The notes under the pieces are model-generated. The model saw only the letters and a program-made list of their open reading frames with translations, made no database searches and had not been told where the DNA came from. The position numbers and the translations under genes are program-made. Positions 1-64,000 of a stretch of 64,000 bases of DNA are shown in pieces. This stretch comes from Podarcis melisellensis (taxonomy: Eukaryota), in the NCBI GenBank assembly GCA_964234715.1, contig OZ174280.1; one strand, written 5' to 3'. How positions within the stretch are numbered: the first letter of the stretch is position 1; the number at the start of each line of letters is the position of its first letter.

Positions 1-1925
1 AGCCTCTTGATTCTGGCCTCCACATGTTCAAGACACATTAGGAATTAGCCCATTTGCGTCAACTGGCTTGGGGTTGAGATTGCTGCTGCACAGAGCAGGA
101 GCAGGAGCTTTGCTGGCTCTTTATAGATGACGGTAATGAATGCGTACAAGCTCCAATGCTTGCAGTTTAAACTGGGGAAGGAGAATCTGCTGCTTTCAGC
201 TTCGGAAGGTTTCTGAGTAGCCTCTCTCTTAAATAAGCACTGGGAAATGAAGTGGTCCTTCGTCATGACAGCATAATAGAACCAGGGCTTTGCCTCAAAA
301 TCGGTGATTGTAAAAAGTTGCCTTATTTTGAGTCACACCACTGATCCATCTAGATTAATACTGTCTATAGCAGCTGGCAGCAGCTCTCTACAGAGTTTCA
401 CAGAAATGTCATTTCCAATCCTAACTGGAGAGCCAATGAGTGAAGCTAAGACTTTCCACTTGCAAAACTGATGCCCTACCACTGAGGTGTCCCCTCTCCC
501 CTCTGCCAAGGGACACCACTGGAATATGTGGAACAACCATAGCATACTGCAGATTATTTTTCAGTGTTCTTTATTATTTAAATTGTGTTTCTGGGTTGAA
601 TTCCACTTAACGCTGCTTATTGTGGCAATCTGCCCCATGACCTTCAGACACTGGGTGGGAGATAAATTTTTAAATGAATACATAAATTGCTAATTGAAGG
701 AATATTAAGAAAACAATTAAATGCATGTGTTGTAGATTAAAACAATTAAATGCATGTATTTACATATGAGGAGAGGGGAAAGCTATGGGGGAAGCCTATG
801 TTGTCATTACATGATGCAAGTGTTGCAAACAAGTATCAGGGTAGAAAGTGAATTCCTTATTCTAGTCTGCATAGAGGGAAATGCCCTTTTTAAAAAGATG
901 GCACTTGCCATCTGCAGCTTGTACAAGCTTACAGTTTGTTTCCAAGCCACTGCACAGAATTTTAAGTGGGAAAGTGGCATATGAACATTTGAAAGAAAAG
1001 CAATTTTAAAATGTTTTTAAATTTGCTGGCTGAGGGATCCAGGGCCTCTTTTTCTTCTTTCAGAATGGATTAATTCCTTAACCTAGCACTGATTTATCAC
1101 CTAGATGTGGCATCCCTGAATGGGTGCCTGCAGCCATGTGCTGAGTGCCTATCTCACATCTCAGGAGTAGCACATCTTGTCTTTTGGGATTAATTCATAA
1201 AAGGTTTTCAAGCCAGAGGTCATGTAGGTATAAAGCCTGGCCATTCCCCTGTTAGAAATTCAGCACTCAAAATAGCAAGCATTCTTCAAAAGTTCAGTTT
1301 AACTAGGCAAAAATGAGCTCTCCAGTGGTTTCCAAAATATAAAGGAAATTATTCCTTCCTAGATACCCCATGTAGATAATGTACTCCGTCTTGACAGGTT
1401 TCCTACATATAACATCATTCTTCATGCCCCTTTACAATTTTCAAGGGATGCCTGCAATAAGCTCAAGGGGACCTACATTTTGGGGCCCCTTCGCAACCAG
1501 CAACGAGGTCTGGGTAACCACTGTTATCTTCTTCAATAGGGTTATTCCATGACAGATCACCATATCTCTATACCATCTGTGCTACTGAATCTATAACTCT
1601 GGGATTGTTGTGATATATAGAATTTAAAAAAAACAACTAATTTGAGTCGTGCCACTCAAATAGGGTCTACCAGACCCTTAAAAAAAAAAGCAATGTGGAC
1701 TAAAGTTGTTTCTGGGGACTCTCTGGGATTAGGCACCCTGAAGCTGAAGCTTCATCCATTTCATAGCAGATTCACCCTGCATGGGGATGTGCAGATCTCT
1801 GAACAACTTAAAGATGTATGGTTCGGTTATTCATTGTCCTTGAACAAACACCCATTGTGAAAAGAAGAGGGGAGGACAGAGGGGCAAGAGGAGAAGCGGT
1901 ACAACAATATAGTCCTCATACCCTA

Positions 1926-2173
1926 TAAAGTGGTACCTTGGCTGTTGAACTTAATCTGTTCTGGGAGTCTGTTCAACTCCCGGAACGGTTCAAAAACCAA
2001 AGTGTGGTTTCCAGTTGGCTGCAGGAGCTTCCTGCACTCAATTAGAAGCCATGGAAGCCAGCAGGATGTTCCAAAAAACATTCACAAACCGGAACACTCA
2101 CTTCTGGGTTTGCAGCGTTCGGGAGCCAAAACGTCTGAGTACCAAGGCGTTTGACAACCAAAGTACGACTGTA
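1926..2173. mobile_element. Degenerate Tc1/mariner-type MITE
   Basis: agtggtaccttgg...ccaaagtacgactgta ends. Confidence 0.6.
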
Positions 2174-3444
2174 TACTAATAGCAAACTCGGTTCTCTGAG
2201 TGTGGATCCTTGTATAGCCCAAACAGCACCATCTGCGCACAAGAAGAAGGAATCAGCAGGCTTGGGGGGAAACCCAGTTCTGTGAAAGTACAATTATAAA
2301 TATTGGGGGATTGGGGGGGAGGGGGAGAGGAGATGACTGAGGGGTGTGGAATAGCCTAATGAGAACAAAGCCTGCTTAGTGGCTAAGGAATGCTGCCTAG
2401 GGGCCTAGGGGCACGGGCAGGATGCAAAAGTAGCAGGGAGGCAGAATGGAATGGCATATCCTGGAAGGGGGCATGGATGGGACCCTGTACATTTCATAGA
2501 CCTCTTCACTGGAGTGTCATGGTCCCAGAGAAAGCAAAAGACACCCTGTAGGCAGAGAAAGAGAGTGACAGAGGAACTGGTGGGAAGTAGAATGTTGCGG
2601 TAGGAGAAATACCTGTCACAATACAGATCTAAATTTAGTCAGAATAACAGTACCTAGGACTGCTCTTTTGTAAGTGATTAGGAAGTGGAAGCAGCCGTCT
2701 CTTGCAGTACATCCTCTGAGAGCATGGAGATGGGGAGGTACAAACAGCACACAATGTTTTGTGCATATTTGAGAGCTGGGTGTTTTTTTTTACCCCCACT
2801 CCCTGCTGTCAATGGCACCAAGAGCCGTGGGAATAATGTGCTTTACCTTCTGAAATATCACACCTTGGGCACTAGGGGGGCTTCGCTTCCCTTAACGATG
2901 CCTCAACCCGGGCCTGAAGCAATTTCCCTGAAGTGATTAAATTAACCTAGATTAATCTCAGGCAACAAAAGGTACTCTGAAAGGTAATTGAAGGTGCCTG
3001 AAGAATATGGAGGTGGTGTGGTGAGATGGCTGGCTCCGGAGGGAGTCGCCGAAGGAAATCCAAGGAAGAAGAGAGCTTGGAATTGTATTTGTGCAATGAA
3101 GATCATTCCTAATGAGTTTCTCAAGCTGGCAGGCTGCTGATTTCCTAGAATGGAACGCTAACATGTCTGAGTGACTTTTCACTGCCCTTGCCTGATGTGA
3201 AGAAAGGGCTGCACAAATGAGAATAAAAAGCATCTCTTCTGGATAAGTTATCTGATGCTGACACTGTAAGAGAGGCAATCTTCACAATCAGATTGGGCAA
3301 GGAAATTGATTTGGTCAGGTCCAGCATGATTTATCTCCTGTGTATGAACACGGAGGCTAGGTTGCTTGTGAGGACAAGCCAGTATATAATGCCTTGCTTG
3401 TAGGATTTACAGTGTCTGCTAATTTGCTACTGGTGCAAGTTAAA

Positions 3445-3614
3445 NNNNNNNNNNNNNNNNNNNNNNNNNNNNNNNNNNNNNNNNNNNNNNNNNNNNNNNN
3501 NNNNNNNNNNNNNNNNNNNNNNNNNNNNNNNNNNNNNNNNNNNNNNNNNNNNNNNNNNNNNNNNNNNNNNNNNNNNNNNNNNNNNNNNNNNNNNNNNNNN
3601 NNNNNNNNNNNNNN
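3445..3614. other. Assembly gap
   Basis: N run. Confidence 1.
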
Positions 3615-6393
3615 GGTTGATGGTATCAAAAGCATGTACCGTATTTTATGTACCGGTATTTGTGCTTTTAACTGTTTTTAATTATCTTAAATCACCTTGA
3701 AATGGTAGCTTCGAAGGTAATTAGTTAATTGAAATACCCATAATAAAAGGAGAGGGTATCCATTCTGCTGCTGGGAGGTGGAGATGGTTGGATTTTGTCC
3801 TATATACTTAGTACTCATTCACACCAGGGTTTTGGTGTGTGTTTGTGGCTTTTAGACTGTGATCACAAAAGCTCATAACACATACCTGCGGTTACACTCG
3901 GGGCTGCTTCTTGTGTTTGTTTACTTAAATATTTATATCCCATCTTTCGGCCTTGAAGTTTACAAGGTAGAGAAGAACAAGAGTTTTAAAAACCCCATCA
4001 ATTAAGGGTTTAGAACATTCCTCAGTGTGGATTGCCTGCAGCCACCATGCTAGCAGTAAGCCAGGCCGGGCACTTCACTGGCTGAGGTGTCCAAGGGGCT
4101 CAGAAGGACTCCTTTAGTGGCCTGACTCAGCTGTGCCACTGTTCCCTGCCAGCCCCATGAAGTCTAGATCCAAAGCAGGGGTATTGCGTTTCAGGGAAAG
4201 CAAGATGGCAGGTAGCCACAGTGGATGGGAGGTTAGCTTTTAACAGGAGCCCTCCATTAAAATACCTCCCAGCTTCCATGGCAGCAGCAGCAGAGGTGGT
4301 GGTGAGTGGGAAAGCTCTGTTGGCACGTTGGCGTGTGTGTGCATTAGCAGGTTGGGGCATCATACTGAAGGCCTCCTGAAGGCTGGTGCTGACCCGCTTC
4401 TCAAGGAAAGTACCAACACTGTATTCTTTGAGTGCATTGGTTTCATTCCTCCTTGATTTATTGCGTTGCTGGTTACGCTGCAGATTTTTAAAAAAGTTTT
4501 CCATGCTGCCCTGAAATCCATGTTTGAACAAAGGGCAGTTTGCACATTTTAAAATGAACTAAATAAAAATGAGAAACAATTAATACAAAAAGCAATAGAA
4601 TGGTATTGTGCAGGGAACAGCAAAACCATTGTATGCAGGCAACACATCAATAAAACAAGGGTGGCAGCGGGGGAATAGCAATAAGAACACAGGTACAACA
4701 ATCTCTCTCCTTCCCCCTTCAGGTTTTGTAGAAATGAAATGCCTCTAGCAAGCCAATCTGGGCCTGGAAGAACGTTTAAATATTTTGTTTTGCTGTATTT
4801 GTTTTACTGAATTTCTCAGATTTCACACAAGTACCATATATCAGATGCTTTTCGCAGTGCAGTTGCCTTACACCATGTACAACAAATAGGGCCACAGGAG
4901 AAGTGTACCCACCAGTTTATATTCCTTTAATAAAAGATTATTTGAGCAATTGAGGCTGATTGATCCTTCGTGGCTTATAAGCAGATCTCATTAAAACAGG
5001 CTGTAATCCAGAGGCGATTTTCGGGTCGCGCGAATGGCTCGGCCACAATGCAGGATGAGCCACAACAATGCTCTAGAACTGAGCATGAGAGATGAAGGAG
5101 CAAATTGTAGCATCACAGAGGGTGCCTCCAAAATTTGAAAGCCCAAACTTTGCCACTGCTGCAATCCTATGCATATTTACCTGGGAGTAGGCACAAATGA
5201 GCACAACGGGACTTACTCCTGAGTCAACATGCACGGGATTGAACTGTTAGTGTGACTAATTTCATAGCCTCCCACACTCCTGGCTAGTCTCTAGCTATGG
5301 CATCGTCTTTCCAGTGCTTATGAAACACCAGGTGAGCTTTCATTAAAAGACTGAATACGATGTCTTGAAACTCTGCTAGTATAAGACATGTAATGTAATT
5401 TAAAACTTGGATCCATAGATATTATAATACCCACCATTTTGTTGATTGTTCTTACCACAGTAGACCATGAATAGTCAAATGCTGTGATGTTGAAATCCTG
5501 GAACCTTTTTATGTCACAAATGTTCTGGTATCTTTTTGGTTCTGCTTGCGTTGAGCTTCCAGAGGGCATAATACATGTCCTGCTCACCTTTCAACTGGCA
5601 TCTGGGTGGCCACTGTGAGAAGAGGATGCTAGACTAGATAGGACTTCCCCCCTGAGCTAGTATGACTCTTCTGATGTACTTATGTCCTGTGCTAGGAATG
5701 GTATCTTCTAAAAAACAAACTGTAAATCACTTTTTACATTGAACATGTTACAGAATTAGTATTAGTACTGAGAACAAAGTCAAAATGAAGTGAAAACCAT
5801 ATTTCTGTTTAGATTCTGTTCTGTTTTAAAGTCCTGGGCAAAGATCTCTGCCTGGTTTTTCTCAAGGTTTGCCTGTGCATTGAATTATTCAGCATTTTAA
5901 TTATTAATTGGTTAATGTTTGTTACAAATTCAGAAGATGAAAAGGGCCAGATAAGTGCCGAGTGCAGTTGGCTCCCTTAGGGAAGTGGGTCTTATCAGGA
6001 GTGTTCAGTTTTTATATGTGGGGATTGTTCCGGTGTTTTACTATTAACTGGATGACAGCCATCAGACACAATTTTAAGAGGAAGCCAAAAGTCTAAGGTT
6101 AAATAATAATGTGCAATGTTTTCAACAGGCATAGGATAGTCTAGGCAAAGAATGGCTCCAGCAGTGCAGATGGTGGGGAAAGTAAATAACTTGCTCCAGT
6201 AAATAGTAATAAATTATCCCTTCCTTTCCCTGCACATGCTGTGTCCTCCCCAAATCAGCACCAGAGGGTTTGGGGAACCTCAAAGAACAGATTTAGAGGA
6301 GGAAGATGGGGGGGGGGAGTTCTGTTGTGCAGGAAGAAATCCTTGCACTCATTCTGATTTGTTTGCAGGGAGATTGGGTGACATTGGCTATTA

Positions 6394-6948
6394 CATACCT
6401 TCCAAGTGTCCCTATTTTCCGGGGACAGTCCTGGAATTACAAAAGTCACCCCAGCTTCTGATTTGATCCTGGAATGTCCCTATTTCCTTCGCCAGTGCTG
6501 CCACCACTAAGCTTGGGGAGGAGGAGGAGCCAGCACTTGCCCTCAGTGATGGCAGCTGCAACAGCTGTGAGGGAGCATACCGTTGCCTCTCCACGGTCTC
6601 TCCATGACCACCATTGCCAGCCCCCCTCCCTCTCTTGGGCAGCTCAGAGCAGCTGCTGGGGAGCAGGTGAGGTGGGGGAGAGGCTGTTGCAGCCAAGGCC
6701 CAGACCCACATGACTCTGAGGGGCAGGTAGAGGACAGGGCTGCCCTGGGTAGGAGGAAAGGGAGAGCAGAGCAGAGTGCAGGGAGTCTTGATTTTTTTTT
6801 TTTAAATGCTTCATGCATCCACATCTATTCTTGCCACTTTCTATAATTTATTTATTGGTGTGTGGTTTTTTTTAATCTACCAAATAATAAAATAAAATAA
6901 TAAAATAAAATAGTCCCTATTTGCATCTGAGGAATTTTGGAGGCTATG
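6394..6948. mobile_element. Probable hAT non-autonomous element, GC-rich body
   Basis: cataccttccaa ... ttggaggctatg imperfect TIRs; partial TSD. Confidence 0.5.
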
Positions 6949-6966
6949 CTATTTAATAAGCACTTA

Positions 6967-7199
6967 CAGTTGTACCTTGGGTTAAGTACTTAATTAGTTC
7001 TGGAGGTCCGTTCTTAACCTGAAATTGTTCTTAACCTGAAGCACCACTGGGGCCTCTTGTTGCCGCCGCGCCACCGGAGCAAAATTTCTGTTCTCATCCT
7101 GAAGCAAAGTTCTTAACCCGAGGTACTATTTCTGGGTTAGCGGAGTCTGTAACCTGAAGCGTATGTAACCTGAAGCATATGTAACCTGAGGTACCACTG
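6967..7199. mobile_element. Tc1/mariner-type MITE
   Basis: TA TSD, TIR CAGT(G/T)GTACCT; inverted copy at 27779-28009. Confidence 0.85.
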
Positions 7200-8188
7200 T
7201 ACTCTTATTGGTTTGAAGGGAGGCTACACATCTGGGAGGCTAGATTTCCCTGAGAAGATGGATTGACCATTACACCACTCTGGAAACTGTAGCTCTGTGA
7301 GAGGATGGGGCTGTTAACAACTCTGTGCACCCTTAACAAACTACAGTTCCCAGGATTCTTGGGGGGGGGAGCCACAACTGCTTGAAATGTTATGACATTG
7401 CTTAAAATGTATGCTGCAGATTATTTCCAGTGGCTTTTCTTCCCAGGTGGAAGTGCTCAGAATTGCATCCTTCATCTGTGCTCAGTGTCTTTTCAGCATA
7501 TATCACATAAGGGCTGCATGGAGTGGTTTTTATCATTATTGTTATTACTACTATGCCACTGGCTGTGCAATAAAATTCCTCCATAATGTACCTTTTCGCC
7601 CTTTTCCTTAAAAAAAAAAAAAGCTGGCTTAAGTGAGGCATCTATTTTCATTAAAAAGAAAAGGTGGCACAATGTCATTACTGAGACAGAAGGTTGAAAG
7701 CTGCGCTGTGAAAAATGAAAAATGTATGGGTGCCAGAAGCTCAGATGGGAGAGAAAAGATCGGTCACATTGCATTGGCATATGAGAGCGCTGGAAGTCTT
7801 ACCCTTTACAAAGCGGTCCTGTTGTGGTGAAGGTGGTGGAGATTCCTTTGAAGGAGTTACACAATGTCCTAAACCTTGCTGGATTGCTGTGTGACCAAAG
7901 TGGATGGTGGGTGGCTTTTCCCCACTTCCTCCATTTTTACCTCTGTCCTATTGCAGTCAACGACTTGCTTAGTGCAAATGCCTGAATGTGCGAGCTGCCA
8001 GAGAGGAGAGTGTGGCCTCTTTGGTCCTCCTCTGCTGCCCTGTTGTGAGCTGAGACATGGCTTCACTTAGAGTGCTGTCTGAAAATATGGTTCCTCTTTC
8101 ATCCGATTCCAGCACCTGTTTCTCATCTAAGGTTTAGACCCATCATCTCATCTGAGTTTCTTTTCTTTTTTCCCTCATTCTCTTACAG

Positions 8189-8214
8189 CAATTTAGAGAC
8201 GGAGAAGTTCTGCG
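8189..8214 (+). CDS. NECAB3: NECAB3 26-nt micro-exon (NLETEKFC)
   Basis: ctcttacag|C AAT TTA GAG ACG GAG AAG TTC TGC G|gtaagt. Confidence 0.92.
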
Positions 8215-11200
8215 GTAAGTAGGCTATTTACTTCCTTGCTATGAAAAATGTACTTCTAGGCATGTTATTCAGTAAGTGCCCACAAAGCATGTGGCTTTTG
8301 CTCCTCTGTTGAAGTTTATTTCCCCCCCCCCCCAGATGGGGCACTAGACAAAAAGGAGGTTTCCTGGTGATAGAATACTCCGTACTTCAGGGAAGAGAAG
8401 AGATACTTTGGGGGAGAGATGTAGCTCAGCAGTGGAGCATCTTCCTTGCATGATGAGGGACCCGGGTTCAATCCGCAGCATCTCCAGATATACCTGAGAG
8501 ACAGCTTGCCTGAATGTGTGGGAAGCTGCTGCCAGTCCATGTAGACAATACTGAGCTAGATGGAACCATAGTCTGACTCAGTAGAAGGCAGCTTCCTGTG
8601 TTCCTATGTACTCTATGATACTACTGGCCACTCCCCCCAGCGATGACAACACAGATGTAAATATTAGTAGAGGCAACATTTCTTTGAAAAGCAGGCGTGG
8701 GACAAAACTGGCATGCCATTTTGAAATCTTCACAAGCTGTTTCTCCTACTGTAGAGTATTTCTCGGACTACCTTGGAGAATACAGGCATGTCCTGTCTGC
8801 CTTGGAGCAACTCAACACTGCTGTCCTGTCAGCCATGGATAAAACCAAACTGGTAGGTGTGCATTCATTCTGATATGGGCATGAATGGAGCCAGTAATAT
8901 ATGTTTTGACACTGACAGCCTTAATTAGCCTTCAATCACTCTTTGCATCCAATTCTTTATAATGGAACATTCATTCATGTGTGAATATCCCAGGATCAAT
9001 AAATAGGCAATAATTAGGCATCCAGTCAATGAGGTACATAGTTCAATTGTATTCCTGCGTGTATGGCTCTCATGGTTCTCAAGAGAAAAGCTGAAATTTG
9101 TATTTCATAAACAAAAATATAGATATAATGAACTCATTTTATTTTTCTCCAAACTCCAAATACAGTAAGGCTTTTAGAGACAGTCCACTTGGGTCACCGT
9201 TCTTTCCAGTGCCTCTGTTGTCCGAGGACTTGTGAATGACTTTGCCTCATACCCAGTAGAAAAGCTTTCTAGGCTTGATAGAGTGATAGTGTGTTTGTGA
9301 ATAGAGCTGCCAGTTTACAACCTGAATGTTTTCTACACACCTTTAAAAGTTCCGCATCTGTAGCTGCAATCCTAAACACACTTACTAGGGCATAAGTTCC
9401 ACTGAATAAAGTGGAACTTGCATCTGATGTATATAGGAATGCACTGTAGGAGAACAGGTGCAGTCATACCTTCTCCTGCTCTGTTCCTCCATCATTCCTG
9501 TCTCCCACCCACTCCCACTCCCAATTTAGGCTCTTTCATTTCCAGCAGATCTTGGAATGTTCAAAGGTATGAGTGCAACATCTCTAAAGAGCATCATTTG
9601 TGGAACCTCCAGGGGTCCAAGTTCCCTTTTTGGGTGTTGACAATTTCATTAGTTTTATATTGATTCCAGTACAGAATAAATGGTGTCCAATTCTATTCAA
9701 TCTTCTTATTTTCATCATCACCAATATATTTCATGTCTTCTTTAGCCATTGTTGGGTTGTATCAAACTCAGTTTTAGTCACAGTAAACCTACTGAAATTA
9801 GTGGACCTAAGTTAGTCATGTTCATTAATTTCATTAGGTCTACTCTGAGACCCAAATGCAACATTGTCAACATCTGTGATACCAAGACATCAGATATTTT
9901 CTCATCCTATGTTTCGCGTACCCTAGAAGCATTGTAACTGTATTTATATGATAGTATCACTAATTTTTCCCCAGTGGTTGATATTATTATGAATAACAAT
10001 TTTGATTGTACTCAGCAATGAATTCAGAAGTTGTTGCCTCCTAGGATATGGCTGTAGTTAGACTCCACAAATCCAAAGTGATTTGCGGGGGGGGGGGGGG
10101 GGGGGTGGAGTGTCACTAATTCCATAAGGATAAAAAAAATCTGTTTGAGTTGAGAATCTGTTTTTCAAGGATAATCTGTGAGTGCAAGATGGGCATCTAT
10201 TTAACAGAATATGCTCCTAGCAGAGAATTAATTGCTAAGCTTATCTGTACAGCATTTGTTTCTTTTTGCAAGCTCCATTTCTGTAGCTAAAAGGCAGAAA
10301 GTCTTAGCAAAACCTAACATTGTGAACCCTCTTAAAACCTTCTGCCAGTGTTTTATGTTTGCAGTTGAGTGCCCTCCATGTTAAACCCGATGTGTGTGAG
10401 AAAATCTTAGAGAATAATGAACGAGAAAACTTCCTGGGAATAGTTTTTTTTTTTGTCTTAAATGTGCAAAACAATTTCATTTTTGTGCCTAAATGATTTC
10501 TCTCATTTAGGATGAGGGGAAATCGTAGAGATTTGGCCTTTCAGGTGAAATGTCAGGTGCACCTGCGCCTATGCATGCATGTGAAAATATTTCTGGGTCT
10601 TTCAAGGTCAATATTTAATGGTTGAAGAAGATTCATATGGTACTCCTTACCCTCAAGCATTATGTCAGCTGTAAAAAAGAAAAGAAAAGAAAAAGACTGT
10701 GATTGGGTGTGCACACACCTGTTTACTCTGCACCCAGTGTGCTGCCATCATGGGTTTACCAAGAAGTGTAGACAAGACATTAGCCACAATCCATATCTGC
10801 CCTGAAATAATGTGCATTGATGCATTTTTTTCCCAAACCAGCTTTGCTCTGAATTGTGATAATGAACAAAATAACTGTGTTTCAAGCCAGTAATGTCAAC
10901 AGAGCCTGAAACAGCAAATATTTTTTACCATTTCTTTTTTTTTCTGGGTGAAAATGAGGTTTTAAGTAGACCTGAAATATTTCCTAAAACTAGGGTGAAT
11001 TTAACTGAGGACCGTGTTCTTTGTGAAGGGCAGAGGTGTTGCCAACTGTTCTTTTCCTCACAGGGCTTCTGCACTATTGTTTGCAATGCAGAAGTTCAGT
11101 TCATTGGACTTTTCATATCACCTCATCCCTATTCTAGAACAACACTTTACCTGCTAAATTGTTGCCTGTTAAAAGTCTGGGACGGAGGGAGGGATTACAG

Positions 11201-13152
11201 GAAGAGAACTGGCAGACTTGACCCTCCAGAGAGACCAGAGAGGCTGGAAAATTTCCTTCCACGATCTTCCTTCAGTTAACGTATGAGCCACATCAATATA
11301 TGTGCTTGGCTATGCACTCTTTAAGGAGCTGCATGTCAAAAATTTAAATCATCTCAGAAAATTAAAAGAAAGTTCCTTAGTTGCTATAAAAAAGCCCAAA
11401 TGTTTAGACCAGAAGGTTGCCAATTAAATGAAAGATTCAAAACAGGGTTGCTGACTTTTCTTCTAGAAGAGGTTGTTTAACAGCAGGATGACGGGCAAAA
11501 ATTCAACAGGTGCAGCCCTCCCAGTATGGAGGTGCTTTATCTGGGAAAGTATTAATAGGCTAAGGTAGCATCAGCTTCTGCTTGCCTCAGCAGGAGTCTC
11601 AGTAGGCAGAGGAAGAGGAGAAAACGCATCTCATTATGCCAGGCTGTATGGTTGCAAAGGTTGCTCAATGTGAAAAGCTCCCAGTGCTGATGGAGAAGGA
11701 AGGAGAGACATTTGGATCCTGGAAGGATTCCATCCTGGAGAGAAAATGGCAGGGGCTCAACAATGCAGCAGCAGATCAATAATGTATGCTGCTAAAGGTC
11801 CCAAATGGGGAGGCATTATATTAGGCTGTCACACAGGCGTCTTCCTTCAGGTGGTCCTAGAGTCCTCTAAAGTGATGCATCTCAGATGGATTTTACCTGA
11901 GTTCCCTTCTATTTGTCAAAAGGGAGTTAATCCAAACCTTATTCAATATCCTGTGCATTCAAGGAAGGGCTTTAGCGCAGTGGGTGAGCACCTGCCTTGC
12001 ATCCAGAAAGTCCCAGGTTCAGTCCCTGGTGTCACCAGGTACAGCTGGGAAAGTATCACAGCCTGAAATCCCAGAAAGCCACTGCCAGGTGTGTAAACAA
12101 TACAGAGATAGATGGACTATTGGTCTGGCTCTGTCTATCCCATTTCCCTTTCAATGTCTCTCTCAGATATTTACATTGTTCAAGTTTCTTCACATATTGA
12201 TGCGGCCACTTATGGATTATTCACTATAGCGGGGCTGTAGAAAGGTACGTCACATTTAGCCACATTTAGAGGGGAGATGAGCCGTAGGGTAAGTTGCATC
12301 TCATGCTGCTCAAGTGATGTCAGAAGAACCCTGAAGATATGCTGCCTTGTTTGGAGAACCATCAAGGCTACTCTGAACTTCCACACCTCTCAGGGAAGGT
12401 TGAGCAAAACCATGCTAAGACCTAACTGTTCTTTATTGATTTACATGGGGCTGCTTGTCTTCCCGCAATCCATTATGTAATACAGTGCTGAGACAGCATT
12501 GATTGCAAAGCAGGAGGTTATATTTATTACTATGTTCCCAGGATTCAGAGCAACCTGGTGACTTCTAGATGTTTTGGACTACAACTCCCATGAGTCCCTG
12601 CTAGCCGTCTGGTTGGCAAATGCTGATTTGGAGCAATACCATCCAGACAAGCTTTGTTAGGGGGAAATGGAAGGTCTAACTTGATGTGAGCCATCACTGG
12701 ATCTCCCAGTATCTTTTTTTTTTCTTTTTCTTTTTTGGGAAGGTCGATCAAAACACCTAACAGAGTGTCTAAAGTGGGAGACAGCCATTTCTCTGATCAA
12801 AATGACATGACGCTAATAACCTTGCTGGAGATGGGAAAGAAAAGATATGAGGATCCTGTTTTTCTTCTCCTGCGGGTGTTTTGATTGGGGGAAATGGTGC
12901 AAGGAAAAGGGTTAGACCCCAAAGCATCAGGACTCAAATCTCATCTGCCCACCCCCATGTCCGCTTTTAAACTTTCAAAAAGTTATTGGGAGATCTGAAT
13001 TTCCATTTGGCCCCAAACTACTTGCCTGTTTATTGAATTTTTGCCCAATCCAGCAAGTAGAGATAAATAATTCTGTGCCAATCACCCTTCCCAAAGACTT
13101 GAACAAATGAATGTTGTATTTAGCTGTTGGTGAAAATATGCCAGTATGGGGA

Positions 13153-13197
<45 letters not shown>

Positions 13198-14808
13198 TAT
13201 ACCCCGCCCATCTGGCTGGGCCTCCCCAGCCACTCTGGGCAGCTTCCATAAAAACCAAAAATACAGTAAAATCACACGTTAAAAACTTCCCTGAACAGGG
13301 CTGCCTTAAGATGTCTTCTGAATGTCAGGTAGTTGTTTATCGCTTTGACATCTGCTGGAAGGGCTTTCCACAGGGTGGGTGCCACTACCAAGAAGGCCCT
13401 CTGCCTGGTTCCCTGTAGCTTTGCTTCTCGCAATGAGGGAACCGCCAGAAGGCCCTCGCCGCTGGACCTCAGCGTCCGGGCAGAATGATGGGGGTGGAGA
13501 TGCTCCTTCAGGTATACTGGACCGAGGCCGTTTAGGGCTTTAAACGTCAGCACCAACACTTTGAATTGTGCTCGGAAACATACTGGGAGCCAATGTAGGT
13601 CTTTCAAGACCGGTGTTATATGGTCTCGGCGGCCGCTCCCAGTCACCAGTCTAGCTGCCGCATTCTGGATTAGTTGTAGTTTCCGAGTCACCTTCAAAGG
13701 TAGCCCCACGTAGAGTGCATTGCAGTAGTCCAAGCGGGAGATAACTAGAGCATGCACGACTCTGGCAAGACAGTCCGTGGGCAGATAGGGTCTCAGCCTA
13801 CGTACCAGATGGAGCTGGTAAACAGCTGCCCTGGACACAGATTTGACCTGTGCCTCCATGGACAGCTGTGAGTCCAAAAGAAGAGACACAATCCCATGAG
13901 AAGAAACTTCCACAATCGGAGGGGGAGGGGAGCTACCACATAGAAGGCCCTGAAGCCATGTACAACCAAATCTCCATGGGAGGACAAAAAAAAAATCACA
14001 CATGGAAATGGCTCTTAATGTCTTCTCTTTGGGGTCTTCAACATTGAACAATCCTTTGTCTCTGCTCTCATGATTACAGTTCTTCTCCATGGGAACTGAA
14101 AGCATTCAAACTTAATAATACAAGTAGTATCACTGGATTCTATTTTGGACACAAATGTATTGGAGAGATAATTCAAAGTGCTCAGCAGGAGGGGAGCATG
14201 ATAGATTTCTGCTGTTTCCTGTGATTCAATTCCCCTATAGTAATAGGCATGGCCCACAGGTCACATCTAAGCAGGGAGCCTGGTATTTGAATGGGATACC
14301 CACTTCTCTGACTTGATTAAGGCATATGTGCACAAAGTGGGCCTATCTCTAATCTGACTTGATGACGACAGACGTTTTGGATAGACTTGAAAATAGAAGT
14401 GGGGCTGAGAGACAGAAATGACTGTAGACTAATAAGGTAGAAAAGCTGAAGTGTAATAGGACCAAACTAGATGGAATGGGCACAGAAGCCAGCTTCTTTT
14501 CAGTTGCCCAACCCATTCACATATAAAATAGATGACAGCCAGTCATCCTGGGCTTGGGGCCTGCTGGGGAAATGGTAGCAATTGGGCGAGCAAGGCAAAT
14601 CAGGACCTTGGTCAGTTCCCAGTGGGCCCTGATGGCTGAGCTTTGGAAGAAGACAGTTGAGGTGACGCTGGGACCCAGATGTAAATGACAGGATACTTTT
14701 TGAAATAGCTATCTTCTGCAAACAGAATTTTGTGTGTGAAATATCACATTCATTATATAATTTCTGGAGAATGCTGAAGGAAAAGCCCTTGCTTTTGACA
14801 CTTGAGGT

Positions 14809-14862
<54 letters not shown>

Positions 14863-17800
14863 AACTTTATTTCTGTGATTCTAAGTTGGTTTAAAGTGTT
14901 TTTTGATATTGTGTTTTAATGTTGCAACCCGCCCTGGGACCTTAAGATGAAGGGCAGGTAATGAATAAATAATCAATAAACAAATAAACAAATAAACAAA
15001 TGCTAATCACACCAAGTATAATTTATATTTATTTATTTTGTTAGTTACCTAACACAGCAGACTGTCTTTAGGTGCCTTGCAGTTATGTTTGGTCCTCAGC
15101 TATCAAGTTAGGACATCTTGTGACAGACAGATACCTTATTTTTAAAGAGCCCTCTTTCTTGCAGCTGATGGGAAAGACCATGATTCTGCAATGCAATCTT
15201 CATACAAATATAAATCTAGTAGTTACATATATAAGGAGATATAATGTAATGCAATATAATATAATATAATATAATATAATATAATATAATATAATATAAT
15301 ATAATATAATATAAGTTTGATTTTCTCTGCTATTTCAGAGGAGCAGCACATTTATGTTGCATTTGAGTTAATGGTTCACTGTTTGATTTGTTTTGCTTTC
15401 ATTTCTTCATTTCTCTTAGAAAATTGGCAACAGGTATGAAGTTTTAATCACCAGATAAGTAGAATGTATAATGTGTAAAGTTGGTCATGTTGTAATGAAT
15501 GATAATTCCTTTTCTCTCCATTTGAGTGTAGAAATGATGGGTATCCGTGCATTTTTCTCTTCTCGTATTTCCACTTCCATTTGCTAAAGAAAAACCTGTT
15601 TCCATAGAGAGTTTAGGTGCACAATCAGACCTCCATTTATTTAACTCCCATTGATTTCAAGGAGAAAGAGCTGAGAGCAGAAATCAATATGACACAAAGC
15701 ACCCAATTTTGGTTGGATACAAAATACAATCACATTTGGAAAGCCACTGTGCTCTTGCTGTTTTCTCTCTTCCCCATTATGCCTTTGCCTTATCTTAGTC
15801 GTAGCATTTTCTTTGCCTACTTGAATTTCTCATGCACATAAGTTGCCCCATGCTCTTGATAGTCTTCTTTGTTCATCCAAAAGCCACTGAAAGAGCTGAG
15901 TGAGGCCACCAAAGAGCCCCCAAGCCATGCTGCCTTGCCTCTTGCTGGGGAAGCCAGGATTTTTATAGGGTGCCCCCTGCCATGAAGCAAGGCATGCAGT
16001 TCCTTGCACATCCTCTCTGGAAAGCCAGGAAACAATGAGGAGCCTCCTGATAATACAACATTATGCATGAGCTCTCCTTGAAACTCAGCTGGAAACTTCT
16101 GCAAACTTTGGAAAGCCAAGATATGAAGTCCCGGGGAGTTCTGGCTCAACAGATGTGGCCTGAAGAGTGGCTCTGGGCAGCAAATACGTTCTTTGTCTAA
16201 CATTAACAAGTGCCCATCAGGGATCTGAACGCTCACAGGGTCCTGGCAAGCCTTGCCTTGAAGATCCCTTTCATAGTCCATGGACACATAGCAGTACTGT
16301 TTTGTAAGCCGGGCCACCATCTTTTTATCCAAGGACCCAAGAAGCTGTGGGTCATTGGAACTCTCCAGCAGCAGGGCATGCATGTGCTTGCAGAGAGCCC
16401 TCCCAGCCACGTCTAGTCGGTAGGTGCCTTCCATCCAGGTTTGCCCAGAGTGGATCGGAGTGACATGAGAAACCCCCGCCCCTGCCTCCACGCTCAGTCC
16501 AGTGACTCTACCACAGGCGCAGAGAGAGAGGAATCCTGTGTTGGCCACATGTAAAGCTGGGACACCAAAGCTCTCAAAAAACACTTCTGCCATCTTCTCT
16601 CTGTTTGTAGTAGGGCAGGAGGGAGAGTCACTCATCAGCATAGGATGGTCCTCAACAGGCACTCTCAATCCACAGTAGAAGAGATGGCTCCACAGATTCT
16701 CCATAGCCTCCCAGTCCACTATGATGCCATGCCTAACTGGATGGTCTGGGGATCTTCTGAAGCTGCCTTTGGCATGGACATTACAGGAGATAGATAGATG
16801 TTTATCCTGAGTCATCCCTGGATCGGTGGGAGGCAAGTATGTTGTCTTCATGGAAATCCTTGGCCTTTCCTCTCCTGCAAAGCCTGATCGAATGAAGGCA
16901 CTGCCATTGTCTACCACAATCGCAACTTTCCCCATAGTGTTGCACCTTTCCTCATGCCCTCTTCTGACTTTGCGGAAGTGGAATTATGTTGGCAGAATTG
17001 GAGAGAGATAAAAGCTCTTGTCACCCTGCCAAAAAACCAAAGCATAAGTAAAGAAGGAATGAGGCTGTGAATTCCCTTGGTAGTCAACTGCTGAAGTGAA
17101 AGTAGGATTCCTGTTGAGCATCAGAGTCAGGATATCTGAACAATCTCACAACACAATTGTTGCTTACAAGAGTAAGCCCCTTTGGGATCCCTTTTGGTTG
17201 CAGCACTATAGTCCATAGCAATCAGATAAAACATGGAGCTGCAATACACCAAGGTTTTGTGTTTCTTCATGGACTCAAAATAAATAACAAGTGACGTGAC
17301 CATCATGACCCCTATGGTGTATTGGTGTTTTTGTTAGTGCCCTGAACCGTTAATACTGCATAGACAAGACTGAACAGATGCTAAGGACTTACATAGTGCT
17401 TGTATGTGCACTCAGTAGTAGAAACACAACCTGGTTTGCATGTGACACTAAGCCATGGTTTATAAACCCTGATTTAACTTAAGCACAGTTAAGCCTGATT
17501 GTCCATACCTGCACCTCAGCTTAACTTTGGTTTATGTATTAACCAAGGTTTGCAGCTGGTTTATAAACCTTGGTTTATGTTAACCATGGCTTAGCTTAAT
17601 ATGGGATGCATTCCAAAGGACATGGTATTGTGTCGACTTCAGAATTCACAGTTTATTACAGAACCCCAAGTGTGCTTGCATAGGAAAGTGTTGTGGAAAT
17701 AAAGACATTGTTATAATAAGATACTGAGATAAAGCCTGTTTCCTGTTCATTGAATATTCATCCTGATATGTTTGTGTGGAGGTTAAATGTCACTAGCAAC

Positions 17801-20800
17801 TAGTGGCTATTATCCCATGTTTTCCAGTGCACTTTTCTTTTGTTTTTCCTTTTGGACTTTATGTCTTTTAGAAAGGTGATGGGGGAAATGTGCTAGAATG
17901 TATAGGATAAGAAACATTTTTTGTAGATGAACAGCCCTCTGAAAAGGCATAGCAGAGACATGTGTGCAGCTTGTAGCTGCCCAGTGTGCATTTCATGCTT
18001 CCCACAGGTCTCACAGCCTGACAGTCCCACTCAGATAGTAGGTACCAGCACTTTTCTTGGTTGCACTTATGGTGCATCTCCACTGGTTTTGCATGGAAAG
18101 TGGGTGCCTTCTTGGCAGGGGTGCCAACTTGCCCCACACATTGAGGGGGTGTGGTCATGTGACACTGCCCAGCATGTGCCAGGTAGGGGTGGGACATGCG
18201 GAGGACAATCTTTGTGCTTGCTAGTCCCAGCCTATGCCTGGCTCCTGGCCTCTCAGGTGGAGGCTGGGGCGAGCAAAGGCAAAGATTGCCCTCACTTGTC
18301 CCAGCCCCCATCTGGCTCCTGGGATCCTGGGCTGCCGGGCAGAGGCTGGGGTGCATGGGGGTGGCAGGGGGTGATGACCCCCTCAATATTGGGGGGTGCA
18401 GCCCCCAGCCGCCAAAATATTTGGGTAGCTGGAGCCCCTTGCATCCCATAAACCCAGCTTCCTTGCTTCTTGGGAGTTTTATTTAAAATAGCTGTAACTT
18501 GCGCTTTATCCTAAAATCTCATGGCAGGGAACATACATAAAACACCATCCACTTACCAAAATAATGAAGATAAAATAAACTAGAATGTCCTCATGTAGTG
18601 CCACAGCGGACAATCAATAATAACCCTTCCTGACATTGACCATTGTTGGTTGGTGGAATCGATTTCATACCTTGTCATATGTCTCCTCCTGTTTACCTCA
18701 TCTGAGGAGCCTCTGGATATTAGAAAACTTTGGCACGACAATGGGGAGGTCCTGAATGAGATGGCCAAAGAAAGGAAATGCCCAGCTTTGATGGGAATTC
18801 TTAGAACCTGCTGTGGTTTCCCTTCCTAACATGGATTTCCTTCTCTTGTGACTTCATTGGGTTCTGTTATGTGCAGTTCCATGGCAATGGAGCAGTGGGT
18901 GATCTGTGGCCCTCCAGGCGTTGCTGAGCCCCAGCTCCCATTATGCCCAGGCAACATCGCCCCATTGAAAAGCTTTTGAAGGGAGTGGGCTCTGCACTGG
19001 TGTCAAATCCAAGTAGCATTAGCTATGTTCATTCATTTGCATTGTGCCCCTCCTTTTCTTCACAAAGCTCAGAGCAATGATCATGAGGTTTCCAGGTGGT
19101 CTCTCATCCAGAGCCAAATCTGCTTAGCTTCATTTCTGAAACATCATCATGACCTCTCAGACCATTAAAATAAACAAAAACTCCAGATGATTAGAAATAT
19201 GTATAAAGCTAATAAATCCCAGCAGAATGATACCATAAAATGAAAATCAGTTATAAAAAATGGGGAAATAACTGGGCAATTTTACTATTATTGATTTTAA
19301 AATCTCCATCAGGAGCTAAAATACACGCTTCCGCAAGGAGGGCATTCCACAGACTGGGCTCGGTAATTGAAACGGGCCCTATTCTATTTACCACCCATCT
19401 AACCTCAAAGGGCAAAGGGACCCACAAAAGTGCCTCAAAAGAAGGCAGCATGGAGGATATTTATGTTTTGTGAAGATTACAGGCTTCTTACACATGACAT
19501 TTTTGCATATGTTGTCATTCAGCAACATACCTGTCACAACAATGTGTTTTGTTTTCTGCACTTATCATTTTGAAATCATTTCCTTTTTAAAAGAGCCACA
19601 TAGACAATATAAGAACGTAAGAAGAGCCTGCTGGCTCGGACCAATGGCCCATCTAGTTCCGTGTGCTGGTCTCACAGTGGCCAACCAGATGCCTTTGGGA
19701 TCCCTGCAAGCAGGACATAAATGAAATATCCATCTCTTGCTCCTTTTCCCTGCCAGCTCCAGCAAATGGCATACGGTGGCTTGCCACCTATGGTAGCAAA
19801 GGTAATATGTAACCATCATGAACAGCAGCCACTGATAGCCTTATCCACCATGAATTTGTCAAATACCCTTTTAGCTTCTTCATATAGGAAAAACGTGGGA
19901 TGATTTGCAAGACCATAAGGATTGCCTAGATGGGCAAAGGGTCCACCTAGTCCCCAACAAAGGCCAGCAAGATGCTTTGGGAAGATTTCTGGGTAGCATC
20001 CATAAATCGGTGGTACAGCAAGTGATTATCGTGCATAAGGCTCCATCCCTGGCAACTCCAGTTAAAGCCATCAAATAGCAGATGGTGGAAAAGACCTCTT
20101 CTGCCTGAAACCCTGGAGAGCCACCATCAGTCAGTAGACGGTACTAGACTAGAATGTCAAATAGTCTGACCTGCTATATGGCAAATTCCATATTTCAAGC
20201 TCACAGGCCAGACATAACAGGGGTGCCCTGTTGTTTGTCAACAGCATCCAGAAAATCAAATATATCCTGCCTCTAACCTTGGAAGTTCTGTTTGACCTAT
20301 CATGGCTCATATCCAGTAGCATAAGAATTCCCAAACTATAAAAGCCCATGGAAATGTGAATTGATGGTATCTGAGCTGAGTATGGATGTGGGTTTGGAGC
20401 ACCGTGCCCCTGTAGTCCCAAGCTACATACCAATTTTTTTCCAGAATACATCGTTATTTCTCAACGAATGCTGTAATGAGTTGACTGGCCCTTCAGAGGA
20501 TGAGAGGGAGGCCTCTTCTTAAAGTGCCTGCTAGGACTGGAGCTTAATCTTTGACATCCTCGCAGGTACTCTGTAAGCAGGTATTCTGTGTATATGATTC
20601 TCCCTCCAAAACACCCAATAAAGCCACAGGGTGTGTGGAAATGCCTTTCCACTTGCCACTGAATTCTCCTCAATTGTTCTGCTGTTTTCAGGCTTTGGAA
20701 CCCACAACAGCCTGATTCCCTCATGAGGCACCAACATGAAGGTACCCAAAGGAAGCAAAATGCTCATAGCTTATAGTTAAGGTGAATCGGGGCCTCTCCC

Positions 20801-23800
20801 TATTACACATCACATTCCGCAATGTTACAACTGTTAGTTCCCAATCAGCAATTGCTGGTGCAACATCTTACAGCTACTTCTCTTCTGGATTCTTTGGATG
20901 GTGTCTGCTGGGTTTTCTAGGAGGACCATACCTGTTTCCTGGCTGACAGCCTCAAGGAACCTGTGTAGCTTGCCTCTTACAATGATGGGCTTGATTGCCT
21001 GAATGATTCTAGCATGCTCATGCATTAATATTGTACAATGATAACTATCCAACCCGGGAACAGAACCTGTGTCCTTCCAGTTGTTGCTGGACTATAATTC
21101 TCATCACCCCTGACCATTGGCCATGCTGGTGACGCTGGCTGGGGCTGATGGTAGTCAGAATACAACATCTGGCAAACCCGAGGCTCCTCATCTCTGCCTT
21201 AACCCATTAAGTCTTACTTTAACCTCACATTGCCCTTGTGATCGGCACGATAGCAGGACGTGAGAACAGACCCTTGTTCTCGCCCCACTTTCAAGCACAC
21301 ACTAAAGGTGACCAGCCTTTTCGAGATGCTCAGCTTGGTTTATTGCCTTCCTGTGTCCTGGAGGTTTTTGTTTCCGTACCCTTGACCTGGCAATGTCTGC
21401 TGATCACAGTCCAGGTGGTCCTCTCATGCCTACTGGATGTATGGTGTACCAATTCTTGGTTTTATTTTTGGCAACCGTGGAGTCCCCGTCTGCGTTGAGC
21501 CCTGTCTTTTCAGCCTCAACCAAGAAAAACATTGTGAGAATCTTCCGCAGCTGGTGGTCTCCATCTCCTCCTCCTCGTCGGGCTGCTGAAGGAAACGGCA
21601 ATGAGGGGCTGCTGGGACTGTCTCCACGGTAGCCCCTTGGCTCTTGCCGGCCACAAAAATTTACCCTGCTCCCCAGGGGGAGAGTGAAGAGGGGGAGGAC
21701 TTTGGAGCCATGAGACAATTTTCCAAGAGGAGGAAGCAGCACTACCTTGACCTGTAAGCAAAACAGAATCTTCCTAATAAACTGAAACTTTCCTCCCTCA
21801 AGCACAAGAATTCTCCCTGATCCATTTCTGCAGCCTGAGTCAAGCACTTGATTGGACCTCATAGTCTCAGCTATTGCCTCCGGACAGATATTTAAACACT
21901 GTTGGATTTTTCTCATGTGATTCTTGCAGTGGCTGCCTTTGAATAGAAGAGTCTCTGGGTGCTGCAGCTGACCCAGAATGCAACAACTAGGTTGTTAGTG
22001 GGCACCAGAGGGACTGTGTTTGATCTGTCCTGCGGCATCCTCACTGAGTGCCCTTTTGTTTCCTGGCACAATTTAAAGTGTTGGTGATCAACCTTAAAGC
22101 CCTAAATGACCAGTGTACCTATGGGATTGCCACCTATGAGAAACAGATGGGCGGGACATAAATTATCATCACCATCATCTTTCCAACCTGCCCTTCTCTG
22201 GTAGTGGAGGCACAGTTGATGACAGCAAGATATTGGGTCTTCTAAGTGACTGCAGCAATATTGCACCTTGTGATATGAATTGTGATTTGCTAGCTAGCTG
22301 GTAAAGACATTTTTATTCTGGCACATTTTTGCCTGCTAAGTACTATGAAGGTCGTTTTTACCTGTTAACACTGCCATTGTTTTTTAAACAGATCTTTAAT
22401 GTTGCTATATATATATATAGTAGTATTGTAATTTTAAAGTTGCCCTGAGTGGGGCATGGGGCCTAGAAGGGTGGGGCAGATCTAGGGTAAGGGTGGGCAA
22501 GAGGTAGACTGGGATCTACTGGTAGATCAGTGGACGATTTGCTGTAATGTTGTGTTCAGTAGTACTGAAATCTAATGCACTAGTGCAGGGGTCCCCAACC
22601 TGCGGCCCATGGGCCAGAAGTGGCCCATGGAGGCCATTTAACCGGCCCACAAGCCACCCCCGAACGAGCCACCCACTGCGCTAAACTGGTGTGGCACGGG
22701 GACTCTCTTCCGCAGTTATGGAAATTGCTTCTGCCCATGCCCAGATGCCAGAAATCACATCTGCACATGTCTGCGGTACCAGAAACCGCTTCTGTGCATG
22801 CCCAGATGCCAAAGGTTGCTTCTGCGCAGGCCCAATTTCCGGTGTCTGGGCATGTGCAGAAGTGATTTCTGGCACTGCGGACATGCGCAGACGCGATTTC
22901 CGGCATCACGCTGTGCCGGTCTGGCCCATGGAGGATCTCTGCGGGAGTGATCTGGCCCATGCCTGGTAAGCCTTGCTGACCCCTGCACTAGTGGAACTGA
23001 GGAAGCTTAGTCTCAGCTTTTTATAGTGTTCCCTGTTAAGGTTGATTGCGTTCAAAATTTGGGAAAGAAGAGAGACTTGCAGTGAAATAGGGAATGTGGT
23101 GCTCCATGAAGAAATAGTTGCCGGAACAGCAAGCACAAAGCAGCAAAAGTGTATAACTGCAAAACTAAACTGCAAAACTAAATAAATAAATGAATAAAAC
23201 TAAATAAATTGTGTCATTACAGGAAACCCTGTGTGTGTGTGTAGTGCAGAAGAATCTCTAGGTCACACTAGCGGGAAATCCCTGTAATCTCTATAACCCA
23301 GAGTTAGCTAACCTTCATTAGGAGCAAAGATATGTTACCGTTCAAATCAGGCCATTGGCCTGATCTAGCAGGCTCTTCTTAATGTTAGCCACCTCCACAT
23401 CTTGTTTAAATACACCATTTAATGAAATGCTGTGTGAAGCAGGATTTCCTTTTGTCTGTTGCAAATCTCTCATCCTTCAACTTCATTGGTTGACCATTCC
23501 TTTGGATGGTCAATAGATGTCTCTTCTCGGGAGCTGACTGAGAAGAATTAGGTCCTTTCCACACTTACCAATTATCATAGCACTGTTGCTATTTGATCTG
23601 GCTTTCTTAAAGAGTTAATTTGTAGCTTGATTGCCTGCACTTTTGCTCACACGTCACAGTTATTAGAGAGTGACTTTGAGGGTTTGCTTTCCAAACTAAG
23701 GGTGAGTTGCGCCCTCATGGGAAAAGTGCCACTGCTGTAGTTCTATCCCTCAAGTACCCTTGTGTCCCTCAGCAAATGTCAGAGTTATGAGCATGTGCAC

Positions 23801-26800
23801 TGAGATAGCCGTTTCACAGCTTTTATCATTTTTATTTTAATGCCTGTTGTGCTGGAATATTGTGTGAGGATAGGAGATTAGAAGAGGATCTGCATGTCTG
23901 CTTGAACTATGGTGAACCTTGTCAATGTGATGGAATTTTGCCTGCAGCTAATAGTTGAAGGTATAGGCAGTGCATTGACTCAGTCCCATTGATTCCTTTT
24001 GCTATATACAGGGTGAGTCCTTTAAAAGAGGCCCCGTGGATACAGAGTACACATGTTCTATGGGGCCTCTTTTAAAAGACTCACCCTGCATATATCCCTC
24101 CTCTGAACAGAGCTTGCGTGCTGACAGCTCGCAGTGATCAGAGGGAAGGAAAACAGGCGTCTCTCAACCCTTCCACACAAAAACTGAGACAATGCTTACA
24201 CAATGCCACACAAATGCAAATATTGATGATCCATTCCAGATCTTTCACAAAAGTCAAAAATTTTTGTGGTACACAGGGGTGGGGGTAGTACATCATTTCA
24301 AAATACTAGCTGAGTAATAACGAAGTTGCTCAGCAATATGCCAGAAAAGAAACCCTGATGGAAAGAACAGTTATGCCACCATAAATGATAAGTGCAAAAA
24401 AGCACTCTCCTGATATCTGGAAATCTCTCCAATATTTTTGAAGATTACCATCACCACTTATAGAATGTGACACCACCAACCTACATGGAGGGGTATGTGT
24501 GAAGGATCCACAGTTATACATTTGAGACCAGAAACAAGGCTGCAGTGAAGTCTGAAAAGCCTGAAAAGGTTTTTGAAATGTCTTTCTTTGGTCTGAATGG
24601 ACAGCAAAGTAGGCCCCGGGTGGCTTTTTCGGGGGGAGAGCCTTCCACAGTTGGGATGGCAGTGCTGAGAATACTCACTCCCGGGTCTCTTTTCAGATGG
24701 TGGTGACACTGGGGTCCCTGGGTCTAGTTCACGGGTAGCCAAGATGATGCTCTCCAAGTGTTGGTGAGCAATTACTCCCATCGGTCCCAGGTAACATGGT
24801 CAAGGATGATGGGAATTGTAGTCCCGTAATATCTGGAGGGCAACACATTCGCTACCGCTAGTCTTGTCAGCATTATGGCATAATCTCTGCATGTAGAAAC
24901 AGCTTGGCAGGAGAGAAATCTTGTGTAGGGGGAGGACGTATATTATACACAGTTGTACAAGACTGCAGAAAGAGGGTGTAGGGGGCACCCTCAGCTTCTG
25001 GTGTTTTTGGGGGGTGAGGATATGGGGGAGCAACTAATCAACTGGTACTTACAGTGGACTTGTCTTTTTTCAAGCAAATTAAAATTCCCCTTTTGTCCTT
25101 GTCCTGGTCTGCAGACTTATCAGACTTATTTTTCTTTATTTTTCTGTGGGAGATGTTATTCCCCATCATGCCACCAGGGTAGCGGCTCTCCTCCTGGGGA
25201 AGCAGCTATGATAATGTTGCTACCAGCCCCTCCTGTGGTTGGGACTTTAACATCAGGTGCTATTGTGATGTCATCCAAGTTCATAGGGCAATCTTACAAT
25301 GGCTGAGAGATACACAGCTAAGCCCTTGCAGTCACCAGTGGCTGAGATCTTTCTTCTTCTTTTGCCCTTTGTTCTCTGTCACTGAGCCACAACAACCAGG
25401 AAGCAGGAATATATTTGAATTAAGCAGAACACATGGAGTTCTCCAGATGTTATTGAACTGCAACCCTATCAACCTCCATCAAGCATGGCCAGTGATAAGA
25501 GGTGATAGGAATTGTAGTCCAGTGTTTGGAGGGCACGGCATTGACTTCCTCTGGTTTAGAAGGTCTGTGTTAGGCCCTGCATCATTTCACATTGTGCTGG
25601 TTTTGACCCTGAAAGCCTTACACAACTTGAGCTCACCATACCTAAACAACTTCCTGTCTCCACCTGAACCTCTCTGGACCCTGAGATAATCATCTGCAGT
25701 CCTTTTCTGTGTGTCCCCTTTGAGAGAGAATTGGAGGGTGGCAAGAAGAGAATGGGAATTCTCTGTAGCATTCACCCCATTTATGGAAAGCTCTCTCCTA
25801 AGGAGGTCTGCGTGGCACCAACCTTGTCATTGTTTCAGTGACAGGCAATGGCATTTTTGTTTTCTCGGACATTTGGGAGGCACTAATGATAACAGTATTG
25901 TGCTGTTGAATCTGTTTTTTGTTCTTTATTTAGGTTTTTGCTGTATTTTTTTTTACTGGTTGTAAATCACTTTAGTGGGAAGTGATTTATAAATTGAATA
26001 AACCCAATCTGATGTGACCAGATCTGACCTACAGTTTTCTTGCTTTTCATCTTCTTTGTTGCTTTTTCTCCATTTATGAGGGAAAGGGTCTTCCAGATGT
26101 GGTTGGCACCAAAATGCCAGCCTGCATTTCTCACCCATTTAATCTGGATGTACCCTTTCCAGCAAAAATCGATGTTAAAAAAAAATTGTTAACAATCATC
26201 CAACATCTAAATGATCTCCTTGCAATATTAAGCACCTGTCTAGAAACATGCAAAGAGACAGATTCTCCACCCCACTGCATGATTGTTTCTCCAAGATAAT
26301 TTTGCAAAGCAGAGATAGCTGGAAAGTAGATTCATCATGTCTCCATGAAATGGAATTTTGAAAGAAGAAGGAATGCAGAAGAAAGGGGAAATTAGCATAT
26401 TTATGAAGCAAAAAGGAACAAGAGGGGGAAGCTCCTGTGGCCAGAGGATGTGCACTGGAGTTTGCCTTTTGCTAATCTGCGGTGTGCTGGCTCATAATGA
26501 ATCAAAAATCCCTCTTCCTCCCTTTCAATGGAAATGGAAGTGCATTGTTCAGAGCAACCAGGCAGATGCTTTCAGCTGATGGGGTATCTCACAGAAATTG
26601 CACTGGGGTGATACTTACCTTGGTAAAATGCCCCCCCTTTCCCCCCCTATCAGCTTATTGTGTGCAGTTCTGGCATCTTTCCTGTTCTTTAATTTATGAG
26701 CCCCATTTTGGTATCTAATTATTCACTGCCTCCTTACGTTACTCAGTAATTTATCTCCTACACAGAAATGGTTCTGTCTGCGTCGGACTTCATGATGGCT

Positions 26801-29800
26801 CCTGTAATAAAACTTCCCGCCACCAGCGAACAGCTGAACTGGGGATGGCTGACACAAACAGGACAATGTTTTAGAATTGGTTTCAGACAACAGTCTTGCT
26901 TTTGGTCAACCAATCGATTATAGAATTTTGTAGCACCTCAGTTAGGCATATAGTATTTTAGGAAATCTTCGCTACATTGTTTGCTTCAAGAGGTTTGCTG
27001 ACCTGTGCACACCTCTTAAAGCTGGGCTTTGACACTTGAGATGCATAGTTTAGGACTCAGCCTATTCTAGTGATTGTGAGGTAAAGGGCCCCCTGACCAT
27101 TAGGTCCAGTCGTGGCCGACTCTGGGGTTGTGGCACTCATCTCACTTTATTAGCCGAGGGAGCCGGTGTACAGCTTCTGACCAGCATGACTAAGCCGCTT
27201 CTGGCGAACTAGAGCAGTGCACAGAAATGCCGTTTACATTCCCACCGGAGTGGTACCTATTTATCTACTTGCACTTTGACATGCTTTCGAACTGCTACGT
27301 TGGCAGGAGCAGGGACCGAGCAACGGGAGCTCACCCCATCGCAGGGATTTGAACCACCGACGTTCTTATCAGCAAGTCCTAGGCTCTGTGATTTAACCCA
27401 CAGCGCCACCCACATCCCTCTAGTGATTGTATTTTGTTTTAAATTGTTCTGACCCACCCTAGGACCTAAGGGGAAAGGGTGGGCCATAAATTACTATTTT
27501 TATTAGTAGTAGAATCATAGAACTGTACAGTTGGAAGGGACCCCAACCCCCTGCAATGCAGAAATCTTTTTGCCGAATGTGGGGCTTGAACCCAAGACCC
27601 TGAGATTAAGAGTCTCATGCTCTACCAACTGAGTAGCGTTACATTTAATTTATTGAGGCCTTTAACCCAGAGATCACAAACCTGTGGCCCTCAAAATGAG
27701 GCTGAATTACAACTTCCATCAGACCCAGCCAGCCTGGCCAATGGCCAGGGATGGTGGAATGTCTTTCAGCAACATTTACAGTGGTACCTCGGGTTACATA
27801 CGCTTCAGGTTACATATGCTTCAGGTTACAGACTCCGCTAACCCAGAAATATTACCTCAGGTTAAGAACTTTGCTTCAGGATGAGAACAGAAATCGTGCT
27901 CCTGCAGCAGGAGGCCCCATTAGCTAAAGTGGTGCTTCAGGTTAAGAACAGTTTCAGGTTAAGTACGGACCTCCGGAACGAATTAAGTACTTAACCTGAG
28001 GTACCACTGTACAGGCTTCCATTGCATTAGGCCTTCCATCAGCCACAACAACTCTTATTCCCATTTTTACCACTGGAGGGCATTCTGCAACTCATTCCAC
28101 TCCAGCTGTTCATTAGAACAACATGTAACTAAGAACTTGAACTTGAGTTTGCTTATTTCCTCCTCCCTTCCAATCCATTTTCCTTTGGTGTCATGCATTT
28201 TTACATTGTAACCTCAGGGACAGGGGCTGTCTGGGTTTTTTTTTTTTTTAGTGATTTGTAAGCTATCCAAGGAATCCTTTTAGGTTGGAGAGCCGGGTAA
28301 AAAAAAAAAATCCCTAACAAAAATAAATAAATAGCTGGCACCACGACTGAGCAACAGACAAAGAAACAGGTTGAACCAAATATGTGTGGTTCAGGAAAAA
28401 AACAAAAAACTAATATATGTGTTTCAGAGGTCTAGTTTTGTCTGTGCAAGGAAATGGCATCATCGGGATATGTCAGGAAAGTCCAGTACTGAGAGCTGGT
28501 GTAGTATTGTGGGCAAGGAGGCTCATTGAGAAGCCAGGAACTTCCTGCTTCAAATCTTGCCTCTGCCATGAACTCATTGGGTGGGATCCTTGGGCAAGCC
28601 TCTCTCATATTCACACACACACACCCAACACACATCCTGCCACAATATGGGAATACTCAATGCTGTTTTTCTAGATAAAGAGGTGTTGGAACCTCCCTCG
28701 TTCTCTTAGAATGGCAATGGTGCCTGAGAGGTACCAGAACTGAGTTCTGGTGAGTTCCGGCTGAAAAAAGCTACTTTTACAGGTAGTCATGAAAGCTTTT
28801 GACTATTCTGAAAGGCTGCCGCCGCTGTTATCGCTAGTCTTCCTCTCCATCGGCTTTGTTGGACTGGCTGTAAAAAGCATGCAGCCCAGTCATTCTTCAG
28901 CTTCCATTTTGGGCTGGCAAATACAGCGCAAACTTCCACAAAGGGCTTGACTGCAATACAAGCAAGGAAGTGAGCTCAAGACTTGGCCAAGACTGCACTA
29001 TGGCAGGAGTGGAACTTCAGCCCAGCTCTCATGGATTAAAGACTTCTTCTTTAGCCACTGAGTCATTGCACTTGTCATCTGAGTGACCTTTCACAGAGGA
29101 CAGATCCCCTTAACATCCATCTAAACCGCCATAGGAATTAATCAACTAATTGCACTAATAATGTAATGCATTTGGGTCTTCTGGAGATGGATTGACTCTC
29201 TTGTTCAAAATCCACCCTGCGATTTATGGATACTTGCCACCACCAACATCTTACACAATGTACTTCCTTTTAGAGTTTCAGAGTCAGGTGGCAAATTTCA
29301 ATAAGCTAAGAAATGCAAAATAAATGTGGTGCTATATCTGTTCAGCAAGAATCGAAGGCTCATATTATATCCCCCACCATCCTAATAAAATGAGATATAA
29401 CCAACTTTAATCTCTCTCTTTTTTTGAGAAGTTAAAAGCCAGCAGCAGTTCCGTTTAGCTGGTTGCAGCCTCTGGGAGCTTGTGACTGGGACTTGAAAAG
29501 AGGATAAAATAAGAGAACAAGAAGAACATATGTTTAAAGAAGACTGTAAAATGTATATATGGGGAGAAACTGTGTACACTCGAAAACGTTGGCAGCATTA
29601 AGTTAAATTCAACAGTGTAAATAAGTCTTGATGGATGTAATAATGGAATACTGAATGGTTTAGTTTACATAAAATATGCAGAGATTTATGATATGCAAAA
29701 TGAACCATGGAAGGAGAAGAAAGGAAGTAATTGATATTTTAAGGATGTTTAAATGAATATTCTAAATTGTAGAATTTAGGACCAAGAGACATGGATAGCG

Positions 29801-32800
29801 AGGGAGCTGCTGCAGTGCAGTTTGTCTCCTTCACTGGAGGTTCTTAAATAAACGTTGGATGGCCATCTGTCATGGATGCTGTAGTTGAGATTCCTGCACT
29901 GTAGGGGGTTGGACTAGATGACCCTTGGGGTCCCTTCCAACTCTATGATTCTATGAAACAGCACTATGTTTATTTTGCCATTGCTTCTCTGCTTTAAGCA
30001 GGACTTGCACTGTCCAATTTATACCTGTTCGGCACAACCTATGTTCCAATAATCAAAGGATCCTACAGCTGCTGTTACATCTAAGTACACCTACAACTGG
30101 ATTAAAAGTATAGTCTCTTGACAGAAACTTTTCTGCCGCATGACTGAATCCACAATTATATAATCAGGTCAGGCCTAATAGATTTGTGCTCACAATAGCA
30201 ATTCATCTGGATGGATGAAGTAGCCATTTTATGTGGATCATCTTTATTGTACAAAAAATGAGGGAAACAGAAGCTTCACAATATTGCATTATTACCTGTG
30301 CTCTGGTAGCGTGGCTAATAAGATATATATATATCCCTTTGTTCCATTGTGTGTGAAAACAGAGGCTCTTCATTCGCAGTGTAGCTTGGTGGATAAAGCA
30401 CTTCTTATTTATTCATTTTCATTATCGTCGAACAAAGCCCACTGGTGTGTGTGTGTGTATGTGTGTGTGTGTGTGTAATCTTAAACTTAGTTGCAGCAGG
30501 GAAGGTAACACTTCAAAAGAAAGTAACAAACAAATGCGCCTGCTAATATTTCAAAGACCTATTGATTATATGCTCCTGGTTTAATTTTATGTGAGAGTGC
30601 TTTGAGCATTTTTTTATTTGTAATTATAGTCCCTCCCCCCAAAAAAAACCACAATAACAGTGCAGAGCTTCTGTTTGTGTGGCCCCCTTTCCTCATGTAT
30701 GGAAAGTAATACTTATCTCAATGCATTTCTTTCTCTTTGTTACTGAGGATATTGAAAATTCCCCTTTATATTTATGCATTTGGAATTCCTTGAATAAAAG
30801 ATGTTAGAGTGCAGCAGTGGCACGATACTGACTGGGTCTTCCCCTCAAGGCTCTGAACTTGCATCAGAGCTCAGGTTCCTTCTGCCGGGTGGTTTCCTTG
30901 GTGAACGCAGCTGGATGGTGGAAAGAAGAGTTTCCACGGGGCATTGAACAGAGCAAGGGCAATGGTAGCAATTCTGGGGAAAGATTGTTCAGAAGTATTT
31001 TGCTGTGTCCCCCAACCCCCTGCCCTCACTTCTCCAGGTATATGAGAGCTCCTCCAAAATGGAACAGTTTGTGACCCGCTTCTTACTTCGCGAGACGATG
31101 AACCAGCTGCAGTCCCTGCAGGTCTCACTGGAATGTGCTGCAGACACCATTGAAGAACAGGCTGGCCGAGAAAGGTACAAGAAAGCGCTGGGGGAGTGAG
31201 AAAGAGATGTAAAGTCACCAGTGGTGTAGCGTGGGGGTGCAGGGGGGGCCGGCCGCACCGGGCGCAACATCTGGGGGGGCCGCGCTCGCACTCGCAGCTC
31301 TCTGCCCCTACTAAAATCCACGGGTTAGGGGGCGCAAATTACTTGCCTTGCCCCGGGTGCTGATACTCCACACTACGCCACTGAAAGGCGCCACCAAAAT
31401 CTGAGGAGAAGGTTCTCTGGGCATGCCACTTCATGTGATAATGGTCTCAGAGCACTTCCTTCCTTCCTTCCTTCCTTCCTTCCTTCCTTCCTTCCTTCCT
31501 TCCTTCCTTCCTTCCTTCCTTCCTTCCTTCCTTCCTTCCTTTTCTCCTCGTCTCAAACCATGTTCACATGTGGAACTTTATTTTGCTACTGATATTTCAT
31601 CTGCCCACAAAGTCAATAGGGGCAGTGGCAGGACTGGAGTGGGATGTGCAGTCTACATCCAGCATCCCATTCTGGCCCAGGGTTTCTCCCAGTCCCCACC
31701 ATTTCTGGGAGCAGTTCCTGCATCTCCTGCCTGGTTGAATGCTGCAGTGCTGTTCTGGAAGTCAGAGGAGCTGTCACATAGACATTCAGTTGCAGAGACA
31801 GGAATAATACGTAATTGCCACCAGGGAGAAGCAACCCACAGGAACTGAGAGGAACCAATATTTCATTCTTATGAGATCTGATCTCCCAAAGCAGATACCA
31901 CTTTTCGTATCCTTGAAGTTTTCAGAATTACTAGTAAATAATAGAAAAAGCCCCCACAGATTTTAGACCAAGAGTGTGCTAAGGGTATGTCTCCTTTGTG
32001 CTCCTGCCATGAAGAATGAGGGGCCTTGTTTGCAGAAATTCACACAGAAGTGACTCTTAGCCATGCATTGCTGGCTATGATTCTCTTAAGAACTCATATA
32101 ACCCCTGTTTTAAAACGGCTGCTTTGGGTGGCAGGTTATTTTCAGGCCCAGTTTAAGGTTTAAACCCCTAAATTATTTAGTCCCCTAATATCTGAAAGAC
32201 TACCTCTTTCCCTACAGTCCTTCTTGGGTGTTAAGAACAACAAAGGAGGCCCTATTGGTTCCACCTCCTTCAGAGGTTTTTTTTTTGGGGGGGGTGTCCT
32301 GGGAGATGACATTCTCTATGGCAGCTTTGTGTGTCTGCCACCTTCATCACACAGTTTTTGGTGAATGCTGAAGATACATCTCTTTACCCTATCTATAATT
32401 TAACTGTTTTTAATATTGAATTTTAAATTGTTGCAACCTGAACTGGGACCTGATGGCAAAGGGCAGGTGATACATTGAAAAAAATAATAAGATTGTCATC
32501 ATCATCATCATCATCATCATATTTTGTGCTTTTCAGGAAGGATGTTACCAAATCAGAAGCTTTTGTTGGTCCACGCACTGCTAAAAGATGTGGCCGTAGA
32601 GCTCAGAAGAACATCTGTTTGTCTCCAACAGATCCTTATTCAGGGATGCTCACCACAGGTACTGGCAGGCTCCCCATCCCTCTTGTCAGACTTCACATTG
32701 AGGCTGGCTGCTTCACTGCCAGAAGCAGAGGGGTGGCTTCTGGAAAAATAGGGTATAAAAATGTCTGAATGCAGTAACAAAGTCTTGTACAAATTCCCTG

Positions 32801-32863
32801 GCCACCATCAACAATGGCCTGGTGCACACAGCCGTAGGTTTCTCATCACTTGAGCACTATTGA

Positions 32864-32909
<46 letters not shown>

Positions 32910-34314
32910 CACCTATCTAGCCACTCTGGGCTGCTTACAGCACATATAAAAACATAGTAAAACGTGTTTACATGTTTACTCCCACATAGAGTGCTCACAT
33001 CTAGCAGCAGAGCAGGACCATGCTTCTAGTTGCACCCCTCCCCACCCCACCGTTGCATCATCTTCCTATCACCAGACCTTCAGCATCGTGAGCACAGAGG
33101 TCTCACGCATGTAATAGAGGCCCCTGATGCAAATGAAACATGCATTAGGACTCCACGCATCGAGAACAGGACTTGAAGCACAGCCCCATTCCTGTTGCTA
33201 CATGTTAGTGTCTTCCATGTGAACGAACACATGAACAGGGCCTTGATTACTCAATGATCTGGCGACTTGGTGTGCACTGTGTTTTGAAAAAAGCATGGTC
33301 ATGAAAGGTTATATGGAAATTCTAGGTACAGAGTTGGATACACGGGGGCTTATTCATGCAAGTCGCCATTTGATGCTGATGTCAGCATGCGAGGGACGCA
33401 AATTATTTATTTACCTATTTTAATAATTTATACAGCACTTAATACTGCCGTTTCTAAGTGGTGTACACGAGGGATACAAGAGGTACACCAAAAGGTAGGC
33501 ACACTTAATGCCTTCATAAGAAGAAACACTGGGCCTTTCTTTCTAATGAATTGCTGCAAATCAGGGCCTAAGTAGACCTTAGACTGTACTACAGCACTAA
33601 GATCAGAAATAAGCCTCTGCTGCTGCCTTTAACTATCCTTTTACAGGCAGAGGCGAATCTCCGATCTTAGTGCTAATCTCCACAGCACTAGGACTGGAGA
33701 CAAGCCCCCTGCTTGCTCTTTGATAATAAAAAGCAGCAAGGATAATGGCTTATCTCTAACCTTAGCACTGTGCAGTCAGGTGACTGACAGGTAGGTGGCC
33801 ACACCCACTTATCAAAATAGCCCACGAGGCCAGGCTACTTCTAGGTCAGGTCTTCCAGCCTGGTCCTTTTTCCCACCCCACCCTACAAGGAACTGTCTCC
33901 AGCCCACATCTCCCAAGTAATGTCAAGTAAAAGAAACACCTGATGTGATATCATCACTTTCTGCATTCTCCACCCTTTCAAGGGTCGGGGAATGCTGGGT
34001 GTGACAATGTCACACCATGCAAGTGGCAACCACTCAGTCCATGTAACATCTACTTAGGCCCTGAGGCATCGTTTCAACAACAAGCCTGGAAGTAGCTTGA
34101 AAGCCCATTTCTGATCTGTGAGCCAACACAGGCCAGGGCTCTTCCATGTTACATTTTTCACCACAACACCAGCAGTGTAAGAAAGTACATTCACAAATGA
34201 AAACCTGTCAGAAGTGGTCGTGGCTATTTTCCAGGCAGAGGTACTGTCTGTGTTGCAGCACAGAGCACATTATTCTTTAAACATTTGCAACCACAAGGAA
34301 ATCATTATGGGGAG

Positions 34315-34382
<68 letters not shown>

Positions 34383-37300
34383 AAGAATGGAGTATTGCCT
34401 TCCTTTGTGGGCTGGAGTGGGCAATGCTACAGGGTCAAGGAGGAATAACAAGCAAATAGACCAGCCTTATTTGTGCTAAAATGAAGGAGTGAAGGTTTGC
34501 CATGCCATCTATCTGCCGACACTACAGAAGTACTCCCTATCCGCTGAACTACAGGCAGAAGGAGATTTTGCATGATTTCAGCTCCTCCTTCTCCCTTTTT
34601 CCCATTGCATCCAGGTGTTTGTGTGGAAACTGACAGCCAGTGGACAGCTGAGATCGACCAACTACAGCAGCTTATTGACAAACTGGAATGTAAGGTGGGC
34701 CAACAGATGGAACTGGTAGTAATAATACATGATGGAGATTCTGTGTAGAACAGAGATGCATTTTCCCAAGATCCTGGCTGCTTCTCAGGGCATTTGGATC
34801 TGGTCCAAAATACAACTTAGTTCGCTTTAATATCATCTCCTGTTGGGGCAGTTCATGTTCTCCCTAGACATATCTGACTGAAGTATCCATCCTTTGACCA
34901 GGGAATCTTTGAGCATAAAGCCCTATAATCAGGCATCACTTTCCCAGCCTCTCAAAGTCAACTTGTCTACTGACAAGGGTTTGGAAGATTTGATTTATTT
35001 TTATCCATTAGGCCCCACCTTTGTACCTTTTCTTAGTAGATTATGCTTTAAACCCATCTTTAAGCCAGTTTTAAACTGTCAGTTTTAAACTGTCACAATT
35101 ACCAGTCAAGGGACCCTAAGATATGTAATTATAGTAAGGAGGGTGGGGGAGAGTACAGAAGCCAAGTGTCAATAGAAATATTGCAACCTTTCTTTTAAGG
35201 TTTATTGCATTAACCAAAGCAACCGATACTAGCCAACCAAGTCTGAAAGGCTTATATATGGTGGGCCCCATTTTGTGACTCTGATGTGTTTCAAATATAT
35301 GTACATGCATTGCCTGCCTAATACATTATGAGTTGGAGATCCAGACATTGCTCCTGCTGGTAGAAGAGGGTAAGTGACTCCTGGCCACCCCCCTGTAACC
35401 CACAGCACCACCTCCCACACTGTTTCAGAGGCTTGGGTAAACCCTGGAGGACTGAGTGATTTGGCAAATGTTGCCTCCCTCCACCTCCCAGCAAAATCCT
35501 TCTGTTGAACCACAAAGGCTGAAAGGAGCCTTTCTGTCTGTGGAAGGTGTATTCTGGATCCAACCCAGAGCCTGTTCAATGTATAGCATCATATGTATTT
35601 CAAAACAAAGTGGCAGTAAAATCCTAAATAAAGTTCTGTCCTTAAACAAAATGGTTTTCTTGTGCCCTTTCTGGGATATTCCCAGGGCAAAGACAAAGGA
35701 ATAAAAGTGTTTATAGAATTGCTTATGGTGTCAGGAGTCCCTTGTCTCCAGTCATGTATAAAGAATGCTTTATACTTCAGAGGGAGGTGACGCATTCTCA
35801 CAGCTTATATTAAGGTCCATATTCTTTCTGCTGAAATTGAACCTAGCCAAAACCCTAGAATGAAACAGAGAACAAAGGAGCATCTCTAGAGGGTGTTTAC
35901 TGTGAAATATTCCAGTACAGTAGCTGTGTTAGCCTGTTGCAAAAAGAAAAAGAGGGGGGAAGGGGAAAGAAGGCCTTGTGGTATCTTAAAGACTAACAAA
36001 TTCATGATGGCATAAGCTCAGTGAAGTCAACTGTTGTCCACAAAAGCTTATGCCACACAATACATAAATGCATATATTAACATGTCAGAAAATTTTGTTC
36101 TTTCCACTTTCCAATCTTTCTGGGGAAGGACCATATCTTAGTAGCAGAACATCTGCTTTGCATGCAGAAGGTGCCAGGTGCAATCCCCAGCATCTACAGG
36201 TATGGCTGGGAATGTCTCCTGCCTGAAATCCCAGACAGCTGCTGCCAGTCAGTGTATACTCAGTGCATACTGAGTGAGATGGGCCAGTGATCTGATTCAG
36301 TATAAGGCAGGCTTCCTAGGCTCCTATGACATAGGTTCCTATATACCATTTGACTCACTTCCTCAGGTTTTTTACTGTTCCGCCTATGAAAGAAGATGGG
36401 ACTTCTGCTGATGAGATAATGAAATATCCTCCTCATTACCTTGGAGCTGATTCATATATGCACGCTCGTCATTTGCAGCTGAAAGTGTGAACTGCCTCTG
36501 TTGAAAATCATTGTGTCCGGAGATAGGAAAGTTCTGCCTATGGTGTGTGGTCTCTTAAGAGTGTTCCATACGTATGAAATACCATCTGATGTTACCCTGA
36601 TTCCTACACATTACACTCACCCGTAACACATTCTGTGAGACATCAAATAACCAACTGCTAAAACTCCCACTGGTTTATGTCTGGATACCAATAAAAATGG
36701 CTGGTTTTGATTCTGGGAAGAGCTCAAAAGCACAAAGGCTAGACCCTAAAGGGAGTGGGGTACCAATTCTTCTCATATATATTGCATCAGGCCAAATTAC
36801 CAGGTTTTTTGCTCTGACATACTTCTATGCAGTGCTTTTTTCTAAAAAAAATAATAATGTTTAGGGGTACTCTCATTTTGACTCAAGAAAATAACCATTT
36901 TATAGTCAAATAGGAAAAAAATGAATACAGTAATTGGACAAAAGTACAAAGATTCACAAAATGTTTAGGAGTATGCGTATCCCTGAGTACCCCCAGAAAG
37001 AAAGAAAGAAAGCAGCCAAGCCGTGGTTTGTAGCAACTGTGAATGCTGACAAAAAAGGCAGTCATTAAGTCAATTATACATTTCACACTTCCACATTCAT
37101 TGTTCTCCTTTTGCAATAATTGTGCATTTCTGTCTACTCAGAGTCCAAGGCTGGAACCTCTGAAAGATGATGTGGTCTGCAAAGGAAGAGATTCTTCTGT
37201 AAGTTTAATTGTGACCGCTCCGTTTATTTGATAATAAAAATGAGCAAATCCCTCAGCCAATGTGCTTGGGATACTATTAATATACTGGTGGAAACAAAGA

Positions 37301-40300
37301 AGATGATTTAATGACCAGATGGAGTAAAGGACAGGGCTCCTATGCCTTTGAGAGCCGTATAGAGGAAGGAATTTTAGAAAGAACAGCTTTTTATATCACA
37401 GGGCTACAAGGGTGAGAAAAGTTGCCTCCACCAGATCTTTCTCTTCTGCCCAGGGCTGTCAGTGGTGTTGCAATCTACCGTATTTTTCGCTCTATAAGAC
37501 GCACCAGACCACAAGACGCACCTAGTTTTTGGAGGAGGAAAACAAGAAAAAAAATATTCTGAATCTCAGAAGCCAGAACAGCAAGAGGGATCGCTGCGCA
37601 GTGAAAGCAGCAATCCCTCTTGCTGTTCTGGCTTCTGGGATAGCTGCGCAGCCTGAATTCGCCCCATAAGACGCACACACATTTCCCCTTACTTTTTAGG
37701 AGGGAAAAAGTGAGTCTTATAGAGCAAAAAATACAGTAGTTCTCTAGTACTTGTGATCACTCAGCAAGGGAAGCTGCTAGTTCCAGCTTGTGACGACATG
37801 TTTATATGGCAGCCTCTGCAGAAGTTTGATCAAAACTGACATTTCTAAAGCTGTCAACGTTTGAGAAAATATGTGCCAATACAAAAGGGGACTCCAGACT
37901 GTATTTTGCTGGAAGGACTCACGCACATTCCAGGAAATGTAGGTTGGCACAATTACAGTGGATTAAAGGGGACGCAGGTGGCGCTGTGGGTTAAAGCCTC
38001 AGCGCCTAGGACTTGCCGATCGAAAGGTCGGCGGTTCGAATCCCTGCGGCGGGGTGCGCTCCCGCTGCTCGGTCCCAGCGCCTGCCAACCTAGCAGTTCG
38101 AAAGCACCTCCGGGTGCAAGTAGATAAATAGGGACCGCTTACCAGCGGGAAGGTAAACGGCGTTTCCGTGTGCGGCTCTGGCTCGCCAGAGCAGCGATGT
38201 CACGCTGGCCACGTGACCCGGAAGTGTCTCCGGACAGCGCTGGCCCCTGGCCTCTTAAGTGAGATGGGCGCACAACCCCCGAGTCTGTCAAGACTGGCCC
38301 GCACGGGCAGGGGTACCTTTACCTTTACCTTTAAAGCATTCTGTTGCTTCAGTACAACAAATTCACATTAAGAAATAAATAAATGGGCTTTTTGCCTTTA
38401 GGATAGTGATGGTGACATGCATTGGAAAGCATGGGAATGAACAAATGAGTAATGGGGAGACATCTAAATGCCCCACAAACACATCAGGATGGATGCAGGG
38501 TGAATATTCATTGTAGTATAACCTCTCTGCAACCAAACCAGAACAAATGTGTAATAAATACCAAAAACAATACAGCCTCCATGTAAGTTGCATGCAAGTA
38601 AATCAGGACGAATGCTCAATAAATGGGTTGTCTGAAGGAACCCAACAAAAATTGCAGAAGCCACAGTGTGTCTTTAAATGAGCAGGTTTTCACATGAGTT
38701 TTGAACTAAAACCATACCTAAAGTGGGTAAGTCATCTCCCAGGAACAATTGTGTCATTCCGAGAACTTTGCTCACTTTGCAAGAGCCAGTGTGGTGTAGT
38801 GGTTAAGAGCGGTAGTCTCGTAATCTGGGAACCGGGTTCACGTCTCCGCTCCTCCACATGCAGCTGCTGGGTGACCTTGGGCTAGTCACACTTCTCTGAA
38901 GTCTCTCAGCCTCACTCACCTCACAGAGTGTTTGTTGTGGGGGAGGAAGGGAAAGGAGAATGTTAGCTGCTTTGAGACTCCTTAAAGGGAGTGAAAGACG
39001 GCAGTGGCGTAGCGTGGGTTGTCAGCACCCGGGGCAAGGCAAGTAATTTGCGCCCCCTAACCCATGGATTTGCGCCCCCTAACTCGTGGATTTGCGCCCC
39101 TAACCCTAACTCCCAGATGTTGGCACAGAATACTTTTTAGCATGCATTTGGCTGGCCCATCCATCCATCCATCATTCAGGCCCCCCCTGCACCCCCCACG
39201 CTACGCCACTGAAAGGTGGGATATCAAATCCAAACTCTTCTTCTTCTTCTTCTTCTTCATTTGTGGAGCTTAATCAATGTATGATCACAGGAAGGGCTCC
39301 AAAACATTTGCCATAGCCTTTGCACAAAATAAAGGAAAGGATGGATGGATGGATAGATGTATAGGCCGGCCAAATGCATGCTAAAAAGTATTCTGTGCCA
39401 GTTAGAGATATGCTGCATATAACGGGGAGCTATAGTACACTGTCAGTGCTTCTGAGAGCTCTTGTTATCTGCATGCTCTGGATCAAGACTGCTGGAGGGC
39501 ACCATGCTAGGGATGGTTGCTTCTTAAGCAATAATACACACATCTTCCTGAACTATCTTTCTCTCTGTTACTCTCTGTTTGCCACTGGCTTCTTCCATAA
39601 ACTTGTCAAATCAATATAAGTGGGTGTTGCAGAACCTGTTTGGGTGTGTGTGTGTTTCTAAGTGGAATGCAGTCCTTAGATACAAAGGGCTGGCTTTGAT
39701 CGCAGGGATATTGCATGTAGCATACTGGAACTGGGTCTATCACCCCTCACCATCTCTCTTCCCCCTCCTGCCTCTGCCGCTTTCTGCAGCACATCCTGGT
39801 GGCACAGAGACAGATCTCAGTGGCAGACAGTGGATTAGAGGCGTTCCGCCAAGCTCTCCAATCCTACACAGAAATCACAGCCGGACAGAGCAGCTGCCTA
39901 CAGTAAGTCTTCCAGAGTTTGACTTTCATAGGCTGTTTGGATGAGAAATGTTGTTAAGAACAGCAATTGTGGCTTTTGTCGAACTCTCCATCTTCAGGCT
40001 ATTAATTTTAACTCACTCTCCCAAACAGCTTAGTGGTATTATTTAGAACAAAGATACAGGGTTGCTTTATAGTTAATCCTGAAAAGAAAAAAAATCTATG
40101 AACTAAATTGCCCTCCTAACATCCCCCATAAAGTAGATGAATGCTGCACTACAAAATACAGACTCATTACAGGGAACTATTATTACTCTTTTTCTGTACA
40201 GATGGCAAAACAAACAGAAGCACAGAAAGAAAATTGCACACTCAGATGATTGTGAATGCAGAATCTCCCCCCTTTCCTAGTTTTGTAATTATTTTTGCTG

Positions 40301-42761
40301 TTGGAAAATGCATTAAGTAATTGGAAATGTATTAGTAACTGCCTGTATTTTACTTCCAAATACTGGAAAAAAACAAAAGCATTCATCATTGAAACAGTGA
40401 GAAAGGAAGAGTCAGCAGATTAAGTTACTGAATTAATGAACATACAGTAATAATAATAAAAAAAAACTTTGGGAAGGTATTAGCATTAATCAATTATCTT
40501 CGTGGGAAAGTTGGCACAATTTCATTGTTTGCTGGAATTGGCTGTGTGATGGCAGTTCTTCAAGGTAGGATATGGTCTGAAGAAGCATGAGACTATGACC
40601 TTGCTGGGTCTGAAACTATAGGATAACCAAAACACAGCCATTTTTCAGAAGTTACATTTATACAAAATTTTCTCTGTAGTTCTCCAACCAAATAATGTCT
40701 GGAGAAATGCATATATTTGTGGGAAAGCATGCATAGAAATGAATATGTTGGTGAAAATAACAGGTAGTTGCTAGCAAAAATGTGTACATTAGCCAAAACT
40801 GCACACAAAAAATGTTTATTAGCAGAAAGGCACACCTAAAATGCTGAAGCATTTTAGTGAGATTATTCAAAAAATGAAATTTGCAAAAAGCTGCAGAAAT
40901 GCGGAGAACCGAATCTAAGATTGGAAAAATGAGAAACTGGGAGATCTGAAATCAACAAATCCTTTGATCCCCAATCACCAGCATCCTCCAAAACATTAAA
41001 CCAATTTATGTGTGCCATGACCTCATCACAGTCACCCACCCACATTCCACATCCTTGGTAGCTCCCAATGTTTCGAAGGAAACTTGACACAGGGCTACTA
41101 TTTTTGACAGCAAGTATAACACCCAGTTCCACTCAGAAGTGGTTCTGTGAACAGGTCCTATTTAGTAGAGTTTGAGGCTAGTATCAATTCTTGTGAGTGA
41201 AGAATATCAGCATGTCCAGCAATTTCATTAAAGTCAAGGTGACGTGGAAGGTCACAGCATCAGATAAAAAATTCAATGTCTGCTAGTCTGCCGAATGCAG
41301 GCTGTGCAAAAAATGGGGCCGTCACAACACGCCAAATGATCCTTTGAATAGCACTGGCAGTTCTTAAACATCCTTGTGAAGATGGTTCAAGAGCTAGGCT
41401 GGCTGTGAATCCTGGGGTCAGAGACTATACACTGTCTGACATGTAGCGATAACATTTTCCCTCATGGCCTGTCTTCTTTTCCTGTAGTGTGTCTGCCCAC
41501 AAACTGTCGAGCGATGCCTGCTTCATCCTCTATGAGTTTTGGCAAGATGTGGCTTCATGGAGAAGGTTGGTGGCTCCTGACAATTCATGCAGTATTTGCG
41601 GGGAGATGGAGTGGCGGGGGGAGGCCTCAGAGCGGATGTCCAGTTAGCATGGGTCAGTACTCAGGGATGATGGGAGTTGTAGTTCAGCAACATCTGAAAG
41701 GCACCACATTGGCTACTCCTAATCTCAGAAGTCACCCATAGAAGAAGTTCCATAAGACTTGCCTCTTNNNNNNNNNNNNNNNNNNNNNNNNNNNNNNNNN
41801 NNNNNNNNNNNNNNNNNNNNNNNNNNNNNNNNNNNNNNNNNNNNNNNNNNNNNNNNNNNNNNNNNNNNNNNNNNNNNNNNNNNNNNNNNNNNNNNNNNNN
41901 NNNNNNNNNNNNNNNNNNNNNNNNNNNNNNNNNNNNNNNNNNNNNNNNNNNNNNNNNNNNNNNNNNNNNCCATTTCTTTGCAGCCACCTGCAATCAAACT
42001 ACAGTAAGAAGTTTCAGCGTGCCATCATTGACTTATTGGACTCTCCAGAACTTTTGACCACCATGCTCTTTCCAGGTTGAGTACTGATTGATGTAGATTT
42101 GCAATTTTGCCTCTAATTTTGCTTTTATTGCTTTTTTAAAAAAAGTGCATCAGACCTAGAGATGAGAAGGCCTGGAAAAAACCGGAAAAATGGGGAGGGG
42201 ACCAGTTTTTCCCCTTTTTCTCCAAACTTAAATAACGGCTTTGGAAAAGGGAGAAAAACTGGTTATTTCCCCAATTTTTCCGGGTTTTTTTTTCCAGGCC
42301 TTCCTATCTCTAATCAGACCTCTTAACATTACATCAGAAACAAGTCACATAGTGTGTCTCGATTCTGATCTAAATTTTATTTGGCATTTCAGAGCTGTGT
42401 TCCATACTTTATGTTCCTTGGAATAAGTTGTAGTTATTCTTGCAAAAGAAATACTTAAAAATTATTAGACTAAATTGTAGCCCAGTCTGTCCGTTTGAGC
42501 AGGGCTGGTCCAAGCCATTTTGGCACCAAAATAGTGCCTTGCCCTCTGCACCAGGAAAGAAGGGGTGGGGGGTGATCTATATCAGGAACAAATGTGGGTG
42601 GGAAAGAAAGATGGACATGGGGTTCTCCTGCCCCAGTGGACCCTGCTGCCTAAGGCGGTCACCTCACCATGCCTCATGGGTGGGCCGGTCCTGCATTTGA
42701 GTTTTGTGAACCCCTTGTTTTTGTTTCCTCAGCTTGCTGGTGGATCATGAACAATAACTGA
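8189..42761 (+). CDS. NECAB3: N-terminal EF-hand calcium-binding protein 3, 5'-partial; join(8189..8214,8755..8852,31038..31174,32537..32658,34615..34694,37142..37198,39790..39902,41488..41565,41984..42075,42733..42761)
   Basis: Ten AG/GT-bounded exons join in frame: [69 protein letters not shown]...[17 protein letters not shown]...HILVAQRQ...LYEFWQD...[20 protein letters not shown] homology region plus C-terminal ABM domain. The WWIMNNN end and nested ACTL10 identify paralog 3. Earlier exons not found in the window. Confidence 0.95.
8412..8607 (+). mobile_element. tRNA(Ala)-like SINE (Squam2-like); related degenerate copies near 320-490(-), 11968-12130, 20090-20190, 36127-36325
   Basis: gtagctcagcagtggagcatc..gggttcaatcc..gctgctgccagtc..gtagacaatactgagctagatgg..cagcttcctgtgttcct. 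Confidence 0.75.
8755..8852 (+). CDS. NECAB3: NECAB3 exon, 98 nt ([10 protein letters not shown]...AMDKTKL)
   Basis: ctgtag|AG TAT...AAA CTG|gtaggt; phase 1 to 0. Confidence 0.95.
13153..13878 (-). mobile_element. 5'-truncated L2-clade LINE (RT C-terminus) with (AAT)n tail
   Basis: [55 protein letters not shown] are L2 ORF2 motifs; (TTA)n at 13153-13196. Confidence 0.92.
14808..14860. repeat. (GT)n microsatellite
   Basis: Seen directly. Confidence 0.95.
15252..15313. repeat. (AATAT)n microsatellite
   Basis: Seen directly. Confidence 0.95.
15817..16935 (-). CDS. ACTL10: Actin-like protein 10, intronless, 372 aa, nested antisense in a NECAB3 intron
   Basis: Actin fold: [83 protein letters not shown] matches recalled ACTL10 (GLAVEAGAGVCHATPI). 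Position inside NECAB3 matches human ACTL10. Confidence 0.92.
   Translation of the reverse strand: MGKVAIVVDNGSAFIRSGFAGEERPRISMKTTYLPPTDPGMTQDKHLSISCNVHAKGSFRRSPDHPVRHGIIVDWEAMENLWSHLFYCGLRVPVEDHPMLMSDSPSCPTTNREKMAEVFFESFGVPALHVANTGFLSLCACGRVTGLSVEAGAGVSHVTPIHSGQTWMEGTYRLDVAGRALCKHMHALLLESSNDPQLLGSLDKKMVARLTKQYCYVSMDYERDLQGKACQDPVSVQIPDGHLLMLDKERICCPEPLFRPHLLSQNSPGLHILAFQSLQKFPAEFQGELMHNVVLSGGSSLFPGFPERMCKELHALLHGRGHPIKILASPARGKAAWLGGSLVASLSSFSGFWMNKEDYQEHGATYVHEKFK
17437..17600. repeat. Palindromic MITE-like repeat upstream of ACTL10
   Basis: taagccatggttt ... aaccatggcttag inverted ends and repeated ggtttat motifs. Confidence 0.5.
21339..21344 (-). terminator. Polyadenylation signal of C20orf144-like gene
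   Basis: AATAAA on minus strand (tttatt on +) 60 nt past TGA. Confidence 0.55.
21404..21751 (-). CDS. C20orf144: C20orf144-like coding exon 2 (115 aa + stop)
   Basis: 3' part of ORF 21404..21916 after the acceptor ttctgttttgcttacag. Confidence 0.82.
   Translation of the reverse strand, partial: VKVVLLPPLGKLSHGSKVLPLFTLPLGSRVNFCGRQEPRGYRGDSPSSPSLPFPSAARRGGGDGDHQLRKILTMFFLVEAEKTGLNADGDSTVAKNKTKNWYTIHPVGMRGPPGL
21404..25166 (-). CDS. C20orf144: C20orf144 (Bclt)-like protein, 153 aa; complement(join(21404..21751,25053..25166))
   Basis: Exon 1 [38 protein letters not shown]|gtaagt joins in phase 0 to ttgcttacag|[11 protein letters not shown]...GSRVNF...[21 protein letters not shown]...PPGL*. 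Collinear with recalled human MGNYSSHKRTK..PADMDK../TRIVLILPLDK..GQRIDY..RGAGEGSE. Syntenic position. AATAAA 60 nt after the stop. Confidence 0.82.
22586..22985. mobile_element. hAT (Charlie-like) non-autonomous element with internal tandem repeats
   Basis: CAGGGGT..ACCCCTG ends; exact 8-bp TSD cactagtg. Confidence 0.88.
24009..24088. mobile_element. 80-bp hairpin mariner-type MITE
   Basis: cagggtgagtcctttaaaagaggcccc ... ggggcctcttttaaaagactcaccctg in a TA-rich context. Confidence 0.8.
25053..25166 (-). CDS. C20orf144: C20orf144-like coding exon 1 (38 codons; an extra in-frame ATG at 25169)
   Basis: ggcATG ATG GGG AAT AAC ATC TCC CAC...TCC ACT|gtaagt; too short for the ORF track. Confidence 0.8.
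27079..27418 (-). mobile_element. Sauria SINE (Squam1/POM type)
   Basis: Reverse complement of the GGGACGCGGGTGGCGCTGTGG head and ACCTTT tail; 12-bp TSD tctagtgattgt. Confidence 0.9.
27510..27637 (-). mobile_element. tRNA-Lys(CTT)-headed SINE with CR1-type tail
   Basis: ctcagttggtagagcatgagactcttaatctcagggtcttgggttcaagccccac followed by ctgcattgcagggggttgg..cccttccaac..ttctatgattcta. Confidence 0.8.
27779..28009. mobile_element. Tc1/mariner-type MITE
   Basis: ta|cagtggtacctc...gaggtaccactg|ta. Confidence 0.88.
29820..29955 (+). mobile_element. CR1 LINE 3' fragment
   Basis: gggggttggactagatgacccttggggtcccttccaactctatgattctatg. Confidence 0.75.
31038..31174 (+). CDS. NECAB3: NECAB3 exon, 137 nt ([20 protein letters not shown]...AGRER)
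   Basis: ctccag|GTA...GAA AG|gtacaa; [15 protein letters not shown] signature. Confidence 0.96.
31219..31383 (-). mobile_element. hAT MITE, CAGTGGCGTAGC family
   Basis: Terminal inverted repeats; degenerate TSD aaagtcac/aaaggcgc. Confidence 0.85.
31456..31541. repeat. (CCTT)n microsatellite
   Basis: Seen directly. Confidence 0.95.
32537..32658 (+). CDS. NECAB3: NECAB3 exon, 122 nt (KDVTKSE...RCGRRAQK...MLTT)
   Basis: tttcag|G AAG...ACA G|gtactg; phase 2 to 1. Confidence 0.9.
34318..34378. repeat. (GA)n microsatellite
   Basis: Seen directly. Confidence 0.95.
34615..34694 (+). CDS. NECAB3: NECAB3 exon, 80 nt ([10 protein letters not shown]...QLIDKLECK)
   Basis: catccag|GT GTT...TGT AAG|gtgggc. 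Confidence 0.93.
37142..37198 (+). CDS. NECAB3: NECAB3 exon, 57 nt ([19 protein letters not shown])
   Basis: actcag|AGT...TCT|gtaagt. Confidence 0.92.
37478..37736. mobile_element. pogo/Tc2-type MITE
   Basis: TA TSD, TIR ccgtatttttcgctctataagac / gtcttatagagcaaaaaatacag, internal palindrome near 37565-37640. Confidence 0.85.
37969..38330 (+). mobile_element. Sauria SINE, CpG-rich divergent subfamily
   Basis: gggacgcaggtggcgctgtgggtt...(acctttacct) tail; ttaaag on both sides. Confidence 0.9.
38783..39258 (+). mobile_element. tRNA-derived CORE-like SINE (Squam3-like) with (CTT)n tail, interrupted by a hAT MITE
   Basis: A/B boxes tggtgtagtgg and gggttca, gctgggtgaccttgggc core, ttcttc tail. 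Confidence 0.75.
39002..39211 (+). mobile_element. hAT MITE, CAGTGGCGTAGC family, nested in a SINE
   Basis: 17-bp TIR cagtggcgtagcgtggg; TSD aaagacgg/aaaggtgg. Confidence 0.88.
39790..39902 (+). CDS. NECAB3: NECAB3 exon, 113 nt ([11 protein letters not shown]...QSSCLH)
   Basis: ctgcag|CAC...CTA CA|gtaagt; start of ABM domain. Confidence 0.95.
41488..41565 (+). CDS. NECAB3: NECAB3 exon, 78 nt (VSAHKL...[12 protein letters not shown])
   Basis: ctgtag|T GTG...AGA AG|gttggt. Confidence 0.95.
41768..41969. other. Assembly gap
   Basis: N run. Confidence 1.
41984..42075 (+). CDS. NECAB3: NECAB3 exon, 92 nt ([12 protein letters not shown]...TTMLFP)
   Basis: ttgcag|C CAC...CCA G|gttgag; the acceptor lies just after an N gap. 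Confidence 0.95.
42157..42312. mobile_element. Palindromic hAT MITE
   Basis: tagagatgagaaggcctggaaaa..ttttccaggccttcctatctcta; exact TSD atcagacc. Confidence 0.85.
42733..42761 (+). CDS. NECAB3: NECAB3 last coding exon (ACWWIMNNN*)
   Basis: cctcag|CT TGC TGG TGG ATC ATG AAC AAT AAC TGA. Confidence 0.95.
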
Positions 42762-43881
42762 TCTCCCCATGGCATTCCCTCAAGGCAGCCAGCATGTGGA
42801 TGGAGCAAGCATTCTCTTCGAAAGACAGCCTTCCTTCCAGGGTTGTCCTCCCACCCTCTTCAGTGTTGCTTTTCTCATCTATCTTAATGTGGAATGCTTT
42901 TACCTTCTTTCCTTCTGCAGCTTTGGGAATGGGGCAGCACTTTGGAATGCACCCTGCAATCCTTCCTGAATGTTGTCTTCCTGCCACCTCCTACCTTTTT
43001 GACATTAGGAGTTTCACCCAGAATAATGCCATAGCCTTGCTAGCCTCTTTGACGATAAGAACAGCCTATTATTTTGGATTGTTGGTGCTACAACAGTCGG
43101 TTTGACCATCCGGCATAGCATGATGTACCTCCACTGTCGGAGGCAGCACGGCTATGAATTCCAGTTGCTGGGAATGACAGGTAGGAAGAGTGCTGGTGCA
43201 CTCAGGTCCTACTTGTGGGGCTTGCCATAGGCATCTGATTGTCCACCCACCATATGAACATGGGCCTTTGGCCCAATCTAGCAAGCGCTTCCTGCAGTCT
43301 GAGGATGGCGCCACACAGGGAGCACAATTCATACAGATTATTGTGGAGATGTAAGGCCATAACTCTGAGATGCAAGGCCAATACTGGAGCTGTATATTGT
43401 CATCCCACAAAGCTTTGGGGATAAATTAATGAGAAGACCAAACAATTTTTAGGTCAGCTGTAACCAGCTCTTTCCTGCCCTGTGCCTGAGGTCATTGCAG
43501 AGTGCTTAGGAAACTTTGGTCAAGGAGGGCAAAATTAGAAGATTCTCCAGTAAGGATCAATGTTTTGCATTAGGGGCTGTGTGCATTTTGTGATCCTGCC
43601 AAAGTGAAAAAAACAACAACAACACATACATACATACATACATACATACATACATACATACTTAAAGCCCAGTCTGACCTTTGAGAACTAGGTGTCATAT
43701 CTGCAATGTTCAGTTCAAGTTAAATGGCAGCCCCTGACCTTTTCCAAATCTGCCTTACTTGTTAATAAGATCTTTCTGAGCATCACTTCCTCAATTTATT
43801 GATGCATTTCTAGTACCTTTGACAGTGTGTTCCTTACTAATAAGCTTAAAGAAAGGTGGTCCAGCTCCTAGTGCTAAAAAC

Positions 43882-44012
43882 GTTGGTTAGAGCGTGGTGC
43901 TGATAATACCAAGGTTGCAGGTTCGATCTCCATATGGGACAGCTGCCTATTCCTGCATTGCAGGGGGTTGGACTAGATGATCCTCAGGGTCCCTTCCAGC
44001 TTGATTCCATGA
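43882..44012 (+). mobile_element. tRNA-Ile-headed SINE with CR1-type tail
   Basis: gttggttagagcgtggtgctgataataccaaggttgcaggttcgatc followed by ttcctgcattgcagggggttggactagatgatcctcagggtcccttcca. Confidence 0.8.
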
Positions 44013-44186
44013 AATGAAATAGGTCATAATTAGCATCAGAGCCAGAACAGACAACGTGTTTTGTCGTCTATGGTATCATAGTACCATGAATAGCTGACAG
44101 GAAATTTCGCGCTCTTGTGTTCTTTGTTTCAAGATAGACATTTTCCTCAGAATCTCACCAATATACATGCAGCAAAGGAGTATGAC

Positions 44187-44321
44187 CAGTGCTTTTTTTC
44201 TAGAAAAAATGGTGCCGGAACTCACCATGAACTCCTCACTTGTTCTCCTAAAATGGCAATGGCACCCATCTGAGAGGTGCCAGAACTGAGTTCTAGTGGG
44301 TTCCAGCTGAAAAAACCCCTG
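44187..44321. mobile_element. hAT MITE (related copy near 28660-28772)
   Basis: cagtgcttttttt..aaaaaacccctg; exact TSD agtatgac. Confidence 0.8.
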
Positions 44322-44389
44322 AGTATGACTTAGGCAGCTGTGATCCTTCAAACCCTTATCTGAGAGAAAGTCCCATTGAACTCCAAAGT

Positions 44390-44731
44390 TGGTGGCACTG
44401 TGGGTTAAACCACAGAGCCTAGGACTTGCCAATCAAAAGGTCGGCGGTTCGAATCCCCGCGACGGGGTGAGCTCCTGTTGCTCAGTCCCTGCTTCTGCCA
44501 ACCTAGCAGTTTGAAAGCACATCAAAGTGCAAGTAGATAAATAAGTACTGCTCCGGCGGGAAGGTAAACGGCATTTCCGTGTGCTGCTCTGGTCCGCCAG
44601 AAGTGGCTTAGTCATGCTGGCCACATGACCCGGAAGCTGTACGCCGGCTCCCTCGGCCAATAAAGCGAGATGAGTGCCACAACCCCAGAGTCAGTCACGA
44701 CTGGACCTATGGTCAGGGGTCTCTTTACCTA
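44390..44731 (+). mobile_element. Sauria SINE (probably in NECAB3 3' UTR)
   Basis: Same body as the other copies. Confidence 0.88.
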
Positions 44732-45236
44732 TACATGAATAGAATTGCACTGTTAGGCTGTAATCTTATGCATACCTTCCTTGGAGAAATCCCCAGTGGG
44801 GTTTCAGTAAACATGTTGAACTCTTAATCTTAAAAAGGGATATCCACTGGGGTGCCCTCCAGATGTTGTGAACTACAACTCCCTTCAGCCCCAGCCAGCA
44901 TGGCCAATGGTCAGGGATGATGGGAGTTGTAGTCCCCAGCATTGAGGTGGGGGGAGACCCACCAGATTGGCTATCCCTGATCTAAAACTAGCCTCAACTA
45001 CCTTTTTGGCTTTGAGAATATTCTCAAAGAAACATTAGGAATATAGATGAGCATCACCAACAGAATTTTAATTATCCTCCTAAAAATAGAAAACTTGGTG
45101 AAAACAGTGTCTTTTGGTGGGTGGGTGGGTTAATTTTATGTATTTACTGAATTTCAAGATTGCTCTTCTTTATCCATAGCAATCACAAGGCCATTTCCCA
45201 CCAATTTCTCCAACAATCTTAACACACATGGTCAAT

Positions 45237-45242
45237 AATAAA
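45237..45242 (+). terminator. Candidate NECAB3 polyadenylation signal AATAAA
   Basis: AATAAA about 2.5 kb after the stop; unverified, other sites possible. Confidence 0.3.
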
Positions 45243-45957
45243 AGCACATTTTCATCTCAAAACACAGCAGTGTAGAGTAATAACCCAGGGTTTTGAACAA
45301 CTAAATTACCCTCCATCAACAGAGTCCTATATAAAACACTCAATACTGTCCTTTCACATTGATTTTTTGGGTGGCTTGCAAGACTGCAAATAATATAAAA
45401 CATAACAAAAAAGAGAAGAAAAACAACATCATAAAGCAACAATTAAAAGCACCATAGGACCAGCTCAGTTTTTAAAAAGCTGGCATTTGAAACATGGTCC
45501 TGAAATGTCTGTTTTTCACGCATCCTATTATTTAAATCTGCAAAGAAAAACAAAGTGTCAGGGCTGAAGTTAAACACTCCCCTCCATCCTCTCTATTTCT
45601 TCTCTGCTTCAAAGTACTTTGCAAAGGTGAAGGGGTTGCTCAAATGGGTGTGACGTGTGGCTGCACCGTGATGTGTGGTTTGTCCCTAAGCAGTGGTGCA
45701 TTGATGGTGGCTGCTGCCCCTGGGCAGAAGAGATTTGCTCCACCCCTTCAACAATAAATCCTACATGTCTACTCAGAAATAATTCCTGCTAGATGGAATG
45801 AGGTTTCCTCTCATGTAAAAGGTAAAGGGACCCCTGACAATTAAGTCCAGTCACAGGTAAGTGGGGCCAAAACTGTGTTGAATCCTGAATAGGATCAATC
45901 TGGGCTGGCTTCCTCCTCCACGCAGCTTTGGTGGCAGGAGAGAGAAGCAGACTGCCT

Positions 45958-46090
45958 NNNNNNNNNNNNNNNNNNNNNNNNNNNNNNNNNNNNNNNNNNN
46001 NNNNNNNNNNNNNNNNNNNNNNNNNNNNNNNNNNNNNNNNNNNNNNNNNNNNNNNNNNNNNNNNNNNNNNNNNNNNNNNNNNNNNNNNNN
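45958..46090. other. Assembly gap
   Basis: N run. Confidence 1.
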
Positions 46091-46230
46091 TGTTGCAGCT
46101 TGGATGAAAATAATCTACTGGAGTTTCAAAGCAAATTTTTTAAAAGCATTTGGACTTGGGGAAAGGGAGCATGTGCTTTATTTTATTTTGGGGAAACCTC
46201 ATTAACAGGAGACAAACTTTCTAGAGGCAC

Positions 46231-46232
<2 letters not shown>

Positions 46233-46279
<47 letters not shown>
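46233..46279. repeat. (GT)n microsatellite
   Basis: Seen directly. Confidence 0.95.
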
Positions 46280-46282
<3 letters not shown>

Positions 46283-46547
46283 GGAAGTGAAACTATGGGG
46301 CATGTTGTAGTCAAAGATAATCAACTTTAAAGCCCTACTGAAATGAATGGCATGTGAAAAATGCTTAATTTTGGCTGGATCATGTCCTGTGATTTATGCC
46401 ATGGGGCAGAGATAGCTGAAACTGCAGTCTACTCAGCATAGTGGACATCAAAAAGGGAGGGATATAATCAGGGGGAGGCTAGATGCTAGAAATTTATTTT
46501 CTTTGATGGGGCTGCTCCTTCATGCTGCTCCATGCTATTCTCTAGGT

Positions 46548-46798
46548 CAGGGGTCAGCAAACTTTTTCAGCAGGGGGTCGGTCCACTGTCCCTCAGACCA
46601 TGTGGGGGGCAGACTCTATTTTTTTTGGGGGGGAATGAACGAATTCCTATGCCCCACAAATAACCCAGAGATGCATTTTAAATAAATGGGCACATTCTAC
46701 TCATGTAAGAAGACACTGATTCCCGGACCGTCTGCGGGCCGGATTGAGAAGGCGATTGGGCTGGATCCGGCCCCCAGACCTTAGTTTGCCTACCCATG
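46548..46798. mobile_element. hAT (Charlie-like) MITE
   Basis: caggggtcagcaaact..agtttgcctacccatg; exact TSD ctctaggt. Confidence 0.88.
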
Positions 46799-49265
46799 CT
46801 CTAGGTCTTACTTCTAAGTAGACATGCAAATGATCTGGCTCCTCTTACAATCTGCAGTATGTGGGGAATAATTGTGACCTACTTTACCAGGGTGCTGTAA
46901 AAAGGTAAGAGACTGAGATGAAGTGTGTGGAGCATTAGAAATGATAATGTAAACATAGAAAGCATCACCTTCCTAGAGAAGAGAAACAAAGTCTGACCTG
47001 TCAGCTCAAAAGCACGGGGGAAAGGAGAAAGGCCAGGCCTGCTGCTGCCGCCACGTACAAGCTTCCTCCAGCATGTTGTACTTGGTGGGACAGCACTATA
47101 GGATCTCATCTCTCAAATGAAAGCAAATAAGCTCACATGTGCAGTGGCTGCTCAGCATAAAATATCCCAACATGGAATGAATCTCAGGTAATTTATGTCA
47201 CCCAGTCAGTGCATGCAAGCTGAATTGCAATCGCTCCTATTCAGGAGTCTGTGGTGCATATCTTCCCATGAATCCCAAACTGACTAGCCTAGGAGCAAGG
47301 TGGTCTGCCGGGCAAGGATGCAAACAAACATGGCCTCCTCAAATTTGCCGCCCAGTGCAACTGCCTGGTTTCCCCTTCTGCAAATACCAGTAAAAATGAT
47401 TTGCAGAAAGCCCTCCTGCTCCTCTCTTGTGGTTCTAGATGGCAGACCACTGCCAACAGGCAGCTCAGCAAAATTTATTCTGCTATGAATAATATGAACC
47501 TGAAACAAAAGCAACAACAACAAAGAAGAACAGAAAATTGCACGCTTTTCAAATCAAGACATTGATTTCTCTGAAGTGGCACTTTGCCATCTGTAGCGCG
47601 TTCTATGTTCTGTGAATATTTTTTTCCAGTAAAATAAGGAGTTGTTTTCAAAACGAGAGAGGGAGAGAGAGAAGCAGCTTCATTTATTTTACTAATGCCT
47701 GGTTATTTAGTATTCCTTTTGTGTATATTCAAGGCTCTGCCTGTATTCAGTAACTGACACATGGCTGTGTTATCCAGTTTTCCTTACCTCTTAATAAACA
47801 ATTCCACACTCCTGGACTGGATTGGTTGAGTTTTAAGTCTGCCTCCTCTGATTAATTTTCCTAAATGTATTTGGGTGAATAACCAAAGCTAAAGAGAGTG
47901 CGGGTTCCCTGATGGAACTCTTCAGAATAAGGCCACTCAAAAACACTTGTTCTCTTATAAATAAAGTGAACCTTAACACGCATACAAAAACCTGAAAAAA
48001 CCAAGGGAAAGCATAAAATAGTGAGCTGGGGGCGGGGGCGGAACCAAGGCATTGATTTCTCTGAAGTGGCACTTTGATGCTTTGCCATCTGTATTTTCTC
48101 TATAAATGTGTTTTTGCATTCAATGGTTTTTTTAAATATATATATATATATATACATATTTTTAGCAGGTTCATTTTGAAATGTCTTGTTTATTTGAACA
48201 GTTAGGGGGAAAGAACACAGGGTAGTCTTCTTTAGTAGTGGAATATGAAGGAAGGCTTTGGTAACTACAGAAGCTGGGTATTCAGCACAGGATAAGAAGC
48301 TAATCCTTAGATGATATGAAGGGATACTTCAATGGATTGTGAGGGCATAGCTTGTGGGTTGCCTGGGTGCCAGTAATGGATGTGAAAGATTACAAGGGCA
48401 GATGTCAGATGTCAGTGGATCTTCAATGACACCCGGGCATATTTCATTATCAGCTCTGGTAAGCAAAACATCTGAGAACTCTAATGGTGGTGCTTTCATG
48501 AGGTGTCAACATTACTAATGGCTACTATTGATTCTTGTTCTCTCATAGCAGAGTTAGCACATCGGCGATTGGTTAGATTTACATCTGCCACCACCCACCT
48601 TTAAACAAATGTTCCCCACAAAAATACTTAGGCTGGACTAAATCACAGGCAGCTAGCTTTGCAAACAAGTGAATATTTTACTCACAGCGTTACAGCAAAC
48701 ATCTATTGGCAGTAAAATGAAGATGGAAAAGGTTCCAAACAACTTTTTAAAAGAAAATAATTTGGCTTCTTTACAAAAACCAATCTCACAATGTTCAGGT
48801 TAGCAAAGATGCAGGCTTTAAAATGTCATTTTAGAGAGATTCATTTCACCTGCAGGGAGCCATGGCCACATGACTCCTTCTTCATTTCTTCCAGGAAGAA
48901 CGAAGAGGGGAAAACTGACAGGATGGGGAACAGAGGCTGCTGAGAGCCTGTTAAATCTCACCTACTCATGTAGCTAGAGCTTAGGGTTCAAGTTGACCTT
49001 TTCACGCATGCAAGTGTGAGTCAATAACTGTATATTACAACATGGCCTCCTCCTAGGATTGTGTGTTCCCCTCTCCCTCTGTGTGGCCAGGAGGAGGAGT
49101 TCAAAAGCTTCTGCTTCCACACTGAACTCTGGTCAACGTTAATTATGGTTCGTTTAAGCAAGCTGCTTTCAGAAACCACAGTCTGAAGTTGGTTTATGTG
49201 GGAGAGCACCTGTATGTGGAAGGTGCTGGGTTCAGTCTCTCCAGCATCTCTAAGTAGGACTGGGA

Positions 49266-49617
49266 GGTAAAGTAAAGGTAAAGGGACCCCTGACCATTAG
49301 GTTCAGTCGTGGCCGACTCTGGGGTTGCAGCGCTCATCTCGCTTTATTGGCTGAGGGAGCCGGCGTACCGCTTCCGGGTCATGTGGCCAGCATGACTAAG
49401 CCGCTTCTGGCGAACCAGAGCAGCGCACGGAAACGCCGTTTACCTTCCCGCCGGAGCGGTACCTATTTATCTACTTGCACTTTGATGTGCTTTCGAACTG
49501 CTAGGTTGGCAGGAGCAGGGACAGAGCAAGGGGAGCTCACTCGGTCGCTGGGATTCGAACCGCCGACCTTCTGATCAGCAAGTCCTAGGCTCTGTGGTTT
49601 AACCCACAGTGCCACCC
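49266..49617 (-). mobile_element. Sauria SINE inserted in an older tRNA-SINE
   Basis: aaaggtaaagggacccctgacc...cagtgccacc; flanks resemble Squam2-like sequence. Confidence 0.88.
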
Positions 49618-51269
49618 TGGTCTGAAACTGGCAGTTAGGGCAGAGTCTACATTCCACTGAAGCTGCTTGCCTACTCCAGCCCCCATTGCTTAGGGTGTAT
49701 TTGTTTGTGTGCTGTGTATGCTCCATGAGATCATGTGCACACAAGCATGCGCACACACTAGTACGCAGCCATTGGAAGGGTGGCAAACTTTCATTGTTTC
49801 CAGAGCACAATATTGAGCTAGATGGGCCAGTGATCTGGCTCAGTATGAAGCAGCTTCGTATGTTCCTGTGTAAACCGGTAGTATGGAGTCTTTGAGCCCA
49901 AATATACCAAAAATATTGCATTAAATATATTTTCAAGCATCTTGCTTTCTTATTTGGGGTTTGTAACATAAAGACACCACCCTCCCCTGCATAATTTTGG
50001 CATCAGGTGAAGGATGCTTGAAATAGTCTCCATATGGCAGCCTTAATGTTTTGAAGAGTTTCCTGGGTGGAAACACCTGTATTTGGTGGACGTTCCACAT
50101 GGCACCACTGGGCATTTTTAGTCATGGTGGCCAATGGGGTTACTGAAAGTCAGGGTGATCCACATGGCAAACTGCTCTACATTTTGCAGTGATCATATGG
50201 AGCAGCTGCCATGCAGAGACAACTTCAAGCAGTCCCACATGGCAGCTTTAACTGACTGCCTTTGCTCTGTAATGTCCAGAAACAATTTTATCCACTTGCC
50301 TATTACTCTTCAACAACCACTGTCCTCTTGAGGCTGAGTTTGCAAATCATAACACTATCCCAAAGAGGTGGCTCTATTGCTTTGTGACTGACTGCACTTT
50401 ACTTGTCCTGTTGTGCTAAAGATATGTGGGGAGAGGCACCTTTAGAGATGGCAGGATTTATATACAGACTACTGAACTTACAAAACTGTGCCCCCTCGAT
50501 TGGCACTGGAATAGAATACATGGGTTGCCCTTCCCTCACAATATATCAGTTGTTCTACGAATTATCAATGTAGTTGTTTGCAATGGGCCCTCATCTGAGG
50601 GCTATCCCCCCCCCCCACCACGCAAAAGACCTACTATCTGTTTTGTGGTCTAGTCCTAAGATGGGCAGAAAATCAATGGCTGTTACGTTAACATCAATCA
50701 CCTGTCTTGTTTTACCAGGCTTGTTGCTAACATTCATGCAACCGTTCTTCCTCAGATAAGGTTGATTCTTGAACCTTTAATGTACTGTTCAGGGTCAAGG
50801 GAAGGACTGTCCACCAGTCACAGAGTTTTAACACCCGCCACTATTTCTGCAGCACTCCTTTTATCAGTCAGAGAAAGGGATCTGGTGGTGGTGGTGTTTT
50901 CTTTTGCAAGGGAAATCAAAACAGGCCACATTTCCAATTGTGAAATTGCTGCAACAAGCCCCATCTGCTTTCACAAACTGACAAGAGACCTAAAGATAGA
51001 GAGCATCTGTGATTTCTCATAGGTGATTTTATGCAAACAAGGCATGTAGAAACTCAGATTTGGTCCATAATTTTGTAGATGCAGCAGGAGTCACTAGTTC
51101 TGCTTCCAATCACTGTCACTTTACACCAGTAAGCACAATTTCACCCCATCCCCAGGACTCATTTATGCCACTGCTACAGCTGGACTAACCAATGAGAATT
51201 AAGCTGCAATCCTAATCTCACTTACATGGGACGAAGCCCTATATAAATCAATGAGACTTGCTTCTGGGT

Positions 51270-51647
51270 AAGGATGGGGGAGAAATTTGATTCAGTTCAC
51301 ATTTAAAGGCAAACCTACCAAATTTTCAATCTCCAAAACAGTGTTAGAAATGAAACATGGCATCCTTTAAAATTTGAACTTTTACAAATTTTCTGGTATA
51401 CGTCTCCAACCAATGTTTACACAAATAGATGTATTGGGGAAAGTGCTCCTAAAATATGTACATTAGTCAAAACTGCATACAAAACAGATATTTATTGCAA
51501 GGAATTTGCACTAACATGCTGAAAAGTTTTCATGAGGATTTTTTGATTAAAAACACTGCAAATTGTTGCAGAAATAGGGATAAATGAATTTATGATTGGG
51601 AAAATGAGAAATTGAGAGAAGAAAAATCAACAGATCCATCTACCCTG
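51270..51647. repeat. AT-rich interspersed repeat; partial copies near 40600-40970, 59880-60105, 63585-63815
   Basis: Shared ctccaaccaa..acattag..aaaactgca..ggaaaaatgagaaa blocks. Confidence 0.6.
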
Positions 51648-53260
51648 ACTTGAATAGGCATTGTTAAGACTGCAACCTTGGCTACCTTCACTTGTACTTT
51701 ACAGATGCTGTTTTGAATCACTTAATACTGAATCATAGCTAGGTGTGTCTCCCTTGCTTCTTTTTTCTACTCAGTCCTGCTCAACATCCATACTTTCAAG
51801 TGTCAGTCGTGCATGGTTGTACTGACATTTTATTAAATTTGTTATGGGCTAGGTTTTAACATGATGGGTTGCTGCTCTTAATACATGTTGACCCAACATG
51901 TTGCCTCCCCAAACTGGGATGTGCATCTTCCCGGCCGTGTTCCTGCACAAGTCAAGTGCCTCCTAAGAGATCACGGTGCCCAAAATGGCCACCAGCTCTC
52001 ACAGGGAAAAACAATGTCCCAGTTTTTCTAGGACACTTATGGGGTATGTTAATGATAATCATACTTAGTTTAATTGCAATATTTTTGTAGCCCACCCTGG
52101 AACTATACCATGGAAATGACCCTTGAAGTATACACAATAAACATGTGGAGACACAATGGGGTTCGGAAATGTATGGGGAGCCAGTAGGTGACTATGTGTT
52201 AAAAAGCAATTTAAAGCAACTCCTGAAAAGGGACACTGGTGCTCCATCTGACACACCATGGGAGAAAATTGGAGGTGGTGTCCAAACTGATTTTTACTAA
52301 AGTGTGTCCAAAATTTGTGCTTTCCCACCATTGAGCTATTCCTTAAACAGAAGTACAACACACCAAAGTGGAAAAGATTGTGACCAGGTAACATGTGCCA
52401 GCTCAGTTTGCTGTTTCGTGTTGTTGATAAGCTTCAGGGCTGCTGTCCTTCCTTTTCGTGGTTCTTTATCTTTAAAATGGACTTAGACGGGACAACCCTT
52501 CAAAGTGAGGATACCTCCAGACAGACAGCACTTCAGTTTAGAGGACTGACCTCTGTAAAGTCAGACACATGGACAACCTACAGCTTTAGCATTTCTGCTT
52601 CCATCCCTGAGCAGGCTCTTTCCTTGTGTCTCTTCTGGCACCACACTTGCATAAATCTACACATTCTCCTGGCATCTTTGAAGCCCAGTTTTCCCCACCA
52701 CAGAGCAGGAGGGCTAAAGCCAGGTCTGCCCAGATGGTCATCACAGCTGGGAGAGTGAGAAATTGAGTCGGAGTCAAGGAAGACACAATAGCGGGGGAAA
52801 GGCCACGGGGTTCCTTCCTGCTGTGTGCCTGACGCTCCTCATCTCTCCAGCAGAACTGCCCTGTTATGTTTGTTGCATAATAGATGAACCAGACTTTCTA
52901 TCTGGGAGTGGTAGCGAGCAGCCACCATCTCCCCCCATCTGTGTAGCAGAAGGGCATCATGTCAACACAGGAACTGTGCGGAAAGGTGCCTGGCATGCTT
53001 AATAAGGGAAGAAAGCGACTGTGCTTTGGGCAGCTCAGCATGACTTGCCAGAGGGAGCATTAGCAGGACCTTTCAGGAGCACAGTGGTCAGGTATAACAG
53101 CACTCCGGGTTAAGAGCTGTTGACCACAGGAGAAAACCTGCATTTGGTTGGATGCAATCACAGAAGTGAAAGGAGAGGCATGAGGGATGTAGTGGCTGTG
53201 GCAACAAGACTTGCAGGAAGAGGCTGGAGGAGCCTTGGTCCTACCACAATCTGTATAGAT

Positions 53261-53436
53261 CAGGGGTAGTCAACCTTTTTATACCTACTGCCCACTAATG
53301 CATCTTTCTTGGTGGTAAAATTGCCTTACCGCCCACCAGTGCTCAATGGAAGGAGGATTCAGCTTGTGCTGGAGAACCCCTTACCGCCCACCTAGAATCC
53401 ACTAGTAGGTGGCAGGCACCAGGTTGACAACCCCTT
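53261..53436. mobile_element. hAT (Charlie-like) MITE
   Basis: caggggtagtcaacct..aggttgacaacccct; TSD gtatagat/gtaaagat. Confidence 0.8.
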
Positions 53437-53882
53437 GTAAAGATGGAAAGGAGGACTATGGACAGAACTTATTTCCAAATTCAAGCTTCCAACCATGGTG
53501 AACAATTCCAATAAACACAACCTTTAAATATTATGCAGCTTTACTTGCTACTGGGAAGTTGTTCCTTTAATGAGCGGAGCCCCAAGTGTATTTCTGAGTA
53601 CTGCCAATCCCTATTGCATCATTTTGGGTTAATGACCTTTTTTGTACACTGCCCACCTGGCTTTTTTAAAAGGTACCATTAAAAGCCTCTAGTAGAAGAT
53701 GAGGCAGGGAACTAACTATATCATGTGTCAGGGTAGGACTTCTGTACTGTATGGTGTTGGATTGGATTGAACCCATTGGATTCCTCCCAACTCTACAATT
53801 CTATAATTCTTGCATATTGGTGTCCCTCCTACCAAGAGATTAAGATCTCAGCCTTTACACACTTAGAGGGTCATGTGAGCCC

Positions 53883-53888
53883 TTTATT
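53883..53888 (-). terminator. Polyadenylation signal of BPIFB-like gene
   Basis: AATAAA on minus strand about 185 nt after the stop. Confidence 0.55.
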
Positions 53889-54071
53889 ACAGGATATACA
53901 AGAAATGCGGTACCTACAACAAACTGAATTAACAGCCATCACCCAGAAGTTTGGCAGCTGAAATATGATAAATCCCAGAGCATTAGAAGGTATAATCCAA
54001 TCAGTTTGAAGTGAACATTTGATGAACTCTTTTAACATTCTGCCTCTTCAAGGTGCTGCTGATTTGATTGG

Positions 54072-54095
54072 TCACATTGAAATCACTAGGCCATC
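54072..54095 (-). CDS. BPIFB-like last coding exon (DGLVISM*)
   Basis: ctcttcttag|GAT GGC CTA GTG ATT TCA ATG TGA. Confidence 0.85.
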   Translation of the reverse strand, partial: DGLVISM

Positions 54096-56816
54096 CTAAG
54101 AAGAGAGAAGTTATAGGTGTTTAAATTATTCCTTTGAGATACCAGTCTTTATTCCAATAACAGATGGAAGTACCCAGCCCAGCACACAACCTTAAGGAGG
54201 AAACAGATGAGGAAACACAGGCAACTCCACTCAGTGGGAGCCGCCCAATGGTACGGTCCCATGGGCATTCCCAACCTAAGGACATAGCTCTTTTGCCTCC
54301 CTCCAACTCACAGGTTGAATCCCCAATAACATCCCACCCCATCCCTTCTTTTCTACATTGTAGAAGTGCAGAATTGGTTGAGGACCCTTTGAGTCAGAAC
54401 AGCTAGCTCCTCAATGCAGACCTTGCCAACCTACCTAAGGCCTCAGGTGGGCCTAGCTCTTTCCTAAGACAGCACCTTTCAGAGCTTAGCCAGCAGGATT
54501 AGTGGATGCTGCTCTTTGCCTGACCTTGTTTTCGTGCTCCCACTTCCCTTGGAAATCCAAGCAGGACAAATACAATATACATGGGGAACCAAATAATTGG
54601 ATCTAAATAAGAAAATAGGTCTCCTTCCTCCACAGTGTCCATCTTGCATGCCAAAGGTGGTGCTAGAAGGATGGCAGCCTTCCATTGCTGGGCATTTGCT
54701 ATAAGGTTCTGTGTCTTTGCTGTACCTGGAAAAGGGCGGTGTTGACTTTGGTCCACTTGACATTTAGCATGGAAGGCAAGGTAATTCCTCTCCTGAGCAT
54801 GCCTAGAACAGAGAACAGCCAATGGACCTGCCTTCATGGTCATTAGTTAGCTGAGCAGCCCCTCATGAAATGTTAGCTCCTGTTCCCGCAGCTGAAGCCC
54901 TCCATTTTCTGTGAAACAGCTGCCTGGCTTACCATTCATGGCTGGTAGGAAGCTGTTTGTATGAAGGTTGTTGATGTACTCATGGAGCTTCTGGGCCTGG
55001 AATATAGGACATTCTTTCAGGAGAATCATAGGCAGGCCTGAGCCCCACATTTAGTACACATATTAAATCCATATATATCCACCACATGTACTATAAGTCT
55101 TTTTTAAAGGATTGGGCTGTCTTTTAAGGACTATAATAAAAGTGGATTCAAGTGATCTATTGAAATCCATGCACAGACAGCTTCATCAGGAAGCTTTTCA
55201 CATAATCCATTAATCACCCATTTGCCTGGTGGCTAGGGTGTATTCAGCCTTCATTCTCTGATGTCAAACCACAAAGCTGTACCTAAGCCAGGTAGATAAG
55301 TTTGTGCAGAATGCGCGGAACAAGAAGACATGTAAGCAAAGATACACTTGGAGTAGAGAGAGCTTTACCTCCTCCTTGAGTATCTGGCTATAAAACATGC
55401 AGTCAATATCCTCAATTCTCTTGGATCAGGTTGTGGATTGAAGGCTCATGCTATACAGCACACCCTATTGTTTCATGAAAAATAGATTGATTTGCCTGTG
55501 GCATATTTCAGGCCTTGAAGAGAAGACTTACATTGGTAGAGCCAACAGATGAGGATGCCTGAACACCATCAAAGCTACAGGGAAAGAAAGCAATCAGATT
55601 AGGGGGTGGGATGCAAGCCATGACTCCAGTGGCATAGCGTGGGTTGTCAGCACCCGGGGCAAGGCAAGTAATTTGCGCCCCCTAACCCGTGGATTTGCAC
55701 CCCCTAACCCGTGGATTTGCGCCCCCTAACCCTAACCCCCAGATGTTGCGCCCGGTGCGGCCAGCCCCCCCTGCACCCCCACGCTACGCCACTGCATGAC
55801 TCTCTACAGCAGTGGTTTTCAACCAGTGTGCCATGGTTGTATTCCTTATTTCTACTAGCTGCTCACAATCTCTCACTACTACCTGAAAACAAATCCAGTA
55901 AGAAAAATACCCATACCTCTTTTGTGACAAAGAGATCAACAGTTTGCCATTAGAAGCTGAGAGCTTTGCATTGAAGATGATGACCTGCAACAACAACAAA
56001 AATATGTATCATTGCAAATGGCTGGACTGGCACAGCCTCAATTACAGTCTTTACTGTTTAAAAAAAAATGTGTTGTGGCATCTTAAGGGCTAACATTTAT
56101 TATGGCACCACAGACTAGCGTCTACTTCATCATATGTAAACCTAATACCATAATATATGTATTAAATTGTGGAACCTAGACTAGCACAGCAAATGCTACA
56201 TTACGAAGAGTTTCCTGACAGTAAGAGCTGTTCGACAGTGGAATTTGCTGCCAAGGAGTGTGGTGGAGTCTCCTTCTTTGGAGGCCTTTAAGCAGAGGCT
56301 TGACAACCATATGTCAGGAGTGCTCTGATGGTGTTTCCTGCTTGGCAGGGGGTTGGACTCGATGGCCCTTGTGGTCTCTTCCAACTCTATGATTCTATTC
56401 TATGATTCTACATCTCTAGAAAGTCTTAGCTTTGTTGTTATTGCTGTTCTGTTTGTTGTAGATCACATAACAAGTTTGTGCCGGGGGGGGGGGAGAGAGA
56501 AACTGCTGGGAGTTGCATGTATACATGCATGGATTATAGCACACCCCTTTTCTATTTCTTTCTTCTTATTTGTAAAAGACACTGTTAATTTACTCTGGCC
56601 GCATAGGGAACATCATTCATTTCTACATATATCAAGTGACATACAACACAAGACCATCCTATTATGAATGAACTGTTTCAAAGAGATAAACAATTATATG
56701 ACTTTCCGAAGATATCTGAAGGCAGCCCTGTATCATGAAGTTTTAATGCCTGATATTTCATTATGTTTTTTATTTTCTGTTGGAAGCCACCCAGATTGGG
56801 TGGGGTATAAGTAATA

Positions 56817-56868
<52 letters not shown>

Positions 56869-59800
56869 TTCTATTCTGTTCAACAGGAATTGGCCATTGC
56901 TTTGTCAGTGAAAATCTGGCTAGGATACTCTGACAAGTTTGCATTTACTGTATGGGGGCATGTATATGAATCTTGCGTGTATAAGTGAGGTTTAGTTGAG
57001 GTGAACCTGGCCATCAGAAGAATATAATTAGTGTACCGTGGCCAATGTGCTGTGCAATTCATGTTTTTTTCTGCATTTTGTAAAGTTTATTTAAGAACAT
57101 AAGAAGAGCCTGATGGAATGGATCAATGGCTCATCAAGTCCAACATCCTGTTCTCACAGTGGCCAACCAGATGCCATGTGGTATTTATTGGTTTACACTG
57201 CTCCTGGAATCTTTTGGTCAGAGATTGGGAACCTGTGGCTCTCCAGTTGCTGTTTGACTCCCAACTCTCATCAGCATGGCCAATAGACAGAGGTTGTTGG
57301 AGTTGTGGCCAGTCAACATCTGAAAGGCCCAGGTTCCTATCTCTGCTTTTGATGAAGGGGAGAAATTTTTTTAGATAAATAAATAAAATGGAGGTCATGC
57401 AGGTGTTTTGCTTCAATACTCACAACTTCCCACTGCAGGACCGACTGACCATGTACAAACACATCAGAGAAAAGAGGCTGTTTCACCACAACACTCTGGC
57501 TGTCTATGGAAATGAGTGGAAAATTTGAGCCCCTTATCTTTACCACCAAAGGTTGTGGAGCAGGGAAGCGCTCAGAAATCTGCAAGAGAAGGCAAGGTGT
57601 CATGAGCTTCTGGTATCTGTGTGTGGCTGCCACTTCTACAGACCTTCGTTCCCATTAGGACAAGACACAATTTCCAGGGCTATTATCCTAAAGGATGGTC
57701 TCATGAGACAATGAGATTTAGAATGCAGACACTGTGTTCAGGTTCTGCTACCAAAAGAGCTTTTAATGCAAATATATATTCAGCAGATTCCAAGCTTAAT
57801 AAGCATATAAGATTCTAATACTTAGGCGAGCATAGCAGTGCATCTAGGCAGCTAATTAGTTAGACTTTGTATGCAACAACAGTGATTGCCTGCTGACTCT
57901 ATTCATGCAAATTTGTATGAAGCACTTATTTTTTAAGCAAGCAAACTTTGGGTTGAATGGCTTAGTTATGTCCTGTGCTGCGTAAGCGGGCAATCCTATG
58001 CATGTCTTCTCAGAAGAAAGCCTCACTGAGTTCAGTGGAGCTTTCTGTCATGGGACTGCAGCCTTAATGACTCACGGTATATCTTTAAAAGATGCACACA
58101 TATAAGGAGAAGATCAAGTGCTTGGTTTGAATGGCCTATTGCCAGAGGAGCATAAAAAGAAAACACACTAACCTTTGTAATTGCACTTGCCAAGTCAGTT
58201 GTCATGAGTTGTTTCTGTTGATAAAGGGAATAGTAAAGTGAATCAGCTTTGGAAATCTCTAATTAATTTCTGAAACACTCATTCAGGGCTAGCAGGCCAA
58301 TAGGAGAAAACATAAAGGCCACCCACCAACAGCAGCTTGGGCCCACTCTTCCCTACTCCCATGTTAGAACCATTCACTCTGTCTCTCTTCCTCTCTCCTT
58401 TCATGTTGCCTTACTCTGCATACAAAAAGGGCTTACGTAGGTAGTTGGAACCAAATAACTCCAATATGAGCTAACACACCACTTTGGAGGCGGGATGGGA
58501 AACAGCAGAAGGGACACTGTGTTGCCTTGCTTTACAGCAGGGACAAGGAACCCTGACAAGAGAGTTTGGCTTCTGTGTTGTGCTGTGTGAAAAGGACTTC
58601 ATTTCTTGCAGGGCAGCACAGAAAAGCTCCCACCTCCCCTTACTCTCTGTTTCTCCTCTCTCCCAGCCCCTTGCATTGGTCTGTCTTCCGCCTCTTGGGC
58701 CTTGATCTTTCTGCTTCCTCCTGCTGCTTAACCCCCCCCCCCTCTCTCTCTCCTGTCTCCAAGAGACCCAACCCTTAACCTTTTTCTCCCCCACCTAACC
58801 TCTAGCCTCATCTTTTCTTTACCTGTTCCACTGCTTCAATTCTGAGTGTTTTCTCTCTGTGCAAGCATCTCTTCCTATTGGGACCTCTGGCTCCACTTAA
58901 CACTGGCTCTACCTGCTGTTAGTTGCCTTGCCCTCTGCTCTGTCATTTGCCCCACTGGCTTCAGTGGTCATCAGCTGCTGTCTGTGTCCAAGCACAATTT
59001 GTTTTGGGGGTTTGTTTTGTTTTGCCTGATTGTCATGGGTTCTAGGAATCCATTGTCGAGGAGACTTGCTGGAACAATCAGGATTTTCCTACTTCATACA
59101 TTTTTTGATAAGCCTGGCACTAAACCTCATCCACAAAGCATAGGGAGAAGCAATCTCCCTCTCTCAAACAAGATGAAAGGTGTGTGCAAAGGCAAGGAGA
59201 AGGAGAAGCATCTGATTATGAAAGATGAGGGCAGGAATAAGGGACATTGCAAGACATATGTTCAAAGTGACCACAGAAACAATATTACTTCCTTAACAAG
59301 ACAGTCCGTTTCAGAGGGAGAAGTCAGGAAGCAGAAAGCTAATTAGGGGCAATCAGTGATAGGACAGGGGATGAGGAGCAAACCATTTCCATTCATCATG
59401 TTATTTTTAGAGAAAGTGTGCTTGAAAATGTTCTGGTGAAATTACAATAGAAGGAAGGAGATGCACAGCCAATTATGCATCCTCTAAATTGAGGATGACC
59501 TTTTATGTTCTATGAGGCTACACTGTTCTAGAAATAGAAGCAATCCTCAAAACCAGGAAATGTCCAGTCATCTTGCCCTAAATCTATCAAGGATAACCTT
59601 GGAACAGTCCTCTATAGCAGGGGAGCTGGTGGTCCTCCAGATGTTGTTGCACTCCAGCTCCTATCAGCCCCATCCAGCATGGCCAACCGTCAAGGACGAT
59701 GGGCAATATAGCCCAGCAACATCTGGAGGATCATAGGTCCCCCACCTCTACTATAATATAGATTTTGTAGCTACTGTTCCATTGTTTGGGTGGTTGCTTG

Positions 59801-62800
59801 CTGTAGTTTCATATCTCCCTGAAGCTTTTCTTAGTGTTAGCTGTAAGCTTTGCATGAGGCTTTTAAATGATGGAGGAAGAACATCTTCAAGGCAATTGCT
59901 GGAAACAAGATTGTAATGAAAGTATTTCTCTGGTGCAAACTGGGTTCATTAGCAGAAATTAGCAGTAAAATGCTGGTGAATTTCCAGAAAGCATATATGT
60001 GTATATATATGCTGCAAATAGCTGCAGAAATGTCATAAAGTGAATTTGACTGGAAAAATGAGAAATCAAGAGAAACCAAAAATGACACATTCAACCATTC
60101 CTACCTAGCTCTACACAAGTGCAAATAATGGAGATGGGCTTGCACATTTTTCTCTTGGGCAACAGCTTAATCTACAGGAAATTAGCTGTTAAATAGTTAT
60201 CTCTAGGTTGATAAAAGCTTTGCCTAGTGTTTCTGTACAACGACTAAGCTACTGTTAAAAGCACAGCCACAGAGGCCAGTGAAAAAAATATCAACCCTTG
60301 GTAAAGAACAGATTCTAGAATGGAAAGGGGCGCTTTTCATGAGAAAGTCAATGGATCCATCAGAGGATGGGGGAGGGGCATAAGAGAGGTAAAGGGAGAA
60401 AGGGGAACAAGAACATAAGAGACTTGCTGGCTGATCAGAGCAAATCCTCTTTTCTACAGCAGCCAAACAGATGCCCACAAGCAAGATATGAATCCATCTC
60501 CTGTTGTTGCTCCCCATACTGCTCCTAAAATATGGAATCACCAGTGTGGGGAGTGGAGTTGCAAGGGCTCACAGGTGCACATGTATGGCTAAGAGTAGAT
60601 CATTTTGGCAACATATCATCTACAGCCACAAAATGTATAGCACTAACACTGTGTCATATAGAAGCACGGAAACCCAAAATTTATGGTCACTTTACCCCTG
60701 CTCCTTTGGTAAGGTTGGCACTGCAGCCTCCAGTCAGGGCAGCAATCCCAATGCTGATGAAATCCTTGCTCAGAGTCAAGTGGAAGTTAGTGCCAGACTG
60801 TGGAGTCGCTTGGAAAAGTGTGGTGCTGGGTGGACTTCCCGGCAGAGAAACCTGAAATGTAGCCTGGTGGGAGATCCAAGGGGGAAATGCAGGACATCTT
60901 TGTTAATCCTTTAAAGAGAGTATGTCAGCCTTAAGGCTGCTATTTCTCCTTCCCAGCTGTTTGCAGGAACTCTCCTTGCTGTTTTGAGAATCTTGTATTT
61001 CAAAAACCCAGTTTATCCCCTTATCCACAATCAACCACTGCGCTCTGCAAAAGAGGGTATCCTGCAGATAACTTCAGGATTCTGCAGGAATAAGAACTTC
61101 AGCATGCTGGTTTCCCCTCCTGTTACATATTAGACAGACCCCATCTGTTATCATTTGGGGACCTACTGAAGACCTTCCTCTTTTGGAAAGACTTTTAAGT
61201 GGAGATCTTGTCCCAATCCCCATCTGTATTGGAACTATTTTTAAACTATTTTTACACGTGGAATTATCTTTAAATGTTTTAAGTTCACAACTGTTTCATT
61301 TTTGTTTTGATTGTATATTTTATTGCTTTATCCCACCCTGGGATCTTGTGGAGACGGATGGGTAAGGAAAATACAGAACTACAGAAATAAAACCAACGCT
61401 CTAACTCTCAGTCGGGACGCGGGTGGCGCTGTGGGTTAAACCACAGAACCTAGGACTTGCCGATCAGAAGGTCGGCGGTTCGAATCCCCGCGACGGGGTG
61501 AGCTCCCGTTGCTCGGTCCCTGCTCCTCCCTAGCAGTTCGAAAGCATGTCAAAGTGCAAGTAGATAAATAGGTACCGCTCTGGTGGGAAGGTCAACGGCG
61601 TTTCCATGCGCTGCTCTGGTTCTCCAGAAGCGGCTTAGTCATGCTGGCCACATGACCCGGAAGCTGTATGCCATCTCCCTTGGCCACTAAAGCGAGATGA
61701 GCACCGCAACCCCCGAGTCGGTCACGACTGGACCTAATGGTCAGGGATCCCTTTGCCTTTAACCCTCAGTCAAGTTCTGTGCTCTTTAGTCCTACAGATG
61801 TCATTAGACTTAAGACCATGGACCCAGGTAGGGAGTTTTGCCTAAGGCTGGGCTGATTATCCTCTCACCTGATACACACACACATTCTCTCCCTCTCCCT
61901 CTTGTCTACCTTTCCCCTCAACCTACTAGTTTTCTTTGTGTTAGGAATTTCTGGTGTTGGGTCATGCAATTCCGCTCCTCCCACATATCCTGAAATGGTA
62001 CCTTCCCAAGAGAGCTGTGTCATGTGCTTCTTCTTATAAAGGCAGATCTTGTGGAATAAAACAGGAACAGCAGCAGAAAGCCATACCACAACTACATCTA
62101 CGCCTGACTTCCATTGCCACAATCACAAGGCAAGAAAAGAGGTTATAGATATGGGGATTAGTCAGAATTTCATAAGGCAACCTGTTCTCCAAAGCCAAGA
62201 ATAATACTTGCCTGATAAGGAATCAGGAAATACCTATCGTTTACTTTAGGGGAACCTATTAGATCATAATGGATGGTCCCAAATGTTCCAACAGGAACTG
62301 CAGCTGCAAGAGAAATACAAAGAGATTGTTGAATCACGTGCAAAACCCATGAAAGAGCATGTGGCTATTGCGACCTGAGCCACCTCTTTTGTGCTGCTCT
62401 TTTACGATATATATGATATCTTTATAATTGTAAGGTTAAAACAGACTTGAAAAGTACATTCAGTTCAACCATTTGCCTCGAGCCTTAGAAATAGGGCAGG
62501 CTATCAGACAAGGGCAATTGTTGCTTATGATGCTCAATGAGTCAATTGGCAGTAATTCCTGGGACCAGATAGGTGTCCCTGAATACAGATCACTTCCATT
62601 GATGGATTGACTTAATAAAACCATGGAGAATCACTGTGAGATAACCATACCTAATTTAGGGCATAGAACACTTGGATAGTTACCAGCTGATTTCTTATCT
62701 TCTGTTTCCGAACAAAGTTATTTGTTAGCCTCTGCTAGGCTGTTCCACAAAGTCTCCCCAGCAGAAGCAAAGGTGGTTGGAAAAAGAGGATGTCATCAGC

Positions 62801-63897
62801 AACTTACAAGCCAGTGTACTCAGAAGTGACACATTAAGGATGTCAGCCACCAGTCGGATGCAGTGACGGATCTGTAAAACAAAGTGAATGCAGAGCACAC
62901 AATAAAAAAATTCCTTCTAATAGCACCTTAGAGACCAACTAAGTTTGTTATTGGTATGAGCTTTTGTGTGCATGCACACTTCTTCAGATACCAGAGCACA
63001 CAGTAAAGAATCAAACACACAAAGTCAGGAAGAGAATAATTTGGAATGGAAAGGACTGTTACCAAGTCCTCCTGAAACAAGGTGCTGAGAGACTTCTTTA
63101 AGAATCATGTAAAATGCATATTTTGGTATAGAACTACACAATGAATTAGCTAACCTAGGAATTTCTTCTGGAATTTCTGAATTTCACTCAGATCAGGGCT
63201 GAATACCTGCAGACACTTCTAGGCCGTAGCGATTTTTGGGTGGGATTCAATCACATACCAGCAAATCCAGGTTGCACAATCATAGCTGAACAGGAGGTTT
63301 TGCACAACAACCCCACTTCCCCCCAAACACTGGACTTTTTGCAAGAAGGAAAGTGATGGGGAAATGCAATGGAAAATGGGAGATAACACTTGCTTTGACA
63401 CAGCATTGTCTAGCCTCCCCACAAACAAATAGCAACAAACGCTCCTTAAATAGTCAAGGTCATCTAATCTCCCTGCAGACAAATTAGGATACAAATGTCC
63501 TATGTGTTTGCGACACAGAAATTTCTGTGTGTATCCTGTAATAGTAAACCCAAATGTCCCCAGATAGAGAAAATGTGGTGCTGGAGAACTTTGTCAACTT
63601 TACTCCACTGTGAGTTGCATGCTCTTCATAGGGAAGAAACTCTTGTGGTTCACGTGAACCTGCATAATTCACATTTCTCAAACCAATATGCAAATTTAAG
63701 GACAGCTAATTTACACCAAATTTCATGATGCAGTTCTCCAACAAAAAATTGGGTACAAAGATACCTTATTTCAGGGGAAATTGAGCACAAAAACATATAT
63801 ATTCGTGAAACCAATGTACATAGTTGCCCAGCTTACCACATCAATCAAAATTGTCCAGACCACAGATTGCATGTTGTTCTCATCTGGTCCATCCACA
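54072..63897 (-). CDS. BPI fold-containing family B (LPLUNC/BPIFB-like) protein, 5'-partial; complement(join(54072..54095,54726..54802,54933..54996,55532..55574,55917..55984,57424..57579,58173..58214,60696..60863,62212..62303,62808..62871,63837..63897))
   Basis: Eleven exons (61,64,92,168,42,156,68,43,64,77,24 nt) join in frame without stops (about 285 aa). The 92-..-68-43-64-77 size and phase series and motifs PVGTFGTIHYDL, ISERFPAPQPLVVKIR, SSSVG, FLPAMN, GITLPSMLNV, DGLVISM* follow the BPIFB gene architecture. Paralog cannot be assigned. Confidence 0.9.
54726..54802 (-). CDS. BPIFB-like exon, 77 nt (GMLRRGITLPSMLNVKWTKVNTALFQ)
   Basis: tgttctag|GC ATG...TTC CAG|gtacag; phase 1 to 0. Confidence 0.9.
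54933..54996 (-). CDS. BPIFB-like exon, 64 nt (AQKLHEYINNLHTNSFLPAMN)
   Basis: attccag|GCC...AAT G|gtaagc; phase 0 to 1. Confidence 0.9.
55532..55574 (-). CDS. BPIFB-like exon, 43 nt (FDGVQASSSVGSTN)
   Basis: ccctgtag|C TTT...AAT|gtaagt; phase 2 to 0. Confidence 0.9.
55627..55794 (+). mobile_element. hAT MITE, CAGTGGCGTAGC family
   Basis: Terminal inverted repeats; exact TSD catgactc. Confidence 0.9.
55917..55984 (-). CDS. BPIFB-like exon, 68 nt (VIIFNAKLSASNGKLLISLSQK)
   Basis: gttgcag|GTC...AAG AG|gtatgg; phase 0 to 2. Confidence 0.9.
56196..56410 (+). mobile_element. CR1 LINE 3' fragment
   Basis: ttcctgacagtaagagctgttcgacagtggaa...ttccaactctatgattctattctatgattcta CR1 terminus. Confidence 0.85.
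56818..56868. repeat. (TTA)n microsatellite (likely L2 tail)
   Basis: Seen directly; preceded by L2-like 3' sequence from about 56700. Confidence 0.9.
57424..57579 (-). CDS. BPIFB-like exon, 156 nt (ISERFPAPQPLVVKIR...QWEV)
   Basis: ctcttgcag|ATT...GAA GTT|gtgagt. Confidence 0.9.
58173..58214 (-). CDS. BPIFB-like exon, 42 nt (KQLMTTDLASAITK)
   Basis: ttatcaacag|AAA...ACA AAG|gttagt; resembles the PLTT..L..LIPK exon. Confidence 0.75.
60696..60863 (-). CDS. BPIFB-like exon, 168 nt (ATFQVSLPG...LTLSKDFISIG...TKGAG)
   Basis: cccaccag|GCT...GCA GGG|gtaaag; an in-frame alternative acceptor lies 12 nt further in. Confidence 0.8.
61414..61759 (+). mobile_element. Sauria SINE
   Basis: Full length; TSD taactctcagtc/taaccctcagtc. 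Confidence 0.92.
62212..62303 (-). CDS. BPIFB-like exon, 92 nt, GC donor (AVPVGTFGTIHYDLIGSP...IPYQ)
   Basis: ctcttgcag|CT GCA...TAT CAG|gcaagt. Confidence 0.85.
62808..62871 (-). CDS. BPIFB-like exon, 64 nt (IRHCIRLVADILNVSLLSTLA)
   Basis: ttttacag|ATC...GCT T|gtaagt; phase 0 to 1. Confidence 0.82.
63837..63897 (-). CDS. BPIFB-like exon, 61 nt (VDGPDENNMQSVVWTILIDV)
   Basis: ttgctcag|T GTG...GAT GTG|gtaagc; phase 2 to 0. Confidence 0.75.
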
Positions 63898-64000
63898 CTG
63901 AGCAAAAGGAATTATTGACATCACTGATTATAAGGATCAATTATAAGCATGTAGAAATTTCAGTATTCCTATTGCTTTGCAATTCTTATCTCACATTCTA

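Follow-up and report, generated by a model that had tools for sequence, protein, structure and literature searches.

A spliced gene nested in NECAB3 of the lizard Podarcis melisellensis is very probably an ortholog of mammalian C20orf144/Bclt

Introduction

C20orf144/Bclt, the 'putative Bcl-2-like protein of testis', is a poorly known mammalian testis gene that is nested in NECAB3 in the human genome. The neighbourhood of human C20orf144 is taken here from general background and a published source (PMC3544904), and the gene appears in an expression signature of testicular germ cell tumours (TGCT; PMC10298883). Literature searches returned no work on how Bclt evolved or what it does. A 64,000-nucleotide stretch of the Podarcis melisellensis genome, referred to here as the window, raises the question of whether this gene is also carried by reptiles and how old it is. 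A sequence-only reading of the window had proposed that it contains a hidden two-exon ortholog of C20orf144/Bclt, a gene nested antisense in NECAB3 in humans, and that the gene dates to the amniote ancestor.

Gene structure and transcripts

The gene is located on the minus strand of the window, and the sequence reads as had been claimed: two coding exons are separated by a phase 0 intron of 3.3 kb, and AATAAA is positioned past the stop codon. The mRNA is approximately 560 nucleotides long, and its two exons encode a product of about 153 residues. The features of the gene are:

25187..25300, minus strand: candidate proximal promoter region, conserved in a six-species alignment, with CRE-like TGACATCA at 25273-25266; the role is a putative one, suggested by sequence
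25167..25186, minus strand: shortest supported 5' UTR; transcript contigs extend to 25179-25186
25169-25167, minus strand: extra in-frame ATG directly 5' of the MGN start, so that the start reads MMGNN
25166, minus strand: start codon, ATG of the MGN start
25053..25166, minus strand: coding exon 1, 114 nt, 38 codons, MGNNISH...KKDKST; kept in squamates, turtle, alligator and marsupials, and spanned by spliced contigs
25052, minus strand: exon 1 donor, GTAAGT
21752..25052, minus strand: intron, 3301 nt, phase 0, GT..AG; skipped exactly by contigs of four runs
22131..22133, minus strand: minor alternative acceptor, joining 25051 to 22131 at ~1-2% of the main form; stop after nine codons
before 21751, minus strand: exon 2 acceptor, ttgcttacag
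21404..21751, minus strand: coding exon 2, 348 nt, 115 codons plus TGA, with conserved motifs including NWYTIHP; contig depth ~1,700-2,500 in runs X1 and X2
21406-21404, minus strand: stop codon TGA, last codon of exon 2
21329..21403, minus strand: 3' UTR, with AATAAA at 21344-21339; contigs end at 21329-21354

The junction from 25053 to 21751 is matched exactly in contigs of four public runs, presumed to be RNA, from a related lizard species (joint 21749/25051; moving the cut by +2 gives GT..AG on the minus strand), with depths of ~2,700 in two runs and 44-89 in the remaining two. The contigs of all four runs omit precisely the 3301 bases between the exons, and the reading frame is kept in the transcript of the related species. 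The depth over the exons is ~1,700-2,700 in runs X1 and X2 and 44-89 in runs X3 and X4, and that over the intron is near zero outside repeats. Among samples of one study, in which the tissues are coded, the depth of the gene varies approximately 30-60-fold. RNA of the lizard gene is abundant, and its level is sample-dependent.

Conservation and selection in sauropsids

Another wall lizard, a skink, two snakes and a turtle all have an uninterrupted copy of the two-exon gene, and the donors, acceptors and TGA are conserved across four other squamates. Exon 2 of the lizard is 96% identical to that of Podarcis lilfordi, 72% to those of snakes and 68% to that of the skink, and the identity of the exon-2 module between lizard and turtle is 53%. 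The module, including the motifs FFLVE and NWYTIHP, may be under strong constraint in lineages as far apart as lizards and turtles. The alligator ortholog matches the search profile with an E-value of 5.9e-20.

The values of dN/dS are mostly 0.2-0.3 and range from 0.16 to 0.37 in every pair except the closest, for which the value of 0.56 rests on eight differences. The compared sequences reach a dS of up to 0.9, and every indel is a multiple of three. The low dN/dS among squamates indicates that the lizard gene is under purifying selection, and a search for frame-disrupting changes in related lizards and snakes found the frame intact.

A transcribed non-coding locus or a decaying pseudogene with a frame open by chance would be in keeping with the premature in-frame stop in the alligator copy, the degraded emu copy and the disordered structure predicted for the protein (see below); the coding status is judged from sequence and RNA. 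However, no disruption of the frame is seen in the window, in the four other squamates or in the turtle, and the low dN/dS and in-frame indels have persisted at substantial dS, which makes such a locus extremely improbable. The splice-junction contigs, together with exons, splice sites and a stop codon conserved at a dN/dS of 0.2-0.3, demonstrate that the open frame is more than a product of chance. The lizard gene is a genuine, spliced and expressed two-exon protein-coding gene.

Position within the NECAB3/ACTL10 locus

Three further features define the surroundings of the gene in the window:

8751..8870, plus strand: NECAB host-gene exon upstream of the nested pair, with 82% amino acid identity to a cobra locus with an EF-hand gene called on that strand
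15817..16935, minus strand: intronless ACTL10 ortholog of 372 residues, 4.5 kb downstream on the same strand; Pfam Actin 7.5e-84, and the best named matches are all 'actin-like protein 10'
30996..31175, plus strand: NECAB host-gene exon downstream of the nested pair, with 78% amino acid identity to an alligator exon (L005 1013-1174) within a called ABM-domain gene

The locus of P. lilfordi is collinear with positions 17276-35540 of the window and is spanned by a gene encoding a 360-residue protein with EF-hand and ABM domains. The gene is positioned antisense inside this EF-hand and ABM (NECAB) gene in lizard, cobra, alligator, turtle, emu, opossum and koala. It shares its strand with ACTL10, which follows 4-7 kb downstream across species. 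The host gene is identified as NECAB3, because E2F1 abuts it in hedgehog. The gene of the window is nested antisense in NECAB3, upstream of same-strand ACTL10, and the slot is identical to that of the marsupial Bclt gene.

Within 10 kb upstream of ACTL10 in hedgehog, one eutherian, no Bclt-like sequence was found, which has no firm bearing on eutherians. An 'actin-like' gene of a caecilian was considered as a comparison locus; it is not inside NECAB and is uninformative.

Relationship to the Bclt family

The mammalian reference for the comparison was provided by marsupials, the opossum Gracilinanus agilis and the koala. The opossum slot contains a gene for a 169-residue protein (L006 3406-4303) with the Pfam Bclt domain (PF15318). 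It resembles the lizard gene in being located antisense in NECAB3, with ACTL10 on its own strand approximately 5 kb downstream, and in having two coding exons. The intron positions of the two genes coincide in the alignment and both introns are in phase 0, following KKDKST in lizard and separating KRKSS from PKIVLLLPLDK in opossum. Both proteins begin with MGNxxS, after which comes a stretch rich in lysine, and the motifs K(V/I)VLLxPLxK, PxG, RGxGDG, KILxxxLL and W..(I/L)H are collinear over the whole length of the sauropsid and opossum sequences. By contrast, the marsupial protein is without the GKLSHGSK and NWYTIHP of the lizard protein, and its tail is longer, acidic and histidine-rich.

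Profiles of sauropsid exons 1 and 2 matched the opossum exons with 28.5 and 12.2 bits, respectively, and none of 3000 composition-preserving shuffles reached either score. The same profiles matched the koala sequence with 16.1 bits (0 of 3000 shuffles) and 8.5 bits (1 of 3000). Exon 1 of alligator is 57% identical to that of opossum, and the identity of exon 2 to opossum is only 25-31%. Pfam Bclt is the sole family matched by the alligator (E 1.4e-4, 22.2 bits), skink (E 0.058, exon 1, 13.7 bits) and cobra (E 0.25, 11.6 bits) proteins, and each match is aligned from residue 1 of both the protein and the profile. For two orthologs, the nearest cluster in the ESM Atlas is Bclt (0.89 with 190 shared features and 0.85 with 176). 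The profile similarity expected under the sequence-only reading is present: the opossum PF15318 gene is matched by both exon profiles and three sauropsid lineages match Bclt, but no ortholog reaches the PF15318 gathering cut-off of 25 bits, the best being that of alligator. Neither the window exons, scanned separately, nor the full-length P. lilfordi protein, a 96% identical proxy, has a Pfam match. The cut-off is operational, and the lizard gene is a divergent Bclt ortholog beyond the present reach of the PF15318 model.

When 1.84 billion proteins were searched exhaustively with the profile, no mammalian sequence appeared at E<=0.001; the search added just the protein of alligator and a repeat protein from bacteria (P0011), which was rejected as a relative because its 11 weak repeat matches are spurious. 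Word-index searches with exon 2 and with the profile returned sauropsid relatives only. The absence of mammals from the exhaustive search, the missing Pfam match of the lizard itself and the low exon-2 identity to opossum would be expected of a sauropsid-specific gene that merely shares the C20orf144 slot, its N-terminal likeness being convergent lysine-rich composition. However, shuffles of the same composition never attain the real opossum scores for either exon, and the marsupial gene agrees in its strand and neighbours, in having two exons and in the position of its intron. The collinearity of the motifs extends along the full length, and Pfam Bclt is the only match in three lineages, each time from the first residue. 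A separate sauropsid origin is accordingly very improbable, and we are highly confident in the gene and its orthology to C20orf144/Bclt, which is supported by position, intron position and sequence, with marsupials as the mammalian reference. The gene is present in lizards, snakes and a turtle and has a marsupial counterpart in the same nested slot whose exons are matched by the sauropsid profiles; therefore, as had been suggested, it dates to the amniote ancestor.

The gene proved to be only partly hidden in reptile annotation. Predictions of it exist in Podarcis lilfordi (P0001), Ophiophagus hannah (L345_06993, P0002), Crotalus horridus (Chor_004055, P0003), Lerista edwardsae (P0005) and Alligator mississippiensis (Y1Q_0004693, P0010); however, they are named just 'hypothetical protein', and none is linked to Bclt. 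Models that include both exons agree on the junction. Those of skink and alligator are incomplete, and that of cobra ends in a false C-terminal extension. The lizard gene adds a member to a family that is known but uncharacterised.

Predicted properties of the protein

Residues M1, G2 and S6 are invariant in eight amniotes and are followed by a run of lysines and arginines. The MGN start of the lizard protein contains an N-myristoylation-type motif, that is, a Met-Gly start with serine or threonine at position 6. N-myristoylated polybasic membrane anchors of the Src and MARCKS type offer a comparison through the N-myristoyltransferase motif, as the Gly2, Ser6 and Lys/Arg run of amniote Bclt resemble their N-termini; the likeness is a functional analogy, with no homology claimed. 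The squamate gene differs from them by its extra upstream methionine, and its lipidation is only predicted. The Met-Gly-x-x-x-Ser start and the lysine-rich stretch may constitute an N-myristoylation signal and a polybasic patch that would hold the protein at a membrane. The conserved motifs of exon 2 could act as short docking segments, and by analogy with the human gene the site of action would probably be male germ cells.

As a correction to the sequence-only reading, squamates have a second in-frame ATG immediately upstream of the start codon at 25166. Initiation at the upstream methionine would leave Gly2 unexposed and so prevent myristoylation; the Bclt ortholog of squamates would then be a soluble, basic, disordered protein. 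The sequence ATGATGG is kept in each of the four squamate lineages compared, with G at -3 of the first ATG, and only one ATG is present in alligator, turtle and marsupials. However, the context of the second ATG is stronger (A at -3, G at +4), and G2 and S6 following it are invariant across amniotes including squamates, which suggests selection on the myristoylation signal. Translation from the upstream ATG is possible but rather unlikely. The anchoring of the protein by N-myristoylation and the polybasic patch, as predicted from the sequence, has about an even chance of being correct.

The AlphaFold2 model has a pLDDT of 40.5, no helices and three short strands, and the Atlas model scores 0.42; the protein is probably largely disordered, as judged from these models. 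The AlphaFold2 model was too poor for a fold search, and the structure neighbours from the Atlas were dismissed as relatives because their TM scores of 0.34 or lower are meaningless. The protein has the historical name alone in common with the Bcl-2 family: the AlphaFold2 model shows no helical bundle, and scans of the window exons and orthologs gave no Bcl-2 family Pfam match at E<=10. The explanation as a whole, a squamate C20orf144/Bclt ortholog inherited with its position from the amniote ancestor and encoding a disordered product that would be myristoylated, is considered likely.

Significance

The sauropsid protein may, as a tentative reading, keep the ancestral form of Bclt, with the exon-2 module largely eroded in mammals and being lost in birds and alligator, and with the nest kept by shared germ-line regulation. 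If this is true, the NECAB3/Bclt/ACTL10 nest is a unit that has stayed together for over 300 million years and contains two nested genes with shared germ-line regulation, and reptiles would be a better system for finding the function of Bclt. The case illustrates how a nested two-exon gene that is small and evolves fast can go unnamed, or even uncalled, when reptile and bird genomes are annotated, and the locus provides annotators with a synteny rule: to search antisense in NECAB3, approximately 5 kb upstream of ACTL10. The Bcl-2-like name of the uncharacterised human C20orf144 is unsupported by anything tested in this analysis. The orthologs mark the residues that are truly constrained, namely the lipidation-type start and three short motifs of exon 2.

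Gene structure

The gene under study is composed of two coding exons on the minus strand, and the exons, splice sites, stop codon and AATAAA of the sequence-only reading are accurately placed. The sole correction is an additional in-frame ATG at 25169.

Features of the gene in the window
25169-25167, minus: extra in-frame ATG, immediately 5' of the MGN start ATG at 25166
25166-25053, minus: coding exon 1, 114 nt from the ATG (MGNNISH...KKDKST), followed by a gtaagt donor
Between 25053 and 21751, minus: intron of 3301 nt, acceptor ttgcttacag before 21751
21751-21404, minus: coding exon 2, 115 codons, then TGA at 21406-21404
21344-21339, minus: polyadenylation signal AATAAA, 3' of the TGA

The extra ATG is specific to squamates: the start reads ATGATGG in lizards, the skink and snakes, and a single ATG is present in the alligator, turtle and marsupials. 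The second of the two squamate ATGs, which begins MGN, has the better context. The proximal promoter block is conserved between alligator and lizard and includes a CRE-like TGACATCA at 25266-25273, which differs by one base in the skink and in the alligator.

Genomic position and identity

The identity of the gene as C20orf144/Bclt is settled by synteny, and the sequences agree with the position. In Podarcis lilfordi, the gene is antisense within a 360-aa EF-hand and ABM (NECAB) gene. It is likewise nested antisense in NECAB in the cobra and alligator, where an intronless actin gene of the same orientation follows just downstream of it.

Neighbouring features in the window
16935-15817, minus: ACTL10, Pfam Actin 7.5e-84
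8751-8870, plus: conserved NECAB exon, one flank of the nested pair
30996-31175, plus: conserved NECAB exon, the other flank, matching an exon of the alligator ABM-domain gene

The best named relatives of the window actin gene, from viper through birds to marsupials, are all called actin-like protein 10. Marsupial ACTL10 proteins led to the loci of the opossum Gracilinanus agilis and the koala, in which a NECAB gene (364 aa, EF-hand and ABM) is on the strand opposite ACTL10. In the opossum, a 169-aa gene with the orientation of ACTL10 lies 5.7 kb upstream of it, and its product carries PF15318 Bclt; a 164-aa gene occupies the corresponding slot in the koala. The host gene abuts E2F1 in the hedgehog and is therefore NECAB3; a human copy-number table groups NECAB3, C20orf144, C20orf134 (ACTL10) and E2F1 at 20q11.22 (PMC3544904). 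The proposal of a C20orf144/Bclt ortholog nested antisense in NECAB3 is thus upheld by a position matching the marsupial Bclt slot, with concordant sequence and intron position. A caecilian actin-like gene considered as a synteny witness lies outside NECAB and is hence uninformative.

Near the 5' part of NECAB, a short open piece at 5813-5977 (plus) has 70% amino-acid identity to the cobra locus, on both strands, and a weak Pfam Adipogenin match (E 0.034, below the cut-off). A 277-aa open reading frame at 13272-14105 (minus), in a NECAB intron between ACTL10 and the upstream exons, looks by eye like a retroelement-derived repeat.

Sequence relationship to marsupial Bclt

Direct Pfam family scans for Bclt are weak. 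The natural P. lilfordi protein was used as the full-length stand-in for scans and folding, and the window exons were kept separate; neither that protein nor either window exon alone gave a Bclt match. Bclt is the sole Pfam family matched by the cobra protein (E 0.25-0.32) and by the alligator protein (E 1.4e-4; 22.2 bits, cut-off 25; residues 1-45 on profile positions 1-45), and skink exon 1 matches it with E 0.058. The expected match to the Bclt profile is weak in these relatives and was not seen for the window exons or P. lilfordi. The alligator protein is partial and came from an exhaustive profile search of 1.84 billion proteins (E 5.9e-20), whose sole other addition was a bacterial repeat protein, a spurious match. 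The ESM Atlas feature search ranks the Bclt cluster first for the lizard (0.89, 190 shared features) and rattlesnake (0.85, 176) proteins.

Marsupial sequences alone served as the mammalian reference for orthology. Exon 1 of the opossum (MGNYNSRKKSKAPKQ...) is 57% identical to that of the alligator over 42 residues. The intron is at the matching aligned position and phase, KRKSS/PKIVLLLPLDK in the opossum and KKDKST/ in the lizard. Exon 2 is collinear between sauropsids and the opossum at 25-31% identity, with the common motifs K(V/I)VLLxPLxK, PxG, RGxGDG, KILxxxLL and W..(I/L)H. Lysine-rich composition might produce such likeness by chance. However, sauropsid profiles, one per exon, scored 28.5 and 12.2 bits on opossum exons 1 and 2, each reached by none of 3000 composition-preserving shuffles, and 16.1 (0/3000) and 8.5 bits (1/3000) on the koala exons. 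Lysine-rich composition therefore does not account for the match.

Transcription and splicing

Transcript evidence comes from four small runs of one study on a related organism, about 2-3% divergent, covering part of the window; contigs were placed on 21200-25400. The runs carry no RNA label on record and their tissues are coded. A contig of each of the four runs contains the joint 21749/25051, which skips exactly 3301 bases (cut +2; its ends read CT..AC in the plus orientation and thus GT..AG on the minus strand) and corresponds to the junction 25053 to 21751 for which the sequence-only reading advised a search in testis RNA-seq. One 553-nt contig spans 21329-21749 and 25051-25182. Two of the runs cover the joint to a depth of about 2,660 and 2,700, the other two to 44 and 89, and intron bins are near zero except at two repeats. 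This marks the contigs as transcripts whose abundance is high in some samples and low in others. That the expressing runs are RNA is a guess, but it is difficult to see what else would remove the intron so precisely at high depth. Contigs stop 10-15 nt past the AATAAA. About 1-2% of the depth belongs to a second, minor joint, which uses an alternative acceptor at 22131 and reaches a stop after nine codons. Introducing the differences recorded for the related species leaves both exons open, with seven amino-acid changes.

Two further observations concern the same stretch. At 25308-25400, low-depth contigs (about 10-19) of X1 and X2, the two deep runs, start just 5' of the gene and continue past the mapped stretch; pre-mRNA of the host gene or a divergent transcript could account for them. 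Within the Bclt intron, overlapping open reading frames on both strands at 22580-22990 have internally repetitive peptide patterns suggestive of a tandem or interspersed repeat; a 135-base skip (22745/22881) in the shallow run X3 lies inside this region.

Conservation and fate in amniotes

A search with the exon-2 peptide retrieved a 154-aa hypothetical predicted protein of P. lilfordi (96% identity, identical junction) and, at 72% identity, hypothetical proteins of the cobra and rattlesnake; an incomplete skink model and contig products without names were also among the matches. All four squamate loci compared (P. lilfordi, skink, rattlesnake and cobra) keep both exons, the GT(A/G)AGT donor, the CAG acceptor and the TGA, and every indel among them is a multiple of three. 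For exon 1, dN/dS between pairs is 0.19-0.37; for exon 2 it is 0.16-0.32, but 0.56 in the closest pair, which has only eight differences. The highest dS is 0.9. The low ratios indicate purifying selection on the reading frame, and the frame disruption in related lizards that would have spoken against the gene was not found. The protein collection lacks the window's own product, and the P. lilfordi cluster has one member; therefore, most lizard annotations seem either to miss the gene or to leave it unnamed. It is in that sense easy to miss, as had been suggested, although anonymous predictions exist in a few reptile assemblies.

In the painted turtle Chrysemys picta, both exons are intact in the same slot upstream of ACTL10 (locus L008, 2212-2340 and 3232-3567), and the gene is uncalled in that assembly's records. 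In Alligator mississippiensis, an in-frame stop within exon 2 (L005, 11787-11789) limits the annotated product to 84 aa, and the homology extends beyond it in the same reading frame as far as 11981. The stop could represent truncation, early pseudogenisation or an assembly error. The copy of the emu Dromaius novaehollandiae in the same slot (L010, 4798-4905 and 6005-6265) is strongly diverged, with 34-47% identity to the turtle and alligator, has lost a 13-residue core and is not called as a gene; the gene may be decaying in birds. In the koala Phascolarctos cinereus (L007), the frame stops 78 codons past the exon-2 acceptor, a point from which the opossum frame stays open for a further 49 codons. 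The 164-aa product called in the koala, which has no Pfam match on record, must therefore rest on a different gene model. In the hedgehog Erinaceus europaeus, which retains NECAB3 and E2F1 at the locus, no Bclt-like exon was found in the 10 kb upstream of ACTL10 (L009, 1-10000); the gene may have been lost, lie farther away or have diverged. Intact or diverged copies in one slot across sauropsids and marsupials date the gene at least to the amniote ancestor, as the sequence-only reading had argued. Its best-preserved copies are those of squamates and turtles.

Proposed function

An alignment of eight amniotes shows Met1, Gly2 and Ser6 to be invariant, with a Lys/Arg-rich stretch after them; together we take these to be an N-myristoyltransferase-type lipidation signal plus a polybasic patch. 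The AlphaFold2 model from the family alignment (pLDDT 40.5) has three short strands and no helix, and the ESM Atlas model has a pLDDT of 0.42. No Bcl-2 Pfam match was found in the scanned proteins, which together with the helix-less, low-pLDDT model leaves the name "Bcl-2-like" without support in the tests made. The invariant lipidation-type start and the low-confidence, helix-less model lead us to propose a membrane-tethered, disordered protein. The putative lipidation signal and polybasic patch would tether it to a membrane, and short conserved exon-2 segments would dock partners, probably in male germ cells by analogy with the human gene; we give this proposal roughly even chances. Its main caveat is the upstream ATG of squamates: were translation to begin there (MMG), lipidation would be blocked. 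C20orf144 is listed in a testicular germ cell tumour signature (PMC10298883).

The gene is real, expressed, under selection and correctly identified as the C20orf144/Bclt ortholog. It is a divergent ortholog whose family is known but uncharacterised, and a few reptile assemblies already include it as an unnamed prediction.

Follow-up and report, generated by a model that had tools for sequence, protein, structure and literature searches.

Introduction

Does the chain of short exons on the minus strand of this stretch of Podarcis melisellensis DNA (64,000 nucleotides of contig OZ174280.1, hereafter the window) form a working gene, and if so, to which family and to which named member of it does the gene belong? 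The preliminary description saw here a divergent BPI-fold gene of BPIFB/LPLUNC-like type. Our analysis indicates that the window very probably carries exons 6-16, the 3′ two-thirds, of a two-domain BPI-fold gene that is intact, transcribed and of the long-PLUNC/BPIFB type, with a predicted secreted lipid binder as its product. The gene is a divergent but fairly ordinary member of the BPI/PLUNC family.

Gene model and transcription

The chain rebuilt from the sequence runs from 63897 to 54072 on the minus strand and joins 11 exons of, in gene order, 61, 64, 92, 168, 42, 156, 68, 43, 64, 77 and 24 nt (859 nt in sum) into a frame that stays open for 285 codons up to TGA (Table 1). Its first base closes a codon opened upstream, and no internal stop is met through the 285 codons. 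The limits, the exon count, the range of 24-168 nt and the length of about 285 aa first proposed are all matched, and in the list of open reading frames each exon is, as had been remarked, buried in a longer chance ORF or, like the 24-nt exon, missing. Exon numbers follow the chicken table of the 16-exon BPI/PLUNC plan, by which the window holds exons 6-16. In agreement with the expectation of 5′ exons outside the window, exons 1-5 are situated past base 64000, and with them the protein start and most of the N-terminal domain. Encoded in the window are the final helix of the N-terminal half-barrel, the linker and the entire C-terminal half-barrel. All acceptors consist of a pyrimidine tract and AG; of the ten donors, nine read GT and one, that of the 92-nt exon, reads GC (CAG/GCAAGT), so that its intron is of the GC-AG type.

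Table 1. Features of the gene and its introns in the window (P0007 is the P. lilfordi ortholog; a slash marks a splice boundary)
Feature	Position	Strand	Remarks
Exon 6	63837..63897	-	61 nt, first exon within the window; acceptor ...ttttgctcag/, donor /gtaagc; product aligns with P0007 residues 166-187
Exon 7	62808..62871	-	64 nt; encodes IRHCIRLVADILNVSLLSTLA; splice sites and RNA joints on both sides; 21/21 residues identical to P0007; carries the sole conserved cysteine of the lineage
Exon 8	62212..62303	-	92 nt, the canonical size; ends at the GC donor CAG/GCAAGT
GC-donor read-through tail	62170..62211	-	13 codons (ASIILGFGEQVAL), then TGA; X1 contig and NCBI models
Interspersed repeat, possibly a SINE	61416..61761		about 350 nt; within the GC-AG intron, outside the coding gene
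Exon 9	60696..60863	-	168 nt (canonical 174-213); splice sites and RNA joints on both sides; encodes the inter-domain linker and the beginning of the C-terminal domain; matches P0003 (E 2e-21)
Exon 10	58173..58214	-	42 nt (canonical 51-60, TENP 42); matches P0002, P0007 and P0017
Exon 11	57424..57579	-	156 nt (canonical 165-171)
Exon 12	55917..55984	-	68 nt, canonical
Exon 13	55532..55574	-	43 nt, canonical
Exon 14	54933..54996	-	64 nt, canonical
Exon 15	54726..54802	-	77 nt, canonical; 26/26 residues identical to P0007
Last exon, coding part	54072..54095	-	24 nt, DGLVISM and TGA; C-terminus also present in lacertid, snake, gecko and alligator orthologs
Candidate polyadenylation signal AATAAA	53883..53888	-	pattern search; 184 nt 3′ of the stop

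Transcription was assessed in contigs from four public runs (X1-X4), which are presumed to be RNA and in which the depth of spliced contigs is low (2-6). Spliced contigs contain the four upstream joints, that is 63837/62871 (exons 6-7; X1, X2 and X4), 62808/62303, 62212/60863 (X3 and X4) and 60696/58214 (exons 9-10; X2 and X3). The joint 62212/60863 has an ambiguity of 5 nt, inside which GC..AG is the sole recognised splice type. The differences in the contigs are two substitutions in exon 9, both synonymous, and a single indel, which is an in-frame insertion of 3 nt. One X1 contig (record 7) is unspliced across the GC donor, from 62303 to 62129.

The repeat in the GC-AG intron has an inverted copy at 49273-49622 (90-91% alike), and RNA contigs stack on it by the thousands; no tRNA gene was called on it. 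The gene itself is located near the ACTL10/C20orf144 (NECAB3) block.

Counterparts in other reptiles

The window product aligns gaplessly with residues 228-512 of the Podarcis protein P0124 (512 aa) at 98.2% identity, and with P0007 at 97.5%. Annotated Podarcis counterparts are the same gene (98.2%, 97.5% and 98.7% gapless identity over the window-encoded part), and share the exon joins of the window, the GC-AG intron included. The window, which comes from a slightly different lacertid genome, differs by 5-7 residues and does not contain exons 1-5. The window gene is the ortholog of Podarcis A0A670KAY6 (512 aa), which in UniProt is named for a domain only. With 98.2% gapless identity to an ortholog and joints in RNA, the exon chain is no chance frame, and the result confirms that a correct reading of short-exon genes from raw sequence is possible.

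Since the gene already has models in Podarcis muralis, P. lilfordi, P. raffonei, snakes and geckos, it cannot be called unseen. The NCBI names of the relatives are inconsistent ("BPIFB4-like", "BPIFB3-like", "BPIFB2-like" or "uncharacterized"), the Podarcis counterparts being 'BPIFB4-like'. In geckos and two Podarcis species the NCBI models are broken into fragments at the GC-donor intron; P. raffonei has two models for the gene, and in P. muralis the 3′ half alone is modelled. Full-length orthologs are present in Alligator mississippiensis and A. sinensis (51.5% identity with Podarcis over 517 aa), and a protein fragment of the gharial, Gavialis, also matches. We found no paper treating this squamate-crocodilian lineage; the published BPIF survey concerns chicken (PMC3253384), and the OCX36 survey concerns birds, turtle, alligator, platypus and a frog, with squamates absent (PMC8144736). 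The poorly resolved sauropsid BPIF repertoire hereby gains a defined squamate and crocodilian lineage.

Family membership and fold

The assignment to the two-domain BPIFB/LPLUNC type is corroborated by the C-terminal Pfam domain on orthologs and by structural matches to BPI, LBP and CETP. In Pfam searches of the orthologs one of the two family domains was recovered: LBP_BPI_CETP_C (PF02886), whose cut-off is 23, scored 34.7 bits on P0124 residues 360-508, which the window encodes at 98% identity, and 25-46 bits on other orthologs. The N-terminal LBP_BPI_CETP (PF01273), most of which falls outside the window, reached 16 bits on P0007, below its cut-off of 28.8, and gave nothing at E≤0.1 on P0124 or the alligator protein P0122. 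Pfam searches with single window exons gave no match for any of them.

The structure was predicted with AlphaFold2 for P0007 rather than for the window product, and the model is of moderate confidence (mean pLDDT 64.7). As the preliminary description had anticipated, it matches the TULIP architecture of two half-barrels: Foldseek ranks human BPI first (1bp1, 424 columns aligned at E 1e-14), with LBP and CETP next. By VIA-align, both domains superpose on BPI (Z 16.9), and the N-domain superposes on BPIFA1 (Z 11.7, rmsd 3.3 Å, 167 residues). A profile of the lineage found no PDB sequence at E≤1, and identity to a chicken protein of the BPIFB3/OCX36 clade is about 23%, both in line with the strong divergence noted from the start.

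The conserved cysteine pair that forms the N-domain disulfide of the BPI/PLUNC family (marked in Fig. 3, PMC3253384) is not kept. In alignment A3 the first cysteine column holds Ser in 7/7 lineage rows, whereas bird BPIFB3-like/BPIFB4-like proteins keep both cysteines (Cys in 43/44 rows). The second column holds Ile, Leu or Asn in the lineage, whose single conserved Cys sits six residues past it. We treat the absence of the disulfide as a derived loss inside the BPI/PLUNC family and no ground for exclusion from it. Since Ser is fixed in all seven aligned members, this loss is old and has been tolerated.

Relation to named BPIFB genes

The gene could simply be the reptile form of a named BPIFB (BPIFB4, chicken BPIFB3/OCX36, TENP/BPIFB2, BPIFB6 or BPIL3), related to it by 1:1 orthology, in which case the lineage would not be new; we consider this unlikely. 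The NCBI labels BPIFB4-like, 3-like and 2-like point in this direction but contradict one another. For the alligator ortholog, the nearest match of its ESM Atlas model is a BPIFB4 cluster (TM 0.72), which also favours a named gene. In the Atlas features a TENP cluster is among three matches tied at 0.96, which is a lead only.

The exon plan bears on this question from both sides. The canonical sizes are …64, 61, 92, ~177, 54, ~168, 68, 43, 64, 77 (Table 3, PMC3253384); the window gene equals this plan in the sizes 92, 68, 43, 64 and 77 and in all phases, and every deviation amounts to whole codons. Among these deviations are the shortened exons of 42 and 156 nt, an early observation that holds against the canonical ranges in the same table. 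Exon 7 has the 64 nt of chicken OCX-36, exon 6 the 61 nt of chicken LPLUNC4 and exon 10 the 42 nt of TENP, yet none of the patterns in the chicken table fits. Exons 9-11 are 174/54/168 nt in OCX-36 and 168/42/156 nt here; in LPLUNC4 exon 9 is 213 nt versus 168 and exon 7 is 61 nt versus 64; and the TENP pattern reads 46, 61, 92, 177, 42, 165, 68, 46, 64, 77. BPIFB4 (LPLUNC4) is marked by an early exon of 63 nt (exon 3) and by the length of exon 9, which is 213 nt in chicken (PMC3253384); at 168 nt, exon 9 of the window gene does not show that length, and the early exons are beyond the window.

The lineage has the two-domain BPI fold and the exons of 92, 68, 43, 64 and 77 nt in common with chicken BPIFB3/ovocalyxin-36 and with the bird 'BPIFB3-like/BPIFB4-like' clade (P0113, P0018 and others). 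These bird proteins are the sole group outside the lineage reached by sequence search, the one outside match of the profile search being a bird protein of this OCX36/'BPIFB3' clade (E 3e-6). Orthology is further favoured by PMC8144736, where alligator and turtle genes named 'BPIFB4' or 'BPIFB4-like' are counted as OCX36 orthologs, a set that may or may not include P0122. However, the bird clade is only 22-24% identical to the lineage and separated by a long branch, being 2.2 changes per site away, compared to 0.56 between alligators and squamates. Identity to chicken P0113 is 24.3% for alligator P0122 and 22.6% for Podarcis P0124, which is within the 19-30% of OCX-36 to its chicken paralogs and under the 32.8% of the platypus ortholog (Supplementary Table 1, PMC8144736). 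Allowing that the aligners differ and the comparison is approximate, the lineage is no closer to OCX-36 than its chicken paralogs are, and the alligator protein does not stand nearer to P0113 than the Podarcis one. The sequence and tree comparison, in which the bird OCX36/'BPIFB3' clade stands for the named genes, covers named-gene orthology in part.

Integrity and age of the gene

An expressed but decaying gene, that is a transcribed pseudogene or relic whose product is no longer a functional BPI-fold protein, would have a precedent in 'P10', an expressed chicken pseudogene of the BPI/PLUNC family (PMC3253384). We regard such decay as improbable here. The conserved disulfide is gone, but the Ser in place of its first cysteine is fixed in 7/7 members; the N-terminal Pfam domain stays under threshold, but both domains are predicted, in a model, to be BPI-like in fold. 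In geckos, a skink and two Podarcis species the automated models consist of fragments, whereas two full-length orthologs, one lacertid and one alligator (512 and 517 aa), can be aligned over their entire length at 51.5% identity. Low contig depth and the shortening of some transcripts by GC-donor read-through would fit a relic; against it, 11/11 window exons are open with intact splice sites, and the RNA contigs differ by synonymous or in-frame changes.

A squamate-specific paralog, as first proposed, born of a recent duplication within the BPIFB cluster, is highly improbable: the search with exon 11 alone, run against 1.84 billion representatives, found five proteins at E≤0.001 (the best at 3.7e-12), and the three of these with source looked up (P0001-P0003) are all squamate, and the sequence is remote from bird BPIFBs, but the full-length orthologs of A. 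sinensis and A. mississippiensis and the Gavialis fragment refute it. In the tree of the clade, squamates stand apart from crocodilians with support of 97/96, and the crocodilian members are sister to all squamate members, from which it follows that the gene is older than the squamate-archosaur split.

Predicted function and comparison with known BPI-fold proteins

An intact, divergent BPI/PLUNC gene is thus the preferred reading. The N-termini of P0124 and P0122 have hydrophobic stretches that look like signal peptides. By analogy with BPI, LBP and the PLUNCs, the predicted secreted protein would hold a lipid or other hydrophobic ligand in an apolar pocket of each half-barrel. The N-terminal half has no strongly basic character, its pI being 7.8 in Podarcis and 5.1 in alligator, and on this basis a role as carrier or sensor in an epithelial or glandular secretion is predicted rather than that of a cationic bactericidal protein. 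The roles first proposed, mucosal defence or vomeronasal ligand transport, are conjectural.

At the weak GC donor that ends exon 8 some transcripts are not spliced and run on into the intron, which would yield a predicted product of the N-domain only. The P. raffonei NCBI model P0123 terminates in the same read-through tail as the X1 contig, and the gecko model P0012 terminates ...PYQASIILGFGF. The shared start ASIILGFG in the lacertid and gecko models hints that the tail is conserved across squamates. One may speculate, with considerable doubt, that a long BPIFB-like protein of two domains and a short BPIFA-like one consisting of the N-domain alone come from a single gene by way of a regulated GC donor and, separately, that the lineage is an old disulfide-less sauropsid BPIFB paralog lost in birds and mammals. 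The disulfide loss, the GC-AG intron that splits automated models and the possible single-domain isoform are the notable features of the gene, and they leave the general picture of the BPI/PLUNC family unchanged.

Human BPI (1bp1), LBP (4m4d) and CETP (2obd) have the two-half-barrel TULIP architecture in common with the P0007 model (Foldseek E 1e-14 to 9e-13, Z 16.9 to 10.6, 340-394 residues aligned), but sequence identity in the structural alignments is just 10-17%, with no HMM match at E≤1. The lineage differs from these proteins in having no disulfide and in its N-terminal half, which is not strongly basic. Among the short PLUNCs (BPIFA1/SPLUNC1, latherin, BSP30b), BPIFA1 is the one on which the N-domain superposes, and the read-through form would be that domain alone. 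BPIFA proteins are encoded by separate single-domain genes, known from mammals, whereas the single-domain form here would come from the long gene with one intron left unspliced. If true, a reptile 'short PLUNC' would arise from splicing where mammals have used gene duplication.

Exon structure of the gene

Although divergent, the BPI-fold gene on the minus strand is a regular member of a known family, and it is already modelled in public annotation. Its eleven exons, numbered after the chicken 16-exon BPI/PLUNC plan, were reconstructed directly from the window letters. They total 859 nt, in which one base ends an upstream codon and is followed by 285 codons and a TGA, with no internal stops. 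A pyrimidine tract and AG are present at every acceptor, nine donors are GT, and the donor of exon 8, CAG/GCAAGT, reads as a typical GC donor. The gene region is free of N runs, and the three in the window lie at 3445-3614, 41768-41969 and 45958-46090. The gene limits, number of exons, size range and product length of the preliminary description were all regained by this rebuild. A crude splice-site scan, which had no GC-donor option, recovered six of the eleven exons directly and assigned exon 11 an incorrect upstream donor; the others were located with the help of homologs. A perfect (TAT)17 microsatellite lies at 56817-56868, in the intron that follows exon 11.

Exons of the window gene and sizes of the chicken exons (all sizes in nt; chicken sizes for exons 6-15, and for exons 6-12 of LPLUNC4, after Table 3 in Chiang et al. 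2011, PMC3253384)
Exon	Coordinates	Strand	Window gene	Chicken BPI/LBP	Chicken OCX-36	Chicken TENP	Chicken LPLUNC4
6	63897-63837	minus	61	64	64	46	61
7	62871-62808	minus	64	61	64	61	61
8	62303-62212	minus	92	92	92	92	92
9	60863-60696	minus	168	177	174	177	213
10	58214-58173	minus	42	60	54	42	54
11	57579-57424	minus	156	168	168	165	171
12	55984-55917	minus	68	68	68	68	68
13	55574-55532	minus	43	43	43	46	
14	54996-54933	minus	64	64	64	64	
15	54802-54726	minus	77	77	77	77	
16, coding end	54095-54072	minus	24				

Splicing and the GC donor

Splicing was followed in four public runs (X1-X4; one study, two samples), whose contigs are presumed to be of RNA and were placed on 58001-64000 only. Of the words sampled from the stretch, 6-8% occur in the runs, which is about the exonic share. 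Contigs skip exactly 63836-62872, 62807-62304 and 60695-58215, three intervals with GT..AG ends on the minus strand. The sequence separating exons 8 and 9 is skipped as well, with a 5-base ambiguity within which GC..AG is the sole recognised splice type. Exons 9 and 8 are joined in a 425-nt contig (record 25 of X4) at a depth of 5.44, a value that reappears where exons 7 and 6 are joined on. The depth of spliced contigs is low (2-6), and the contigs carry neither strand nor expression level. An exon 8 of 70 nt, ending at a GT 22 nt upstream (62234), would need another, unseen exon and was rejected, since the RNA joint and the orthologs agree on an exon of 92 nt with a GC donor. For the six downstream junctions the support consists of the splice sites and of identity, with no gaps, to models from RefSeq and Ensembl.

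Relative to the window, the contigs carry two synonymous substitutions (60789 and 60807) and one in-frame 3-nt insertion (60828/60829) in exon 9, which points to a different individual, or to a sister species, as the source of the runs. Upstream of 63897 the contigs continue for some 125 nt or more, indicating that further 5′ exons exist.

One X1 contig is unspliced from exon 8 to 62129, which indicates occasional read-through of the GC donor that follows this exon. In P. raffonei and Heteronotia the gene has been split by NCBI at the GC-donor intron, and the read-through tail closes the N-terminal models (Podarcis, ...PYQASIILGFGEQVAL; gecko, ...PYQASIILGFGF). The Podarcis tail, ASIILGFGEQVAL followed by a stop, corresponds to window 62211-62170 (minus) and is the end of the NCBI P. 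raffonei model, while the gecko model ends in ASIILGFGF. When the protein models are compared, eight residues of the "intron" are common to gecko and lacertid; such identity in a supposed intron, across lineages that split very long ago, would be notable.

Orthologs and species range

The spliced model was searched by single exons, with exon 11 alone run against a library of 1.84 billion proteins. This search gave five proteins (best E 3.7e-12), of which the three that were traced belong to a skink and two geckos. From there, three word-index searches led to lacertids, snakes, geckos, a skink, two alligators and a gharial, and outside this squamate-crocodilian family to one bird clade alone. 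The 285 residues of the window align without gaps to residues 228-512 of the Podarcis protein A0A670KAY6 (UniProt, 512 aa; 98.2% identity), and likewise to P. lilfordi CAI5778052.1 (97.5%) and P. muralis XP_028587875.2 (98.7%), which marks the window as DNA of a Podarcis-like lacertid. Nothing in the window matches residues 1-165 of the P. lilfordi protein, and the 5′ third of the gene is thus placed beyond base 64000.

The alligator ortholog (517 aa) and A0A670KAY6 align over their full lengths, with 51.5% identity. With this full-length ortholog, and with a gharial also reached, the suggestion that the gene is specific to squamates is wrong. Our literature searches returned nothing on squamate BPIF genes.

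Family membership and fold

The joined window product was employed for the frame check, for BLASTP against proteins already found and for one tree, and the evidence on family and fold therefore comes from the orthologs. Ten stop-free minus-strand stretches holding exons gave no BPI match in Pfam, the exons being too short and divergent to be classified singly. The HMMER check proposed in the preliminary description succeeded in part on the orthologs: A0A670KAY6 passes LBP_BPI_CETP_C (34.7 bits, cut-off 23) over residues 360-508, all encoded in the window, and other orthologs pass likewise, but the N-terminal Pfam domain does not reach its threshold (the P. lilfordi ortholog, P0007, scores 16 bits). 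The family profile matched no PDB sequence at E<=1, which argues for a very divergent lineage, as had been proposed.

An AlphaFold2 model of P0007 from a 56-row alignment (mean pLDDT 64.7, pTM 0.53) displays the pattern helix, long strands, long helix twice. Foldseek with this model ranks BPI, LBP and CETP at the top (E 1e-14 to 9e-13, 411-442 columns). By VIA-align the model scores Z 16.9 against BPI, and the modelled N-domain alone Z 11.7 against mouse BPIFA1 (rmsd 3.3 Å). The Atlas model of the alligator ortholog has the BPIFB4 cluster as its nearest (TM 0.72). Together with the passing C-terminal domain, the ranking of the model bears out membership of the BPI-fold family.

In the alignment of family and bird sequences, the first disulfide cysteine column holds Ser in all seven family rows and Cys in 43 of the 44 bird rows, and the second holds Ile, Leu or Asn in the family rows. 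The single conserved Cys of the family lies six residues further downstream and is encoded in exon 7. With a pI of 7.8 in Podarcis and 5.1 in alligator, the N-terminal half lacks a strongly basic character, from which we infer only that BPI-like cationic killing would be disfavoured.

Genomic surroundings

An intronless actin-family ORF of 388 codons at 15820-16983 (minus; Pfam Actin, 282 bits) fits ACTL10 nested in NECAB3. The human map runs from the ACTL10/C20orf144/NECAB3 block through CBFA2T2, SNTA1 and CDK5RAP1 to the BPIF cluster, and in the window the 3′ end of the BPIF gene points to the ACTL10/NECAB3 block. Four long plus-strand ORFs at 39-53 kb, searched for the 3′ end of NECAB3, had no Pfam match. 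An open stretch of 277 codons at 13275-14105 (minus) resembles, by eye only, the C-terminal region of the reverse-transcriptase ORF of a LINE and is probably a retrotransposon remnant.

An interspersed repeat of about 350 nt is present in two inverted copies, 90-91% alike, at 61416-61761, inside the GC-AG intron, and at 49273-49622. Over it the RNA contigs reach depths in the hundreds of thousands, which marks its family as abundant and transcribed; no tRNA-like head or gene was called in the copy at 61.4-61.8 kb. Contig depth is also very high (12,000-47,000) at 62897-62992, in the intron directly upstream of exon 7; this second stretch is probably another repeat fragment.

Relation to chicken and named BPIFB genes

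The exon phases of the window gene are canonical, and its size differences from the tabulated chicken exons are whole codons in every case (PMC3253384). Among the chicken rows compared from that table none has the exon-size pattern of the window gene, and the earlier remark on shortened 42- and 156-nt exons is correct.

Squamates (97/96) and alligators (100/98) come out as sister groups in a 21-row tree (13 members of the squamate-crocodilian family and eight birds; redundant, fragmentary and mis-modelled rows omitted), which places the bird clade with chicken BPIFB3 at 2.2 changes per site from the family. Since the topology of three groups alone cannot show paralogy, distances were used. Identity to the chicken protein is 24.3% for the alligator, no nearer than the 22.6% for the lizard. 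Chicken paralogs share 19-30% identity, and OCX-36 shares 32.8% with its platypus ortholog (PMC8144736); both our values fall inside the former range and under the latter. An alligator "BPIFB4", which may or may not be the alligator ortholog of the window gene, has been given as the OCX36 ortholog (PMC8144736). As the distances of alligator and lizard to chicken are at paralog level, we think that the gene may represent a separate old BPIFB lineage retained in squamates and crocodilians, judged against the bird BPIFB3 clade as the sole comparison group.
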